From NCBI GenBank assembly GCA_019828565.1, contig JAHDYR010000003.1, positions 1 to 64,000 of the forward strand: DNA of 64,000 bases, read 5' to 3'. Both the position numbers and the translations under genes were made by a program. How positions within the stretch are numbered: position 1 is the first letter of the stretch; every line of letters begins with the position of its first letter. The DNA is from Carpediemonas membranifera BICM (taxonomy: Eukaryota > Protista > Fornicata). The notes below the pieces were generated by a model that was not told where the DNA came from, did not search any database, and was given only the letters and a program-made list of their open reading frames with translations. Below, one piece after another: positions 1 through 64,000 of the stretch.

Positions 1-204
1 GAGTCTGGCATTGTGAGAGTAAAGGAAGGAAGAAGCGATCCAGCCTTTTATGTAATTTAATCACTTGCGGCTTATCTACATACAGCGGCCGGCCGGGGTT
101 AGCCACTCACTGGGGTCAACATCATCCCACGGCAGCAAATTCGCTGCAGTAGATTGACTGTCGTCCCCGCTGGGGAAGGTGGGGAAGGTGTGGAGACGTT
201 TCTA

Positions 205-1755
205 TTACGCGTTTATTGGGCAATGTGGGTCAAACAACAATTTCTGCTGGTATTGGTTTCTCATACAACGGCATCCATGGAAGAGTTGGTGTCCACCGCA
301 GAATATTGTTGTACGCGTACCACCGTTTGTTGAGTGGGTTGAACAGCCAGTAAGTGCTGGGGACTTATCCATCAGTGTCACTGCATATTTTTGATGCCTC
401 AAAGCGCGCAATAGCAGGAAAACCCATGCGATTGTCTCGAAACCACAGTTTGTCTGCTCCCCGCCGTCTACTCGCACATAGATAAGGACGTTGTTGGGCA
501 ATAGCACAAACTTGGAAAGTGGGTACAACCTATACACCTCATGTTCGCTGCAAGGAATCGGGTTTGGGTCCAAAAATAGAGATCGGACAATGTTGGGGAT
601 GAGTCGGGATCTACCGATGAGATAGCAATCATTGCCAGATCTAACGATCATAAACCTAGACTGTGCAACAAAGATGATTGCGTCGATCCAGACAGGTGTC
701 CTCCTGAACCCCGGATGGGCGACATCCGTCATGTCATCAGCGGGAATATGACCAGTGGTATTACCGGTGAAGAACTGGGCTGGGACTATATTCTTTGTCT
801 TGGATGCCCGGACCGTTCCGGACAAGATAACAAGTCCAGGCACGGCCCTGATCCCTCCAAGATTGACGGGAAGTTTCACCTTAGCAAACGAAGAGAATCG
901 GTGAGTGAGGGCCACATCGTGTCCAAACCAAGCCATCATATTAACGCCATACTCCTGAGAAGGCGCTGTAACGAGCACCCCGTGCATTGTGTGCAACATG
1001 ATGTAAGTGTTGCAGTGGCAGTCAAGAACAAATCGATGCCTGCACCACAGATGCATCTTGGCAAGCTTCTCAGCTATGGCTGCGGGGAAAACCGCCTGAT
1101 GGACAGATGTAACACGAGCGAACCACAAGTTGCCAATGTAGAACGCCTTGCTGGTTGAGAAGAAGAAACACTTGCCATCAGACCAGAACCGCATGATCCG
1201 GTGACGGAATGAACGATGATTGTCGTGGAAGACAAACCCACAATAATGCACGAGCTCTGATGCATCATAGCTCTTGATGACAGTCCGATCTCTCTTAGCA
1301 ACACTATGTGAAAACATGAACTTCCTGCACATGAACCAGAGAGCGCTCGAGTCACCATCGGTCACCGTCCTCAGTATGGCCCACAACGTCCCTTGTATAA
1401 GCGTGTGAAGACGGTCGGGCAGCGATTCGCCTTCGCGAAGCTGAACATCCATGCTTAGCTGTGGATGGCTTCGCAGTTTGATGACGCGAGAGAGAATCCG
1501 GGCAACCTGCGATGCCTGATCCGAATTCTCAAGCTCTTGCGCGTGAAGACAAGCAAGCTGAAGCATGTCATCAAACGTCTCCAGGTCTTGAAAGATGTGA
1601 TAGAAATGCGAACGCGCAGGGAACATAAAGAAGACCCTTGTGGCTTGTTCTAAATAGCCCGGCAGGTTGTTGGGCAAAGTTTTGCACAGGACACAAGAGT
1701 TCCAGTAAAGGTCACAAACACTGAGCGACAATTGTCTGTGATTAGAATCAGTCAT
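205..1755 (-). CDS. Hypothetical protein (516 aa), probably a host gene or pseudogene
   Basis: Long ATG-initiated ORF; no motif recognised. Confidence 0.45.
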   Translation of the reverse strand: MTDSNHRQLSLSVCDLYWNSCVLCKTLPNNLPGYLEQATRVFFMFPARSHFYHIFQDLETFDDMLQLACLHAQELENSDQASQVARILSRVIKLRSHPQLSMDVQLREGESLPDRLHTLIQGTLWAILRTVTDGDSSALWFMCRKFMFSHSVAKRDRTVIKSYDASELVHYCGFVFHDNHRSFRHRIMRFWSDGKCFFFSTSKAFYIGNLWFARVTSVHQAVFPAAIAEKLAKMHLWCRHRFVLDCHCNTYIMLHTMHGVLVTAPSQEYGVNMMAWFGHDVALTHRFSSFAKVKLPVNLGGIRAVPGLVILSGTVRASKTKNIVPAQFFTGNTTGHIPADDMTDVAHPGFRRTPVWIDAIIFVAQSRFMIVRSGNDCYLIGRSRLIPNIVRSLFLDPNPIPCSEHEVYRLYPLSKFVLLPNNVLIYVRVDGGEQTNCGFETIAWVFLLLRALRHQKYAVTLMDKSPALTGCSTHSTNGGTRTTIFCGGHQLFHGCRCMRNQYQQKLLFDPHCPINA

Positions 1756-1878
1756 GTTCCCCTATAGCTGTTCTTAAACTGCACTGCCAAAATGAGGTGG
1801 AGAAAATGGCATCGACATTTTTTTACGTAGGACCAATATAAACAGCGAAAAACGTAAAGGAAACAAAACTGGGAGGAC

Positions 1879-4448
1879 ATGCATATCTCCACACAAGCTA
1901 CTTTGGTCATCTGGAGAATGACACCTTACGGTAACATTCTAGCACCATCAAGCGTTTCCGCCGTCAATGTCATTCTAGCAAACGTTTACACCTCGATCCA
2001 AGGACACCACGCTAATGGCATGGATCGACGGTTCCGTCAATGCGATAAGGATTCGCGTTCGTTGTTCAAGGCTGTCTTGCTATCTCTAACTGATGGTGAT
2101 ATTGACAAGAGCATTCTTGATCCTGTCTTTGTTTCCTTGCTTGATGGTAATACGGATCGTTTTCGACGTAACATATGTGCTACTGTCAGAGAGTACACAC
2201 CAACATGGTCCCATGCCTTCTCACCTGCGTCGGACGAGAGAGATAGCTTGTGCGAGGACAACCACCTGCTACTCGAGAAGATTGAGAACACCGAGCATGC
2301 ATTTCAGTTCGCAATGGCGCTCAAGCGGATCACTGAAGGTGTCAATGTCGTTGATGATGAGGTTACTGTCTTTAACGCGATCGCCAAAAGGCTGGGTATC
2401 CAGACCATGAAGTTTGATGTCTCACATTATGCTCTCAAAGACCTTGGGTGTGATATTAGGAACGTGTTCGGAGTGAAAGAAGCCATGAAAGATCACGAGG
2501 CAGATTTTTTTCGAGAGTCTTGTACCAGACGAGATACACTGTTCGCACAACACGTTTCGTTATGATCAAAACAACCAGAAGTTCCCTCTCGAACATACGA
2601 CACGTTTCCCAATTGCAGCTGACGCAATAGGCTCCTTGCCGGTTCCGGTCAACAACTACTTACATGATGGAACGCACATTACTATCTTCTTCAACAGCGA
2701 AGATGAACGAGATCAATGTGTCTCCATGCTTTCCCACCCTCAACCCCACCAAGTTGAAAAGCGATCGGTGGGCCTTTGTCAAGTCGGTTAAGTATAACAT
2801 TTCCAGCCGTATTGCACGAGGCATTCAGTCACCACAGTATCTCGAGACAGCCAGAGATATTTGGTATGATACAACGACACATGTTAGCAGAGAAGCGCGT
2901 GTTGAAGCTAGCTACATTCCAGTTGACATTCTCATCTGGTTTGATGCATGGCGAGGGACTACGACCGCTGTCAAATTCAGGCTGATTGACATGACAGGAG
3001 AGGTCTTTCCGCAGAGAGTGACATCACCATTCAGACTGCTTGAGTACCAGGGAAAGGAGGATCTTTTGCCAACATACTTTGAGTATATTCAGTCTAACGT
3101 GGAAGAGGCAATCCAGAAGTCATTCCAAGTGCGAGAAACTGGAAGGTGGGCAAGAATCAACAGAGTATTGCTGATTGGTGACCACCCTGCCATGTCGACA
3201 GTTGTGGGCTCGCTGCAAGGAGGGCATTATCCATCGCCTTTCCAATCGAATAGTAAGCGAAACATGGGTTGGATGCCGTTTGGCGCCACGTTCCGGACCA
3301 CACTTCAGCACGTCCTCCAAGCCAAAGAAGGTAGTATTGCTGAATCTACATCGGGTATTCCAGATCCTGCCGCGCACTGGGGCAGCTTTCTCCTGGCGAC
3401 TGACTGAAGGCGTTCGTTGGAATACAGAAGAAGAAGGTTACGTCAAACTCTCTTTGAGGGATCGTCGATTGCTCCTGACAGTGTGTTTCTTATCCCCCAA
3501 TCATGCACTGTTGCCATCATTTCATGGGTCAGGTGGCCCTAATGGCGGGAATGTTCAAACCGCGGAATGACGGCTCACGAGAAGAGAACGCTCAGTGGGG
3601 ACGTTATCTGCAATCTATCCAAGATTTCAAACCGCCAGATCGTACAACTGGGTGTAATGAGCATATGTTAGGCCGCAGGTTGATGGCCAACATGGCAACG
3701 ACGTACTATCATGCGTTTCCTGTCTCTGTTCAGTCCATCTTCAGACTAATGGGATATCTTTTTCTCCCATTATTACTCAACTGCGACAGTGACGGAAGAT
3801 ATCGTGTGGTGGCATCGAGTTGCTGCACTGTTGGTCCACTTACTCCATGTAAGCCTCTCCTTGGTCACTGATAAGCCCATCCCGGTTCCCACACCATCCG
3901 AGGCAAAATCAATGCGGCCATTCACTCAGACGCTATATAGCAATGCAATTGTCGCAACCATTCCCGAGATACAAGCCGCAACAATGCTTCCTTTTGGTGT
4001 CATCATTGAGGAGTACTTCGAGAGAGACTTCATTGGCAACCAGGATGCTCGTGTACATTTGAGGAGGAACACAGTTCTGCAGCAAGTTATTCTGAGAGAA
4101 CAAGCGGAGATGTTCTATCGGTTCCTGCGCGGTCCTGTATCTTATGGTCGACGTGAGGGCCACGTACCACTTCTTTCCCCTCTGATCAGCCTCCGAGTAC
4201 ACAAATGTTGCAAAGATCACGCTCAATGGATTCGTATTCAACAGGATATGACAGAAACGTTGCCAAAGTCTGATGTCAACGATCTGAATAGAAAATTCGA
4301 GCAGAACGTCGCTCATTTGTGGGAAAGCATGCTGAGACGAGCGCGAAAGTCATGGAACAATGAAGACTGGCTGTTTATCAAGGTTCGGGATGATCGTGAG
4401 AACGGTGTTCGTCTTGACGTGTGTCTATGCAGAGAAGGCTGTCCATAA
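1879..4448 (+). pseudogene. Frameshifted putative DDE transposase, CMC (EnSpm/CACTA/Transib)-like
   Basis: Consecutive same-strand ORFs (1879, 2664, 3503, 3789) with IWFDAW, LIGDHPAMSTVVGSLQGGHYPSP (like the D.PA...G...YPC block), MHCCHH and EEYFER in the expected order; no TIRs found. Confidence 0.4.
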
Positions 4449-5040
4449 ATCGTAGTTGTATTTAGCGGGGGAGACAATAATCAACCACACGCCCGACCAA
4501 GCAGGAAAGTGACGCCCCTGGGATTGACGGGGGAAACCCCGCATATTCCGGCAGCAAAACTTCGCTGAAACGGAACCACATAATTACTTGACTGATTTTT
4601 GGATCTTAGAGAAGACTTGACGCGCATAAACTCAGGTTGATCGTCAAGATCTCCGAAAGGAACGCAACTGCTGCCTAAATCACCTTTTATCATTATTAGT
4701 CGGTTCAGCTTTTTTTCTCGCAAGTCCGTCATCATTTCGTGACATAATCCGCGGGATCCGTAGCGAACGATGACTCCTCGGAAAAAAACACATAGTTGTG
4801 CTCTACACTTGACCTACATTCCAAATATTCACTTTGTTCTTTCCAACGGCTCAGTTTTTGTCATGCGTTGACCGACCAAGAATGTGAGCGTACACTGACA
4901 CTATTGGTTGCATGATGTGAAACATCGTGTATTGCGTACATGAACAAAGTTTTAAGCTGTTATGACTCGTATTCGTTGAGATATGGCTGTTTGTTCATAC
5001 GCCTAAAAATGCACACATGGTCAAATCTGTCGAAACAAAA

Positions 5041-5175
5041 AGAATTGGGAATATCTCGGGAATGACACGTTGCCGTTTTTCAAAAATCGGGCAAGCCCAA
5101 CGAATGATAGTATGGGATCGCCTGCATCATTTGCAAAAAACGGCAACGTGTCAATCTCTAGATATCGCCAATTCT
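5041..5175. repeat. Imperfect 40-bp inverted repeat (MITE-like)
   Basis: Arms 5041-5080 and 5136-5175 are reverse complements with 5 mismatches; core TGACACGTTGCCGTTTTT is perfect. Confidence 0.85.
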
Positions 5176-5318
5176 GCATAAAAACTTTTTTTTGCAAGGC
5201 ATAGAACTCTACACTGTGAGCACTAGTGTATTAGTGCTTGCAGAAGCGGTTACTTGAGTCGATGAAGTATACGCACATGACATAATTAATTAAAACAGTT
5301 TAATATTGAGTGAGCCAC

Positions 5319-5400
5319 CAGGAATTTCCCTTATCCAATCAGGGAATTTCCTCGGGGGAAAGCCCGAGGAAATTCCCCTACCCAATAAGGGAAATTCCTG
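5319..5400. repeat. Nested perfect inverted repeats (long hairpin)
   Basis: CAGGAATTTCCCTTAT 5319-5334 pairs with 5385-5400; GGGAATTTCCTCGGG 5342-5356 pairs with 5363-5377. Confidence 0.9.
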
Positions 5401-5416
5401 CACCCTGGACAGTATG

Positions 5417-6739
5417 CTGTCGCACCTCTACCGCAATGTGTGCCCGACGTCCGACCTCGTCGGCGTTGGGCGTCGCTTTGAGGAGGAGACGCTCGTTCCA
5501 TTGCTCTCCAACCTCGTTGGTGCCGATGCAGTGATTGGTACGCTCGAAAGAGCGGGCCTTAGCATCACGCAGGGAGGTCTTGGATGGGGAATTCCGTCCA
5601 TCGTGTGGCCGGCGGCATATCTCGGTGCCGTGAAGCAGCTCTTTGACCAAAACATCTCACTGAACGTGCCCAATGAGGCATTTCAGGCGGTTGGTGCTGC
5701 TGGTGGTCCGCAGGACGTGGATGCCCTGAAGAAGTGGAAGACTTCGACTCCGCAGTTTGAACTGACGACGAAAGTGCGGGAGTTCAAGCAGAAGGAGCTT
5801 ACGGCGAAGAGATCGTTTATTTCTGAGCCTTATGTGCGTGCAGTGTCCACATTGACGCCGTTCGATCCCGTTCTTTCGGGTTCCGATTTGGCAACTGCAA
5901 TTCTCCGCCTACACCTGTCTCTTGACCCCTACGTGATAGACAAAGCCAAACCATGCCCCCTGTGCGGCAGATCTGTTGCGGATTGGTCTCATGGACTCTC
6001 TTGTGTTCGCCTCAAGGGCGGTGCCCGGATCGAGCGTCATAACGGCGTCAGAGACGCCATCTACGACGTTTGCTCGGAGCAGTTCGTCCCCAAACGGCGC
6101 GAGGTTCCGCTGGATCACACCAGTATGGCCTACATGCCCAACGGGACGGGCCCGACGGAGGTGAAGGCCGATCTGCTCATGCTAGCGGCAACGTCAGCTG
6201 ATGGAACGCCCCTCCACGGCGATATGATCGTCGATGTGGTCGTCTCACAGTCGATCAAGGATGGGATCCGTGACAAGGCCGCTCAGTTCTCGAGGTTCGA
6301 CTGCGAGCTCATCGCGGCCAGCTGTGACCTCGTTGGCAACACGAGAGCTGACCCCGAGGACCGCAAGTCGTGCTGGGTGTGGCGTCTGTGCGAGAGGCTC
6401 GGTCTGAGCGCGGAGGTCCGTCGGGACCTGCGCAGTCGGGTCGTCTTGGCTGTGTGGGCTGGGAACGCGGCGGTCATCCGTGACTACCGCGAGCAGTGCC
6501 GCGTGGCACAGCTCTAACTGTGGTGTGCCCTTCGCGTGTGAGAGAGGCGTCGTAGTCGAGCCAGTCGAGACATCCGAGATTTTTGCACATGTGCAAAATT
6601 TCGATTTCCCGAAAGCGACCCCGCCGAGGCTTACGACTCCGACTACATAACCCACGAGCTCTACTAGGGACCCCCACCCTGCTGACCCTCTGCGCGCGGT
6701 AAGAACGTTCTTTCTGATGATTAAAGGGCGTGTAGCTCA
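5417..6739 (+). mobile_element. CRE-like non-LTR retrotransposon, copy 1 (5'-truncated)
   Basis: Near-identical to 9437-10759; keeps the CCHC knuckle and restriction-like endonuclease; ORF stop at 6517. Confidence 0.9.
6726..6739 (+). other. tRNA-Ala 5' fragment (nt 1-14) at element junction
   Basis: GGGCGTGTAGCTCA identical to 14768-14781. Confidence 0.9.
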
Positions 6740-9700
6740 TGAAGTTTGCCAAAAGCGCAATCCAGGACGCTTTAGCTTCCGGAGGCGTTGTAAGCACCCT
6801 TCAAGAGCCGTCAGACGCGATTTTCGCGTTCCTCCGTGCGACTTTGCTTCGATATGTGCCGCCGTCGCTAATGCGGGAACATGCGTCGACAAGACAGCGT
6901 TTCAAACGAGCATTGTGCTCGAAGAACGTTATCTCGATGCTATTTACTGCTGATGCCAGCGCTAAGAGCAAGCGTTTCAACGTCGCCGTCGCGAACGAAA
7001 TCGTGTACTTCCTGTCGCCGCTATTCAACGCTCATCCTGTCCTGTTCGACAAAAAGGACTCCATTGACCGGATATCCGCTGGTCTGGAGCGCATCTGCCT
7101 TCACGTTGAACAGATGAAGCTTTCTCCGACATCTCTTCGTCTCCTTATTCTCAAGCTCGACACGCGAGTGCTGCTGGACTCCTCTGGCACACAGAGCGTT
7201 CTTCATGAGAGTAAAAGAGACGATTTGATCGACGAGTTGCTTTCCATGGGGTGCCCAATCAACACAATGGGCCTCCTGCCGTCGGATAGTCCGACTGATG
7301 CCAGCGGAACTCAGGCCGAACCGGTTAGTGTGCCCCAGGAGGCATCGTTGGCCGTGCCGGACTCCCCGCCGTCCGTTCCCGCCGAGTTGGCCGGGCCGGA
7401 GAATGCCTCGCCCAGCCCGTCTCAGACGAGGCCAGCCGCAGTGATTGTGCGCTCTCCGGAGCCACCACGTGCAGGCGGCCAGACATCTGAGGCGGGTGGT
7501 GCCGTTGCCCTGGTCGACAGAGTTGTAGGTGTTGAGTCACCTTACGGCACCGGGGGCGAGGCCTCTAGTCAGGATACCTCGGCACCCACGCAACCGAGCT
7601 CGAGCTCGGACAGCAGCCCTGCTGCTGTCATCAGGGCCACCTTTGACGAGTGGGTCCCCGACGCCATGCGCGCCGACCACTGGACCACTCCAGAGCAGGT
7701 GACGGCCACCCTGTGCGACCCAGCCCTCGTCCGGGCCCTTATGGACGAGTCCAACCGTGGGTCGGCCACGGGTCGATTCAGCCAGAGTCGGCTCCGGCAG
7801 CTCTGTGAGGCATTGAGGGGCTTTGTCCCCGAGACCGTCAGGTCGACACTGCCAGTCCTGCCCAACGGCGGTAGGATCTTCACCAAGCTGCCCCCGGTGG
7901 TTGCCAAGATCGCCCAGGCCTGCTTCGGGTCAGTCCCGCAGCCGGCGCCCCGGGTGACCTGGGTACCTGATGGGGCCGCACGCCAGCGCAGTGTCCCCGA
8001 GCCGTTCTTGCCAGCTCACAGCGCCATGTTTGTGGGGAAGTTGCTCCCCGCGAAGAGGGCCAGACTGGCATGGGCGAAGAGCTTTGTCGCGCTGCTCAAT
8101 GAGTACGCCGCAGCCCCGGCCCACGGGAAGCCCGACGTTGTCCGCCGCATCTTGACCTTCGCGCAGGGTCTCTATGCTCCTCCGGAGCGGACCACCGAGC
8201 AGCCCCGGCTGAAAGCCAGTGCGCGCGCACTCAGGTTGGGACAACGAGGCTTCTATTCTCGCGCCACGCAAGCTCTCTCCGCCGGAGAGTTCGCTGGGGA
8301 TCGCGCGTGGGTGGAGGCCAGGCTCTGTGAGAGCCAGGTGCAGCCGTCTGGTAGTCGGCTGGCAGCAGTGTCGGGTCCCGCGTCCACACTGAACCACTGC
8401 CAAATGACTGTCCCTGCGGTGAAGAAGGCACTTAAGAGCCTCAACGCCGAGTCCGCACCGGGTCCTTCAGGCCTATCTTACCTTCATCTGAAGGCGATGG
8501 GCCGGGCCATCGGGTGGAATGAACTCGCCGCGGCTCTTGTGCCCCTGCTCGAGGATATGCTCGAGGGCGTCGCCTGCCTGGAGCCATTTTCCCACTGCAT
8601 CCTTGTGCCGATCCCGAAGAAGGATGGCAAGCCGCGCCCCGTCTCAATAGGCGACAGCCTTCGTCGTCTCGCAGCGAAGGTGGCAGTTCGTCAGGCTGCT
8701 GCCCGGCTGCGGGACGACAAGGCGTTGCCGGGTCAGTATGGCCTCGGCGAGAAGTGCGGGCTCGAGGAGCTAACCAATCTTGTGAGGGAGCATCATCGTG
8801 GCGGCGGTCAGGTGATCGCTTTGGATCTTACCAACGCATATGGATGCATGAGTAGATCTCACCTTCGCGATGCGACAGCTGCATACTGCCCGTCGCTTTC
8901 CGAGTACCTCGAACTGATGTTGCTTAATCCAATGCTGTTCTCAGCAACCGGGATGGTCCTCAGATCACTCGAAGGAATTCCGCAAGGGAGATCCTACGAG
9001 CCCGCTGCTGTTCAGTTGCGGCATGAAGCCCCTTTTGGACGATCTTCGGACCGAGTTTCCAAACTACGCATTTTATGCCTATCAGGATGATGTCTACTGC
9101 CTGATGCCCAAGGACGCTACAGAGAGTGAGACGAACACGGTCATCATGACCGCGACGTCCAATTTCGCCAGAGTCGGGTTGAAGGTCAACGAGAAGAAGA
9201 CTGTCATCGCCGGGCTGGGCCTAGTGGCCAGTGAATCCTCGCTTGCGCCGCGCGGCGAGGCTTTCAAGGTCCTGGGCACGCCGGTGGGGCCGGCTGCGTA
9301 CGTCAAGGAGCAGGTCTGCAGGCAGTTCGAAGGCGTCAGCGAGCAGGCTGGACGCGTGAGCGACATGGTGGCAGACGTAGGGCCCACGTCTATCATCGTC
9401 GCTAACAACATGACGCGTGCGTGCCTGCTGCCCAAACTGTCGCACCTCTACCGCAATGTGTGCCCGACGTCCGACCTCGTCGGCGTTGGGCGTCGCTTTG
9501 AGGAGGAGACGCTCGTTCCATTGCTCTCCAACCTCGTTGGTGCCGATGCAGTGATTGGTACGCTCGAAAGAGCGGGCCTTAGCATCACGCAGGGAGGTCT
9601 TGGATGGGGAATTCCGTCCATCGTGTGGCCGGCGGCATATCTCGGTGCCGTGAAGCAGCTCTTTGACCAAAACATCTCACTGAACGTGCCCAATGAGGCA

Positions 9701-10537
9701 TTTCAGGCGGTTGGTGCTGCTGGTGGTCCGCAGGACGTGGATGCCCTGAAGAAGTGGAAGACTTCGACTCCGCAGTTTGAACTGACGACGAAAGTGCGGG
9801 AGTTCAAGCAGAAGGAGCTTACGGCGAAGAGATCGTTTATTTCTGAGCCTTATGTGCGTGCAGTGTCCACATTGACGCCGTTCGATCCCGTTCTTTCGGG
9901 TTCCGATTTGGCAACTGCAATTCTCCGCCTACACCTGTCTCTTGACCCCTACGTGATAGAAAAAGCCAAACCATGCCCCCTGTGCGGCAGATCTGTTGCG
10001 GATTGGTCTCATGGACTCTCTTGTGTTCGCCTCAAGGGCGGTGCCCGGATCGAGCGTCATAACGGCGTCAGAGACGCCATCTACGACGTTTGCTCGGAGC
10101 AGTTCGTCCCCAAACGGCGCGAGGTTCCGCTGGATCACACCAGTATGGCCTACATGCCCAACGGGACGGGCCCGACGGAGGTGAAGGCCGATCTGCTCAT
10201 GCTAGCGGCAACGTCAGCTGATGGAACGCCCCTCCACGGCGATATGATCGTCGATGTGGTCGTCTCACAGTCGATCAAGGATGGGATCCGTGACAAGGCC
10301 GCTCAGTTCTCGAGGTTCGACTGCGAGCTCATCGCGGCCAGCTGTGACCTCGTTGGCAACACGAGAGCTGACCCCGAGGACCGCAAGTCGTGCTGGGTGT
10401 GGCGTCTGTGCGAGAGGCTCGGTCTGAGCGCGGAGGTCCGTCGGGACCTGCGCAGTCGGGTCGTCTTGGCTGTGTGGGCTGGGAACGCGGCGGTCATCCG
10501 TGACTACCGCGAGCAGTGCCGCGTGGCACAGCTCTAA
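6739..10537 (+). CDS. RT + CCHC + restriction-like endonuclease polyprotein (about 1265 aa; one frameshift near 8989)
   Basis: SAPGPSG, PIPKKDGKPRPV, GQYGLG, LDLTNAY, GIPQG(DPTSPLLF), YQDD, CPLC..HGLSC, RH, KADL...IVDVVV; the frameshift is absent from copy 3. Confidence 0.9.
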
Positions 10538-10759
10538 CTGTGGTGTGCCCTTCGCGTGTGAGAGAGGCGTCGTAGTCGAGCCAGTCGAGACATCCGAGAT
10601 TTTTGCACATGTGCAAAATTTCGATTTCCCGAAAGCGACCCCGCCGAGGCTTACGACTCCGACTACATAACCCACGAGCTCTACTAGGGACCCCCACCCT
10701 GCTGACCCTCTGCGCGCGGTAAGAACGTTCTTTCTGATGATTAAAGGGCGTGTAGCTCA
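6740..10759 (+). mobile_element. CRE-like non-LTR retrotransposon, copy 2 (full unit, 4020 bp)
   Basis: Tandem period 4020 bp; single RT + RLE reading frame. Confidence 0.92.
10746..10759 (+). other. tRNA-Ala 5' fragment (nt 1-14) at element junction
   Basis: GGGCGTGTAGCTCA identical to 14768-14781. Confidence 0.9.
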
Positions 10760-13700
10760 TGAAGTTTGCCAAAAGCGCAATCCAGGACGCTTTTAGCTTC
10801 CGGAGGCGTTGTAAGCACCCTTCAAGAGCCGTCAGACGCGATTTTCGCGTTCCTCCGTGCGACTTTGCTTCGATATGTGCCGCCGTCGCTAATGCGGGAA
10901 CATGCGTCGACAAGACAGCGTTTCAAACGAGCATTGTGCTCGAAGAACGTTATCTCGATGCTATTTACTGCTGATGCCAGCGCTAAGAGCAAGCGTTTCA
11001 ACGTCGCCGTCGCGAACGAAATCGTGTACTTCCTGTCGCCGCTATTCAACGCTCATCCTGTCCTGTTCGACAAAAAGGACTCCATTGACCGGATATCCGC
11101 TGGTCTGGAGCGCATCTGCCTTCACGTTGAACAGATGAAGCTTTCTCCGACATCTCTTCGTCTCCTTATTCTCAAGCTCGACACGCGAGTGCTGCTGGAC
11201 TCCTCTGGCACACAGAGCGTTCTTCATGAGAGTAAAAAGAGACGATTTGATCGACGAGTTGCTTTCCATGGGGTGCCCAATCAACACAATGGGCCTCCTG
11301 CCGTCGGATAGTCCGACTGATGCCAGCGGAACTCAGGCCGAACCGGTTAGTGTGCCCCAGGAGGCATCGTTGGCCGTGCCGGACTCCCCGCCGTCCGTTC
11401 CCGCCGAGTTGGCCGGGCCGGAGAATGCCTCGCCCAGCCCGTCTCAGACGAGGCCAGCCGCAGTGATTGTGCGCTCTCCGGAGCCACCACGTGCAGGCGG
11501 CCAGACATCTGAGGCGGGTGGTGCCGTTGCCCTGGTCGACAGAGTTGTAGGTGTTGAGTCACCTTACGGCACCGGGGGCGAGGCCTCTAGTCAGGATACC
11601 TCGGCACCCACGCAACCGAGCTCGAGCTCGGACAGCAGCCCTGCTGCTGTCATCAGGGCCACCTTTGACGAGTGGGTCCCCGACGCCATGCGCGCCGACC
11701 ACTGGACCACTCCAGAGCAGGTGACGGCCACCCTGTGCGACCCAGCCCTCGTCCGGGCCCTTATGGACGAGTCCAACCGTGGGTCGGCCACGGGTCGATT
11801 CAGCCAGAGTCGGCTCCGGCAGCTCTGTGAGGCATTGAGGGGCTTTGTCCCCGAGACCGTCAGGTCGACACTGCCAGTCCTGCCCAACGGCGGTAGGATC
11901 TTCACCAAGCTGCCCCCGGTGGTTGCCAAGATCGCCCAGGCCTGCTTCGGGTCAGTCCCGCAGCCGGCGCCCCGGGTGACCTGGGTACCTGATGGGGCCG
12001 CACGCCAGCGCAGTGTCCCCGAGCCGTTCTTGCCAGCTCACAGCGCCATGTTTGTGGGGAAGTTGCTCCCCGCGAAGAGGGCCAGACTGGCATGGGCGAA
12101 GAGCTTTGTCGCGCTGCTCAATGAGTACGCCGCAGCCCCGGCCCACGGGAAGCCCGACGTTGTCCGCCGCATCTTGACCTTCGCGCAGGGTCTCTATGCT
12201 CCTCCGGAGCGGACCACCGAGCAGCCCCGGCTGAAAGCCAGTGCGCGCGCACTCAGGTTGGGACAACGAGGCTTCTATTCTCGCGCCACGCAAGCTCTCT
12301 CCGCCGGAGAGTTCGCTGGGGATCGCGCGTGGGTGGAGGCCAGGCTCTGTGAGAGCCAGGTGCAGCCGTCTGGTAGTCGGCTGGCAGCAGTGTCGGGTCC
12401 CGCGTCCACACTGAACCACTGCCAAATGACTGTCCCTGCGGTGAAGAAGGCACTTAAGAGCCTCAACGCCGAGTCCGCACCGGGTCCTTCAGGCCTATCT
12501 TACCTTCATCTGAAGGCGATGGGCCGGGCCATCGGGTGGAATGAACTCGCCGCGGCTCTTGTGCCCCTGCTCGAGGATATGCTCGAGGGCGTCGCCTGCC
12601 TGGAGCCATTTTCCCACTGCATCCTTGTGCCGATCCCGAAGAAGGATGGCAAGCCGCGCCCCGTCTCAATAGGCGACAGCCTTCGTCGTCTCGCAGCGAA
12701 GGTGGCAGTTCGTCAGGCTGCTGCCCGGCTGCGGGACGACAAGGCGTTGCCGGGTCAGTATGGCCTCGGCGAGAAGTGCGGGCTCGAGGAGCTAACCAAT
12801 CTTGTGAGGGAGCATCATCGTGGCGGCGGTCAGGTGATCGCTTTGGATCTTACCAACGCATATGGATGCATGAGTAGATCTCACCTTCGCGATGCGACAG
12901 CTGCATACTGCCCGTCGCTTTCCGAGTACCTCGAACTGATGTTGCTTAATCCAATGCTGTTCTCAGCAACCGGGATGGTCCTCAGATCACTCGAAGGAAT
13001 TCCGCAAGGGGATCCTACGAGCCCGCTGCTGTTCAGTTGCGGCATGAAGCCCCTTTTGGACGATCTTCGGACCGAGTTTCCAAACTACGCATTTTTATGC
13101 CTATCAGGATGATGTCTACTGCCTGATGCCCAAGGACGCTACAGAGAGTGAGACGAACACGGTCATCATGACCGCGACGTCCAATTTCGCCAGAGTCGGG
13201 TTGAAGGTCAACGAGAAGAAGACTGTCATCGCCGGGCTGGGCCTAGTGGCCAGTGAATCCTCGCTTGCGCCGCGCGGCGAGGCTTTCAAGGTCCTGGGCA
13301 CGCCGGTGGGGCCGGCTGCGTACGTCAAGGAGCAGGTCTGCAGGCAGTTCGAAGGCGTCAGCGAGCAGGCTGGACGCGTGAGCGACATGGTGGCAGACGT
13401 AGGGCCCACGTCTATCATCGTCGCTAACAACATGACGCGTGCGTGCCTGCTGCCCAAACTGTCGCACCTCTACCGCAATGTGTGCCCGACGTCCGACCTC
13501 GTCGGCGTTGGGCGTCGCTTTGAGGAGGAGACGCTCGTTCCATTGCTCTCCAACCTCGTTGGTGCCGATGCAGTGATTGGTACGCTCGAAAGAGCGGGCC
13601 TTAGCATCACGCAGGGAGGTCTTGGATGGGGAATTCCGTCCATCGTGTGGCCGGCGGCATATCTCGGTGCCGTGAAGCAGCTCTTTGACCAAAACATCTC

Positions 13701-14559
13701 ACTGAACGTGCCCAATGAGGCATTTCAGGCGGTTGGTGCTGCTGGTGGTCCGCAGGACGTGGATGCCCTGAAGAAGTGGAAGACTTCGACTCCGCAGTTT
13801 GAACTGACGACGAAAGTGCGGGAGTTCAAGCAGAAGGAGCTTACGGCGAAGAGATCGTTTATTTCTGAGCCTTATGTGCGTGCAGTGTCCACATTGACGC
13901 CGTTCGATCCCGTTCTTTCGGGTTCCGATTTGGCAACTGCAATTCTCCGCCTACACCTGTCTCTTGACCCCTACGTGATAGAAAAAGCCAAACCATGCCC
14001 CCTGTGCGGCAGATCTGTTGCGGATTGGTCTCATGGACTCTCTTGTGTTCGCCTCAAGGGCGGTGCCCGGATCGAGCGTCATAACGGCGTCAGAGACGCC
14101 ATCTACGACGTTTGCTCGGAGCAGTTCGTCCCCAAACGGCGCGAGGTTCCGCTGGATCACACCAGTATGGCCTACATGCCCAACGGGACGGGCCCGACGG
14201 AGGTGAAGGCCGATCTGCTCATGCTAGCGGCAACGTCAGCTGATGGAACGCCCCTCCACGGCGATATGATCGTCGATGTGGTCGTCTCACAGTCGATCAA
14301 GGATGGGATCCGTGACAAGGCCGCTCAGTTCTCGAGGTTCGACTGCGAGCTCATCGCGGCCAGCTGTGACCTCGTTGGCAACACGAGAGCTGACCCCGAG
14401 GACCGCAAGTCGTGCTGGGTGTGGCGTCTGTGCGAGAGGCTCGGTCTGAGCGCGGAGGTCCGTCGGGACCTGCGCAGTCGGGTCGTCTTGGCTGTGTGGG
14501 CTGGGAACGCGGCGGTCATCCGTGACTACCGCGAGCAGTGCCGCGTGGCACAGCTCTAA
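10759..14559 (+). CDS. RT + RLE polyprotein, copy 3 (three +1 homopolymer frameshifts near 10792, 11236, 13094)
   Basis: Same protein as copy 2; each break is an extra T or A in a run. Confidence 0.85.
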
Positions 14560-14781
14560 CTGTGGTGTGCCCTTCGCGTGTGAGAGAGGCGTCGTAGTCG
14601 AGCCAGTCGAGACATCCGAGATTTTTGCACATGTGCAAAATTTCGATTTCCCGAAAGCGACCCCGCCGAGGCTTACGACTCCGACTACATAACCCACGAG
14701 CTCTACTAGGGACCCCCACCCTGCTGACCCTCTGCGCGCGGTAAGAACGTTCTTTCTGATGATTAAAGGGCGTGTAGCTCA
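10760..14781 (+). mobile_element. CRE-like non-LTR retrotransposon, copy 3 (full unit, 4022 bp)
   Basis: Near-identical to copy 2; runs directly into the intact tRNA. Confidence 0.92.
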
Positions 14782-14840
14782 GTTGGTAGAGCGCGTGCTT
14801 AGCATGCACGAGGCCCTGGGTTCAAATCCCAGCTCGTCCA
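14768..14840 (+). tRNA. trnA-AGC: tRNA-Ala (anticodon AGC)
   Basis: 73-nt cloverleaf: GCTC/GAGC D stem, CGTGC-TTAGCAT-GCACG anticodon arm, CTGGG-TTCAAAT-CCCAG T arm, G3:U70 alanine determinant, A73. Confidence 0.97.
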
Positions 14841-14842
14841 CA

Positions 14843-14846
14843 TTTT
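14843..14846 (+). terminator. RNA polymerase III terminator (TTTT)
   Basis: T4 run 2 nt after the tRNA. Confidence 0.6.
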
Positions 14847-15202
14847 CTCCATGTCTTACTGCGCTAGACTAGGCTAGCCCGACTCGCGGGCCACCTGACC
14901 CTCTACACTCTGTAGATCCAACGGGGGGGAAGAATATTTACGCAAGAAACCCCTGTTTCGCCGCGTCAATATTCGAAGACTTACGCGCCTTCGGCTCCTA
15001 AGTAAGTCTTGGGTTTCCCTCGCGTACCGACGAGGGACGCTCTCCCGAGCGCGTTCTTACAGCCACCGGCTGCGAATCGTTCGTCATCTGGCCGCATAAA
15101 CTGCGCCGACCAATCTTGACCAATGACGCGGGCATCCGGCGATTGCCGGCCTCGCCCACGTCCCGTCGCCCTTGCGACAATGAGCTGGGGTACTACCCGC
15201 CA

Positions 15203-15377
15203 CCTAACTCATACTCCCAAAGGGGGGGTAAAGGATTTATTCTTCTCGGGCTCCTTTAGGCCCGATGTGCCTTCGGGCATTCGAAATTCTGATGCCATAA
15301 ACTGCACGTTTCCGTGCGCCCTCTCGGGCGTCTCAGCACCCCGGGTGCCAATGGGCTCGAGTGGTACTCCGCTAGCT
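15203..15377. repeat. Direct repeat X (second copy 19346-19523)
   Basis: Near-identical apart from G-run length and one substitution. Confidence 0.9.
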
Positions 15378-15395
15378 CTCCTAGCCGCTAGACTA

Positions 15396-15432
15396 GCTAG
15401 AGTATCCTAGCATCCTAACTCATATCCAAATG
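15396..15432. repeat. 37-bp direct repeat Z (second copy 15810-15846)
   Basis: GCTAGAGTATCCTAGCATCCTAACTCATATCCAAATG twice. Confidence 0.9.
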
Positions 15433-15548
15433 AGGGGGAATAATATTTACTCGGATTTCCTGTCTCTCCGCGTAAATATTCAGCGTCTTCTTTTGTTTCC
15501 CGCGTTCCTCGCGAGACGAGGCAGGTCCGTCGTTCGGGACCCTCTGCC

Positions 15549-15810
15549 TTGGGCGTGCCCGTGTCTTCTTCGGGCATCTTTCGAATTCTGCCATATCCTG
15601 CACATCTGGTCGAATCAATCCAACGATCTGTGGTACACCAGGAAGAAGAGGAAGTACTTTATTACGACACACATGTGTCAACAAAGACCAATGAGGACCA
15701 AATCAAAATAATGAATCAGGTGCACTACACGATCAATAGTCTCCGGCCCGCGCTCCCCGCGGGACCCTCCGACCCTCAGCACCCCGGGTGCCCTGGTCGA
15801 GTGCTGCTCG
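15549..15810. repeat. Direct repeat Y (second copy 19182-19337), interrupted by a solo LTR
   Basis: Identical to the second copy once 15629-15734 is removed. Confidence 0.9.
15629..15729. mobile_element. Solo LTR, 101 bp
   Basis: TGT...ACA ends, imperfect terminal IR TGTGGTACACC/GGTGCACTACA, 5-bp TSD CGATC; empty site visible near 19257. Confidence 0.85.
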
Positions 15811-15968
15811 CTAGAGTATCCTAGCATCCTAACTCATATCCAAATGGGAAACCGACCAATCCCGTCCTCCTCAGGGAGTTAGCTGCACTATGCAAGCTTC
15901 TGTGCCAGCGGCTCCTTGCCGCCTCGGCTCACCGGACGTCGCCATGACGATCCTCGGTGCGATGGTGT

Positions 15969-16832
15969 TTAATGGGATGAGAACAGTGTCTCAGCAGTTT
16001 TTCTTAACTGCGACGGATGATTTCTGATGGCCTCGCCGATGTAGGGGCGGAGTGAGTTGCCATTGGCCCATGTGCCCAGCTGTAGCAGGGTCTCGAGGGG
16101 TGTCCCGGCGAGGGCTAACTCGGAGGCGGCCCCCTTGCGGAAGCTGTGGAGGCCAACGCGGTCGTCGTTGAACGTCCTCCGGAGCTCATCTCGCATGTAC
16201 CGCATGGAGGCCGCCTTCCGTCGGCTGATTGTACGGTCGGAGGTGATGACTCTCCAGATGCCGACATCTGGCGGCAAGCGGAGGCCGAGAACCCATCTCT
16301 TCAGCGCGAATGCGGGGTTGAAGGGACCCAGTAAGACGTTCGGCAGGGATTTTGACACCTTAGTCTGAGTCTTGGTCTGGCCGATGAGGAGTTGGACGTC
16401 TCCGTTGGCTTTGAAGACGATGTCGTGAGGAGTGAGGCGGAATATCTCTGCCACGGCTGACTGTTAGGTATGCGATCGCGGCGAACAGGGTCGCCTGGTA
16501 AGCCGAGACGCTGTCGTTCCGACGAGTGATTGCGCGCAGCATGTCCTCCTTGAGTATGGGCGCCGAGCCACCTGTCATGCCGTCCGTCGAGGCGTGGGCG
16601 GCGATGCCGCGTCGAATCTGAGAGCATTAAGGACTGGGAAGCCAGTCGGAGAACAGGGGCGCGGCTCGCTCTATCCAGTAGCCCTTGCGCTCTACGGTGG
16701 CTGGGGCGTTATGCTCTGCCTCCTCCTCGAGGAAGGCTCGGTATACTTCGGTGTCGTCTAAGTCCTGGCCTCGAAACTCTATAAAAGCGGTGATCCAGCC
16801 GGCTACTGCTCGGCGCGTCTCGTGTCTGCGCA
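15969..16832 (-). CDS. Tyrosine recombinase of YR1 (frameshifts near 16455 and 16625)
   Basis: LTVSR..EI, HSFRKGAAS, LGTW, LRPYI catalytic motifs; colinear with the YR at 35209-35940. Confidence 0.88.
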
Positions 16833-18698
16833 TGTGAGCGAGTATTGGGTGGTTGACAATGCTGGTGAACAGGTCTGGAAGGCGAGGGCCATGAAGCGGA
16901 TATTCCCGTTCGGCTTGGCCAGGCGCTCTACGAGAGGGAGGTTGTCGGACGCGAAGTCGCTCCTGGGGATGGAGAAGGCGATCTTGCAAGTTGCCTGTGA
17001 TTTGAGGAGTCGGAGCTCGGGCGATGTGATGTCTGGGACGACGAGGAAGACGGCTGAGGTCCAGGTTGACGGAGGGGATGTAGTCCGGGTCGCGAGGATC
17101 GAATTCAGGACTCGACAGACCCGACCCAGTATCATCGGCGACGGGGGTGGTGCCGCATAGATCCGGTGTCCGCGCCAGTCCCGGTCCATCCCGTCTTGCC
17201 AGGAGGTGGAAGCGAACCCTGGGAGGAGTAGACTGTGGTCTGGGTATGGAGTTACGTCTACGTCCACCGGACCCCAGCTGGACAGGATCTGCTCGAGGAC
17301 GTGGGGTGGTGTGAGCAACCCCCGAGATAGGCGGTCTGCAGCTAGATTGAGATGACCTGGAGTGTGATGGGCGCTGATGAGCAGTCTCTTCGCGCTCATC
17401 TCGCGGTAAAGGGAGTGGAGGATCTGCAGGGCCATTGGCGGAGCCTTCGAGCTGCCCTCCTTGTTGATCCAAGCGACACACGTGGTGTTGTCGGAATACA
17501 CGGTCAGGCGTCTCGTCTGAGGCTGTGTTGGCACCAGGCGCGAGCCGAAGAGTACGGCTGCCAACTCCTTCACGTTGATTGACTGATTGGCTAGCGCGCC
17601 ATTGAAGGAGCCGTGGCTGCTCTGCGTGGTGGCTGCCCACTGGGCGCCCCAGCCCGAGCCTGAGGCGTCGGTTGATATGACCAGCTCGAGGGTCTGGTCG
17701 TTCTGCCACATGTTCTTCAGCTCCACGAAGGGGCGGCTTGGACGGCTGGACAACAGCTCTTGCCATTCTCGAAGTTCTGAGGTGTAGGGTGTGATGTCGA
17801 TCCAGTCCGAGGGAGCCCTTGGCAGTGACCGGAGCTTTAGTGTGGCTCTGTGGGCGGATGTCGCGAAAAAGGACAGCTTGCCGACCAGCTTCGCCCAGTC
17901 CTCCGCCTTCATGCGGCGTTGAGCGAGGGCGTCGGTAATGCACGCTTGGTATTTCTCCGCCTTGTCGACTGGAAGGCGAAGGGTCTGGTCTGCCGAGTTC
18001 AGAAGCAGACCAAGGAACTCGATGCACTGGCAAGGAACCAGAATGCACTTCTCTAGAGATGGTATTAGTCCGAGGGCGTCCAGAGTTTGCATGGCCCGTG
18101 GTAGCTCTGCTTTGAGGTGGGCCTGGCTCTCGGCGGAAAGAAGAAAGTCGTCTAGGTATACGTTGACTGTCACGTGGTGCCGCAGGGCGATTATCTTCGC
18201 TGCCTGGATCATGGTGGACTGGAAAAAGAAGGGTGCCGCCGTCCACCCGAATCCGAGGGTGCGAAATGCTCGCCCGTCTGGAAGTACGATCCCCAGGAGA
18301 GGCTTGTCGCTGTCCTTGATGCCGAGCTGAGAATATCCAGACCGGAGGTCTATCTTGGCCATCCAGGCATTCTTGCTGAGCGTGTTGATGGCCCGTCTGA
18401 TGCCGAAGAGTCGGAAGGAGCGACGTTCTTTCGAGACGCGGTTGAGACGCGTGAGGTTGTGTATTACACGAATGTCCTGCCCCTTGGCCACGGCGAACAG
18501 AGGGGCGCTGTGGCGAAGTTCTGAAAGTCGTGTCGGCTCGATGATACCATCTTCCTGCATCTTGGAGAGTTTGGGTAAGATACGCGGGTCGATCGAGTTT
18601 TGTGGACGCGCCGGAGGGGGAGGATGCGTGAGCTCGACCGGGATCCCTTCTCTGATCCAGCCCACGACTTGCTGAGAGGCCTTGAATCTTTCCCACAC
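16803..18698 (-). CDS. DIRS-type reverse transcriptase / RNase H / methyltransferase-like domain
   Basis: KIDLRSGYSQ, LGFG, YLDD, TDASGSGWG, INVKELAAV, SDNTT, NLAADRLSR, then DGMDRDW..IYAAPP. Confidence 0.92.
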   Translation of the reverse strand: MWERFKASQQVVGWIREGIPVELTHPPPPARPQNSIDPRILPKLSKMQEDGIIEPTRLSELRHSAPLFAVAKGQDIRVIHNLTRLNRVSKERRSFRLFGIRRAINTLSKNAWMAKIDLRSGYSQLGIKDSDKPLLGIVLPDGRAFRTLGFGWTAAPFFFQSTMIQAAKIIALRHHVTVNVYLDDFLLSAESQAHLKAELPRAMQTLDALGLIPSLEKCILVPCQCIEFLGLLLNSADQTLRLPVDKAEKYQACITDALAQRRMKAEDWAKLVGKLSFFATSAHRATLKLRSLPRAPSDWIDITPYTSELREWQELLSSRPSRPFVELKNMWQNDQTLELVISTDASGSGWGAQWAATTQSSHGSFNGALANQSINVKELAAVLFGSRLVPTQPQTRRLTVYSDNTTCVAWINKEGSSKAPPMALQILHSLYREMSAKRLLISAHHTPGHLNLAADRLSRGLLTPPHVLEQILSSWGPVDVDVTPYPDHSLLLPGFASTSWQDGMDRDWRGHRIYAAPPPSPMILGRVCRVLNSILATRTTSPPSTWTSAVFLVVPDITSPELRLLKSQATCKIAFSIPRSDFASDNLPLVERLAKPNGNIRFMALAFQTCSPALSTTQYSLTCADTRRAEQ

Positions 18699-18727
18699 CC
18701 ACCATCGCTTTTGAGTGGAGGGAAAGG

Positions 18728-19210
18728 CTAGGACCTCGAGCGGCGGCCGTTGTGGCCGCCCTCCGGTTGAAAATTACGCCTCTTGCGCTTACCTTTCATC
18801 TTGGCGCGGGCTATGATGGCGTCGATGTCTAGCTCTGACTCAATGACGGATGCCTTGAGGGCAGCAGCTGCATAGTCGGTTGCCGCGTCATCGTAATCGT
18901 CCTTGAGGAGTAGCTTATAGCGGCCGAGGAGTCGGAGGCGAAGTGTGTTGGCATCGAGCATGTCGGTGGCGATGTCCCTTAGAAGCTCTTTGATGAATCT
19001 GGCTTCATCGCGGGGACCAAAGCGTTGCGGAAGTTCTAAATCGGCGAGCGTGTTGAGGAATGAGCGGTTTCTTGCATTGACTGGCTCGTCGTAATCGGGC
19101 CCCTGCGCGATGTTCGCTTCAACCAAAGCTAAACGGCCAGAAAGCTCGCCTAGAACCCTTAGTATCTCCTCTTGTTGCGGATTGGGCGTGCCCGTGTCTT
19201 CTTCGGGCAT
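18728..19210 (-). CDS. gag-like ORF1 of YR1
   Basis: Upstream of RT; helical with basic C-terminus; first ATG at 19210 (MPEED). Confidence 0.6.
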   Translation of the reverse strand: MPEEDTGTPNPQQEEILRVLGELSGRLALVEANIAQGPDYDEPVNARNRSFLNTLADLELPQRFGPRDEARFIKELLRDIATDMLDANTLRLRLLGRYKLLLKDDYDDAATDYAAAALKASVIESELDIDAIIARAKMKGKRKRRNFQPEGGHNGRRSRS

Positions 19211-20761
19211 CTTTCGAATTCTGCCATATCCTGCACATCTGGTCGAATCAATCCAACGATCAATAGTCTCCGGCCCGCGCTCCCCGCGGGACCCTCCGAC
19301 CCTCAGCACCCCGGGTGCCCTGGTCGAGTGCTGCTCGGCTAGCCCCCTAACTCATACTCCCAAAGGGGGGGGGGTAAAGGATTTATTCTTCTCGGGCTCC
19401 TTTAGGCCCGATGTGCCTTCGGGCATTCGAAATTCTGATGCCATAAACTGCACGTTTCCGTGCGCCCTCTCGGGCGTCTCAGCACCCCGGGTGCCAATGG
19501 GCTCGAGTGGTACTCAGCTAGCTGTCAGCGCGGCTAGCTATCCTCATGACCTTCTTTTCATTAACCAACGGGGGGCGCTTAACTTACACAATGTTAACGA
19601 GGAAGCTAGTGTATGTTAAACGTGAAGTCCTCTCCGCTTACCGAGGGAGAAGGAGTATACCAGTCGTAACTGGTACCGTGCCGTCGGATCCGGCGGATCC
19701 GAACTTTGCGCCATTCTGTCCGCATAAACTGCGTGACTCGCCTGACCGGCGAAACACCATTTGCCCGGAGTGAGGCTATCACATCGCCCTCCGCTCCGGG
19801 CCCGTTACCCGAGGTAACCTTACTGACGATGTAGCGCCAAGATGTCTGACACATCCGCACTAGCTCATCCGCTGTGCAAACCAATGGGGAGGTCTCGCCC
19901 GTCACGAGCGACTCGAGGCTATCTCCACCCGAGATTGAAAGAAAATGAAAGAGACAAAAGAATGAACATGGGCGTCCTAACATGCGGTTGTGGCTGATCT
20001 AGGCACCGCTTTGTGTGTAATCGCAGTTTCGCAGGATATGCTCAATGACGATGCGTGAATGGGGAAACTGCGGTTCTTCGCAGCAAAGGGACAAACCGAT
20101 GCGAATGTCGCAACAATAATCGTTTGCGATGGCAATTATACTAGTTCTGTACAACTTCCGCCTCTTCTGGAAGGATGGAGAACGTTTCGCTTAGCGAAAC
20201 CTTAATCTTGCCACCAACCAGTGACAGAACCATCCTAGTGGATCCTCTTGCTCTATAAAGCGACTATCTGCTGATCATCTCTAGTACCAGTCCACCAATG
20301 ATTTCAGCAAAGTGGAAACACTTCGATCATGGATGGACAAGGACCAACAGGCCTGGCCTATGTGGATAGGGCAGTGCCCCATGGAGCTCAGAAGGAGCGG
20401 CCTTGGCCTCCTGTCTGGACATTCAAGGGTTGCCATCAGGGCATACCGCTGGGCGCGAGTGGGAGCTCCACGCCCATACCAAGGAATCAAAGTGTCTTCA
20501 TGGAACGTATGTTTACAAGGAAAAGGAAAACAACCGTCGAGGGCCAGTGCTAGCACCGGCGGCTACATGGTTTTGTCAAGACCACAAGGAAGGAAGGGCA
20601 GCGCAAAAGGGAAACAGGGGCCGTCGATAGGGGCTAAAAAGGAGACTACGAACAAAGCAACAACCACTACACAGAAAGGCCCGGCTACTCAGAAAAGGGC
20701 GACGCATTTTTAGGACCGCGCCTTTTTGAAAGAATGGCCTATATAGTACGGAGCATGGACA

Positions 20762-23700
20762 ATGGGAGAAACTGGAAGGCCTGGACGGAGACCTCACCCG
20801 GATATGTACATGTGGCCCGACTTTCGGACCCAAAAATTCCGACCCAGTTTATGGACTAGGAAAAGGGGAGAAATTTTGCACTCAACAATGCAGGTAGAAA
20901 TACCGACAAGGATCAGGGATTCCACGCAGAAGCAGTGGGAGGACATCAGGGAACTACTGGACAGCTTCCTCGCTGAAAGGAACGATTCAAGGACCCTACT
21001 TCTTCGTAGAACAGGCAAGTTTACAGGAAAGTCGCTCAATGCGAACTCCAAAGGACGCAAGGAAGTAATCATGAACGCCAGACGCATCCTCTTCGCAACC
21101 GGCGTCACTGACAACAAGGACATCATCCTCAGGAACCCATGCGGCATCCACGGCCTCCGCGACCTTTTCTACATGCTCACAGAGGCGCTCAACCCCAGAG
21201 ACGAGGAAGCAAAGGACATGGCACAGGCACTGGAGCCCAAGACGCTGAAAGCGGGCTTCACTGGCATGGCAAGATGGCCATCGGAGAAGGACATCGAGAC
21301 GGCGATCCTCAAGCCGAAGGAAGATGGGCCCATCGAATGGGATGTAGACAGGGACAGCGTCAAGAAGGCCGAAGGGTCGTTCATACTGGTATCAGGGGCT
21401 CATGGAGACGAGGCCGTAGAAGGCGTGCCTTACGACAAGGTATGGGATCCGGCAAACCAAGGCCCGGTCACCAGAGTGGCCTACGAGCAAGAGGACGGCA
21501 AGTACAGGGTCATCCTAGAGCTAAGCGACACGTCAGCATGGTCCATCAGCCGCTTCATGGAGGAGGCTAGGGACATCCTCAGGCTTCAGGCACCGGAGGC
21601 CCCGGCCATATGGCAGGCAGCATGGAACAAGTCAGGGATCTACCTGAAGGGCAGAACCAATATCCTGGGCGAAGGGGAGGAGACCCCCCTTAGCAACGAG
21701 CCGCTGTTCCGGAAGGTGAGGCTGGAAGTGCTCAAGGCCACCTCGGTCCGCAGCAATAGGGACGAACATGCCGATCTGGACAGGTCGTCCGCTAGCACGG
21801 TCATCGACGGAGACGAGGAGCAACATGTCAAGGACAAGGAGGAACGACGCCAGCAGGCCACCATGCCCGGCAGGAGAAGCCTCGACGACAGCCTCCTGGA
21901 AGTGAACAAGGACATGGTCGGGGCCAACCAAGGCAAGATCGACCAGGACGAGGAGGTCGACTCAAACAAGGACAGCAGTCAGCCGCCGAGGATGCCTGGA
22001 AAGGACAAGGAGAAACGGCTGGTGATCGGAGCCATCGACTTCGAGTGCGCAGACCCTGGCGTCAAGAAGGCAGGGATCCCTGCCATCCCGGTTGAGGGCG
22101 GGATCGTACTCTTTGACCTCAGCACTGGGGACATTCTTGGACATGGGCATGGCCTGTACTACCAGGACATACCGGCAGCAAGCATGGACCAAGCGAGGTA
22201 CACGGCATGGGCAGTGACGGGGCTGCCGCCGGCCACCTTCGTGGAGGTCGGGACGGGGCGGCCGCCGATCGAGTATGAGAAGCACATACATACTTTCAGG
22301 GACTGGGCCAACCGCCTGGCGGCTCAGCTGGCAAGGATCGAAAGGTCGGAGGGCTGGAAGATAATCATGTATGCAAAGGGGGTGGAGATGGAAAGCTTCC
22401 TCCTCACGAACCCCACAAATGGACTGGAGCAAGGAACCAGGGAATTCTTCCAAGCTAGGCTGGTGGACGAGAAGAAGCTACCAGAGATCCTGGAGAACAA
22501 CGGCAAGGAGGAGGCTGGCCAAAACCTCAGGGACAACCTCGACAAGGCCAACTACCTGGAAGCAGTAACAACATGGTCAAATGGATGGCAGAACAGGAGC
22601 GAGCCCAAGGGAGTCTGTCCGTACCACAGACACACCGCGGGTTGCTACCACTGTGGGTTGGCGGATACAGTAGTCTTCACAGCCAGGATCAGGGCCCTAT
22701 GCAAGGAGAGGATGAGCACCCCAGACGTCTACCACTACATGGGTAAGGCACTCGACAAGACCATGGAAGCAGTCGGGAATGCGGAGCCGGGCATGGATAT
22801 CATGGGAGGCCCGGAATTCGCGACAAGGAGGGACACCTTTGAGATCTTCGGCACGTACCCGATCGGGGACGCAAGGGACGTCAGCAGGGAAGTCGGCGAC
22901 AGGATCCTCGTAGTCCCGGACAACGGACACCGCTTCGGCATCGGCTTCGGGTTCGGGGAGGTTCTGTTGGGCATGAAGGGCATCTTACTGGCCCCCCTCA
23001 CAATCATGGACAACGAAGGAGTGCTGGAGAGAAGCCCGCTATGGACCATCATGGAAAGAGCCATGGCTAACCAGCTCCGCATGGTACGCGTCAGGAAGGG
23101 CCTAGGGGCAGCAAGGGAGGAGGACATCATAACCATGGCCATGCTATACGAGTGGTGGCCCTCGAAGGAGGCTACGGCTCATCAAGGAGTCTGGGGCTGC
23201 GACGACCTAGCAGAGAGCCTCAGGGACTATGAGAAGGTCATAGTCAACGTCAAGGCCCCCAGGAACAGGGGTAGGATCACCCTAGGGGCGAGCTTCATCC
23301 CGAGAGACTGGGGCATGGTCAGGGTCAGCGAGGCTGGGACCATCCTAAGCCGTATGCGCAAGGAAGGGGCCAGACTAGTCTCGGCAGCTATCCCGGACGA
23401 GCCCAGAGCCAACACAGTCAATGTCCCAGGCATCACGTATGTCCCCACCATCGACGGAAAGTCCGAACAGCCATACCAAAGTAGGTTCTTCGACAACGGC
23501 CTGGAGGAAAAGGCGAGGCGGATTAGCACCAGGATGGTGGGCAGGCACTTCGGCCAGGACGCGGATCAAGGACATCACGACCAGCATGGAGACAGGGAAG
23601 AGGACAGAAGGGTAGGACACGGAGCCGGCGGTAGAGCTGGTGTCAGAGCTGACGACAGAACCGGCGACAGAGCTGGTAACATGAACAGGACCTCGGATCG

Positions 23701-24265
23701 TAACCACGGAGGAGACGACAGGGAGAGACAGGACAACACGGGAACGCAGATGAGAGGCTCGTTCAGCGGGAACACCTGGGCCGGTAGAGGCTCAGAGGGA
23801 GGCATGGACAACAGCAAGGATCACTCTTCCTCCACGACGCTCAAGCGCAAGGAGGGCAGCACGAGTAGGATCATGGACTCGGACAGCGGAAAGAGAAGCA
23901 GGCACGAAGAGGACATGGACTGGGAGTCTGGAAGCAGACAGGCAACCGGCATGGACTCGGAGAAGCTGCGGCTCCGAAAGCAGTTGGCAGAGGCGCAACA
24001 AGAGATCTCAGCGCTCAAGGCTGCCCGACTCATGCAAGAGCAAGGCCACGGAAGGTTGGTGCTCTCCGGCGTCGCGACTAAGCCCAGCAAGGAGAAGCCC
24101 ACGATCCCCCGGCACAAGCACAAGAAGGCTAAGAAGGCCAAGCAGATCTCACCCATGGACCTGATGACCCAGTTCATCACGGTAATGCAGAGTCTACAAG
24201 GACAGCAAGTGAGTCAGGCCGAGGACAGCTGCAGCGGCAGTGGGGAGTCCACGGAGGAGGAGTAA
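20762..24265 (+). CDS. LINE ORF1 (1167 aa) with Maelstrom-like DEDDh / E-C-H-C nuclease domain and C-terminal coiled coil
   Basis: IDFE...PVE...CPYH-x8-C with HCGLAD; may extend upstream into ORF 20312-20713 by frameshift. Confidence 0.8.
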   Translation: MGETGRPGRRPHPDMYMWPDFRTQKFRPSLWTRKRGEILHSTMQVEIPTRIRDSTQKQWEDIRELLDSFLAERNDSRTLLLRRTGKFTGKSLNANSKGRKEVIMNARRILFATGVTDNKDIILRNPCGIHGLRDLFYMLTEALNPRDEEAKDMAQALEPKTLKAGFTGMARWPSEKDIETAILKPKEDGPIEWDVDRDSVKKAEGSFILVSGAHGDEAVEGVPYDKVWDPANQGPVTRVAYEQEDGKYRVILELSDTSAWSISRFMEEARDILRLQAPEAPAIWQAAWNKSGIYLKGRTNILGEGEETPLSNEPLFRKVRLEVLKATSVRSNRDEHADLDRSSASTVIDGDEEQHVKDKEERRQQATMPGRRSLDDSLLEVNKDMVGANQGKIDQDEEVDSNKDSSQPPRMPGKDKEKRLVIGAIDFECADPGVKKAGIPAIPVEGGIVLFDLSTGDILGHGHGLYYQDIPAASMDQARYTAWAVTGLPPATFVEVGTGRPPIEYEKHIHTFRDWANRLAAQLARIERSEGWKIIMYAKGVEMESFLLTNPTNGLEQGTREFFQARLVDEKKLPEILENNGKEEAGQNLRDNLDKANYLEAVTTWSNGWQNRSEPKGVCPYHRHTAGCYHCGLADTVVFTARIRALCKERMSTPDVYHYMGKALDKTMEAVGNAEPGMDIMGGPEFATRRDTFEIFGTYPIGDARDVSREVGDRILVVPDNGHRFGIGFGFGEVLLGMKGILLAPLTIMDNEGVLERSPLWTIMERAMANQLRMVRVRKGLGAAREEDIITMAMLYEWWPSKEATAHQGVWGCDDLAESLRDYEKVIVNVKAPRNRGRITLGASFIPRDWGMVRVSEAGTILSRMRKEGARLVSAAIPDEPRANTVNVPGITYVPTIDGKSEQPYQSRFFDNGLEEKARRISTRMVGRHFGQDADQGHHDQHGDREEDRRVGHGAGGRAGVRADDRTGDRAGNMNRTSDRNHGGDDRERQDNTGTQMRGSFSGNTWAGRGSEGGMDNSKDHSSSTTLKRKEGSTSRIMDSDSGKRSRHEEDMDWESGSRQATGMDSEKLRLRKQLAEAQQEISALKAARLMQEQGHGRLVLSGVATKPSKEKPTIPRHKHKKAKKAKQISPMDLMTQFITVMQSLQGQQVSQAEDSCSGSGESTEEE

Positions 24266-25239
24266 GGACATGGTAAAGCAGTATTCTTTCAAGGAACAAG
24301 CAACATTTTCTTTATAATTCACAAGCCCTGGCTCCCACCCAGGGCCCGGCATTAGCTGAAATGCACTGCCGGTAGGCTGTAGCGGCAGCCAAAGGGGGGG
24401 TCACGTCATATCGTCCCCCTCCTAAGTACCCTGCCCGAAGAATGGAAGGTCACCAGGTGGTAACAAGGTGTAGTCCGTTAGGGACAAGAAAGCTTTACAG
24501 GGAAAAGAGACGACACCAAATGTGTCGACAGAAACCTGAAGACGATGTAAATAATACAACTATGTAAATATTGGGTAAGACCCACGACACCGCCCCTCCA
24601 TGGACCCCAAAGGGGCCATGGCCTCAGGCGTATGCCACTCGAACGAATGTGCGATGAGGGACTTGACCAGTCCCGAGACCTCCGATGCCACTCATTGGTC
24701 TACGAGACTCTGTACCATGGCAGGGTACAGGGTGAATGCCTTGTTCAAGTCGGGAGCCAGAATTGGCGGGGTGAATCTGAAAGATTCGGAAAATATCTGC
24801 GGATCTCAAAATCCTATCGTGGTACCACTTGTTAGCGCGCTGTGTAATTAGAATGATCTTACGTGAGGCATTCCGCCCCTCCACGGTCGTAAAACGGCCG
24901 TTTGAATATTGATTAGATCAAATGAGCGCCTAAAACTGCTCACTGTGATGATCTTTGTGTTTCTCTTGGTATGTACTTCACGTCGCCGTCCTTATTACAT
25001 AGAGATCGAAAAACGTCATTAGAAGCCTCAATTCGGCTTCGTTCGCGAGTTCTCGCGTTTTTTGCTCTCGACGGTGCGACGTTCTCTCTCGCGGCTGCAA
25101 AAGGCCGCGTTCATCCTTAATAACATCAATCGGGCTTGAATTAGCCGTAAAACAGTGTCTTTCAAGTTCCATTGAGGTTGGTTGCTACTTCTTTCGAGTT
25201 GTTGTTTTCTCAGTGAAAACGGGAAGTGACGAACGAGCA

Positions 25240-26484
25240 ATGTCCGACGTACGTGAGCAGATTACGCAGATGCTGGCGCTATTTGATGAGGAGAAAGCCC
25301 GAAAGGCCTTCAAACGCTTCTTGAACCGCTATCTCGATCGTGCCCGTTTTTTCAACTCAGCCAGCGACTACCACGCTTTGTTCAGCGCACCTGCTCCTAC
25401 AAACGTGACATCTATCCGGGACACCTCTACTGAGAGCGTTACGAGTGCTCCGGTCACTTCTTGTGTGCGTTCGCCGACGCCGGGCGGTGACGAAAGCCCG
25501 GAGGAGGCTGAGACGGTGAGTGGTGATGCTGGCTCTCCACGTGAGAACCGTGGTGACTCGTGCGAGGCCGAGACCGCTCGTAGCGATGATGAATCCCGGC
25601 CAACGGGTCACGGCGACTCGGGGTCGGGTGAGGAAACCGAGGTCTCGCCGCTCTTCTCTCTGGAGGAGATGATCACCGCTGTTGCCGCAGAGGGCGTGAG
25701 TTACATCACTCTAGACATGTCTGGTACCTTGCGGGCGCTCCGCGCCGGGATGCTCAACTCATATGGGCATCTCGCCGCAACGGAGAACTCTTCTTCCGTT
25801 GCGCGTGACATCTGTCGCGATGGTCTCGTGTTGCTGGCGCTATCGCGCGAGTACCACACTCGGGCTATGTGTGGTCGGCCTGGCGATCCCACCGATCAGG
25901 ATCTGGTGGCTTTGCACCTCCGCCGCCTCGACGCGACCTCGCGTACGCTCTGTCATCAGGGTTTGCGCGAGCGTATTCAGCTTCTCTCGGGGCGTGGTTA
26001 CACCGTCATGACCCCTCATCTGCGTCGCGCCATAATGTTAGGTAATGACCCAGACCTGTATGACATGATGGTCGTGGGCCACGCGCAGGGCATCCTAGAC
26101 GCTGCTGACGTGCGAGAGTTCAGCCGCCAATACATTGAAGCAATCCGGACCCCCACTGGTTTCGGTCATGTGCGCCACTCTTTGATGGACAACTTCCTGT
26201 TCGATGTCCCCAGCAATGACGTCCTGCCCGTCGCGCTCGATCATAACGAGCCACGTCGTGTGTATGTGCTTGAGGCAATCGTTGGCCACCATCTGCATGA
26301 GAATTCCCTGCGTCTGCTCGTGCACTATGCTCGACGCGAGTACAGCTCGATTATCCTGGCAACCGAGGCAATCCGTGATAGTCAGGCTGGGGTCAAGTTC
26401 TTTGCTGCTCATCCCGAGCTAGTTCGCTATTGTACCCGGTCTGAGGACGCGAACGGTGCTCTCAGCGGGGGTGTTTTGGAGTGA
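25240..26484 (+). CDS. Antisense accessory ORF of element A with degenerate C-terminal chromodomain
   Basis: About 414 aa, convergent with pol and not overlapping it; YVLEAIVGHH...LRLLVHY. Confidence 0.7.
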   Translation: MSDVREQITQMLALFDEEKARKAFKRFLNRYLDRARFFNSASDYHALFSAPAPTNVTSIRDTSTESVTSAPVTSCVRSPTPGGDESPEEAETVSGDAGSPRENRGDSCEAETARSDDESRPTGHGDSGSGEETEVSPLFSLEEMITAVAAEGVSYITLDMSGTLRALRAGMLNSYGHLAATENSSSVARDICRDGLVLLALSREYHTRAMCGRPGDPTDQDLVALHLRRLDATSRTLCHQGLRERIQLLSGRGYTVMTPHLRRAIMLGNDPDLYDMMVVGHAQGILDAADVREFSRQYIEAIRTPTGFGHVRHSLMDNFLFDVPSNDVLPVALDHNEPRRVYVLEAIVGHHLHENSLRLLVHYARREYSSIILATEAIRDSQAGVKFFAAHPELVRYCTRSEDANGALSGGVLE

Positions 26485-26517
26485 GATAAAGGTTTGGATT
26501 GAGTAGCTGCTGAAGGT

Positions 26518-29500
26518 TTACAGACCGGCTCGCTTGGCCTCGTCTGACTTCAGGAATATGTCTAGCGCCTCTAGGTCCTTGACTGACGAATAGTCTTGCC
26601 ACGTGGCCTCTTCGTCTTCGCACCCAGCCCAATGGACGAGGTATTCCCGCTTGGACATCGGGCCTCGACCTCGAGATCGACTGATTCGCTCAACTTCCCA
26701 CTCGTCGTCAGCCGTGGCTGCGAGTGCTTTGATCTGATCTTCTGTCAGCCTGCCGGGATTGAACTTCCGAACTCTCGATGCGTCTACCGTGATCGCTTTC
26801 GAGTTGTCCTTCTCAGCTAGGTCTAAAACCTTATACGCGACAACGACACCGTGTTGTTTCACTCCGGCGAGCCTTCGCATTGGCCCTCTCCATCCAGGTG
26901 ACAACTTGTTCGGTGGTCTAGAGGGGTACTTGACTAGGACGAACCTGCTAATAATCTCATTCCTCGAGGCAGTAGCCTTTGCGAGGGCGTCCTCTCTCAT
27001 CGCCTGGACTCGGCTGCTGGCGAGTTGGACAGCCGCTGCGGCCGCTTCCCTGTGAGACTCACTCGCGCTCGCTGTACTAGAATCAGTCACATACACGTTC
27101 TGTGGTATTCTCAGGTCGTACCCGAGAACTATCTCGGCTGGTGACAGGCGTGTAGACGTGCGCGGGGATGAATTAACGATGAACTGGGCGACAGGTAGAT
27201 TCTCGATCCAGGTTGACCCTCTGAGCTGAAACTTACGCGCCTTGAGGATGCGTAATACTTGCTGGTTGGCGCGCTCTACCATCCCATTGGATTGCGGGTG
27301 GTGAGCCGTGGTAATATGTATCTTGAACCCCATCTCATCTGCGATGCGCTTGAAGAGTTGGTTCTTGAACTCTGGTCCTCCGTCGGATTGGAGAACCTCA
27401 GGGCACCCGAAACGCAATATCCAGTTGTTGACCAGGGCGTCCGCTGCTGCCGCGCCGGTGGTACTCGAAGATGCGACTAGCTCAGTCCACCGACTGCACA
27501 TGTCGATCATGACTGTGATGTAAGCCTTGCCGTCGACGGAGGGGAAAGGCCCCATCGTGTCAACTGCCACCCTACGGAACGGGCGATCTACGGCTGTGTG
27601 CAATCCTGACGGGCTGTCAACCGGAGGGCGTCTAATCACCTGGCACACCGGGCAGTTTTCGATGACCTTGCTGACAGTCTCACGTGATACTGACTTGCCT
27701 TGGTCCTTGAGTCGTTCAGTAACTACACGTCGGGAGAGGTGGGCCCCGGCGGTGAGGTGTTCTGCTTCAACGTCATCTTCTGATGCGGACTGCATAACGT
27801 ACACTCGCGATAAGCCGTCTGCCCCACCGTTATCAAGGCCAGCGACGTGCTTGACGTCGAAGTCCATGTCGGACATAGCCTCAGCCCATCTGCGGACCTT
27901 GGCGTTAGTCGACTTGTACATGTAAATCAGGTTGCGATGGTCCGTGAGAAGGGTGAACTTTCCCCAGGAGAGGTACTTGTTCCATCGCTTAATGGCGGCG
28001 ACGATGGCGAATGCCTCCTTCTCTCCGACCGACCATCGCGATTGCACTTGGTCAAAGGCCTTGCTCATAAAGCACACGGGTTGGCCTTCCTGCAATAGCA
28101 CAGCGCCGTAGCCTACTCCTGACGCGTCGGTCATGATGGTGTGTTCCTTGGACGCATCGAAGATGGCGAGTACTTCTGCTTGGGCGAGGAGTGTCTTGAC
28201 TTTGCGTAGGGCTTGCTCTTGCTCGTCGCCACCCAGCGGGATCTTGGAGGCCATCGCTTGAGTTAAGGGGTGTACTACTTCTGCGAAACCAGGGACATGA
28301 TCCCGGAAATAGTTAAGAAATCCGACGAGCGCTTGCATTCCCTTGACCGACTTAGGCATTTCGAGATCCAGGATGTCTTGAATGCGGTCCGCTGCGATGC
28401 GTTGACAGCCATGGGATATGACCCTGCCCAGGAACTCGACCTCGGCCCTCGAAAACTGGCACTTGTCACGGTTGAGTTGTAACTTGATCTGTCTAGTACG
28501 CTGCAGCACGCTCTCCAGGTTCTTGAGGTAATCCTCCTCGTTTTCCCCGAAGACAATGATATCGTCGATATAGATATAACAGGCGTGACCAACCAGTTCG
28601 GCGAAAGCCGACTCCATGGCACGCTGAAAGTGAGCTCCTGCGTTCCTTAGCCCGAAGGGCATCCTAGTGTATTGATATTGACCTAGAATGGTGGTGAACG
28701 CAGTGTACTTGCGGCAGCGTTTGGTCAGTTCGACCTGGTGATAACCCGACGACAGGTCTAGTGTGGCGAAGATCTTCTTGTTGGGTAGTTGGGCGATCAC
28801 CTCGTCGATCATTGGGATCGGGTAGTCGAAAGTGGGGGTGATCTCGTTGATCTGCCGGAAATCCACGACGAAGCGCGACTTCCCGCCCTTCTTCGGCACC
28901 GTCATGGCCGGGGATGCGTACGGTGAGTTGCTTCTCTCGATAAACCCCTTCAAGGACAGCTCGTCGATGTGCTCCCGTATTATGTCGACCTTGGCTGGTG
29001 GGACGAAGTATGGTCTGGCGTTGACCACTCGGTCCTCGCGTAGGATGAGGTCATACGGCTCGAGGCGGCTGGGTTCGCTACGGTCCTCGAACACGTCGCT
29101 ATAACGTCTGATGAGCTCGGCCTGCCGGTCGATGCTGGTCTGCGACAAAGAAAACAATGGTGCCTGATACTTGTACACGTCCGGAATCTCGATCTCGTCA
29201 TCATCTTGCTCGTCGGTGTAGGCTTGGGGAAGGATTCCCAGTGCTACCATGTCTGGATATCCGATAATCATGTCGAACTCAGTGTCAAGTAGCAGCATAC
29301 GTGGCTTGTAGGAGCACGCCTTGGGTGTAAACGCTGACGCTAGCAGTCTTACGTCGCCTTCAACAGCGCCTTGCGCGTGAAGAATACCCTTGTTGGCGGT
29401 ACGGATCGGAATAACCTCGGAGCTAACTTTTGTCAGCTTGGACGCCCACGTGCTCTTAATGATCGTGACTCCGGCACCTGAATCAAGTAGAGCAGTGAGG

Positions 29501-30468
29501 TTGTGACCATTAATCTGGACTTTGATCAAGGGAACAGATGGCTTAGTCTCGGTCTCGCCCTTAGTCTTTGACGGTTCGCCCTCGGCCGGTGACTCCTTGG
29601 AACTTAAAACACACACGCACTTGGAGGATTTACAGTAATCCTCCAGGTGGCCGACACGACCACACTTCTTACATGTGTGCTTGGGCTTCTTACACTTGAA
29701 CACCGAGTGACCCTTGCCACCGCAGTTATAGCAGGTGTAGTTAGAGTAGTCCTTTGCCGGCTTCTCCTTCTTGATTGCCTTGTGGCCCTTGTTGGTTTCA
29801 GCCGACCGGTTATCGGACGAGGGCTTCTTCGGGATCACAGACGAGTCGTGTCTGCGGTCATGGCGGGACGTGTAGGGTTGACGAGAGGGAGCGTCTTCGA
29901 AAGCGCTTAGTAGATCCCGTGACTCTTGGACTTCACGTGCTAGGGCTAGGACGGCGGGCATAGCCTTTTCCAGAGGCTGGTCCTCGATGAGCTCTTGGAT
30001 GCGGTACATGGCCTTGGGGTTGCTCTTAAAGGCACGCGTATACGCCTCCTTGAGGTTGTCCTCGTTGAGGGACTTCCCATCGAACAGGGACAAGAGGAGA
30101 GTGAACTTCCGATTGACGCGTGCGACCTGTACCGTGTCGAAGCTGTTGGCTCTTAGACGGAACAGCTGGAGGCGTGAGGTCTTGGTTCTGGGTTGCAGGG
30201 CTTGTCCGAGCCGCTTGAGAGTTCTCTGATCCTTCAGATCGCGGATGTTCTTCCTTGAGGCTACTAGGGGAGTGTGATCGTCGTCTTCGTCCTGCGTAGT
30301 GGATAGGATCGTGGCAATGAGGTCTTGTACCGAGCTATCAATCAAGTCTGAGATATCCCGATGGCCTCCGTAAGCGCGATAGTCGCGGAAGGCCTCGGCG
30401 AAAGTGATGAGAGCCTCAACTGACGGAACCGTTAGTAGAGGAGGTATAAGGCGTTTCTTATCGTTCAT
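26518..30468 (-). CDS. gag-pol of A: two CCHC knuckles, protease, RT, RNase H, integrase, chromodomain
   Basis: LLDSGAG, YIDD, TDAS, DTMGP..SDGG..VER, WEVERI...YLVHWAG; uninterrupted 1316 aa. Confidence 0.97.
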   Translation of the reverse strand: MNDKKRLIPPLLTVPSVEALITFAEAFRDYRAYGGHRDISDLIDSSVQDLIATILSTTQDEDDDHTPLVASRKNIRDLKDQRTLKRLGQALQPRTKTSRLQLFRLRANSFDTVQVARVNRKFTLLLSLFDGKSLNEDNLKEAYTRAFKSNPKAMYRIQELIEDQPLEKAMPAVLALAREVQESRDLLSAFEDAPSRQPYTSRHDRRHDSSVIPKKPSSDNRSAETNKGHKAIKKEKPAKDYSNYTCYNCGGKGHSVFKCKKPKHTCKKCGRVGHLEDYCKSSKCVCVLSSKESPAEGEPSKTKGETETKPSVPLIKVQINGHNLTALLDSGAGVTIIKSTWASKLTKVSSEVIPIRTANKGILHAQGAVEGDVRLLASAFTPKACSYKPRMLLLDTEFDMIIGYPDMVALGILPQAYTDEQDDDEIEIPDVYKYQAPLFSLSQTSIDRQAELIRRYSDVFEDRSEPSRLEPYDLILREDRVVNARPYFVPPAKVDIIREHIDELSLKGFIERSNSPYASPAMTVPKKGGKSRFVVDFRQINEITPTFDYPIPMIDEVIAQLPNKKIFATLDLSSGYHQVELTKRCRKYTAFTTILGQYQYTRMPFGLRNAGAHFQRAMESAFAELVGHACYIYIDDIIVFGENEEDYLKNLESVLQRTRQIKLQLNRDKCQFSRAEVEFLGRVISHGCQRIAADRIQDILDLEMPKSVKGMQALVGFLNYFRDHVPGFAEVVHPLTQAMASKIPLGGDEQEQALRKVKTLLAQAEVLAIFDASKEHTIMTDASGVGYGAVLLQEGQPVCFMSKAFDQVQSRWSVGEKEAFAIVAAIKRWNKYLSWGKFTLLTDHRNLIYMYKSTNAKVRRWAEAMSDMDFDVKHVAGLDNGGADGLSRVYVMQSASEDDVEAEHLTAGAHLSRRVVTERLKDQGKSVSRETVSKVIENCPVCQVIRRPPVDSPSGLHTAVDRPFRRVAVDTMGPFPSVDGKAYITVMIDMCSRWTELVASSSTTGAAAADALVNNWILRFGCPEVLQSDGGPEFKNQLFKRIADEMGFKIHITTAHHPQSNGMVERANQQVLRILKARKFQLRGSTWIENLPVAQFIVNSSPRTSTRLSPAEIVLGYDLRIPQNVYVTDSSTASASESHREAAAAAVQLASSRVQAMREDALAKATASRNEIISRFVLVKYPSRPPNKLSPGWRGPMRRLAGVKQHGVVVAYKVLDLAEKDNSKAITVDASRVRKFNPGRLTEDQIKALAATADDEWEVERISRSRGRGPMSKREYLVHWAGCEDEEATWQDYSSVKDLEALDIFLKSDEAKRAGL

Positions 30469-30740
30469 GGCTTGAATTTCTAGAAATGTAGTCCGTTAGG
30501 GACAAGAAAGCTTTACAGGGAAAAGAGACGACACCAAATGTGTCGACAGAAACCTGAAGACGATGTAAATAATACAACTATGTAAATATTGGGTAAGACC
30601 CACGACAAAGGTTGGCCTGACAAGGGTCACCGAGACCGGCATCTAGGCCCCTTGTCAGGACAAGGATAGCAGGAGAGGAGCGGGAAGCTGGGGCTCCCAA
30701 ATTCTGGGAATTCGCAGGATAAGGAAACAGGACAAAGGCA

Positions 30741-33700
30741 ATGGTAACCTACAAGATACTTAGTCTGAACACAGAGGGACACATAGGAAGAGGAAAGGAC
30801 TTCACGGCGTCTATGGCAACGGCGATTCAGCTAAGGTTGAAGGACATAGAGGCAGTACTCATACAAGAGACATGGAGAACGGCGAATACGAGGGTTCATT
30901 GCTTCATGGACCTTGACTACGCACTAGCAGGGAGGGAGACGGAAGAGGACCTGGTCTTAGCCAACGAAAAACGAAAGGCGGATGTCAAAAGTCAGCACCG
31001 CATCAACCGACAACTAGGCATAGCAGGCAATGACGAACCTGCGCCAAGATGGAAGGGAACAAGGGAAGGCATCGGCACGATAGTGAGCCCACACGCAACT
31101 GCAAAGTGGGACATCGGCATATCGGACAGCCTATCGGGAAGAGTGCAAGCCAGCATAATGAGAACCGGCAGGGACATACTAGTCATCAACGTGTATGGCC
31201 CTCCATCCGGCCACAGCAAGCAGGAGAAGGATGGATTCAGGGACACTATACAGAAGATCATGGACATGAAAGGGAGCATGGAGGCCATAATTATGGGAGA
31301 CTGGAACATCGACCCAGGCCAGATGGAAAGATCCACCCGGTGGAAGGATATGATGGAGAAGCACAGGCTCAAAGCCATCATACCCAAGTCTGGGACGCTC
31401 ACATCAGGAACATCAACCCCGGACTTTGCAGTGACAACACCAGGAATCCAGGGGGCGGAGATTGAGGTGGTAGAGTCTCAGAAGGTCGGGGTATGGGGCT
31501 CAGCACACAATGGAATCACACTAGCATGGAAGGAACAACGGTACTATGGCAGAAGTGAGCGAGACGTGGCTCTGGCCATACCCGAGGTGCACACCTGGCC
31601 CATGAAAAAGAAGGAGGGGCCAGTCACAGTCTCAAAGCTGAACAGGATCAAGAGCTCGGACCAATGGGAAGAGACTATAAGAGCATGCATGGGCGACCCA
31701 GTGAACAACAGGGGAGCAAAGGCAAGGGACAAAGTGTTCGGGAACGGAGTGTGGAGCGAACTCCAGCGAACCCCATGGACAGAAATAGGCAACAGGACCA
31801 GGAAGGAAAGGATGAAAGAGGAGCTGGAGAAATACTGGGGAGAGCGCAGGGCCAAATGGGTGGCCGACCTCAGCAGAAGTGCAAAGGGGGTATAGGGCCT
31901 CAAGGGCCTCAGTGGAAGCTGCCATCAGAAGGTGGTGGTGTGTTAACCAATACAAGGGAATGCCGGAGAGCCTCCTCAAGGACGGAGTGATAACCACGGA
32001 CAAGGCGGCCATCAGCGAGATCCTCTTGCAACAGTATGCTAGAGTCAGCAGAGGCAGGGAACCCACCTGGAAGACATGGAGGGGCAGGGACGGAAATGAG
32101 TTCAAGGAAAGCGAGGTCAAAGCCGCAATCAAAAGGATCAGGAGGGACACCGCACCAGGGCCTGACCTCACATCTGGAGACATGCTGAGAGAGCTGGATG
32201 AGAAAGGCCTTAGGGAAGTGACGAGGCTCATCAACAGGGTCTACAGGGAGGGCGACGTACCCAAAGCATGGAAGTATGCCACAGTGTCGGCCATACACAA
32301 GACAGGGAAGCCAAGGGTCAAGCCGGAATCATATAGACCAATATCCTTGACACCACTGCTATACAGGGTCTATGGTAGATTGCTCAAGATACGTCTGGAA
32401 GCAGCAACGAAAAGGTTCATACCAAGAGAACAGGCTGGTTTCCAGTCAGACAGGGACGTCATCCAGCAGATACAGTACATTGTGCAGCGGCACCAGGAGG
32501 GGTGAGACCACGTCAATCTTTCTGGACATCGAGAAGGCATATGACACGGTACCAAGGGACATTCTCATGGATAAGCTACAGGGTATGGGGGTGGAGGAGC
32601 ACTTGATCAGGGCAATTCAAGGCACAATAAAGGAAACCTGGATATCAGTCAAGGGGGCAAAGGCATGGGAAAGAACCAACAGGGGAGTTAAGCAAGGGTG
32701 CGTCCTGGCACCGACATTGTTTGTGCTGTTCATGGCTAACTGGCCCCACCTGGCCAGAAAGAAAATCAAGGGAGAACGGTACGACATCAGAGAACCGCCA
32801 AGGACCACGAGCCACCTCAGCGACCGACTACCGGCAGCACTTACCATGTTTGTGGATGACACTGCGGTCACAGGGAGCAAACCGGAGCATAGCCAGATGG
32901 TCGCCAACATAATGGTAGACATAATCAAAGAGCATGAAATGAGGGTGAACGCCCAGAAGAATGTAATGATTAGCGTGGACAGAACAGCCCTAGTCAGGAT
33001 CGAGGGGGTAACACTACTGCCAGAGAAGGAGGCGAGATACCTGGGATTATGGATCGCAAGTGGGAAGGACCCTATGTCGGCCTGCATAAGGCGGAAACAG
33101 GAGCAGAGCGAAAGGTACAAGAGACTGGTGAGATGGGCAGGGTGGACCAGGGCAAACATGCCAGCACTAGCAAGCAGGCTACTACTGGAAATATATATAT
33201 GGCCCAGGATCCTCTTCGGAGTCGAGGTGTGGGGGAACGCACCGGGAGGTAGAAGGATCTGGAATGACTGGCAGGGAATCATGGCAGGAACAGGACCGGG
33301 AGGGGGCGCAGCCATGAGGCTGATGAATGGATGGGTGGACCTCCAGGCACACATGGAATGGCTGGCAGTCAAAAGGATAGTCAACTACAGGGACCAGGAT
33401 ATACCAGTCAGAAACAGAGAATGGGGGCGAGGCACGGTTATGTGGGAAGCTAGGGAGAGAGTGCAGCATCTACTGGAGGGCACCAGAGAGGGAGCCCCTA
33501 AACCAGCGCTACTGGATTATGGCATGGAAACGATCAGGAGGGGGTGGATGAAGCGGTGCAAAAGCCGTACGGCACTAGGACTAATGGAAATCATGGGGAC
33601 AAGGAAATTAAGCAAGTGTCTGCAAGGTAAGCCTACGGTAGACCGAAAGGCTGGGAAGGGGCAAAGCAGGGCGGAATGGAAGAGAATTGTATCCATTGCA

Positions 33701-34180
33701 GCCAATGTCAGCCCATCCCCATCGTCGGCAGAGAGAGGGGAGGGCCCTATGAGAGCCATCACAGAGCTGGCCCAAGGCGCTGACCTGAAGAGAGAAATTA
33801 GCAGACTATGCCCCCTATGCTCGGAGGAGTCGGAGGTGAGCCTGTTCTACAGGATCATTAGGGAAAAGCCAGGACCAGCAAGGAAGCAGGAAATGATCAG
33901 GGAGTGGGCAGAGGGCCAGAGGCTAGGATCGGCAGCGCACATAATCTGTGAATGCCCGGCAGTAGACAGGGGAGATGCTTGGACAAACCTGTGGACAGCA
34001 GCGAAGCACAAAACTAAGGACTTGGAAGTAAGGCAGGGCCCCCAGGGCGAATGGTACCAGGAAAGACCCATCCTAGAATTGCAGCAACTAATAATATGGG
34101 GCTCGGAGGACATTTGGGAAGGCCTCACGGCAGGACTACGGGAACTGGCAAAGGTTTACAACAGCTTCAAGGTGGAATAG
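30741..34180 (+). CDS. LINE ORF2: AP endonuclease + RT + C-terminal Zn motif (frameshifts near 31890 and 32500)
   Basis: SLNTEG, IQET, NVYGP, MGDWN, SAHN; APGPD, YRPISL, QAGF, LDIEKAYD, QGCVLAP, FVDD, YLG; CPLC...HIICEC. Confidence 0.92.
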
Positions 34181-35208
34181 AAGCATGTCATGAACCCCTG
34201 ACTCCAGGACCGGGAAGGGATGGACAAGGAATCAGCCATGGACCACCCTCGCTGGGTGCCAAGCTCCTGGGATCAGTGAGGAAAGGCCCCACGTATCCCG
34301 GTGGCCAGGAACCAAAGCAAGGGAAGGAACGACTGCAAGGGAAGAACAGGGAAGGACAGACCAGAAATAAGAAAGAAAGGACATGCCACAAGGACAGAGC
34401 AAGGATAAGGTCAAGGAAATCCATATTCATATGGTTGCACCACTCGTTGGGACCCCAAGGAAACTGCAGGGACTGGCCACGGGGGTCGGAGGGGCACAGG
34501 TGCCCCTGCCGTCCTTGTTAAACGACATGGGAAACCAAGGACATGTAGTGCAAGCGAAATGTTGTGAGGGGTAACAGGACAACCAGGCCTAGTGCCTGGG
34601 GGTACACCACCCATGCCCTGACCCACGCCACCTAACCGGGGTAGACAGTATGGACTTAGCCACTTTCCCCGCCTTCGGGTAGGCTTCCTAACAGAGTCGA
34701 GGGGGCATGGAATTGGGGAACCGGACAGAAGAGAGGGTGCCGTGGCTGAACGGCTCTACAAGGACTGCAGGGAAGCAAGGAGTGTCATAGTCAAGGTCCT
34801 GCAGGACGATCCTGCCTGTCAATGCCCCGAGGACAGACCCCCAGGCTCCCCGGATAGTTGCCGGACTTTCAGGGAGACAGGAAAGCATATTTGCACGGAG
34901 ATGGCCGCAGGGCCTCTGGGGCGATTGGAATCGGCTTTCCGCGGAGACTGTAGCACCGAAAGCCCAAGGCAAACGCTGCTGACCAGTTTGCCACGGGAAA
35001 TAGGCAGTACCCCGGGGCACTCAGCTCCAAGACAACGGGAAACAAGCTCAGTCCGGGGTCAGAATCCAAGCACCATAAATTTCTTTCTTTCTTTCTTTCA
35101 TCTCTAGTACCGAGACTGGCATCAGCCTCGGACAACTAGCCCTTCCTTGAGGGGATGACGGGGTTCCCGTACCCGTCGTGGCTTCTAATGCCTTTTTTCA
35201 TGGGAGCT

Positions 35209-35940
35209 TTACTTGCTGGGTTCTGTACCCATAGTTAGTCGTTTCAGTCTGTCTGCGGCCCACTGGCGGTCCTTGCGCACAGCCTGGGCAATGTAGGGTC
35301 TAAGGCTAGCCGCCGAGGCCCATCCTCCGAGGAAGGCAATGCTCTCAAGCGGCGTGCCGTGTAGAGCCTCAGAAGAGGCTCCGCCCTTACGGAATGAGTG
35401 GAAAGTGACACCTGGCCCAAAGGCCGACGTGATGTATCGTCTCATCTCTCTCTCAGAACACTCGTGCTTGAGGCTTAGACCCTTAGGTGTGACTCGGCGC
35501 CACAGCCGATCGCTGGGGCTCTTCAGGCGCGCTTCGAGCCACTTCAAAGCCGTTGCGACGTCAAAGTGGTCTGATGCCAGCTCCGAAAAGGCTATGAACC
35601 TGTCGAAGTTGATCTGGCCGACCTTAGTTGTCTTAGCGCGCACAGTCACTCCAGAGTCATTTGCAGAGATGTCCTCCTTTGTCAGAGAGAGTACTTCGAT
35701 GCCTCTGGCAACACATAAGAAGCAAGTGGAACCAAAGACAACCGCCTGCCAGTTCTCTACTGATCTTGCATCATAAACAGATGCAATTGCCGCCCGCATC
35801 TCCTCAGAAGAGATTGGTCTTGCCCCACCGGTAGCCCGCGTGCTGTTAGAGACCTTCTTTGCCATACGGATGATACGCTCGCTGAACTCTGAAGGCCTCC
35901 AGTCGGAGAATTGAGGAGCGAGCTTACACACCCAATAACC
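35209..35940 (-). CDS. Tyrosine recombinase of YR2 (5' end cut by LTR)
   Basis: VARGIE, HSFRKGGAS, LGGW, LRPYI. Confidence 0.9.
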   Translation of the reverse strand, partial: GYWVCKLAPQFSDWRPSEFSERIIRMAKKVSNSTRATGGARPISSEEMRAAIASVYDARSVENWQAVVFGSTCFLCVARGIEVLSLTKEDISANDSGVTVRAKTTKVGQINFDRFIAFSELASDHFDVATALKWLEARLKSPSDRLWRRVTPKGLSLKHECSEREMRRYITSAFGPGVTFHSFRKGGASSEALHGTPLESIAFLGGWASAASLRPYIAQAVRKDRQWAADRLKRLTMGTEPSK

Positions 35941-36441
35941 TGTCAGACCAACCGACCCCTTCCCAACTGTGGCGACAACAGTATTTACACATAACCTGCG
36001 AAGCAGGGGTGAGTGTGCCCGTAGCTATAAATAGCAATAATAATAACTGAGGCACTGACACTACCCCCCTCGAGCTGTAAGTGGGGCGTATGAATGATGG
36101 TGCCGAAGATATGTTTTGATGTCATCAAATCTTTCGGTCAGATCTCGAGGATATTCTCCACGATATTCGCCAGGAGTCTGGGTTCGAGTCCCGGGATGGT
36201 CACTTTTGTCGAACAGCGGATCAATTGATGAGCGAGTTGTTCGTGATGACGGTATGATGTCCAGAATAAGCCTGGTGTGTTCGAAACGCGAAGGATACTG
36301 TTAGAAAGTCCTTCTTTCCCCCCTTTTCCTGCTATCGGTTCTCGATGAGGGAATGCATGATGTCCTGTTCGAACTGCGTTCGTTCGGATGAATGGTTGTA
36401 CAATAAGCAACATCAACATGAGATTAGGATGGGCTGATGTT

Positions 36442-37702
36442 CTATAGTCGCTTTTCCAGCTTTGAGCGCTCGTCGGGCGGTAGCGTCAACAAGTAACTGT
36501 CTAATGCGACGAGCTGGCGGTTCTCTGCATCTAGAGGTTCCCACGTAGCCTCTGAGTGTTTGAATCCTGCCCAGAGGATCTTGGTCAGGCCTGGTTCCTT
36601 CCTCAGGTCGTGATCCAGGATGGCTTCGACGACAAGTTCGTCGTGATCCAGGGCCGCCATTTTGAGGGCCGCCTCTGGGCTGACGGGCGCTGCGATCATG
36701 CGCTCCCCGTGGATGTGAACCACCTTCTTCGTATTGAGGTCCTTCAGTCGGTAGACGTTGGGGTCTTCGCCACGACCCAGGACCTTAAGTGGTCCCCGGA
36801 GGAAGGGTGAGAGCTTCTGGGGCTTCCTGCTCGGGATGATAAACGCGAACTCGTGCGGCTTCCACCTGTGGGTGGTCTTGAAGTGATCTCCCCGGCGCTT
36901 AGCCGCGTTGTACTCCTCCACAGCATGCTTGCTCAGTGCGCGGATGCGGCCGAGGGCCTCGATGTGACTGGCGAGAGCTGTAGATGCGCGCTCGGGGTCG
37001 GTGTAGCTGCGTGGGGTCTTCAAGTGTCGAGGGCTGATGCCCAGTAAGGCCTCGAGGGGTGATATTCCCCCAAGAGTGCGATGTGGAGCGGAGTTGACGA
37101 GGAATTGGGCATTATAAAGCCATCTTTGCCATTCGTTGGACTCTGCTTCCATCATGAGTTTGCGTAGAGCGCGCACGGCCGTGCAATTCGCTCGCTCAAC
37201 TATACCCGAGCTCTGTGGATGGTAGGCTGTAGCAATGTGGTGCTTGAGGGTCATTTCACTCGTAAGCTTCTCCATAAGCTTGTTGTGGTACTGGGATCCT
37301 CCATCGGTGTGGATCTCCTGAGGAATGCCGAAGCGGCCAGCGAATGCGAGTAGGGCCTGTGCGGCTGAGTCTGCAGACGTGTCCCGGACTGGAACTAGGT
37401 CGACGTACTTGGTAAAGGAGTCAATGATGGTGATGATATATCGATTGCCCCGAGTGGATTCGGGCAGGGGCCCGATCGTGTCCAGCTGGACTGTCTCGAA
37501 CGGCTCTACCCTCTGCGTGCTATGCCACGCGGTCTGGCGCGCTTGGATCTGTCGAGTCTTCAGACATGTCGGACAGGTCCGAACGAAGGCGTCGATGTAG
37601 AGGTCAATGGTCTCGCGTTGAGCTGGCGTTGCCAGCCTGCGGATGAATCTGGCTGATGGGTGGCCGGCGGATCCTCCATGAAGGGTCCGGAGGATGGCGC
37701 GG
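36442..37702 (-). CDS. Integrase + chromodomain of B
   Basis: H..H..CPTC, DTIGP, TDGG, VER, LVVEAILDH..WAG. Confidence 0.9.
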
Positions 37703-40700
37703 TGTCGTGGATCTTTAGATCCATGCATATATTTATTCCTGATCTGATTACGATCTGGTCTTGATTTGTCTTTTGTTTTTAAACACTTCGCATTGTTCGT
37801 TGTTGTTCTACCCCCGCGCGCCTACAACAGTAATATTACTGATGAACATTGAGCAACTAACGAATTATTTCGCCCCATACCTGTCGTCCACTAAGGCAAA
37901 GGGCTGGTACTCCTTCAGAGAAAGCTACTACCTTTACGCCGTTCGAGCACGCGATCCTGCGCCGATATACGAGTGCGTTGCACGCACTGTGCTTGAGACT
38001 TTCGCCCTTGAAAGTGAAGACGTTCGACGCCTTGATGCGTTACGTAGCCCTCCGACGCCAACGCCCTCAGGCCCAGCCTCGAGATCCACTTCTCTTTCTT
38101 CCGCCTCCGGCAGAAGAACAAGCTCTCGACGACGACAGCTCCAGTGATTCTTCATCCTCCGCCTCTTCCTCTTCCTCCTCCGAAGCTCCTGACCACGTCT
38201 CCATCGACTCTATCTTCTCCCACGAGTCCGACATGAACGATCCGACGATGCTTTACGCTTCAGCCCAGCATCTCAACAAGTTCTTTATTGACGCCGTCAA
38301 CCGTATCTTCAAGCCCCGTGACAAGCAGAGTGCCCTCGATCGCTTCAACGATATAAGCTTTTCGAAGGGCCGCGAGCTATACGAGAACATGATGCACTAC
38401 TGTCTGCTGTACCGCCGTACCCTGCAAAACTGCTGTGACGTTCGCCCCAAGGAGTCTCATCTGGTAACCAAATTCCTATCGAACATCAGCGACGCCCGTC
38501 TGCGCCAAAGGTGCAAGACCGAGGCCGACAAGCGCAGTCTGCGCAATACGATGCAGCTCTCCCTCAGACAGGCCAAGGAGCAGGAACGCGTTCGGTACGA
38601 GACCAAGGCAGAAGCTGAATTAAAAGATCAGCCCTGCCTTGAGTTGACTGAAGATTACCTGGACGCTATTGATGAAGCCCATTCGTGCACCGATGTGCGT
38701 GATCGACCAATCTACCCAATTCACCTTGGGGACCACAAGGTCATGGCACTATACGACACTGGAGCCACCGCGAATTTCCTCAGCCTAGCCCTCGCGAAGT
38801 CAATCGGTGTCACGCTCAATCCAGAGCGCCATCGTATCAGGCTAGCCACCGGACAGATTGTTGTGTGCACCCATATCGCGCAACTCTCAGTCCACTTTCC
38901 CTCCGTGACAGGCCACGACCTGACAGCCGATATCAAGTTTATCATCCTCCCAAACCTTGATTTCGACGCCGTCATTGGCTTCCCCACGTTACGGAACACA
39001 GGCCTTTTCGAGATCCCAGAGGTCTCCGACATCTCCATCCTGGATGACGAGGAGGACATGGAACTGGACGCCATGGCGGAAGAACCCGATGAGCCGCGGA
39101 TCGAACTGTTTAGAGAAGAGATCCAAAGGCTACTGAAGAAGTACGACGTCACCGGCGACATTTCGTCCCCATCTCTCCTAGATCCCTTCACCATACGCAC
39201 CAAGGATGCCCAAGTCATCAACCGTTATCCATACAGATACTCCGACTCCGTGATGAAAGAGATTCATCGTCAAACAGACACCCTAGAGTCTCTACGAGTC
39301 CTGGAGCCGTCTGACTCCCCATACAACAACCCTATTGTCATGGCTGGCAAACGCAACGGTGAAGCCAGGATGTGTCTGGACTTTCGGGAGCTCAACAAGG
39401 TCACCCTGGACCTTATACATCCCCCTACCATTGATCGATGACCTCGTGTCTCATCTCGAGGGCATGCAGTTTTTCGCTGCCTTGGACCTCACAAAAGCAT
39501 TTCACCAGGTTGAGATTGACCCCCATTCTAGGCCTCTCACAGCTTTTACAGCTGGAAAGAAAAAGCTGCAATACTGCCGTATGCCTTTTGGGCTGAAAAA
39601 CGCGCCTATTCACATGCAGCGGGCTCTTGAGAAGGCTATGGGCGGTGCACTCTACACTAAGTGCTTGGTCTACATCGATGATATAGTAGTTTTCGGCCGA
39701 TCCAAAGAGGAATACCTCGCAAACCTTCAAGATGTGCTGTCTCGCCTTTCCAGGCATGGCCTGAAGCTCAATCTAGCGAAGTCTGTGTTCTCCGCCACGG
39801 AGATAGACTATCTGGGCTGGCACATTGACGCACACGGTAAGCGGGTCTCCTCTGATCGCCTCGACGCCATTAAGGCCCTACGCCCCGCGACATCTCTCAC
39901 TGGTCTCCGCGCCCTCATTGGTCTAGCTAACTACTTCCGCGCTCTCCTACCCGACTACGCAACGAGGATGGAACCCCTTATCTCACTCACGAGGGCATCC
40001 AAGTTTGACTGGGGACAGGAACAGGACGCTGCCTTAACCTGGATCAAGGACCGCCTCTTGAACGAGGAAGTCCTAGTCCACCCACGTCCCGGAGAGGCAC
40101 TGCATTTATTTACAGACGCTTCTGACGTCGGGATAGGCGGTGTGCTGACCAACTCCGAGGGAAAACCCGTCTCATATTTTGCCAAGACTCTCTCGTCGAC
40201 ACAAAGACGATGGAGCACTATCGAGAAAGAGTGCTTCGCAATATTCCACGGCATTACGAAGCTTAGGCGCTACCTAGCCGGCAGAGTGTTTGAAATCCAC
40301 ACGGACCACCGCAATTTGACTTACATGCACCACAGTATCAACTCGAAGGTCATGCGCTGGGCCATGGCACTCTCCGAGTACGACTACAGCATCAGCCACG
40401 TCGCTGGGGTCGATAACGGCGCTGCCGACGCTCTCTCTCGACTATTCACTTTGGACGACGTCCCTGACGAACGTTTCACCACCTTCCAAGCTCACCACAA
40501 TGGCTCAGTAGGCCATCTTGGCCGTGATGCCACCTGCCGGAAAATCGCTCAAGCCGGTCTCTCATGGCCCGGCATGAAGTCCGACGTCCGTCGGTTCATT
40601 GGCGAATGCCCGGTTTGCCAGCTGGTGCGCTCTAAGCGATCCACTATCCCGTCGGAACGCCACTCTCTCATGGGGAGCTATCCCTTTGAAGTGGCCCAGG

Positions 40701-42283
40701 CTGACTCGATCGGCCCCATGGACGTCCCCGGGTGCCACTCTTACGGCCTTGTCGTGGTGGACACCTTCTCCCGTTTGACACAGGTTTATCCCACCACCGA
40801 TACAACCTCATCCGAGGCTATCCGCGTCCTGTCGTCTTGGAGACAACACTACGGCACCCCTGCCACTCTGATCACTGATGGAGCCTCGCAGTTCTGTTCT
40901 GAGGAGTTCAAGTCCTTCTGCAACCAGTCTAGCATTATTCACAAGGTCGGGACACCCTACCACCCAGCTGGGCAAGGATCCGTAGAAAGGCAGAATGAGG
41001 AGGTTAAGCGCCACCTGCGCGCATATCTCTTGGAGAATGATGGTACGTGGGAGGAGGGTGTGAACCAAATCACATCAATTATCAACAACGCCCCTCTCAG
41101 CACGTCTCAGCTATCGCCGAACCAGGTTTTATTCGGGAAGGAAGTACCGATACCTGCAGGCTCTCTCTCCATGGAGCTCTTCTACTCCACACTCCAGGCT
41201 TTGAGGTCCGAACAGCTCAAAATGACCTCCCGGCAATCCCCTACAGCAACGCACGCAGCGGAGCACCTCGTGGGTCAGGGCGTGATAGTTCGCAGGAACA
41301 CTACCGGCCACGTGATCACACGCGGTCCTTGTCGGATCATCCGCAAGGCCGAGCGGCCGAATGTGTACATTGTTCGTGACTTCACGCTCAACAAGGACTT
41401 CGAAGCTCATGCTGACTCGCTAACTCACTTCAGGGGCACCTACACCGACAAGGAGCTTGCCGACTGGGCCGCCCGTCACCAAGGTGAGTACCTAGTCCGG
41501 TCCATCCTTGCTCACCGGGTCCGAGCTGGACGGCTGCAACTGTCCGTCGCGTATGAGGGGTACGATGACGCCGACTCCACATGGAACGAGTTCGATAAGT
41601 CTATGGATCAGCTCGAGGCGTTCGACGCGTACCTTGCCGCTCACCCCAGGCTCAAGAAGAACTTAAGACGGTACAAGTGGTGGCTTAAGCCATCATCATA
41701 GCCGCAACATGTCCATACTGCACGTAAATGGACCTCTGTTTCTTCGTTCTCTACCGCTTTCACCGCCACCATCCGAAAACTAACTAATTTGAACATAACT
41801 AAGTAACTGGTGGTGGATACCGCTTCTATACGGCTAACTACTTGATATTGATTACTTATATGGCTCGTCGTTGAGATCTTAGGCGGCTACGAGCTCGAAC
41901 GGAGGGAAGAAAGCGAAAATAGCGAGAACTCGCCATTGAGGCCTCGTTGGGCCTTCTAAGGGCCATTTTCGCGCTCTTGTTGGGATCGTGCTCATTCAAC
42001 TGGCATTACTTCCAGCAATAGGAAAACTCGTTGGATGTCGTCATCAATTGATTGCTGACGAGATTTTGATCCTGATTTCCCCCTTAGAGCATCCCGAGGG
42101 AGCAACTGGGCTCACCATAGCTCAGTGGCGCCCAATTACTGACCATGGGAGGGAAGTGTCGTGGATCTTTAGATCCATGCATATATTTATTCCTGATCTG
42201 ATTACGATCTGGTCTTGATTTGTCTTTTGTTTTTAAACACTTCGCATTGTTCGTTGTTGTTCTACCCCCGCGCGCCTACAACA
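37703..42283 (+). mobile_element. Gypsy element C
   Basis: LTRs 37703-37829 and 42157-42283; 5-bp TSD CGCGG; PPT GGGAGGGAAG. Confidence 0.95.
37842..41701 (+). CDS. gag-pol of C (frameshifted): protease, RT, RNase H, integrase, chromodomain
   Basis: LYDTGAT, YIDD, TDAS, TDGA, YLVRSILAHR. Confidence 0.9.
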
Positions 42284-42288
42284 CGCGG

Positions 42289-44985
42289 GCGTCTTCTGGT
42301 ATGTCGTCAGTGGTCAGGAAGCAGCAGCGACTAAGAGCGTCTGCTACAGCGTTGTCCTCCCCTGCCACATGTGATATCTCCGCGGGGAACTGCTGGAGGG
42401 TGATCCTCCAGCGCATTACCTTCGGTGAGCAGTCCGAGCGCTTCATGAGGTAGACGATATTGCGATGGTCTGTGTGGACGTGTAGGTCCGTGGCCATGGT
42501 GAACAGGGGCTGCATGTCTGATCTGGTGAGTGCACTAAGGATACCATACAGTTCCTTATCATAGGTGCACCAGCGGCGTTGCACATCAGTCAGTCTCTTG
42601 GAGAATAACGTGACGGGCTGATGTTGGCCGTCCGCAGCGATCTGGTATAGAATACCGCCGACCGCGTTGTCGGACGCGTCTGTATAGAGATGCCAGGGTA
42701 GACCCGGGTCCGGCTGGGTGAGGGTGATGGCCTCCGCTGTGGCCTCCTTGAGGCTCTGGAGGGCCTGTTCTTGTGGATCACCCCACTCCTCGGCCTTGAT
42801 TGCGTCATAGAGCGGGCCAAGAAGCTCCTGTGCGTGCGGAAGGTGCTCAGCGATGTAATTGAACATGCCAGCAATGCGTCGCATGTCCTTGACAGAGGTG
42901 GGAGATGTGATGTCGTTGAGGGCCTTGGCTCTCTCGGGGTCCACGCTGCGACCTTGCTCCGAGATGTCGAAGCCGACGACCTTGACCTTACGGGAGGCGA
43001 ACTTGCACTTCGCGAGGTTAAGTCTCAAGTCATGGCGATCGAGTAGCACTAAGGTGTGCTCTAGCGTCTGGAGGAATTCCTCCTGTGTCTTTGCGTGGAT
43101 GAGGATGTCATCAATGTAGACCATGACACCCTTGTGAAGCACGGGTGCGAGGACTCCTTGCATGACTCTTTGGAAGTGAGACGGCGCATTTGCTAGGCCG
43201 AATGGCACCCGCACGAACTCGTCATACGCGTCTGGGGTGATCATAGCCGTCTTGCGGACGTCGTCCGGGTGGACTGGGACTTGATGATACCCGGACGTGA
43301 GGTCCAGCGCCGCGAAGAAGCGTGAGCCGGATGCTTCCCGTACAAACGACTTCAAGTCGGGGAGGGGGAAGTGGTCCTTGACTGTGAGCTGTATAGTCAA
43401 TACACAGTCTGATGGCGCCGGATGCCTTGTCTACGACGACAATGGGAGAGGCAAACGGTCCCTGTGAGGCCCGTGTGATACCTGCCGATCGCAGGCGCTG
43501 CAGCTCTTCTCTGACTTGCTCACGGCGTCTGGGATTGAGGCGGCGGGGCTTGGCTTGCACGAGGTGCTGTTCGTCCACTAGCGGGATGCGCATGGCGGGC
43601 ACCTTGGCTCCTCCGGGCGCCAGGCCGTCAAGAACGTGAGGGTGCTGCTCCAATATCGCTGTGATCGGTTGCTTAAGCTCCTCGATCTCAATGTTGGGCT
43701 GTACGTCGTTGGCCAGCAGTAATTCTTCTGCTGGTCTGAAAGGAATATCGTCCCCTTCGTCTGCTGCGGTTTCTTTCACGAGCTTAACAAAAAGGCCATC
43801 GGAAGTGAGGCATCCGAGGCTTCTCAGAATATCGCAGCCTATGAGGATCAGGGGGTTTTTCCCTGGTATGATGTCGAGGTTGGCAGTGAAGCGGGTCTCG
43901 TGGCCAGCTAGCACTGACTGGTCTGCCAGTAAATAATGCCGCGTAGGGCCCGTTGAATGGGGTAAGGTAAGGACGAGATCCTTTGCTAGTCCCTCCGAAA
44001 CTCCTGAACGTCTGGCGCATGAATCAATGTGGAACACGTAATCTTGGCCATTTATATGGCCCGTAGTCTTGAGCACGTCGTCCTCGGTGTCGATCTCGGC
44101 ATCGTCAAGGATCATGGCCTCGAACGGGGTCTTGGCCTTGAGCTCAGATTTGGCTCTGAGGCCGCCGCCCGACTCCCTGGAGCGTGTCTTCTCTGAACGG
44201 GACACTCGTTCCGCCAGTGATTGCCCTGGCAGATGGGGCAAGGGGTCTTCGGGGGCCTGTTGGTCGGATGGATGTCGTTCGGACGCGGCTTGGAGGTGGG
44301 AGCCGCTTCCTTGGCCTTGATGGGGAGGGCCTGCTTGGTGCTGGAGGATTCGTCAGTGTCGGGGTCGCTGTTGGCCTTGGTTCTGGCCTTCTTGGTGCGC
44401 ACTAGATCGTAGCCGTAGCGCGTCATGTCCAGGCGAAGCTGGTCTTCAACCCGGGCGGCCTCGGTGATGAGTTTGTACACGTCCTCGAGCTTGGTTGGCT
44501 TTCGGAGGTCATACTCCGTGCGGACGACACGTTGGAAAGCGTCAGGTGCCAGATGGGAGAGGCACAGCTTGGTGGCTTTTTCGATGACGGTATCGTCGTC
44601 GCGGGAGAGGTTCTCCTCTTCGGAGAATGTGCCCTTTGTGTAGAGCTGGAAGATGTCCTGGAATGCGTTGATGTACTTGCGCACAAGGACGGTGCGGGTG
44701 TTGAGGTCGGTGATAGTGGATTCACAGCGGACTTTGCTCAGCTCGGCGAGCCATTGGCGGGATGTTTGAGGGCCGACGAGCTTGTCGAGGTGCTTGAAGA
44801 GCTCCTCTTCGGTGATGGTTTCAGCGTTGAGGTCGAACTGTCGCTGAATGAGATCCGACAAGGCGTCGGTGAGGAAAAGGGAGGCTTTCGCGTCAGGTGA
44901 ACACCTTGAGGCGTTGGACTTGCCTCTTGAAGGAGCGGACGCTCTCGCGGTCGAGGTTAATAGCGTCGAGCTCTGGAATTGTCAT
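42289..44985 (-). CDS. gag, protease, RT and RNase H of B (frameshifted)
   Basis: CPICQGNHWRNEC knuckle, IDSCA, YIDD, TDAS; rejoins integrase as PEDARAILR when C is removed. Confidence 0.88.
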
Positions 44986-45877
44986 TTGGGTTTTGGCAAA
45001 CATGAGTCTGTACTAGAATCGATTCTGTGGCGACAACAGTATTTACACATAACCTGCGAAGTAGGGGTGAGTGTGCCCGTAGCTATAAATAGCAATAATA
45101 ATAACTGAGGCACAACTGACACAACCCTGGCTGCCTCCTGAAGCAAGAACCCCTTGAGTTGCCTGGCATCAGGGCCAGGATGGTCCACGCGGTAGCACAG
45201 AAAACGGGACACCATGGCTGCCCGCCGCGATCGGCCGGGCTCTTGCACGTCACATGGAGCATCTTGTGCCATTGTAGGAGTTGCAGGGTGGTCCGATTTA
45301 CACAAACTGCACTGACTCACACTTCCCTCGAGCGAGGCTCACCTAACGGCGGCCTTTGCCTCGGAACTTGCGCTTGTAGCGCGCGAAGAGAGGCTCTAGA
45401 CCCGGATGAGCGGCCAGATATGTGTCGAGGGCAGAGAGTTGGTCGTAGTAGGCGTTGTATGGGATGTACGAATCTTCAGAATCCTCAAGTCCTTCCCAGT
45501 GGACAAAAGGAAAAGTAACTCGAGGCGGCCTTTGGTCTGGCGGTGGCCGACGATCGCAGCGACTGTCTGTTCGTCTTGCTCGAACGCGGCAGTGCGCTCG
45601 AGGGATGCGGCATCGGCGGAACCGGTGTGGAAGCGGATGAGGCGGTCCTGGTGTACTAGGATCTCCGCTCTAGTCACGAGGTCGCGGAGGACGTACGTGT
45701 TGGGGCTCTTCCCCTCCTTAAGGAGTTGCAAAGGTCCGCGAACTGGGGGCAGGAGCTTGTTGGGTGCTTTCGCTGGGTAACGAAGGAGCACGTACTTCTC
45801 GTTCTTCCAGTTGGTGGTGTCGGGCTTCTGGTGTCTTGCTTGAGCACGTTCATAAGCCTCGATCTTGGCGCGGGCAG

Positions 45878-48800
45878 TGTCAGCGCGGCACTTCTATCAA
45901 ATATTTATTTGATTGATGATCCGATCCGATCCCCGGGCAGGGTCCCGAATCGTCTTTTTGTTTTGCTTGTAAAGCTTCACCCCCCGTTTCGTCTGCGAAA
46001 CGAACAGTATTAATACTAGTTTGATGCAGAACGTTCCTGTGCCGGTTCCTAAACTAGCACTACAAGAATTGAGCCCAAAGACCTGGGCCAACTTCAAGAG
46101 AACGATGATCCAGTTCAAAATCTTCTACCCCGCAGCCACATACGCTGCCTTCCTAGACGCTGAACTCCAAGGTGCCCTAGAGGTCCAGCACAACGTTTCG
46201 CTGGCCTCCCAGTCCGACGACGACGTAATCCGCTGGGTTAACCAGCTCTTGGCGCCCCGAGACCCTCAAGACCTCCGCCTCCGTCTGGAGGCCGTGAAGT
46301 GCCAGGTGGATGCGAACCACGCCGTGTCGCGCGCCAACCTTATCCGAGCTTATGCTCGTGCGTTTACAGATGTCCTGGGCTCTGCGGAGTTCATGGCCAC
46401 CCCGCCAGCTACCCCTGAGGCGGACGAATCCATCCTCGCCGGGAACACTGACGGCACCGAACCAGAGCCCCCGGCCGATACCACCGTTCCGGCCGCCAGC
46501 GAGACCACGTCGGCCTCTCGGGCTCATCAGCGCATCTTTGCGCAGGGCTTGAGGCCCGCCGCCTTCAGAGATGCCGTTGACTATGCCCAACGTGTAGAAC
46601 GTCCGTCCTCTCTGCAGGACCTCATCCAGCTAACTCTCAAGATCGCGGACGAAGATGACGAGGCCCGCGAGAAGGCCCAGCGCTTCGGATACTACGCGGG
46701 TCGGGGCCATGCCCCCACTGGGCCGCAGCGTCAGGGCCCCATAACCCCCTATCGTCCCAAGCCGCTGACCGGACCCAACCCGGGCCGCCAGGATCAGCCG
46801 CGGAATAATCCCGACCAGAGACGCCAGACCTTCGCCCAGCCACGCGAATCCCCTGGAAATTTCAGGGCTCCCGATTATCGCGCAGGCCGCAGAGCATGGA
46901 ACCGAGAGAATGGATCCCTTCGCCCCGCCAGAGGCAACACCGCTCGCCAAAGTGCCCCTCGCGTGGTGAACACCCTCGATAATGGAGAACAGGTCGAAGA
47001 TCATGAGGTTTTCCTCTTAGACGGTGATACCTCCGCGTCCACGGGACCTCTTACCGTGGAAGCCGCGATCGGTGACATTTCTATGCGCGCCATCATCGAT
47101 ACCGGTGCTTCCGTCACATGTATCACCGAGCCTCTCGCGCACATGCTTCTTGAGGCCAAGAGCGCCAAACTCGTCGCCCGAGAGCCCATCACGGCCACCC
47201 CACGGCCTTCGGCAGTACCCTATCTGTGGATGAGTTCATCGAGACCTCCCTCACTGCCACCCTAGTCGGTAGCCCGGTCCACACCACGATCATCGCCGCC
47301 GTCATTCCCGGACAATCTCAGAAGGTTCTGATTGGGACCGACACGCTACGGAGCCTGGGAGTCCTGTGTAAGGACGAGCTTTTCCTGAAGCTCAGCGCCC
47401 AGCCCGACAACCCCAAGGATGACGATATCCCGCTACCTGTGTTCTCCATCGCTCCAGCCACCGAGGACCCGCTATCGCTCATTCAGATCCCGAACGACGA
47501 CCTCCGCCCGGAGATAGTTGAGCTCGTGAATCAATACGCCGAGCTCTTCAGCGATATTCCCCCAGAGGGCGCCAATGTGCCGCCGATGCACATCCCCATC
47601 GCGGAAGATGCCCCTCTAGTCCAGTCTGCACCGCGCCGTCTTGCCCCGCAGGCCAGAGACGCAGTCGATGCTGAATGCGAGCGCCTCCTTCAGGCCGGCA
47701 TCATCGAGCCGAGCCAAGGCCCTTGGGCCAGCCCCATTGTTGTGGTCGGAAAGAAGGACGGACGCATGAGACTGTGCGTTGATTACACGCAGATCAACCG
47801 CCTGACGCCGCCAGACAACTTCCCGCTACCTAACATCCGGGGAGTTCCTTCGCGCAGCCGCAGGCTGCACGGTGTTTGCCTCGCTAGACCTCAAGCAAGG
47901 CTATCACCAGGCCCCACTTCGAGAGGAAGACCGTCCGCTGTCAGCCTTTGTCACACCCGACGGATACTTCCAGTACCGCCGGGTCCCCTTCGGCCTCACC
48001 CGTGCCCCCGTCCTATTTCCAACGCATCATGCAAACAGTACTAGCACCCGTGCTCCACCGTGGCGTGGAAGTATACCTAGACGACGTCCTCATCTATGCT
48101 AGGTCTCCCAAGGAATTCATGACGATCCTTGGCTGCGTCTTCGAGCTCCTCCGGAAGGCCCGCCTCCGCCTCGGAGCCGCCAAATGCACGCTCGGTGCCT
48201 CAGAGATCACTTCTGTTGGGTTCATCATGGACAAACAGGGCATCAGAGTGACCGAAGACCGCATCAAGGCTCTCACGGAGCTCCGTAGCCCTTGCAACCT
48301 GAAGGAGCTGCGCATGGTGCTGGGTAAGTTCAACTATGTGGCCCGACACCTCCCCCAAGCTCAGAAACACCTCGCGACGCTGTCGGAGCTCTTGGCTGGC
48401 GTCCCCGCAAAGGCAGGCTCCAAGAACCGCAGCAAGACGGTCACCATCACCTGGGAGGCTCGCCACGAGCATGCCCTCACCTGCCTTAAAGAGCAGGTCC
48501 GCTCCCGGGTCACCCTGGCCTATCCCGACCTGTCGAAGGAGTGGCATCTGTTCACCGACGCCTCAACGCAGGGGAGTAGGCGGTGTACTTATCCAAGGCC
48601 GACCCGACGCGCCGGACGCTGAAGTAGTGGCATTCTTCGCCAAGAGCTTCACGACCACACAGAAGGCATGGTCCACATATGAGCAGGAGTTATATGGAAT
48701 CCTACACGCCCTCTCCTCCTCCGAGTTGACGCCGCTCCTGAAGTGCCATCCCAAGCTCCACGTCCACACCGATCACCGTAACCTGGTATTTATCCGGAAG

Positions 48801-50706
48801 AAGTACCCTCAGAACGCGAAGATCGCTCGCTGGCGCATTACGATGAACGAATTCACGTTTACTCTCGAACATGTCGCTGGCGAGGCTAACACGGTAGCAG
48901 ACGCCCTATCTCGTGTCCTCCCCGACCTCAACGTCGACACTGTCTACGCTGTGCACGTGAACGGGAGAGGCGAGGACTTCGTCATGATCGACCCACAAGC
49001 TGAGCTCACCAAGGTGCACAACACCGCGGTTGGTCATGTGGGCCCCCCCGAGATGATACGCCGTCTGCGAAAGGCGGGCGTCCAGTGGCCCGGCATGTGG
49101 GAGGATGCCCGAGCTTTCTTCACAACGTGCACCGAGTGCCAGCGTGTCCGCCCAGGCCAGCGCTTGCCGGTCCCCCAACACCCAGACCTGCGGACAATAC
49201 CCTTCCAGTCCGTCCAGGTCGACACCCTGGGCCCGTTTGCCCAGGACGAACACGGCCAGAAGTACGTCGTCGTGATCGTAGACGCGTTCTCTCGACACGT
49301 TTCTCTATTCCCGACGCACACTACGTCAGCAAAAAGACGCCGCCGACGCAATCTACAAGTTCTGCGCCGCGTTCGGCGTGCCGGAGTTCATACAGACGGA
49401 CCAAGGCTCGCAGTACAAGAACAGTTTAATCGAAGAGCTCACAAGAAGCCTCACGATCGAACACCGCTTCTCTACGCCGTACCACCCCCAAGCAAACGGA
49501 AAGGTCGAACGCATGAATGCTGAGATCGCCTGTCACATGAGGACGCTCGTAGATGAACACGAAGCCGCTTGGAGCGACATGCTCCCGCAAGTGGCCCTCA
49601 TACTCAACTCGCGAGTACACCCCGTGACCCATCAGTCCCCGTTGACCCTCCTCTTTGGTCACGACGGCTTCCACAAGGATACTCAGAGTCGGGAGGAGCG
49701 CTACACACGAGCCAGGAACTCTGTCTCCCGCGACCATGCCAAGAAGCTCGGCCGTGTTGCGTCCACGACCTACCGAGCTTATACCAGCGGGAGCCTCGTA
49801 CTGCTGGCCCCCATCAAGCCGATGAAGCTGGCCATGAAGTGGCGCGGCCCGTTCCGCGTCATACAGGAGGGGAAGGTCAAGGGATCGGTCATCATTCAGT
49901 CCCTCACCGACGACGCCGACCAGTTCACCGTCGCGTCAGAGCGCCTCCGGCCTTTCCACCGCCGCCGAGGCCAGTCACTCGCAGAACTTCGGGCACTCGT
50001 AGCCCGCCAAGACCGTGAGTTCGAGGTCGAGTCCGTCAAGGACCTCGACATGAAGGGTCGCCGTCTCCGTGTCCGCTGGAAGGGTTATGAGCCCGAGGAG
50101 GACTCCTGGATCCCGCTAAACCAGGAGAACTACCGCCTGCAAGCCCTGGACGCCTATCTACTGGATCACCCGACGGCTGTGGCACCCCTCGAGGCGCTGG
50201 CTCGTCGTCGCCGCTGGCGATGATGATCCCCATCTGATCGGGACCTTAGCACGTCCTAAACTATAAACTGCTGTCTGAGAAGCTTGATGTTGCTTAATTG
50301 AGACTAATGGACCGCTTGCGAGGAAGAATCCCGTCGAAGATCCGAAGCTTTCGTGAAAGTTCTCGTATCTCGCCAACGAGGGCCTATTGAGGCCAATGGA
50401 GGTCATTTTCAGCACCTAGGAGCTCTTTAGCTCAATAACCTCCTTCAATGGAGTTGTTCGTCTTCACGCTCAACTATCTAATCAAACCATCGCATTTGAT
50501 GGGTTTCGGATGAAATATCATAGACCTGTCCTCGCCGCCGCGCCCGTTACTCGTGGTCGTTACCACTGGGAGGGAAGTGTCAGCGCGGCACTTCTATCAA
50601 ATATTTATTTGATTGATGATCCGATCCGATCCCCGGGCAGGGTCCCGAATCGTCTTTTTGTTTTGCTTGTAAAGCTTCACCCCCCGTTTCGTCTGCGAAA
50701 CGAACA
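45878..50706 (+). mobile_element. Gypsy element D
   Basis: 129-bp LTRs 45878-46006 and 50578-50706; TSD GCAG; PPT GGGAGGGAAG. Confidence 0.95.
46024..50223 (+). CDS. gag-pol of D (several frameshifts) with chromodomain
   Basis: IIDTGAS, YLDD, TDAS, DTLGP, TDQG, FEVESVKD...VRWKGY. Confidence 0.88.
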
Positions 50707-50710
50707 GCAG

Positions 50711-52300
50711 TCGCGTGTATTGCCTTCAGGTCTGATTGGAATGACGCTATGGCGCGGCTGCCGTCTGGGCGCTGGTTGTTTTTATGTGTCTGCGCGGTAA
50801 GCAGTCGGTCGGGAGCGATGCTCGTAAGCGACGATGTGTGACCGAACAAGATCTCGAACGGCGAGTAGCCGGTAGTTGAGTGGACCGTGGTGTTGATGAT
50901 GTGCTGCGTGATTGGGATGAGGTCGGGCCATGAGGTTGACTCGACGTCCATCATCAGCGCCCGGAGACGGCGCATGATGGTGCCGTTGACGCGCTCGACA
51001 ACGCCGTTACTTTGCGGGTGATAGGCGGTCGAGAACCGGTGGTCCAGGGAGATGATGCTGTTGAACTCCTCGATGAGCGCGTTCTTGAATTGAGTCCCTT
51101 GGTCCGTCTGTATGAGGCGGGGCGAGCCGAACAGGGACCAGACTTCGAGCATAGCCGAGGCAGCTTCCTTTGCTGAGGTGCTGCTGACGGGCTTGAGCAC
51201 GACGAACTTAGAGAAGACGTCGATAAAGAAGATGATGTAGGCAAGGCCGTTGACCTCCGGGAGGGGGCCGAGCGTATCGATCTGGACTGCTTCGAAGGGG
51301 GAGCGTTTCTGGGTAGAGTGCCAAGGAGCCTTGGAGGCTGTGTGTGGCTTGACCTTCTGGCATACGGGGCATGTGGTCACGTCTTCCGCGACGTCGGTTG
51401 CCTGGGTCGGCCATTCGTGGCCCTCGTTCTGTAGGTTGGCGAGCGTTTGCTTGGCCGTGGCGTGGCCGTTAGCGCCTGCGTGCGCTGACCTTATGGCCTG
51501 TAGTTGGTCGCTGGTCGCACGGATTTCCATGATACCTAGGCCGTTAGGGCGTGAGAGTGCGTCGGCCACGAGGTTCGACGTGCCAGCGATGTGTTCGATG
51601 GTGAACGGGTACTCAGATAGGATGAGCCTCCAGCGTTTCAGCTTCCTGGTGCCTTCTTCAGCCTTTCTAATGAGCCACACGATGTTGCGGTGATCGGTGA
51701 GGATGTGAAAGGGCTTCAGTTTGAGCAACTGGGTGAACTCTGGGCTTGTGACGCAGTATACGATCGCTTATAGTTCTTGTTCCACGGTGGCCCAACGCGT
51801 TTGCGTTTCTGAGAATGTGTGCGAAAAATAGGCCAACGGCTTCTTTGTGTCGCCGTCGTTTTGCCATAAGACTCCACCCAGGGCCACCTCGGACGCGTCC
51901 GTCTCGAGCGACCAGGGCTTGTTGAGGTCTGGTAGGGCAAGTGCGCTGTTGCTGGTGCATAGCTCCTTCAAGTGGGAGAATGCCTCGTCGTGGGCCGTCG
52001 TCCAGTCTAGCTTGTCTTTGCCTTTGGGCGAGCCCTTGAGTAGGGCGTTCAGGGGGGCAGTGGCGGCGGCCAAGTCGGGGATGAAGTTGCTGAGATGGTT
52101 GAATTTTCCCATCGTGCGCCTGAGCTCTGTAACCGTGGTTGGGGCGGGGAGTTCGAGCAGGCCGGCTACCCGTCCTGGGCTGACGGAGCGGCCCGCCTTG
52201 TTGATCACGAACCCGCATACCTCGACTTCGGCTGCGCCGATGGTGCACTTGTCTGCACGGAGTCTGAGGTTGTGGTCTTTCAGGCGTTGTAGAGTCTCGC
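50711..52300 (-). CDS. RT C-terminus, RNase H and integrase of F (frameshifted)
   Basis: ETDAS, TDHRN, ADALSR, CPVC, DTLGP, TDQG, VER. Confidence 0.88.
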
Positions 52301-55300
52301 TGTCACAGCATCTCCCTCACTCCCAGTGCACTTTAAGGTAAATGGATTTCCCCGTTTTCTGCTGCCATCCGGCACAGTGATCACTCCTGGAAAATGGTAA
52401 CGCAGAATCATCTGTTCCTATCTGATCTAGATCCTGTTACGATCAGAACCTTCACTCGGCACTTCCGAGTCCTCAAAGCCCAATTTCCAACTCTTTCGCC
52501 ATCCGACTGTATTTCAGAAGAGATTCTTGATGTCCTTGAGCTTCGATATGAAGTTGATCTCTCTTCCGCAACCATTGAAGATATCGAGGCTTCTCTCCTC
52601 ACGCACCTCCTACCTCCAACACTCAATGGATGCCTCCGAGCAATGCGTGCCCTCCAGATGCCTAATCACGACAACAAGCTTCACTCGATCCTCTTGTACG
52701 TCCGAGAGCTCCGTGCGCTCTACAAGCACGCTCTAACGTTCATCCCCGACCACGACCCGCCCAAGCCTGAAGCTGATGATGACGACCCCGACGTAGACGC
52801 TCTCGCTGAGCTACTGGGCTCCTCGCCATCCGGGCCTAGCCCCGCTCATCGGGGCCTGAGCAAGGTCGCCGCCCGTGTACTCCTCGCCGCCATCAGGCCA
52901 AGTGAGCTTCAAGCTCGCCTCAAGACCGAGGTTGAGCTACAAGGCGCTCGCCTGTTCGAGGATACCGTTCAGATCGTGAAGACCGAGGTCGAGCGCCTCC
53001 AGGCGCTGGCAAGCGATCTGGCAGGCCTCGACATCTCGTCTTTGACACCGTCCACCACGTCAGCTGCCGTGTTGACCTCCGTTGACCGCCCTCGCCAAGG
53101 TGGCGGGCAGAGCCGCCAAGGCCGCCCCGCCATAGGCCGAACACATGGGCTCCCGGCCACACCCTCCAAGACCCCCTGCCCATTCTGTGGTGGTTGGCAT
53201 TGGAGGTGGCAGTGCCCTAAGGCCGACGCCGCCCAGCGAGGCTCCACCCAGCAGTCCAACCAGTCGCCGCACCCGGCACAACCGACCGGCCAGCATGACA
53301 AGCAACAGCCACATACCCAAGCCCGACATACTTCGGGCAACGCCAACCGCCAGCTGCCAGTGCCTCAACCAAATGCGGATCCCACTCAGCAGTCCGACCG
53401 CCGCGCTGGTAGGATGAACCTCCGCCCCAGCAGCACCCTCAAGAAGGGAAGACCAGTGCATGAGACCGCCCATGCCCAGCCGGTGCAGTCTGTCGACGAA
53501 CCACAGCCCGACTCATCCTACTTCACCGTCCAAGGGAAAGTCAATGGCGAGACGCAGACAATCCTGATTGATTCCGGTTCCGCCCCAAGCTGTATTTCGC
53601 AGTTGTTGGCCGAGCGCCTCAAGGCCACGATCGACACATCCGTCTCAATTGCTCTGTTGGACGTCAATAAGCAGCTTTTTTATGACGAAGGGCGTAGCAA
53701 AGGTGAGTCTGAGCCTTCCATCTGCGGGCAACGCCATGGTCACTACCGAGGCCACCTTCCACGTAATAGAACGCGACGATGATCACATACTCGTTGGTTG
53801 TGATATCCTCAGAGCTCTTGGCTTCCTCAGCGCCAAGGGCCTCTTCGTCCCTACAGGCGTCGACTGCAACGAAGACCCCCAGACCACCGAAGGGCTCCCT
53901 CCCCACAAGTACCTAGACCCAGTCCCTGTCGCTGAAGCCTCAGCTGCTCCACAGTTCTTCAGCGATGAAGTGGACGTATGTCCTGATCAACTACACGACC
54001 CTATCCGTGAGATCCTCCGCAAGCATGACGCCGTGTTCGATCCAAACCTCCCCGAAGAGCCGGCAGCCTTCCCCCCCATGACCATCCCGACCGACGGCTA
54101 CATTGTCAACATGAAGCCACGCCCTCTGGCTCCAGCCAAGACGGAGTGGCTGCACGATCATGTCTCAGACTTACGCGACAAGGGCATCACCGAGGCCAAC
54201 ACCGGCCCATATGCCAGTCCAGTAGTCCTCGTGCGAAAGGGGGACGCTTGGCGGCTTTGCATCGACTATGTCCTACTCAACAGCCACACCACCCGTGATC
54301 GACACCCCCTCCCCAACATGCGCGAGTTCCTTCGCCGAGCAAGTGGGTGCGACCGATTTGCCGCCCTGGGCCTGACCTCAGGCTATTGGCAGGTGCCTAT
54401 GGCTGACGAGGACAAGGAGAAGACCGCGTTCATCGCCCCTGGCGTGCATGAACAGTTCACCAGGATGCCTTTTTGGGCTTGCCAATGCCCCGTCGCATTT
54501 CCAGCGAGGTATCGAGACTATCCTCGGGCCCATCCTCCATAAGGGGGTTGACCCGTACATCGATGACCTCTTCATGTACTCCTCCGAGGAACTTTTCCTC
54601 AAGCTTCTCGATGACACCCTCACTCGCCTGGAAGAAGCCAACGTCCGCCTAGGCGCAAAGAAGTGCCGAATAGGCTATTCCGAGGCCCCCATAGTTGGTT
54701 TCATTGTCGACAAGGCTGGAGTTCACGTAGACCCTGAGCGCACCCGCGCCCTACGAGAGCTTCCCCTCCCCACTGATGTCCACGGGCTCAGGACCGTGCT
54801 CGGCAAGTTCCAGTTCTTAGCCTCATTCATCTCAGAGAAACGCCATGAGCTGTTCAAGCCCCTTACCGCTCTCCTAGAGAAGGACGCCGTCTTCAGCTTC
54901 GGCCCAGCCGAGACTGAGGCTTTCAACACCCTTAAGTCCCTCTTCACCGATGACCTCTTCATCGCTCACCCAGACTTGTCCCTTCCTTGGACCCTCGAGA
55001 CCGACGCTTCCAATGTCGGAGCCGGAGGTGTACTCTACCAGACTCCCAACGACAACTCGGGCAGACAAGTGCTGGCCTATTTCTCTCATACGTTCACCCC
55101 CACCCAGACCAGATGGGCTACCTGCGAACAGGAACTTTTCGCCATCGTATACGCCTTCACGCACCCCTCCCTCACCCACCTTCTGCGCGTGAAGCATGTA
55201 ACCCTCAGAACAGACCACCGTAATCTGATCTACATGATCTACAAGTCCGCGACGAACGACAAGATCCTCCGCTGGCGTCTGACGCTAGCCGACTTCAACT

Positions 55301-56880
55301 TTGAAATCACACACGTTCCCGGGAAGGATAACGTCATAGCTGATTCGCTCAGCCGGTATGGCCACGGCCAGACTACAGCCCAACCCGTCGCCGCCATATC
55401 TGTCGATGCCCGGTTCAAGGACAGACTGGCACACTTCCAAGGAGAGGACCCGGAGATCAGCAAGCTGCCGGTAGACGCTGATGGTCTCCGACGCCGGAAC
55501 GGAGCCTGCATGATCCCGACCTGTGATCAAACGAAGGGCTTACGCCAAGAGCTTATTGCCATCGCTCACCGTGGCCACCACGGAGCTAGAGCCACGTACA
55601 CCCGCCTCCGCGATGACGGCTACACCTGGGTCAGCGCGACTCAAGAGATCGCCGCCTACGTCCACTCCTGTCCGATCTGTCTCAAGGCTAGACTCTCTGA
55701 GTTCGCTCAGTCAAGCCTAGGGACCACGGCCGTGTATAAGCCTTTCCACACGGTCGCCATTGACACCATAGGCCCCATCCCCGCAGACATGTTCGGCCGC
55801 AAGTACATCTTCGTCCTTGTTGATATGTTCACCAGGTACACGGAGTTATATGCCAGCGATGAGAACACTGCCGATGCCGCTGCCTCTGCCATCTGGCAAC
55901 AACTTGTCTGCCGTCATGGCATCCCTGCCGCCATTAAGGCTGACAACGGGCCGGAGTACACTGGTGCCGTGATCAAGGCCCTCCTGTCTGATGCCGAGAT
56001 CACCGAACAACACACTCTCCCGTATCATCCCCAGTCCAACGGCGTTGTTGAACGCCGTAACGCCGAAGTGATGAAGCACCTCCGCTGCCTCACGCTCAAC
56101 TTTAACAAGTTTGACGAGTGGAGCAGGCTTCTCCCTGCCGTTCAGCTTTTGCTGAACACTTCTATCTGCTCTGCCACAGGCCTCACCCCCCACAGCATGC
56201 TTTACGGCGAGCATTTGGACCCGTCCGCCACTAGAGCCCGGCTACTCGCCCCGACTGACCCTACAGCTTCCGAGACAATCCTATCCTCCCATCGTGAATA
56301 CCTAGACAACCTCACTAACCACCTGAAGTCCCTTTCCAAGAAGGGGGAGGAGACGCAACGTAAGGTTGTCGAGAAGCGCCTGCCAAAGGAAAGACCGCAG
56401 AGACCGAGCTCAAGCCAGGTGACCTAGTCCTCGTACAGCGCAACAGGACCCCCAAGTTGCACGGTCACCTGGGACCCTACAAGATCCTCGAGATCCTCGA
56501 CCACAAGGCCGTCGTTATCGCCGACATCATCACGAACACCACCACAACCGTCCACCGGGATCACCTGCTCCCGTTCCACGTGAACTACCACTTCAACAAG
56601 CTCCGCCAGCTAGCTTCCTCAGACGAGGAGACTTTTATCGTTGAGAAGATCCTCAAGCACCGCGTCAAGGACGACATCCTCGAACTGAAGGTGAAGTGGG
56701 AAGGCTACGACGAACCCACCTATGAGCCGGCGACTGCACTCTCCGGAGTCTCGCTCGCTCGTGCTTACCTTAGAGCCAATAAGCTTCGGCTTAGGGGGGC
56801 AAGATGTCACAGCATCTCCCTCACTCCCAGTGCACTTTAAGGTAAATGGATTTCCCCGTTTTCTGCTGCCATCCGGCACA
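52301..56880 (+). mobile_element. Gypsy element E
   Basis: Identical 76-bp LTRs 52301-52376 and 56805-56880; TSD TCGC; purine tract AGGGGGGCAAGA. Confidence 0.95.
52394..56840 (+). CDS. gag-pol of E (frameshifted) with chromodomain running into the 3' LTR
   Basis: CPFCGGWHWRWQC, LIDSGS, YIDD, TDAS, ADNG, FIVEKILKHR..VKWEGY. Confidence 0.9.
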
Positions 56881-57001
56881 TCGCGAAGTCGACTGATGAA
56901 GTCCTCTTCGCTTGATGCGTGTATGAAGATATCGTCAACGTATACTCGGACGCCGTCGATGCGTTCTAGGACGCGCTCCATGGCCCTCTGGAACTTAGAG
57001 G

Positions 57002-58040
57002 TGTCACGGGGCTATATATATTTATGGTCTACGTACCTTATTGTAAATCATACACTCGCAACTGTTTTCCCTTCAACTGGGTCAAAGTAATTACTTCCCG
57101 GTTCAAGATGGTAACGTTCGATTTAGAGATCAAAATGCCGCGGTTTTCCGCGGCGAACATCACGATAGAAGGAGTGGAGAAGTTTGAGAGAGAAGTGCGT
57201 GTAGCGATCGCCTCCAAGCATGATTAACCGGTTGCTCTATTGCTGCCGAGCGGGCTAGCGAAGGAACTCGAGAGCGCCAAGCCCGGATTGACCGCTGAAA
57301 CCGCCACGAAAGACGAAGTCTTCAACTTTCTCCGAGAGCTCGCTGCCCCCAAGTCGCTTCAGCAGCTTAAGAAGCATCTCCGCTCCATCGACTGTCCCAC
57401 AAAGGACACCAGTGGCTATCGCACTCATCTTGCCGCCGTGCGCGATTATACGGATCGATTCAAGAGAGCCGCCGACTACGCTCAGCGCGTGGCCTCGAAG
57501 GAGCGCAAGGACGGACACCGCCGCCTGTACGGCACCAAGAAGACTAAGGTTCCAGTCCTCTCGGAGGACGGCGCCTCAGCAACGGTCGTCGAAAAGGACG
57601 TCCCCTGGACCGCAGACGAAGTCGCGGCCAAGCGGGCCGAGGCCTTCGAAAAGACCGCATCCAGACGCTAGCCTACGCGGATGCGGAGGGATCCTATGGC
57701 AGATGGACGACCCATCCAGGGTCATCAGCTACTACAGCAAGACGTTCACTCCGACGCAAACTCGCTGGTCAACCTTTGACCAGGAGATGTTCGGCCTCAT
57801 CTACTGTCTGTCACGCGAGGATTTAGCGCCTTACCTCAAGGCGCACGACAACTTGACAGTTCGAACAGACCACCGGAACCTGATTTACCTTCACCTCAAG
57901 GCCCCGGACACGCGCAAACACACACGTTGGCTCGCGGTCCTGCAAGAGTTCCAATACCGAGTCGTACACATCCCGGGAAAAGACAACAAGGTCGCAGACT
58001 TCCTGTCGCGATACATACCCGAGCCAGACGGCAAACACAT
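57002..58040 (+). mobile_element. Gypsy element G: 5' LTR, partial gag and RNase H (internally deleted, then interrupted)
   Basis: TGTCAC start, ATG at 57108, gag-like frame joined to DAS..GGIL..TDHRN..ADFLSR; no second LTR in the window. Confidence 0.7.
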
Positions 58041-58112
58041 AGATGAGGTATCGGGCTCTAAAAATTTCTGCACCCAGACGAAGGTTCTGATCCTGCGTTA
58101 AAAGGTCAAGAA

Positions 58113-61100
58113 ATGATACAAGCTTCAATTCTCACGCAAAAGCAGATCATAGAGCTGTGCGAAGCTCTCCGATCAGCGCCATTTCCACAGAGAAAATCAT
58201 ACTTATACTTCAAGAACGTTACCGGCCCCTCCAAAGCAGTTGCAAAGCATCTAATCAACAACCTTTATGTGATAGGAGAACCCATAATCGTCGAGCCCTT
58301 CCAAACCTTCCAGTCCGATTCTCCCAAAGTGCGCAAAACCATCTCCGTCGCGAAAGGCTTGCCCCGCAGGCATCTCATAGCAACTTGTCAGCGCATTGCA
58401 ACTAGTTTTCAACTGTCCATAACTGATGGTCCTCTCCGCGCCTTCCCGTGCACCTTCATCTGCTCGTATCCGCGGTTGCAACATGTATGGCAGTACAAGC
58501 AGGCTTCCGCAAGACCACTGGTATTCCCACTGTCACAACGACCAACTGGACCCGCTTCGTCAACTGGATCGATGGAGCCAAGCCAAACAATCACCCACAG
58601 CAGCCCCCGAGGGTCCCCGCCACGTTCACGGACCCATGGACATGGGACGCGGCCGTCAGTCAAGCCCCAGGACAGCGTGCACCCATTGGCCCTACCATCG
58701 CTCAGAACAGCCGCCCCGGCCCGCTCATATCCAGCTCAGGTCTGCATCTCACTCAGCTATTGGATCTTAGCGTAATTCACATACTATATGGCATCTCCCC
58801 AGCGCTATCATCGCCCGATCTCACCGCCAAATACATGGCTTGGGGTGGTGCCCCCGATACACCTGTGCGCAAGGCCACCAGAAAGGCTGAACCTGTCAAC
58901 GATAGCCTCCTCCTAGCCTGTAAGAGGGAACGTAAGGACCAAGAGAAGCCCACGGAGAACGAGCATAGCTCAAGCGAGTCTTCAGATGTAGAGTTGTGCA
59001 GCCCCATTCAGTTCTCTCCGTCACATCAGCTAACCGATATTCAAGGGCGTATCACAATCGCCATCAACCACCTCAAAGAGCACGACGAAAATGATTCACC
59101 CATGGCGCCAGCATGTGGGCCCCCGTCCCCCTTTGGACCCTTCCTCGAGATCCCGACCCATGCAGACGGGAATTGTGGTCTTCACGCAATGGCTGCTGCA
59201 ATGAAGTTGCAGCTCACGATCACTCGGCCCCAGGCTCTCAGGGCCATCCGAGACGCCCTATCCGCGGAAACGCTCCAGCCATCACCGAGGGTCCGAGGTG
59301 CTGTGGCTAACCTGCGAGTCCCCACATCGTCATTCCGCAACTCCTTCCTCTCTTTCGATACACTTGCCATTATTTCCAAGGCTCTAGGAGTGCAAACCCT
59401 TATCATCTCCGAGATCACCCCTCTTTCGGTCACATGCTACATTTTGGAAGCATCCACGATCGCATCGGTTTCTCTTCCGCTCCCAGCTGCTCTCAGCCTC
59501 GCTCAATGTGGCCTGATATTGCTCCATCATAGCGTAGACCACTTCAAAGCCCTCATTCTTCCTCATGCGAGCAAGCAAGATTTCCACGGGGGCATCTTCC
59601 CTTCCCTCCATCAGTGCGCCGTGGCCAAGGAGGTCCACGAGGGTGTTGGCATTCCCTCGCACAAGCGCACTGGCTCGACGAACAACCAGGGGAGCATGCC
59701 CCTGTCCCACATCATCGTCATAGACTTTGAGGCGATGGGATATGCAGTGGACGACAGTCACCCTGGTGCCCGGGTATGCTACCCAGTGGAAGCAGGCGTA
59801 ACCCTGCTATATAGTACCACAGAACCGGGCACAGACATCCCCATGTGGGAAGTCGGAGGCATCCACTGGGGACCTCTCGCAACGGATTTCCCTGCGGCTC
59901 TCATGCGCTCAGCTCTCGTACAGTCATGCAAAATACACGGGTGCCCTCCAATGACCTTCAAGATTCATCCTGAATCGCGAGGTATAGACATCGTCTTCCC
60001 GTCGCCCAGACAGTGGCTCCACCAACTGGCTGAGATCATGAAACAACTCCCAGGGTGCATCCTGATCGCCAAGGACCCTAGGATGGAAAACACCATCATT
60101 CAATCTCAGGCTGATGCGGCAGATCGGGAGACACTGGGACTGGTCAGAGACATAGCCGACCTGGAGTCGATCGACCGTCAGCTCTTCGCCGGCATTTTCT
60201 CATACGTCAGCACTGACCTCTTTGCCAAGAGAATGGACACAGCCCAAGCGCTAACGTGGGTTAAAGCCCCATGTCCCTTCCATGCCCACTCGGACCCAGG
60301 CTACCACTGCGCGCTAGCAGACACCATAGCGTTTGCGGCTGTTATCAAAACTTTCTCATGTCTAAGCAGAAGGCGCCATGCTATTGCAAGCTCGGACCAA
60401 GACATCACGGACTGGTGGGCAAATGAGCTGGACGGGCTCATTCTTAATTGGACAACAGAACTGATGGACCTCGCCCCAGAATTCCTAACCTCTCTACAGG
60501 TGCCCCCACTCACTTCACTACATGACACCTTCGCCCGCTTCTATATAGTCCCGCGCAACGGATACTCTTACCCCTCTGGCAAGAACACATACGAGGTGAT
60601 GACTCGACCTAAGTTCCGGTCACAACGACGCATCAAGGTGACTGGAAGTGGTTCGATCCACATGCAGCACTCATAGACACAGCAACCCGGAGGGGTTCTC
60701 ACCCCCCTGCCACCCTCGAGGAGACATTCACCGCGCCCATCAGCGTACAAGGTGGCGACACCTCCTTTGGAAACCTCTTAACGGCTGAAGAGGCATACTG
60801 GACATCTCCGCCGTCCACTCAACTCCCACGATCAGTAGAGGAGCTTAGAACGATGAACGCTCCCCCCGCAAACAACACAGGCAACAACATAGTCAAGTCC
60901 TACAAGGCCCCTCGCTTCTGGTTCCTAGTTCCAAGAGACGGCAATGTCCCCCGCCTTCGCAAAGTAAGATCCCGCATGTCGGTGCAGTAGTAGGTGCTGT
61001 CAAGTCCAGACATCAGCATCCCCACCATCAGTGCCATCCTCAACAAGTTTAGCTGGAGAATTGCAAGCCAGTCGCACCTGGCATGCTGCCCTGCTCTCCA

Positions 61101-61973
61101 GCTCGACCTGGACCTCCTTTTCTCGAACCCGTATCAGTTTGCACAGGCATACGACGAGAAACTTATCGCTTGGATCACCTCTTGCATTGACGCCTAGGTT
61201 CGTAACACTTTCGGTTACACAGATGTGCCGCCTCCCCTCAGGCCCTGTCTCCTCCCTTGTTGATCAGTAGACCGGGTTCGCTGTGAGCCTTCTGGCCGGC
61301 GACGTCAACCCTAAGACCACCCCTTGTTCTAACACAGCTGTCTCACCCGGAAGCCCCTCATATGCACCTGAAACCCGAAGAGAACAGCATTTATCCATCA
61401 TCCCCGATCGTAGCTGAGGAGCCTAACGCCCGTTGGGGCCCTCTCATGAGCATCCCAGTTCACGCCGACGGCAACTGTGGCCTTCACTCACTTGCTGTCT
61501 CTCTGGGTATGACGGGCCTGACGAGACGAGAAGCCTTGTCGAAACTTGCCTCCGCCATCCAGAATGGTACAGTGGATCTTAACTCCTCGTGGAGATCCAC
61601 GGTGCGCACTTTAACCATACACACCACCGCTAGCGACATTGGTAGTGCCTTCCTATCCACCACAGACCTCCGCAATATTGCATCGCTCTTCGGAAAAAAT
61701 GTGCTTATTGCTCATCGATATGATGCCAACACAGTCTCAGTAACCATCCCAGCATTATCCGAGTTCTCTACACTTCCTCTCAATATTGACGCGCTCAAAA
61801 CGATGCTCAAAACCGATTACATCCTCATTAGACTGAGTGCACTGCACTTCACGCCTCTTTTTCCGTCTGTGAGGAGCGCAGAAGCAAGGCGCCTGCAATA
61901 TGCTGAATATCGTCCAAGAAGAGCCCCCTCTAGTGTGGCTCGCAACAACATCGCCGCTGAAGGCCTCACACTT
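58113..61973 (+). CDS. Frameshifted polyprotein: OTU protease + Maelstrom-like nuclease + second OTU; probably from a mobile element
   Basis: ADGNCGLH...HF twice (about 59150-59560 and 61450-61865); IDFE..PVE..CPFH-x8-C / HCALAD (59720-60330); cut by LTR H. Confidence 0.7.
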
Positions 61974-62959
61974 TGTGGTTCAATGGGTGTTGAACTTTTA
62001 CTGAGGAGAAGACTCGACACAAGGGTGTCGAGGAGAAACTCCTTGACTATTAAATATAACGTAAATCTGTGTAACTTTGGGTAGGACCCACAACACTGCC
62101 CCTCCATGCCTGGTATAGGCATGACAGAGAGACTTGACGTCAGCATTTCACCAAAGGCCTGGACGGTGCCACCCGACCGCCAACGGTGACTCATAGGGCT
62201 GGCAACCCCATGGCCTGAGTGCTTTCGCATCTAGCTGAACGAAATCAAAATGATGGTATCATGATCTAACTGCGGTACCGCTATGTGAGCTCTGTTTCAA
62301 AAATGGTGAAACGTGACGGAGAGGCTTACCACTGCCCCTCCACGGCCTTCCTAGGCCGTCTTCACAAACCTTATACGTGTTATATGCCATTCCATGTAAT
62401 TCGAAGGCCAAGAACGATTGCTCTAGCAAACACTGCCAATGCTGAGCCCTTATCGCTCATAATCACACAGACGCCGAAAAACGTACTTAGAAGCTCCAAT
62501 TCGGCTCCGTTGAGGAGTTCTGAGGCTTCTAATTTTCTGCGTCCAACTGTACTTGAATAACAACATCAAACTGACCGGAAGGAGCACTAGGAAGCTCCTA
62601 ATGCCTTATTACCGACAATAAATGCATGCTTGAAGACTAAGATGACCTTGTTAGTTGTTCCTTCGACCGTTTCCGAGAAAAGTGCAGGATATGTCGCCGT
62701 CAACTCATTTGATGTCGGACAACACAGCCGTAGAGGCCGTTCTGAAGGAAATTCGTGCCAAAATCACCGAACTTGGTGATGACGATCTGGCTAGGCCACT
62801 TATTGTTGCCCATACGTCCGTTTGTCGTTCCCTTCGCGCTCAGAAGTATCGTGGACGCAAGCGCATGGTCACCGACAATCTGTAAGTAACAAACATCAAC
62901 CGTGAGGTTATATAGTCACCGCGTGCAAGCCTCAGAACGCATCACTCGCACCCCTGACG

Positions 62960-63796
62960 ATGACGACTCTGATGCCCCACGACATCAAGGCCGAGGTTGC
63001 CCGACGCCTGGAAGGTTACACCAACTCCATCGAGCTGCCGCTCCAGCGAATCTTTGACGCTATTGAGCAAGGTCGACTGAACGACGCAGCCGTAGTGCAG
63101 GACGTGAAGCTGACCCAGCAGGTCTTGGCTCTCGTGGCTCACTGCCAGGTCGCGCTTGCCGGTGTGAGGGCCCACCTCAAGCTCGGCAGGAAGCGCTTGA
63201 CCGATGGCGACATCGTGTCGGCCGCGATCCGGGGCCGCGACATCACGCTGGGTGGGTCTTCACCCGGTAATGGTCACTACTCTGCAGCTCTCGTGGCGGC
63301 TGTGCGGACTGCCGGCGGGGTCAAGTCGGACACTACAGCGCGCGGATATCTTAACCGCCTGTTGGTCCTCGTCCTCGCACCGGACTACTTCCGTGTCGCT
63401 GTCTACGGCATCAGCCGGCGCATCCCGGCTCCCAACGACTTCTGGGCAACCCTGGTCAGCCGCTTGTGCCACGACGGCTACCTGCCCGCCATTGGCGATG
63501 AGGCTCACTGGGAGCCGCTTCAGGTCTCTGATCCGGACCGCTACTACACTGTCACGTGCGTAGTCCGTCACGAGTATCTGAAGACGACTTGTGGTCCCGG
63601 GTCTTTTGTGTTGATCCTGCAGTATGACGGATACTCGGGACTCAGCATCGTGTCCCTCAACGCTGATCTCTGCCTTGTCCGGTGTGTGCGAGAGTACTTG
63701 GCTGAGAACGCCCTTGAGCGCCACGCTGACCCGACTTGGTTGGTCGAGCTGACGGACACGGAGGAGACGGAAGACGAGGAATCTAGCTCTGAATAA
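62960..63796 (+). CDS. Antisense accessory ORF of H with degenerate chromodomain (may start in ORF 62655-62885)
   Basis: Same position as in A; YTVTCVVRH...LILQYDGY...VREYL. Confidence 0.65.
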   Translation: MTTLMPHDIKAEVARRLEGYTNSIELPLQRIFDAIEQGRLNDAAVVQDVKLTQQVLALVAHCQVALAGVRAHLKLGRKRLTDGDIVSAAIRGRDITLGGSSPGNGHYSAALVAAVRTAGGVKSDTTARGYLNRLLVLVLAPDYFRVAVYGISRRIPAPNDFWATLVSRLCHDGYLPAIGDEAHWEPLQVSDPDRYYTVTCVVRHEYLKTTCGPGSFVLILQYDGYSGLSIVSLNADLCLVRCVREYLAENALERHADPTWLVELTDTEETEDEESSSE

Positions 63797-63838
63797 ATCG
63801 TTTGTTCCTCGAGGATACAGCTTCGATGTTGAGAAGTT

Positions 63839-64000
63839 TTACAGACCGTCACGCTTGGCTTGGTCAGACTTCAAATATGTATCGAGGGCTTCCAAATCTT
63901 TGACGTGCGAATAAGGTTCGAATGAAGCCTCTGAATCCTCGAATCCGACCCAGTGTACGAGGTACTCGCGCCTTGACTTGGGGCCCGAGCCTCTAGAGCG
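63839..64000 (-). CDS. pol C-terminal chromodomain of H (partial)
   Basis: Translates as REYLVHWVGFEDSEASFEPYSHVKDLEALDTYLKSDQAKRDGL*. Confidence 0.9.
   Translation of the reverse strand, partial: RSRGSGPKSRREYLVHWVGFEDSEASFEPYSHVKDLEALDTYLKSDQAKRDGL

Follow-up and report, generated by a model that had tools for sequence, protein, structure and literature searches.

A LINE of Carpediemonas membranifera carries a predicted Maelstrom-related exonuclease domain in its ORF1 protein

The first 64,000 nucleotides of contig JAHDYR010000003.1 of Carpediemonas membranifera BICM, hereafter the window, contain a 1167-aa open reading frame (standard code) that an earlier note, made from the sequence alone, had assigned to a LINE and credited with a nuclease. 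What is a relative of Maelstrom (MAEL) doing in a retrotransposon protein? Maelstrom is a conserved factor directed against transposons, and a LINE ORF1 centred on its homologue would be of a new type.

The element is an APE-type non-LTR retrotransposon (LINE), identified by its APE endonuclease, its reverse transcriptase (RT), its target-site duplication (TSD), its tail and the linkage of ORF1 to ORF2 (Table 1). The APE domain at the start of ORF2 matches PF14529 (30.4 bits; cut-off 27.4) and the RT matches PF00078 (E 2.4e-21); when the RT was compared with the PDB, 7 of the 8 rows were R2, L1 ORF2 or "RNA-directed DNA polymerase", R2 and L1 ORF2 being the best. The window ORF2 is split over three frames, with breaks near 31890 and 32500, and no RNase H was found by Pfam in the three pieces. 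The element has no LTRs of its own, and its tail is tandem (TTTC)n rather than poly(A). Between 19600-20762 and 34180-35300 no match exceeds the 14-bp duplication in length (expectation at uniform composition about 0.005); because a 13-mer match (20331/34218) also occurs within the two UTRs, the argument for a TSD is the position of the 3' copy, which abuts the (TTTC)n tail directly, and not length alone. An empty site modelled from both flanks has no reading frame across the junction. Contigs of run X1 match ORF1, ORF2 and the 3' UTR, and one of them covers 20288-20637 of the 5' UTR with 6 differences; these parts are unbridged, so that the uncovered flanks and the Gypsy insert carry no weight. 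The insert, a 6.1-kb Gypsy-type LTR element, separates ORF1 from ORF2 in the window copy, and many other retroelements lie in the window.

ORF1 almost certainly belongs to the LINE. In both of the other loci fetched (L001 and L002, on contigs from another source) the same ORF1 is followed, about 360-370 nt downstream, by an APE start that matches the window APE at E 6e-11 and 3e-10, respectively; both contigs stop inside the APE, so that any RT would lie beyond their ends, and the ORF1 of L002 is frameshifted. Parts of these ORFs also occur in at least 11 gene models of Carpediemonas, spread over several contigs. A host gene trapped by chance was rejected as the source of ORF1, since ORF1 is multi-copy and stands in the same order in L001 and L002. 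The earlier placement of the frame inside the 14-bp TSD, as part of one element with the APE-RT ORF2, is upheld by the duplication and tail and by the order of ORF1 and APE in the two other loci.

Table 1. Features of the LINE and of a second MAEL-like frame in the window
Feature	Position	Strand	Remarks
Target-site duplication, 5' copy	20275..20288		14 bp
5' UTR of LINE	20289..20761	+	473 nt
ORF1	20762..24265	+	1167 aa; from the N-terminus: domain aa 43-335, acidic linker, MAEL-like nuclease, middle domain 651-940, R/D/G-rich tail
Predicted MAEL-like DEDDh exonuclease domain	21995..22711	+	aa 412-650 of ORF1
Inter-ORF spacer, left part	24266..24468	+	about 332 nt for the entire spacer once the Gypsy insert is removed
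Nested Gypsy/chromovirus-type LTR element	24469..30607	-	121-bp LTRs, 4-bp duplication, 1316-aa gag-pol; not part of the LINE
Inter-ORF spacer, right part	30612..30740	+	
ORF2	30741..34180	+	APE endonuclease, non-LTR reverse transcriptase, C-terminal C-x2-C...H-x4-C motif (by eye)
3' UTR of LINE	34181..35097	+	ends in (TTTC)n tail 35080-35097
Target-site duplication, 3' copy	35098..35111		14 bp
Frame with second MAEL-like domain	58427..60676	+	domain at about 59690-60388, behind OTU-like motif

No Pfam family matches ORF1 at E<=1. An RRM was not found in it by Pfam, and the CCHC knuckle pattern is absent from 11/11 ORF1 sequences; its C-terminal part, judged by eye, likely holds a coiled coil and a basic patch. 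The element-type ORF1 proteins that carry the MAEL-like domain are 1100-1250 aa long. All the motifs that the earlier note had placed at about 22020-22690 were located in ORF1: IDFE at aa 425-428 (nt 22034), PVE at aa 443-445 (nt 22088), and C619-x2-H622-x8-C631 together with H630-C-x-L-x-D635 from nt 22616 onward. The predicted zinc site consists of E445, C619, H622 and C631, and the predicted catalytic set of D426, E428, E544, H630 and D635. The description "catalytically complete" holds at the level of sequence; the Exo II acid, left unnamed in the earlier note, is Glu544 as placed by alignment, not coordinates, so that the set reads D-E-E-D-h, not D-E-D-D-h.

The nuclease domain is the best-conserved stretch of ORF1 among distant relatives and is kept across families that are just 26-50% alike. 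Among 14 element rows, E544 is present in all 14, C619, H622, C631 and D635 in 13/13, H630 in 12/13, and D426 in nine of the ten rows covering that position. The exceptions are P0005, with Tyr at the first acid, and P0013, with Leu at the His; in P0012 and P0014 the position of E445 holds K in the tree alignment, but E in the domain alignment. Judged by its residues, the domain is probably an active nuclease, predicted to be a Mg-dependent 3'-5' exoribonuclease.

A profile built from three element domains only matched 16 of 1.84 billion proteins, 14 of them of the element type, and the two outsiders both pass the Pfam Maelstrom model (69.1 and 46 bits; cut-off 22). Compared with each other, the element-only and MAEL-only profiles match with a probability of 99.0 (E 6e-18), and the MAEL-only HMM gives 41.9 bits on the window ORF1 versus <=6.4 for 2800 shuffles. 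Searched against the PDB, the MAEL-only alignment returned, below E 1, nothing but Maelstrom entries (3/4 rows); the MAEL entries returned by the PDB searches are all metazoan forms. The element domains and MAELs have common motifs along the whole domain, with an identical C-x2-H-x8-C-x3-D spacing, and all nine key residues, the Glu at Exo II included, are common to the ORF1 domain and the four protist MAELs retrieved (4/4), E445, C619, H622 and C631 among the aligned positions. By the present mapping, the ORF1 domain agrees with the six-residue EHHCHC signature (PMC2628886) at five positions; Thr486 takes the place of the second His, a His that four element relatives retain. The Pfam Maelstrom (PF13017) cut-off was reached by 0/3 element domains and by 0/12 element-type proteins tested, and the element domains searched directly against Pfam, PHROGs and PDB sequences gave no relevant match; because it does not match the Pfam Maelstrom model, the domain is not filed as a PF13017 member. 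In terms of sequence comparison, MAEL is the nearest outside family of the ORF1 domain, which is classed here as a derived MAEL-like branch and not as a PF13017 member or a Maelstrom orthologue. A pattern scan found relatives in 0/67 stretches in metagenome contigs and in 0/75 in viral contigs. In an unrooted tree with no outgroup, nine element-type rows and four cellular MAELs lie on two sides of one branch (100/99). The tree kept 13 of 18 rows, four short fragments and the near-duplicate P0021 having been dropped, and its label "LINE" was assumed for rows without known context, that context being known only for the copy in the window, for L001 and L002 and, from its gene model, for P0004.

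The predicted structure of the domain (pLDDT 86.7; 33 for a single-sequence prediction) has a DnaQ-H/DEDDh fold; the input of the model was 18 rows, four of them MAEL, with a possible bias toward MAEL. Maelstrom domains rank first in all three structure searches of the model, but their lead does not exceed the margin of a tie (Z 13.4 and 12.6 versus 12.5 and 12.2 for DinG and 3'hExo). The top matches of the modelled domain are the metazoan forms (Bombyx 5af0/9nhc, Drosophila 4ybg), with Z 12.5-13.5, 185-193 residues aligned and rmsd 3.5-3.9; among its structural neighbours are also 3'hExo/ERI1 and RNase T, which trim 3' ends. Arenavirus nucleoprotein (NP) appears for the model at Z 10.2 (152 residues aligned, ranks 21-22), is absent among the matches listed in the two other structure searches and the viral fold library, and has no PDB sequence match to the element domains; ancestry from it was rejected. 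The zinc ligands of NP have a longer spacing. A MAEL-related fold is highly probable for the ORF1 domain. The DEDD/MAEL fold, for which the earlier note had proposed profile and structure searches, is thus recovered by the profile-profile comparison and by the structure searches, where Maelstrom is first but tied with DEDDh enzymes; of the proposed likeness to Maelstrom and arenavirus NP, the part that stands is a MAEL-related DEDDh domain with the E-C-H-C residues, NP ranking lower.

Protist MAELs (EhMael of Entamoeba, PMC4408791; RIF4, PMC3359990) have, like the ORF1 domain, a DEDDh-type catalytic set and an E-C-H-C site, a likeness drawn by description, as the residue comparison used four other retrieved protist MAELs. 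EhMael and RIF4 are cellular genes serving RNA silencing, whereas the ORF1 domain, which the Pfam model does not match, sits inside a LINE protein. Exoribonuclease activity is established for EhMael (PMC4408791). TbRIF4, which is tied to the MAEL screen through the citation of PMC2628886 in the TbRIF4 paper, acts preferentially on duplex RNA, can degrade either strand and is required for RNAi (PMC3359990). Metazoan Maelstrom lacks the DEDD residues, has an HMG box and is 11-13% identical to the ORF1 domain, but C290/H293/C302 of Bombyx MAEL (PMC4408791) have the C-x2-H-x8-C spacing of ORF1. The ExoN of arenavirus NP (Lassa 3r3l, LCMV 4o6h) likewise joins a DEDDh fold to an ECHC zinc site (PMC7968707); NP is an RNA coat protein with a nuclease directed against host sensing, and its comparison with ORF1 covers the nuclease domain. 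Among retroelements, the bdelloid Juno and Vesta (LTR) and Athena/Terminon carry DEDD-family exonuclease ORFs with a DEED motif, in two of which the authors note a Maelstrom-like C-H-C motif (excerpts of PMC5408684). As described in these excerpts, they are separate accessory ORFs of the DEDDy/RNase D class in LTR and Penelope-like elements, in contrast to a DEDDh/MAEL domain inside the ORF1 of an APE-RT LINE. An adintovirus/Polinton gene labelled "MAEL" (PMC8502044, Supplementary Fig. S2) likewise places a MAEL-like gene in a mobile element of eukaryotes, although a DNA element; the comparison is by that map label only, which has no main-text mention. Enzymes of other classes have been captured by LINEs: esterases in the ORF1 of CR1, RTEX and ZfL2 (cited in the excerpts of PMC5408684), and viral helicases with weak silencing-suppressor activity, for which a counter-silencing use was proposed (PMC6338049). 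Unlike for these, the donor of the ORF1 nuclease looks like a host silencing factor. In the literature searched (most subscription papers and Repbase were outside its scope), no LINE with a MAEL or DEDDh domain was found. The earlier impression that the arrangement was undescribed holds, within that literature, for a LINE ORF1 type built around a MAEL homologue, but retroelement DEDDy exonucleases (in the same excerpts) and the adintovirus label are precedents in print.

We propose that a MAEL-type exonuclease was likely captured from a protist host into ORF1. The ORF1 protein would multimerise via its C-terminal coiled coil and coat the LINE RNA, as other LINE ORF1 proteins coat theirs, while the nuclease, starting at free 3' ends, would degrade antisense strands and siRNA duplexes. 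Its job would be that of trypanosome RIF4, uncoupled from Argonaute and turned against silencing, with arenavirus NP as an architectural parallel. By analogy, degradation of dsRNA and siRNA duplexes directed against the element may be the main role of the domain, to which we give a probability of roughly 0.45. Cellular MAELs assist silencing and do not oppose it, which speaks against this role; so does, in our reckoning, the reported absence of Dicer and Argonaute from newly sequenced diplomonads, relatives of the host (excerpts of PMC11437800).

The same absence counts in favour of the main rival, in which the nuclease serves the replication of the element itself, trimming read-through transcripts to the (TTTC)n 3' end or, in the course of target-primed reverse transcription, removing RNA or 3' flaps. 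A tandem tail instead of poly(A), the lack of an RNase H match by Pfam in the three ORF2 pieces, the 3'-end trimmers among the neighbours of the predicted structure and the retention of the domain across such divergent families, as fits a core role, are consistent with it. However, the closest kin of the domain are small-RNA pathway factors, not general trimmers, and most LINEs, to our knowledge, transpose without such a nuclease domain. Even with a like role proposed for the rotifer DEDDy ORFs (excerpts of PMC5408684), we consider it unlikely, albeit the strongest competitor. A domain that mainly binds or packages RNA in place of the usual RRM or CCHC would agree with the absence of both from ORF1 (by Pfam, and in 11/11 sequences, respectively) and with Bombyx MAEL, which binds ssRNA and is inactive (PMC4408791); it is improbable, as the catalytic acids and the His, lost by metazoan MAELs, are kept across distant families, and other parts of ORF1 (aa 43-335, 651-940 and the basic tail) could bind RNA.

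The enzyme might instead promote silencing as RIF4 does, limiting its own activity or competing elements or serving the host: RIF4 turns duplex siRNA into its active single-stranded form, repeat transcripts rise when RIF4 is lost (PMC3359990), and other retroelements abound in the window. Self-limiting elements are expected to be out-competed, as argued in the excerpts of PMC5408684, and no Argonaute-binding region was identified in ORF1, which leaves this reading very improbable. We give still less credence to a convergent likeness to Maelstrom, in which the domain would be a generic DEDDh exonuclease that came from viruses or prokaryotes. The language-model neighbours of the domain are indeed viral and prokaryotic exonucleases (Rv2179c-like and RNase T-like, with no MAEL cluster among the matches listed), phage and giant-virus DEDDh enzymes of the viral fold library match the predicted structure down to E 2.6e-6, and the Pfam Maelstrom model is missed; yet the only outside matches of the unbiased profile are MAELs, and the motifs are common along the whole domain with the same spacing. 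The opposite course, a retrotransposon origin of Maelstrom, the earlier note having raised a possible link to that origin, was rejected because the tree, with its four cellular MAELs, has no root and the element-type family is narrow (Carpediemonas and a few other records); cellular MAELs are widespread (animals, amoebae and trypanosomatids, PMC2628886). Capture from the host is likelier. If siRNA duplexes are destroyed, a retrotransposon would here directly turn a silencing protein of its host against that host; if the element's own RNA is processed, this would point to a role of active MAEL nucleases outside silencing and to an unknown step of LINE replication. Either way, a small, well-predicted MAEL-like domain, catalytically intact to judge from its residues, is at hand for assay and structure.

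A second MAEL-like domain of the window, in another open frame, is 25% identical to the ORF1 domain (E 4e-13). Its frame, identical to P0004 at 457 of 480 residues, likely belongs to a second LINE family; the gene model of P0004 contains an APE domain as well. More tentatively than for the anti-silencing role itself, we suggest that a protist LINE clade captured a host RNAi exonuclease of the RIF4/Maelstrom type, built it into its RNA coat protein and made it a silencing suppressor, a retrotransposon counterpart of arenavirus NP found in at least two LINE families, which would hint at repeated recruitment or shuttling of MAEL nucleases by mobile elements. Candidate OTU domains lie at 59120-59599 and 61401-61901, based on a motif and a match at E 1.6.

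ORF1 belongs to the LINE, and its MAEL-like domain is related to Maelstrom (MAEL). The membership proposed by the earlier note is borne out by the 14-bp duplication and tail that enclose both ORFs, the (TTTC)n tail directly preceding the 3′ copy (chance expectation of a 14-bp match between the two compared regions, ~0.005, although a 13-mer within the UTRs matches too), and by the recurrence of the same order elsewhere. A scan with P0010, a distant relative 36% identical to the window in the MAEL-like domain, recovered two loci on contigs from another source (L001 and L002), in which an APE frame that matches the window's opens ~360-370 nt downstream of the same ORF1 (frameshifted in L002); the window spacer is ~332 nt without the Gypsy insert. 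Both contigs stop within the APE, and their linkage evidence consists of ORF1 plus the APE start. Contigs of sequencing run X1 match ORF1, ORF2 and the 3′ UTR, one beginning at position 20288; because an X1 contig differs by a small insertion at one ORF2 frame break, the breaks may reflect either decay or sequencing error. At least 11 gene models named Carpediemonas membranifera contain parts of these ORFs, one of them sharing 97% identity with a stretch of the window's ORF1 and another 95% with the second MAEL-like ORF, so that the window probably comes from this species or one closely related to it; the genomic context of ORF1 relatives was taken from the window copy, L001, L002 and gene model P0004.

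Features of the window and their positions
Feature	Position (strand)	Content
Inverted repeats	5041-5175, 5319-5400	
Head-to-tail array	5294-14778	near-identical 4.02-kb unit; non-LTR type RT; by eye, C-terminal Cys/His motif and likely restriction-like endonuclease; possibly a site-specific retrotransposon
DIRS-like element	15222-19537	RT/RNase H; recombinase-like frame (15969-16463); split repeats; 692-aa frame overlapping RT frame, same strand
14-bp duplication	20275-20288, 35098-35111	encloses ORF1 and ORF2
Common 13-mer	20331-20343, 34218-34230	LINE 5′ UTR and 3′ UTR
ORF1	20762-24265 (+)	1167 aa
Gypsy-type element	24469-30607	121-bp LTRs; between ORF1 and ORF2
Extra ORF	25240-26484 (+)	414 aa; no Pfam match
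ORF2	30741-34180 (+)	APE and non-LTR RT; split over three frames
Second tyrosine-recombinase-like frame	35209-36024	right of LINE
Several more LTR retrotransposons	36000-57000	paired repeats; frameshifted gag-pol frames
Likely 5′ part of another LINE family	58062-61990	second MAEL-like domain and OTU-like motif
Second MAEL-like ORF	58427-60676 (+)	
Further OTU-like frame	61287-62084	
LTR-like stretch	near 62000	74% like LTR region 24494-24602
Extra ORF	62906-63796 (+)	296 aa; no Pfam match

The inter-ORF spacers of L001 (5229-5620) and L002 (4631-5000) are strongly similar, with predicted hairpins (2/32 pairs compensatory). In all three spacers (window, 24263-24468) the word GGTAAAG stands shortly past the stop codon of ORF1, and each has a pyrimidine-rich run; these may signal expression of ORF2. 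P0006 represents the C-terminal part of the same ORF1 family; the label “Splicing factor U2AF” that its source gives it is a likely misannotation caused by the R/D-rich tail.

Pfam, PHROGs and PDB sequence searches with the domain gave no relevant match. Language-model comparison placed it near DEDDh exonucleases of the Rv2179c type and the RNase T type, with no MAEL cluster among the neighbours listed. A profile from three element domains matched 16 of 1.84 billion proteins. Of these, 14 are of the element type; the other two, P0019 (from Rhizamoeba saxonica) and P0020, are outsiders and both exceed the Pfam Maelstrom cut-off; a wider profile built with these two included gained two further MAELs. 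Alignment of element-only and MAEL-only profiles gave a probability of 99.0, the element HMM recovered 3/4 MAELs, and the MAEL HMM scored 41.9 bits on the window ORF1 vs ≤6.4 for 2800 shuffles; the MAEL-only alignment retrieved PDB entries 4ybg, 9nhc and 5af0. With a structure model (pLDDT 86.7) built on an 18-row alignment that included four MAELs, Maelstrom ranked top in Foldseek and in VIA-align (Z 13.5 in one search; 13.4, 12.6 and 12.5 in another), DinG (Z 12.5) and 3′hExo (Z 12.2) falling inside its tie margin. The profile and structure comparisons support the MAEL-related, predicted DEDDh fold that the earlier note had expected, and of the two likenesses it named Maelstrom is the closer, the Lassa and LCMV NPs scoring lower (Z 10.2 each). 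It is the sequence, rather than the fold, that points to MAEL in particular. Neither an RRM nor a CCHC knuckle was detected in ORF1 by Pfam and pattern search.

All the claimed motifs were found on translation (D426-F-E428, E445, C619-x2-H622-x8-C631, H630...D635), and the DEDDh fold and the roles of the key residues are predicted. Among 14 element rows, which include the near-copies P0001, P0008 and P0021, E544 is conserved in 14/14 and, in rows covering the position, C619, H622, C631 and D635 in 13/13, H630 in 12/13, E428 in 10/11, D426 in 9/10 and E445 in 8/10, both K exceptions reading E in a separate domain alignment. All nine are common to 4/4 protist MAELs. “Catalytically complete” holds at the level of sequence, with the Exo II acid a Glu (A-K-G-x-x-M-E) placed by alignment. 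In distant relatives no other part of ORF1 is as well conserved as this domain (P0010, 81/219 positions vs 52/234 in the N-terminal part).

The suggested link to the origin of Maelstrom found no support: cellular MAELs occur in animals, Entamoeba and trypanosomatids (PMC2628886), the element family is narrow in distribution in the searches made, and the tree, which sets nine element-type rows apart from four cellular MAELs (support 100/99), is unrooted. A host origin of the domain, acquired by capture, would be the simpler explanation. In searches of the open literature, no listed paper described a MAEL or DEDDh domain in a LINE; the accessible portions of the Carpediemonas genome paper (PMC8516963) lack the word “transpos”, and those of a 2026 preprint on retrotransposon methyltransferases (10.64898/2026.05.21.726589) do not mention exonucleases. 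There are precedents: in rotifers, LTR and Athena elements have DEDDy ORFs, for which a C-H-C motif resembling that of Maelstrom was pointed out (PMC5408684); adintovirus maps bear a “MAEL” label, in the supplement and not in the main text (PMC8502044); and LINE-borne helicases are described as weak suppressors (PMC6338049).

We propose, with a probability of about 0.45, that ORF1 is a coat protein that would remove dsRNA and siRNA duplexes. Entamoeba MAEL is a Mg/Mn-dependent exoribonuclease and Bombyx MAEL binds RNA only (PMC4408791); TbRIF4, taken to be a MAEL from the citation of PMC2628886 in its paper, favours duplex RNA, cuts either strand in vitro and is required for RNAi (PMC3359990); and the arenavirus ExoN, whose ECHC site is also present in the LINE domain, suppresses innate signalling (PMC7968707). 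A close rival, which we consider somewhat less likely, is that the nuclease would act on the element's own RNA; the tail that is not poly(A), the failure to find RNase H in ORF2, and the lack of Dicer and Argonaute in some diplomonads related to the host (PMC11437800) speak for it.

The second MAEL-like domain, 25% identical to the first, lies downstream of an OTU-like motif whose OTU identity is unproven. The near-identical gene model P0004 runs on into an APE domain, which suggests, from a predicted model, that this frame is part of a second LINE family; no APE match for it was found within the 64-kb window. The LTR-like stretch may interrupt this region. Taken as a whole, the window is a cluster of nested transposons. 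The 414-aa ORF, in antisense orientation, lies inside the Gypsy/chromovirus element and close to the 3′ LTR of that element; the C-terminal half of P0016 resembles this ORF by eye. The 296-aa ORF looks similar in composition, and both are possible accessory genes of their LTR elements.

Follow-up and report, generated by a model that had tools for sequence, protein, structure and literature searches.

A Maelstrom-type exonuclease domain and an OTU-like protease domain in broken LINE copies of Carpediemonas membranifera

Introduction

Maelstrom is best known as an animal host factor in transposon silencing, and the known accessory domains of LINEs are few (RRM/CCHC in ORF1, esterase, RNase H and PHD). 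The exonuclease of the arenavirus nucleoprotein (NP) degrades double-stranded RNA and in this way blunts innate immunity, and its zinc site has the residue pattern (Glu...C-x2-H...H-C) that is also seen in the LINE domain described here.

Metazoan Maelstrom is inactive and binds single-stranded RNA, whereas exoribonuclease activity has been shown for an amoeba protein in which both sets of motifs are present (PMC4408791). Entamoeba EHI_192630 is an example of a protist Maelstrom (PF13017) with both the DEDD and the ECHC motifs (PMC4408791; PMC2628886). In bdelloid rotifers, LTR retrotransposons and Athena elements carry DEDDy (RNase D-like) exonuclease ORFs of unknown function (PMC5408684). 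As for deubiquitinases, OTU and Josephin domains are fused N-terminally to ORF2p in algal LINEs (PMC13405545), and OTU is contained in the Ginger1 and Helitron transposons (PMC2836005). No published report of a Maelstrom-type exonuclease in a LINE was found in the literature searched.

Here, we analysed the first 64,000 nucleotides of contig JAHDYR010000003.1 of Carpediemonas membranifera BICM (hereafter the window). An original prediction, made from the sequence alone, had placed at 58113-61973 a second, independent Maelstrom-like (MAEL) nuclease between two OTU protease domains, as part of a mobile element of unproven type.

Results

The region 58113-61973 is not a single gene but two dead LINE copies lying side by side. 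These broken copies very probably sit within an old Ty3/gypsy pol and were hit afterwards by LTR element H, with the OTU-like and MAEL-type domains being resident parts of the LINEs. The RNase H part of the older pol is found at 57412-58057 (forward strand, as are the features of the window given below). Here, the intact pol at 54448-56424, used as a tblastn query, matched with its residues 186-304 at 57664-58014, and its residues 398-571 matched 69361-69885. The integrase part picks up again at C4:69380, outside the window (the rve domain is in L034:5427-5990), and part of the host pol is absent at the LINE insertion site. Self-comparison and reading of the junctions placed the 122-bp 5' LTR of element H at 61974-62095, directly after the 4-bp target duplication ACTT (61970-61973); the 3' LTR (C4:67799-67920) is followed by the matching ACTT, and the LTR has more than 25 genomic copies at 100% identity. 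It was proposed earlier that element H cuts the element carrying the nuclease. An LTR does start at 61974, but the copy that it interrupts is the second LINE (family A), whereas the first one (family B) has probably already ended at 61370. Extension past element H had been suggested as a way to find a target-site duplication: family A resumes there at C4:67921-69379, and no such duplication was seen at the junctions of either LINE copy.

The family B copy spans 58058-61370, as delimited by comparison with a twin on C39 and a further copy on C24. It has a full-length 5' end, is internally deleted and frameshifted, and retains the OTU-like domain, the MAEL-type domain and the last ~390 bp of the element. 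The twin (C39:16738-19739, reverse strand) is 99% identical and has an identical start base and different flanks; it extends past the nuclease into an APE endonuclease (PF03372). A 60% identical relative on C26 contains OTU, MAEL, APE and RT in this order. The polyprotein frame of the window copy (58113-60676, with an ATG at 58113; based on the list of open reading frames) is broken, as one base is absent at 58453 and another at 60617 compared to the C39 twin, and these losses result in a frame change and a stop at 60674. The N-terminal frame at 58206-58352 is homologous to the long ORF of family A. So is the segment between the nuclease and the APE (60643-60975), which corresponds to residues 713-825 of the family A ORF (tblastn, 47% over 114 aa) and lies in a different frame because of the base lost at 60617.

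Similarity to the C39 twin ends at 60980/60981. This is the junction of an internal deletion that begins where the APE region starts and stops shortly before ORF2 ends, and that leaves the window copy without APE and RT. The sequence that follows (60981-61370) appears to hold the last ORF2 codons and the 3' UTR, with the stop of the ORF2 remnant at 61195-61197 and no poly(A) at the 3' end. By tblastx it resembles the C-terminal end of the RT ORF in family A, at 31% identity over 62 aa and E 3e-6, and other genomic copies exist at 99%, 84% and 75% identity. The best of them (C24:70534-70765) is a 5'-truncated copy of the family B 3' part, 99% identical, and ends at window position 61370. The contiguity, the weak protein match and the similar divergence suggest that 60981-61370 probably belongs to family B. 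The possibility that 60981-61375 is unique sequence was rejected, as a dedicated search turned up genomic copies. Overall, the low-copy family B is made up of two long copies, 99% identical to one another and each of them broken, and of short 3' fragments.

The second LINE is represented by 61376-61967 (equivalent to L023:1921-2512), a fragment of the young family A with 99% identity to at least 15 genomic copies, carrying the second OTU-like domain and the first linker repeat. Mapping against L023 indicated that this copy is 5'-truncated and internally deleted, in addition to being split by element H. The domain order in family A is OTU, repeat linker, MAEL, APE and RT, with APE and RT within the same frame system, and the reading frames vary between copies that are 99.8% identical to each other. 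Both APE and RT are thus present in one element in family A, as they are in the C26 relative, and the C39 twin shows APE; furthermore, the elements are multi-copy, have a common 3' end with 5'-truncated copies and lack terminal repeats. The type of the host element, earlier called unproven, can therefore be given as an APE- and RT-bearing LINE. In intact relatives the long protein would run from an N-terminal region through the OTU-like domain, the linker, and MAEL with its C-terminal extension to APE and RT, encoded in one ORF or in two, and such an order makes the nuclease and the protease resident LINE parts instead of cargo between two proteases. Families A and B are alike in architecture (identity 50% in MAEL, 31-32% in OTU and 40% in APE), B being an older, low-copy sister lineage. 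As the older lineage already has OTU and MAEL together, the fusion predates the young family A.

The MAEL-type DEDDh exonuclease domain of family B, with a C-terminal extension of ~90 aa, is located at 59690-60628 (hhalign, fold matches and reverse profile search); the nuclease core covers about 59690-60350, and the extension is common to other LINE lineages. The whole motif set named in the original prediction was recovered from ORF 58448-60676: IDFE at 59720 (D-x-E at 59723/59729), PVE at 59783 (zinc-site Glu at 59789), HGCPPMTF at ~59933, AKDPRME (AK..ME) at 60068, CPFH-x8-C at 60272 (C-x2-H at 60272/60281) and HCALAD at 60305 (H-C-x3-D at 60305-60322). The four invariant residues E, C, H and C of the protist proteins have their counterparts in the Glu of PVE, in C-x2-H within CPFH and in the Cys of HCALAD, so that the ECHC zinc motif is complete. 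The D-x-E and H-x4-D residues are present and invariant, and together with the E/C/H/C residues they are kept between lineages only 23% identical. The invariant Glu within AK..ME is the presumed acidic residue at the Exo II position.

Profile comparison agreed with the motifs, as hhalign against PF13017-positive protist proteins gave a probability of 99.5% (E 3e-22), and a search with the LINE profile retrieved amoeba proteins that carry PF13017 (E 5e-8 to 2e-4). In the reverse search with the protist profile, the family B domain was the best match in the genome (E 2e-9); the search found ~70 genomic places, and every one checked was a LINE copy. The predicted model (pTM 0.68, core confident; Foldseek probability 1.0) resembled Maelstrom (9nhc/5af0/4ybg, Z 8.4-8.9), RNase T (8.9), 3'hExo (8.3) and LCMV NP (8.1). 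The Pfam model PF13017 had no match at E<=1 in the ORF and none genome-wide, the ORFs gave no significant match when searched against Pfam and PDB sequences, and a word-index protein search with the nuclease domain alone gave none outside the Carpediemonas genome. Taken together, the profile-profile match, the fold matches, and the zinc and DxE...H-x4-D motifs make a strong case for the MAEL-type DEDDh assignment, and the Maelstrom-like character suggested earlier was thereby supported.

The OTU-like domain of family B lies at 59066-59560, with its Cys box (HADGNCGLH) at 59165 and its His box (VDHF) at 59534, and that of the family A fragment within 61376-61967, with the Cys at 61476 and the His box at 61845. 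The two DGNC...HF regions align with each other (31% identity, E 4e-14). In both families the Cys box (D-G-x-C) precedes the HF His box in the right order, and the boxes are degenerate in the decayed C26 copy. The model of the domain has a pLDDT of 47; of 48,161 PDB chains, the 22 that match it best are OTU folds without exception (Z 6.8-4.0); of its ESM-Atlas neighbour clusters, 29/30 carry PF02338 (score 0.93). Sequence searches were negative: the PF02338 model matched neither the OTU-like region nor any LINE genome-wide, the best PDB sequence hit was a non-significant viral replicase (E 1.6), hhalign between the OTU profile and the two bona fide OTUs of the genome gave a non-significant 2.5% probability, and word-index protein searches with the OTU profile, and with the OTU region within the long family A protein, found no match outside the Carpediemonas genome. 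Motifs, fold ranking and language-model neighbours together allow an OTU assignment of moderate confidence, which agrees with the earlier view of these regions.

A further MAEL-type domain (22025-22966) occurs in a LINE of another type in the window (D-type), which has no OTU; it is part of ORF1 (20762-24265), and the APE/RT matching this ORF1 is at 30723-33271. By tblastn, the domain is 23% identical to the family B nuclease over 345 columns (E 2e-11), and the similarity runs beyond the core into DTF..F and VP.NG, as had been noticed from the sequence. The RTs of family A and the D-type are 27% identical. In the tree, the MAEL domains borne by LINEs all fall into a single clade (support 100/99), separate from the sampled cellular Maelstrom proteins. 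More than one mobile element in the nest indeed carries the nuclease, namely the two LINE lineages B and D-type. The single clade argues that family B is another lineage of the same kind and not a case of independent capture, and the independence claimed earlier was thus not borne out. With apparently intact catalytic motifs and an intact zinc motif, the exonuclease is kept in at least three Carpediemonas LINE lineages and in one other assembly (GCA_002919055.1).

Discussion

The two OTU-like regions and the nuclease lie on one strand within 3.9 kb, and the two regions are homologous. This could be taken to indicate a single mobile element with a captured nuclease between two OTU domains, an anti-defence module acquired independently. 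Such an explanation is very improbable. Both DGNC...HF regions that were said to flank the nuclease do exist, but they belong to two different elements: the second one shares 99% identity with family A copies but just 31% with the first, and the probable 3' terminus of family B at 61370 separates it from the nuclease. Moreover, what follows the nuclease in the C39 twin is APE and not OTU, and the LINE nuclease domains being one clade leaves little room for a separate acquisition. That the region would be a single-copy host gene, which had been named as an outcome that would overturn the prediction, has next to no probability; the long open frame is its only support, and against it stand 60 or more matches in the genome, some of them near-identical copies whose flanks differ, the APE and RT downstream in the relatives, and the position of the region inside a retrotransposon pol.

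The domains could also have other roles than their folds imply. The MAEL-type domain might be unused as a nuclease and function as an RNA-binding or packaging module, a substitute for ORF1p. In the D-type it sits in ORF1, the usual seat of the RNA-binding protein, neither an RRM nor a CCHC knuckle nor an RNA-binding domain of another kind turned up in these elements, and metazoan Maelstrom is itself an inactive RNA binder (PMC4408791). However, D-x-E and H-x4-D, lost in metazoan Maelstrom, persist in all of the LINE lineages although identity falls to as little as 23%, and their retention in such divergent lineages points to selection on catalysis. We therefore find a purely RNA-binding role unlikely, although binding and nuclease roles are compatible and do not exclude each other. 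Similarly, the DGNC...HF region might be no working OTU protease but a degenerate, other papain-like or structural domain with a superficial likeness in its motifs, as one could expect from the lack of any Pfam, PDB-sequence or database match to an OTU, the poor hhalign result against the two host OTUs and the low pLDDT. On the other hand, families A and B both preserve the Cys and His boxes in their proper order, the top structural matches are exclusively OTU, as are nearly all the feature neighbours, and fusions of algal LINE ORF2p with OTU/Josephin deubiquitinases have already been reported (PMC13405545). That the region would be no working OTU protease is, on balance, unlikely.

If the domains work as their relatives do, the MAEL domain would, as in the amoeba Maelstrom protein, be an active 3'-5' exoribonuclease that depends on Mg/Mn and has a structural zinc site. 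It may ride in the LINE ribonucleoprotein and act on LINE RNA, where it could trim the 3' end, clear away the template RNA or degrade double-stranded RNA. Cleavage by the OTU-like domain would occur after Gly-Gly-type sites and could either free the N-terminal module from the polyprotein or take ubiquitin off the particle; Gly-Gly is present in the linker repeats, which are 17 aa long. It is conceivable, but in our opinion rather improbable, that the two form a counter-silencing module of the LINE, in which the nuclease destroys double-stranded or antisense RNA that would feed the Argonaute pathway of the host and the protease de-ubiquitinates the LINE particle. Viral parallels would be the NP exonuclease of arenaviruses and the OTU of nairoviruses. 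The C-terminal exonuclease of arenavirus NP resembles the LINE nuclease in its DEDDh fold with a zinc site (model matches to LCMV NP, Z 8.1, and Lassa NP, Z 7.7), and no significant sequence similarity between them was found.

Protist Maelstrom has the same fold class and motif series (IDFE, P.E, HG.P, AKG..ME, C-x2-H, YHCAL.D). Those proteins, however, are cellular, 300-500 aa long and, in the ones found here, equipped with an RRM, whereas the LINE domains lie inside a polyprotein or ORF1, have the ~90-aa C-terminal extension, fall below the Pfam threshold and form their own clade. The bdelloid ORFs are likewise 3'-5' exonucleases of the DnaQ-like superfamily in retroelements and common to several element types; they differ in being DEDDy and not DEDDh/MAEL, in forming a separate ORF3, and in belonging to LTR and Penelope-like elements instead of LINEs. 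The OTUs of algal LINEs, Ginger1 and Helitrons share with the present domain a deubiquitinase-type cysteine protease that either precedes APE-RT or is joined to a transposase. Compared by description, the Carpediemonas domain differs from them in being too divergent for Pfam OTU, in being paired with MAEL and in having no 2A-like peptide; 2A-like peptides and CCHC knuckles were sought in these elements and none were found.

The active-type protist form of Maelstrom as a standing part of retrotransposons raises the question of whether it processes LINE RNA, replaces RNase H or counters RNA silencing. In the last case, a relative of Maelstrom, which acts against transposons in animals, would stand on the transposon's side of the conflict. 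The locus adds an older, third LINE lineage (B), and its nuclease is no longer to be seen as flanked by a protease on either side. The difference in composition between the two nuclease-carrying regions, C-rich versus purine-rich, was also observed as described earlier, with a GC skew of -0.19 at 58-62 kb and an AT skew of +0.27 to +0.32 at 20-24 kb.

Identity and putative activity of the nuclease

All the motifs listed in the original prediction were located in the ORF at 58448-60676 (742 aa), and its nuclease part aligned significantly with the LINE ORF1 at 22025-22966 (23% identity, 345 columns, E 2e-11), the likeness extending, as predicted, past the nuclease core through the C-terminal extension. 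Pfam searches of the ORF and genome gave no direct match for the nuclease. A profile of seven LINE copies from at least four lineages, searched against 1.84 billion representative proteins, matched 21 proteins, namely C. membranifera gene models, LINE ORF1s of assembly GCA_002919055.1 adjoining ORF2s with endonuclease (APE) and reverse transcriptase (RT), and amoebozoan and metagenomic proteins bearing the Maelstrom domain PF13017 (E 5e-8 to 2e-4). C. membranifera proteins that match these elements have been deposited as hypothetical proteins. In profile-profile comparison with the PF13017-bearing proteins (probability 99.5%, E 3e-22), the motifs IDFE, P.E, HG.P, AK..ME, C-x2-H and YHCALAD fell in aligned columns. 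When a protist-only profile was searched against the genome (24.2 Mb, 69 contigs), the best match was the domain at hand (E 2e-9), belonging to the LINE family B; about 70 further places were matched, those cross-checked by coordinates being copies of the young LINE family A and of a third, D-type lineage, and no single-copy cellular Maelstrom stood out in this search. The AlphaFold model of the nuclease (pTM 0.68) resembled Maelstrom, RNase T, 3'hExo, DinG-exo and arenavirus NP at Z 8-9. One C. membranifera protein annotated as 'Splicing factor U2AF' (P0007, KAG9395705.1) corresponds in residues 1-169 to the C-terminal half of the LINE domain (profile positions 145-293), and is probably a chimeric or mis-called gene model.

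Exoribonuclease activity with Mg/Mn is established for an amoeba Maelstrom-type (MAEL) protein that has the DEDD as well as the ECHC motif; in animal Maelstrom, by contrast, the DEDD residues have been lost (PMC4408791; PMC2628886). The LINE domains appear to have both sets of motifs, like the amoeba protein, even where identity falls to 23%, which argues for retained catalysis.

A probable single acquisition

It was predicted that two elements of the nest carry the nuclease, and this holds, as the family B domain and that of the D-type ORF1 (20762-24265, without OTU-like domain) align. The contrast in composition was also seen, the strand being C-rich at the family B region and purine-rich at 20-24 kb. 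The predicted independence of the two nucleases found no support in the maximum-likelihood tree, where 14 LINE-borne domains formed one clade (100/99) separate from five cellular Maelstrom proteins, with families A and B together (98/98) beside a D-type group that takes in copies from GCA_002919055.1. Although the tree is midpoint-rooted and thinly sampled, a single old acquisition fits it better than independent captures. In that assembly, two LINEs (L036 and L037; PPCM01001449.1 and PPCM01002550.1) have a MAEL-bearing ORF1 of 1129-1250 aa with no OTU, followed in L036 by an APE and RT ORF2. Next to these LINEs is a chromodomain element that shares about 65% identity with chromoviruses of Carpediemonas, and the organism is probably related to Carpediemonas.

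The family B copy

A twin of the window copy (contig C39:16738-19739, minus strand) matches 58058-60980 with 99.0% identity over 2917 aligned bases. The two copies have the same first base but unrelated upstream flanks, and 58058 is therefore the true 5' end. Beyond the point equivalent to 60980, where the likeness ends, the twin has a frame with a PF03372 APE domain, 40% identical to that of family A and 58% to that of a relative on contig C26. The host element type, for which an RT had been sought, can be seen in this relative, which is 60-66% identical to family B and has OTU-like, MAEL, APE and RT domains in that order. In the window, 60980 is followed by 390 bp comprising a protein end, with weak similarity to the C-terminal end of the RT ORF of family A (E 3e-6), and an untranslated tail; a 5'-truncated copy of this stretch (C24:70534-70765, 99% identical) likewise ends at 61370, and older genomic copies exist at 84% and 75% identity. 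We read 58058-61370 as a single copy of family B that has lost a large internal part; alternatively, these 390 bp could be a separate truncated LINE adjoining family B. With family B, an older sister lineage is added by this locus.

The reading frame opens with the ATG at 58113, and its initial stretch shows homology to the beginning of the long ORF of family A. Compared to the twin, the window copy is missing single bases at 58453 and 60617, and the twin is without four bases in the Cys box and two at 60862 and has 83 more in the linker. As neither copy shares the other's breaks, the ancestral frame was unbroken from ATG through OTU and MAEL to APE. The 83 bases, opposite 59572-59598 in the OTU-MAEL linker, partly duplicate neighbouring sequence, and the family B linker is thus also length-variable.

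The probable protease and possible functions

Two DGNC...HF regions were present, as predicted, and mutually alignable (31% identity, E 4e-14). Sequence methods (Pfam, PDB sequences, profile comparisons) gave no OTU match for the region. Its Cys box and His box are both conserved and follow each other in the expected order, the best 22 structural matches, from a weak model, were all OTU, and PF02338 occurred in 29 of 30 clusters of language-model neighbours; an OTU-fold cysteine protease is thus a quite likely identification. The 17-aa linker repeat of family A contains Gly-Gly, as does the linker of family B; this would suit an OTU-type cleavage site, yet could easily be chance.

Most likely, the predicted exoribonuclease would be carried active in the LINE particle, and the OTU-like protease would cut the polyprotein and/or strip ubiquitin. 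An anti-silencing role of these putative activities is possible, since the genome has two Piwi/Argonaute-domain genes (C7:87108-88037(-) and C65:23790-24737(-)) and a small-RNA pathway therefore probably exists in C. membranifera. Template removal is another candidate role, because Pfam detected no RNase H domain in family A frames. OTU domains are known from Ginger1 and Helitron transposons (PMC2836005) and DEDDy exonucleases from rotifer LTR and Athena elements (PMC5408684), and fusions of OTU and Josephin deubiquitinases to algal LINE ORF2p have been reported (PMC13405545); our literature searches turned up no LINE described as carrying a Maelstrom-type domain.

Nesting of the elements

The nuclease was predicted to be flanked by two OTU domains. 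Both regions exist, but the second lies in another element, a family A copy, and the arrangement is therefore a juxtaposition: 61376-61967 shares 99% identity with at least 15 copies of the young family A and corresponds to positions L023:1921-2512 of this family. A family A element measures about 6,990 bp and has, in this order, OTU-like, 51-bp tandem repeats, MAEL, APE and RT. The window's copy is 5'-truncated, jumps after a 2-base filler to family A position 6425 and ends at C4:69379, on the contig carrying the window. The Ty3/gypsy element H (122-bp LTRs, ACTT duplication on either side) is located at this internal junction, and the whole interrupts an old gypsy pol at 58057, whose integrase picks up again at 69380. 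The deletion joins position 2512 to 6425 (window 61960-61973), and the 8 bases at 6425, ACTTACGG, are repeated directly after the 3' end of the copy (L034, DNA beyond the window; C4:67921-67928 and 69380-69387), and this points to microhomology or a template switch at the time of insertion.

The family A OTU-MAEL linker (L023:2468-2647; also C16:13162-13668 and others) holds the 51-bp, Gly-Gly-containing repeat, the copy number of which varies widely among copies otherwise 99.8% identical. Two copies of family A are arranged head to tail at L025 (C39:457913-466999), with about 150 bp between them. In the window, the D-type ORF1 and an APE/RT-like region (30723-33271) are about 6.4 kb apart, presumably due to another insertion.
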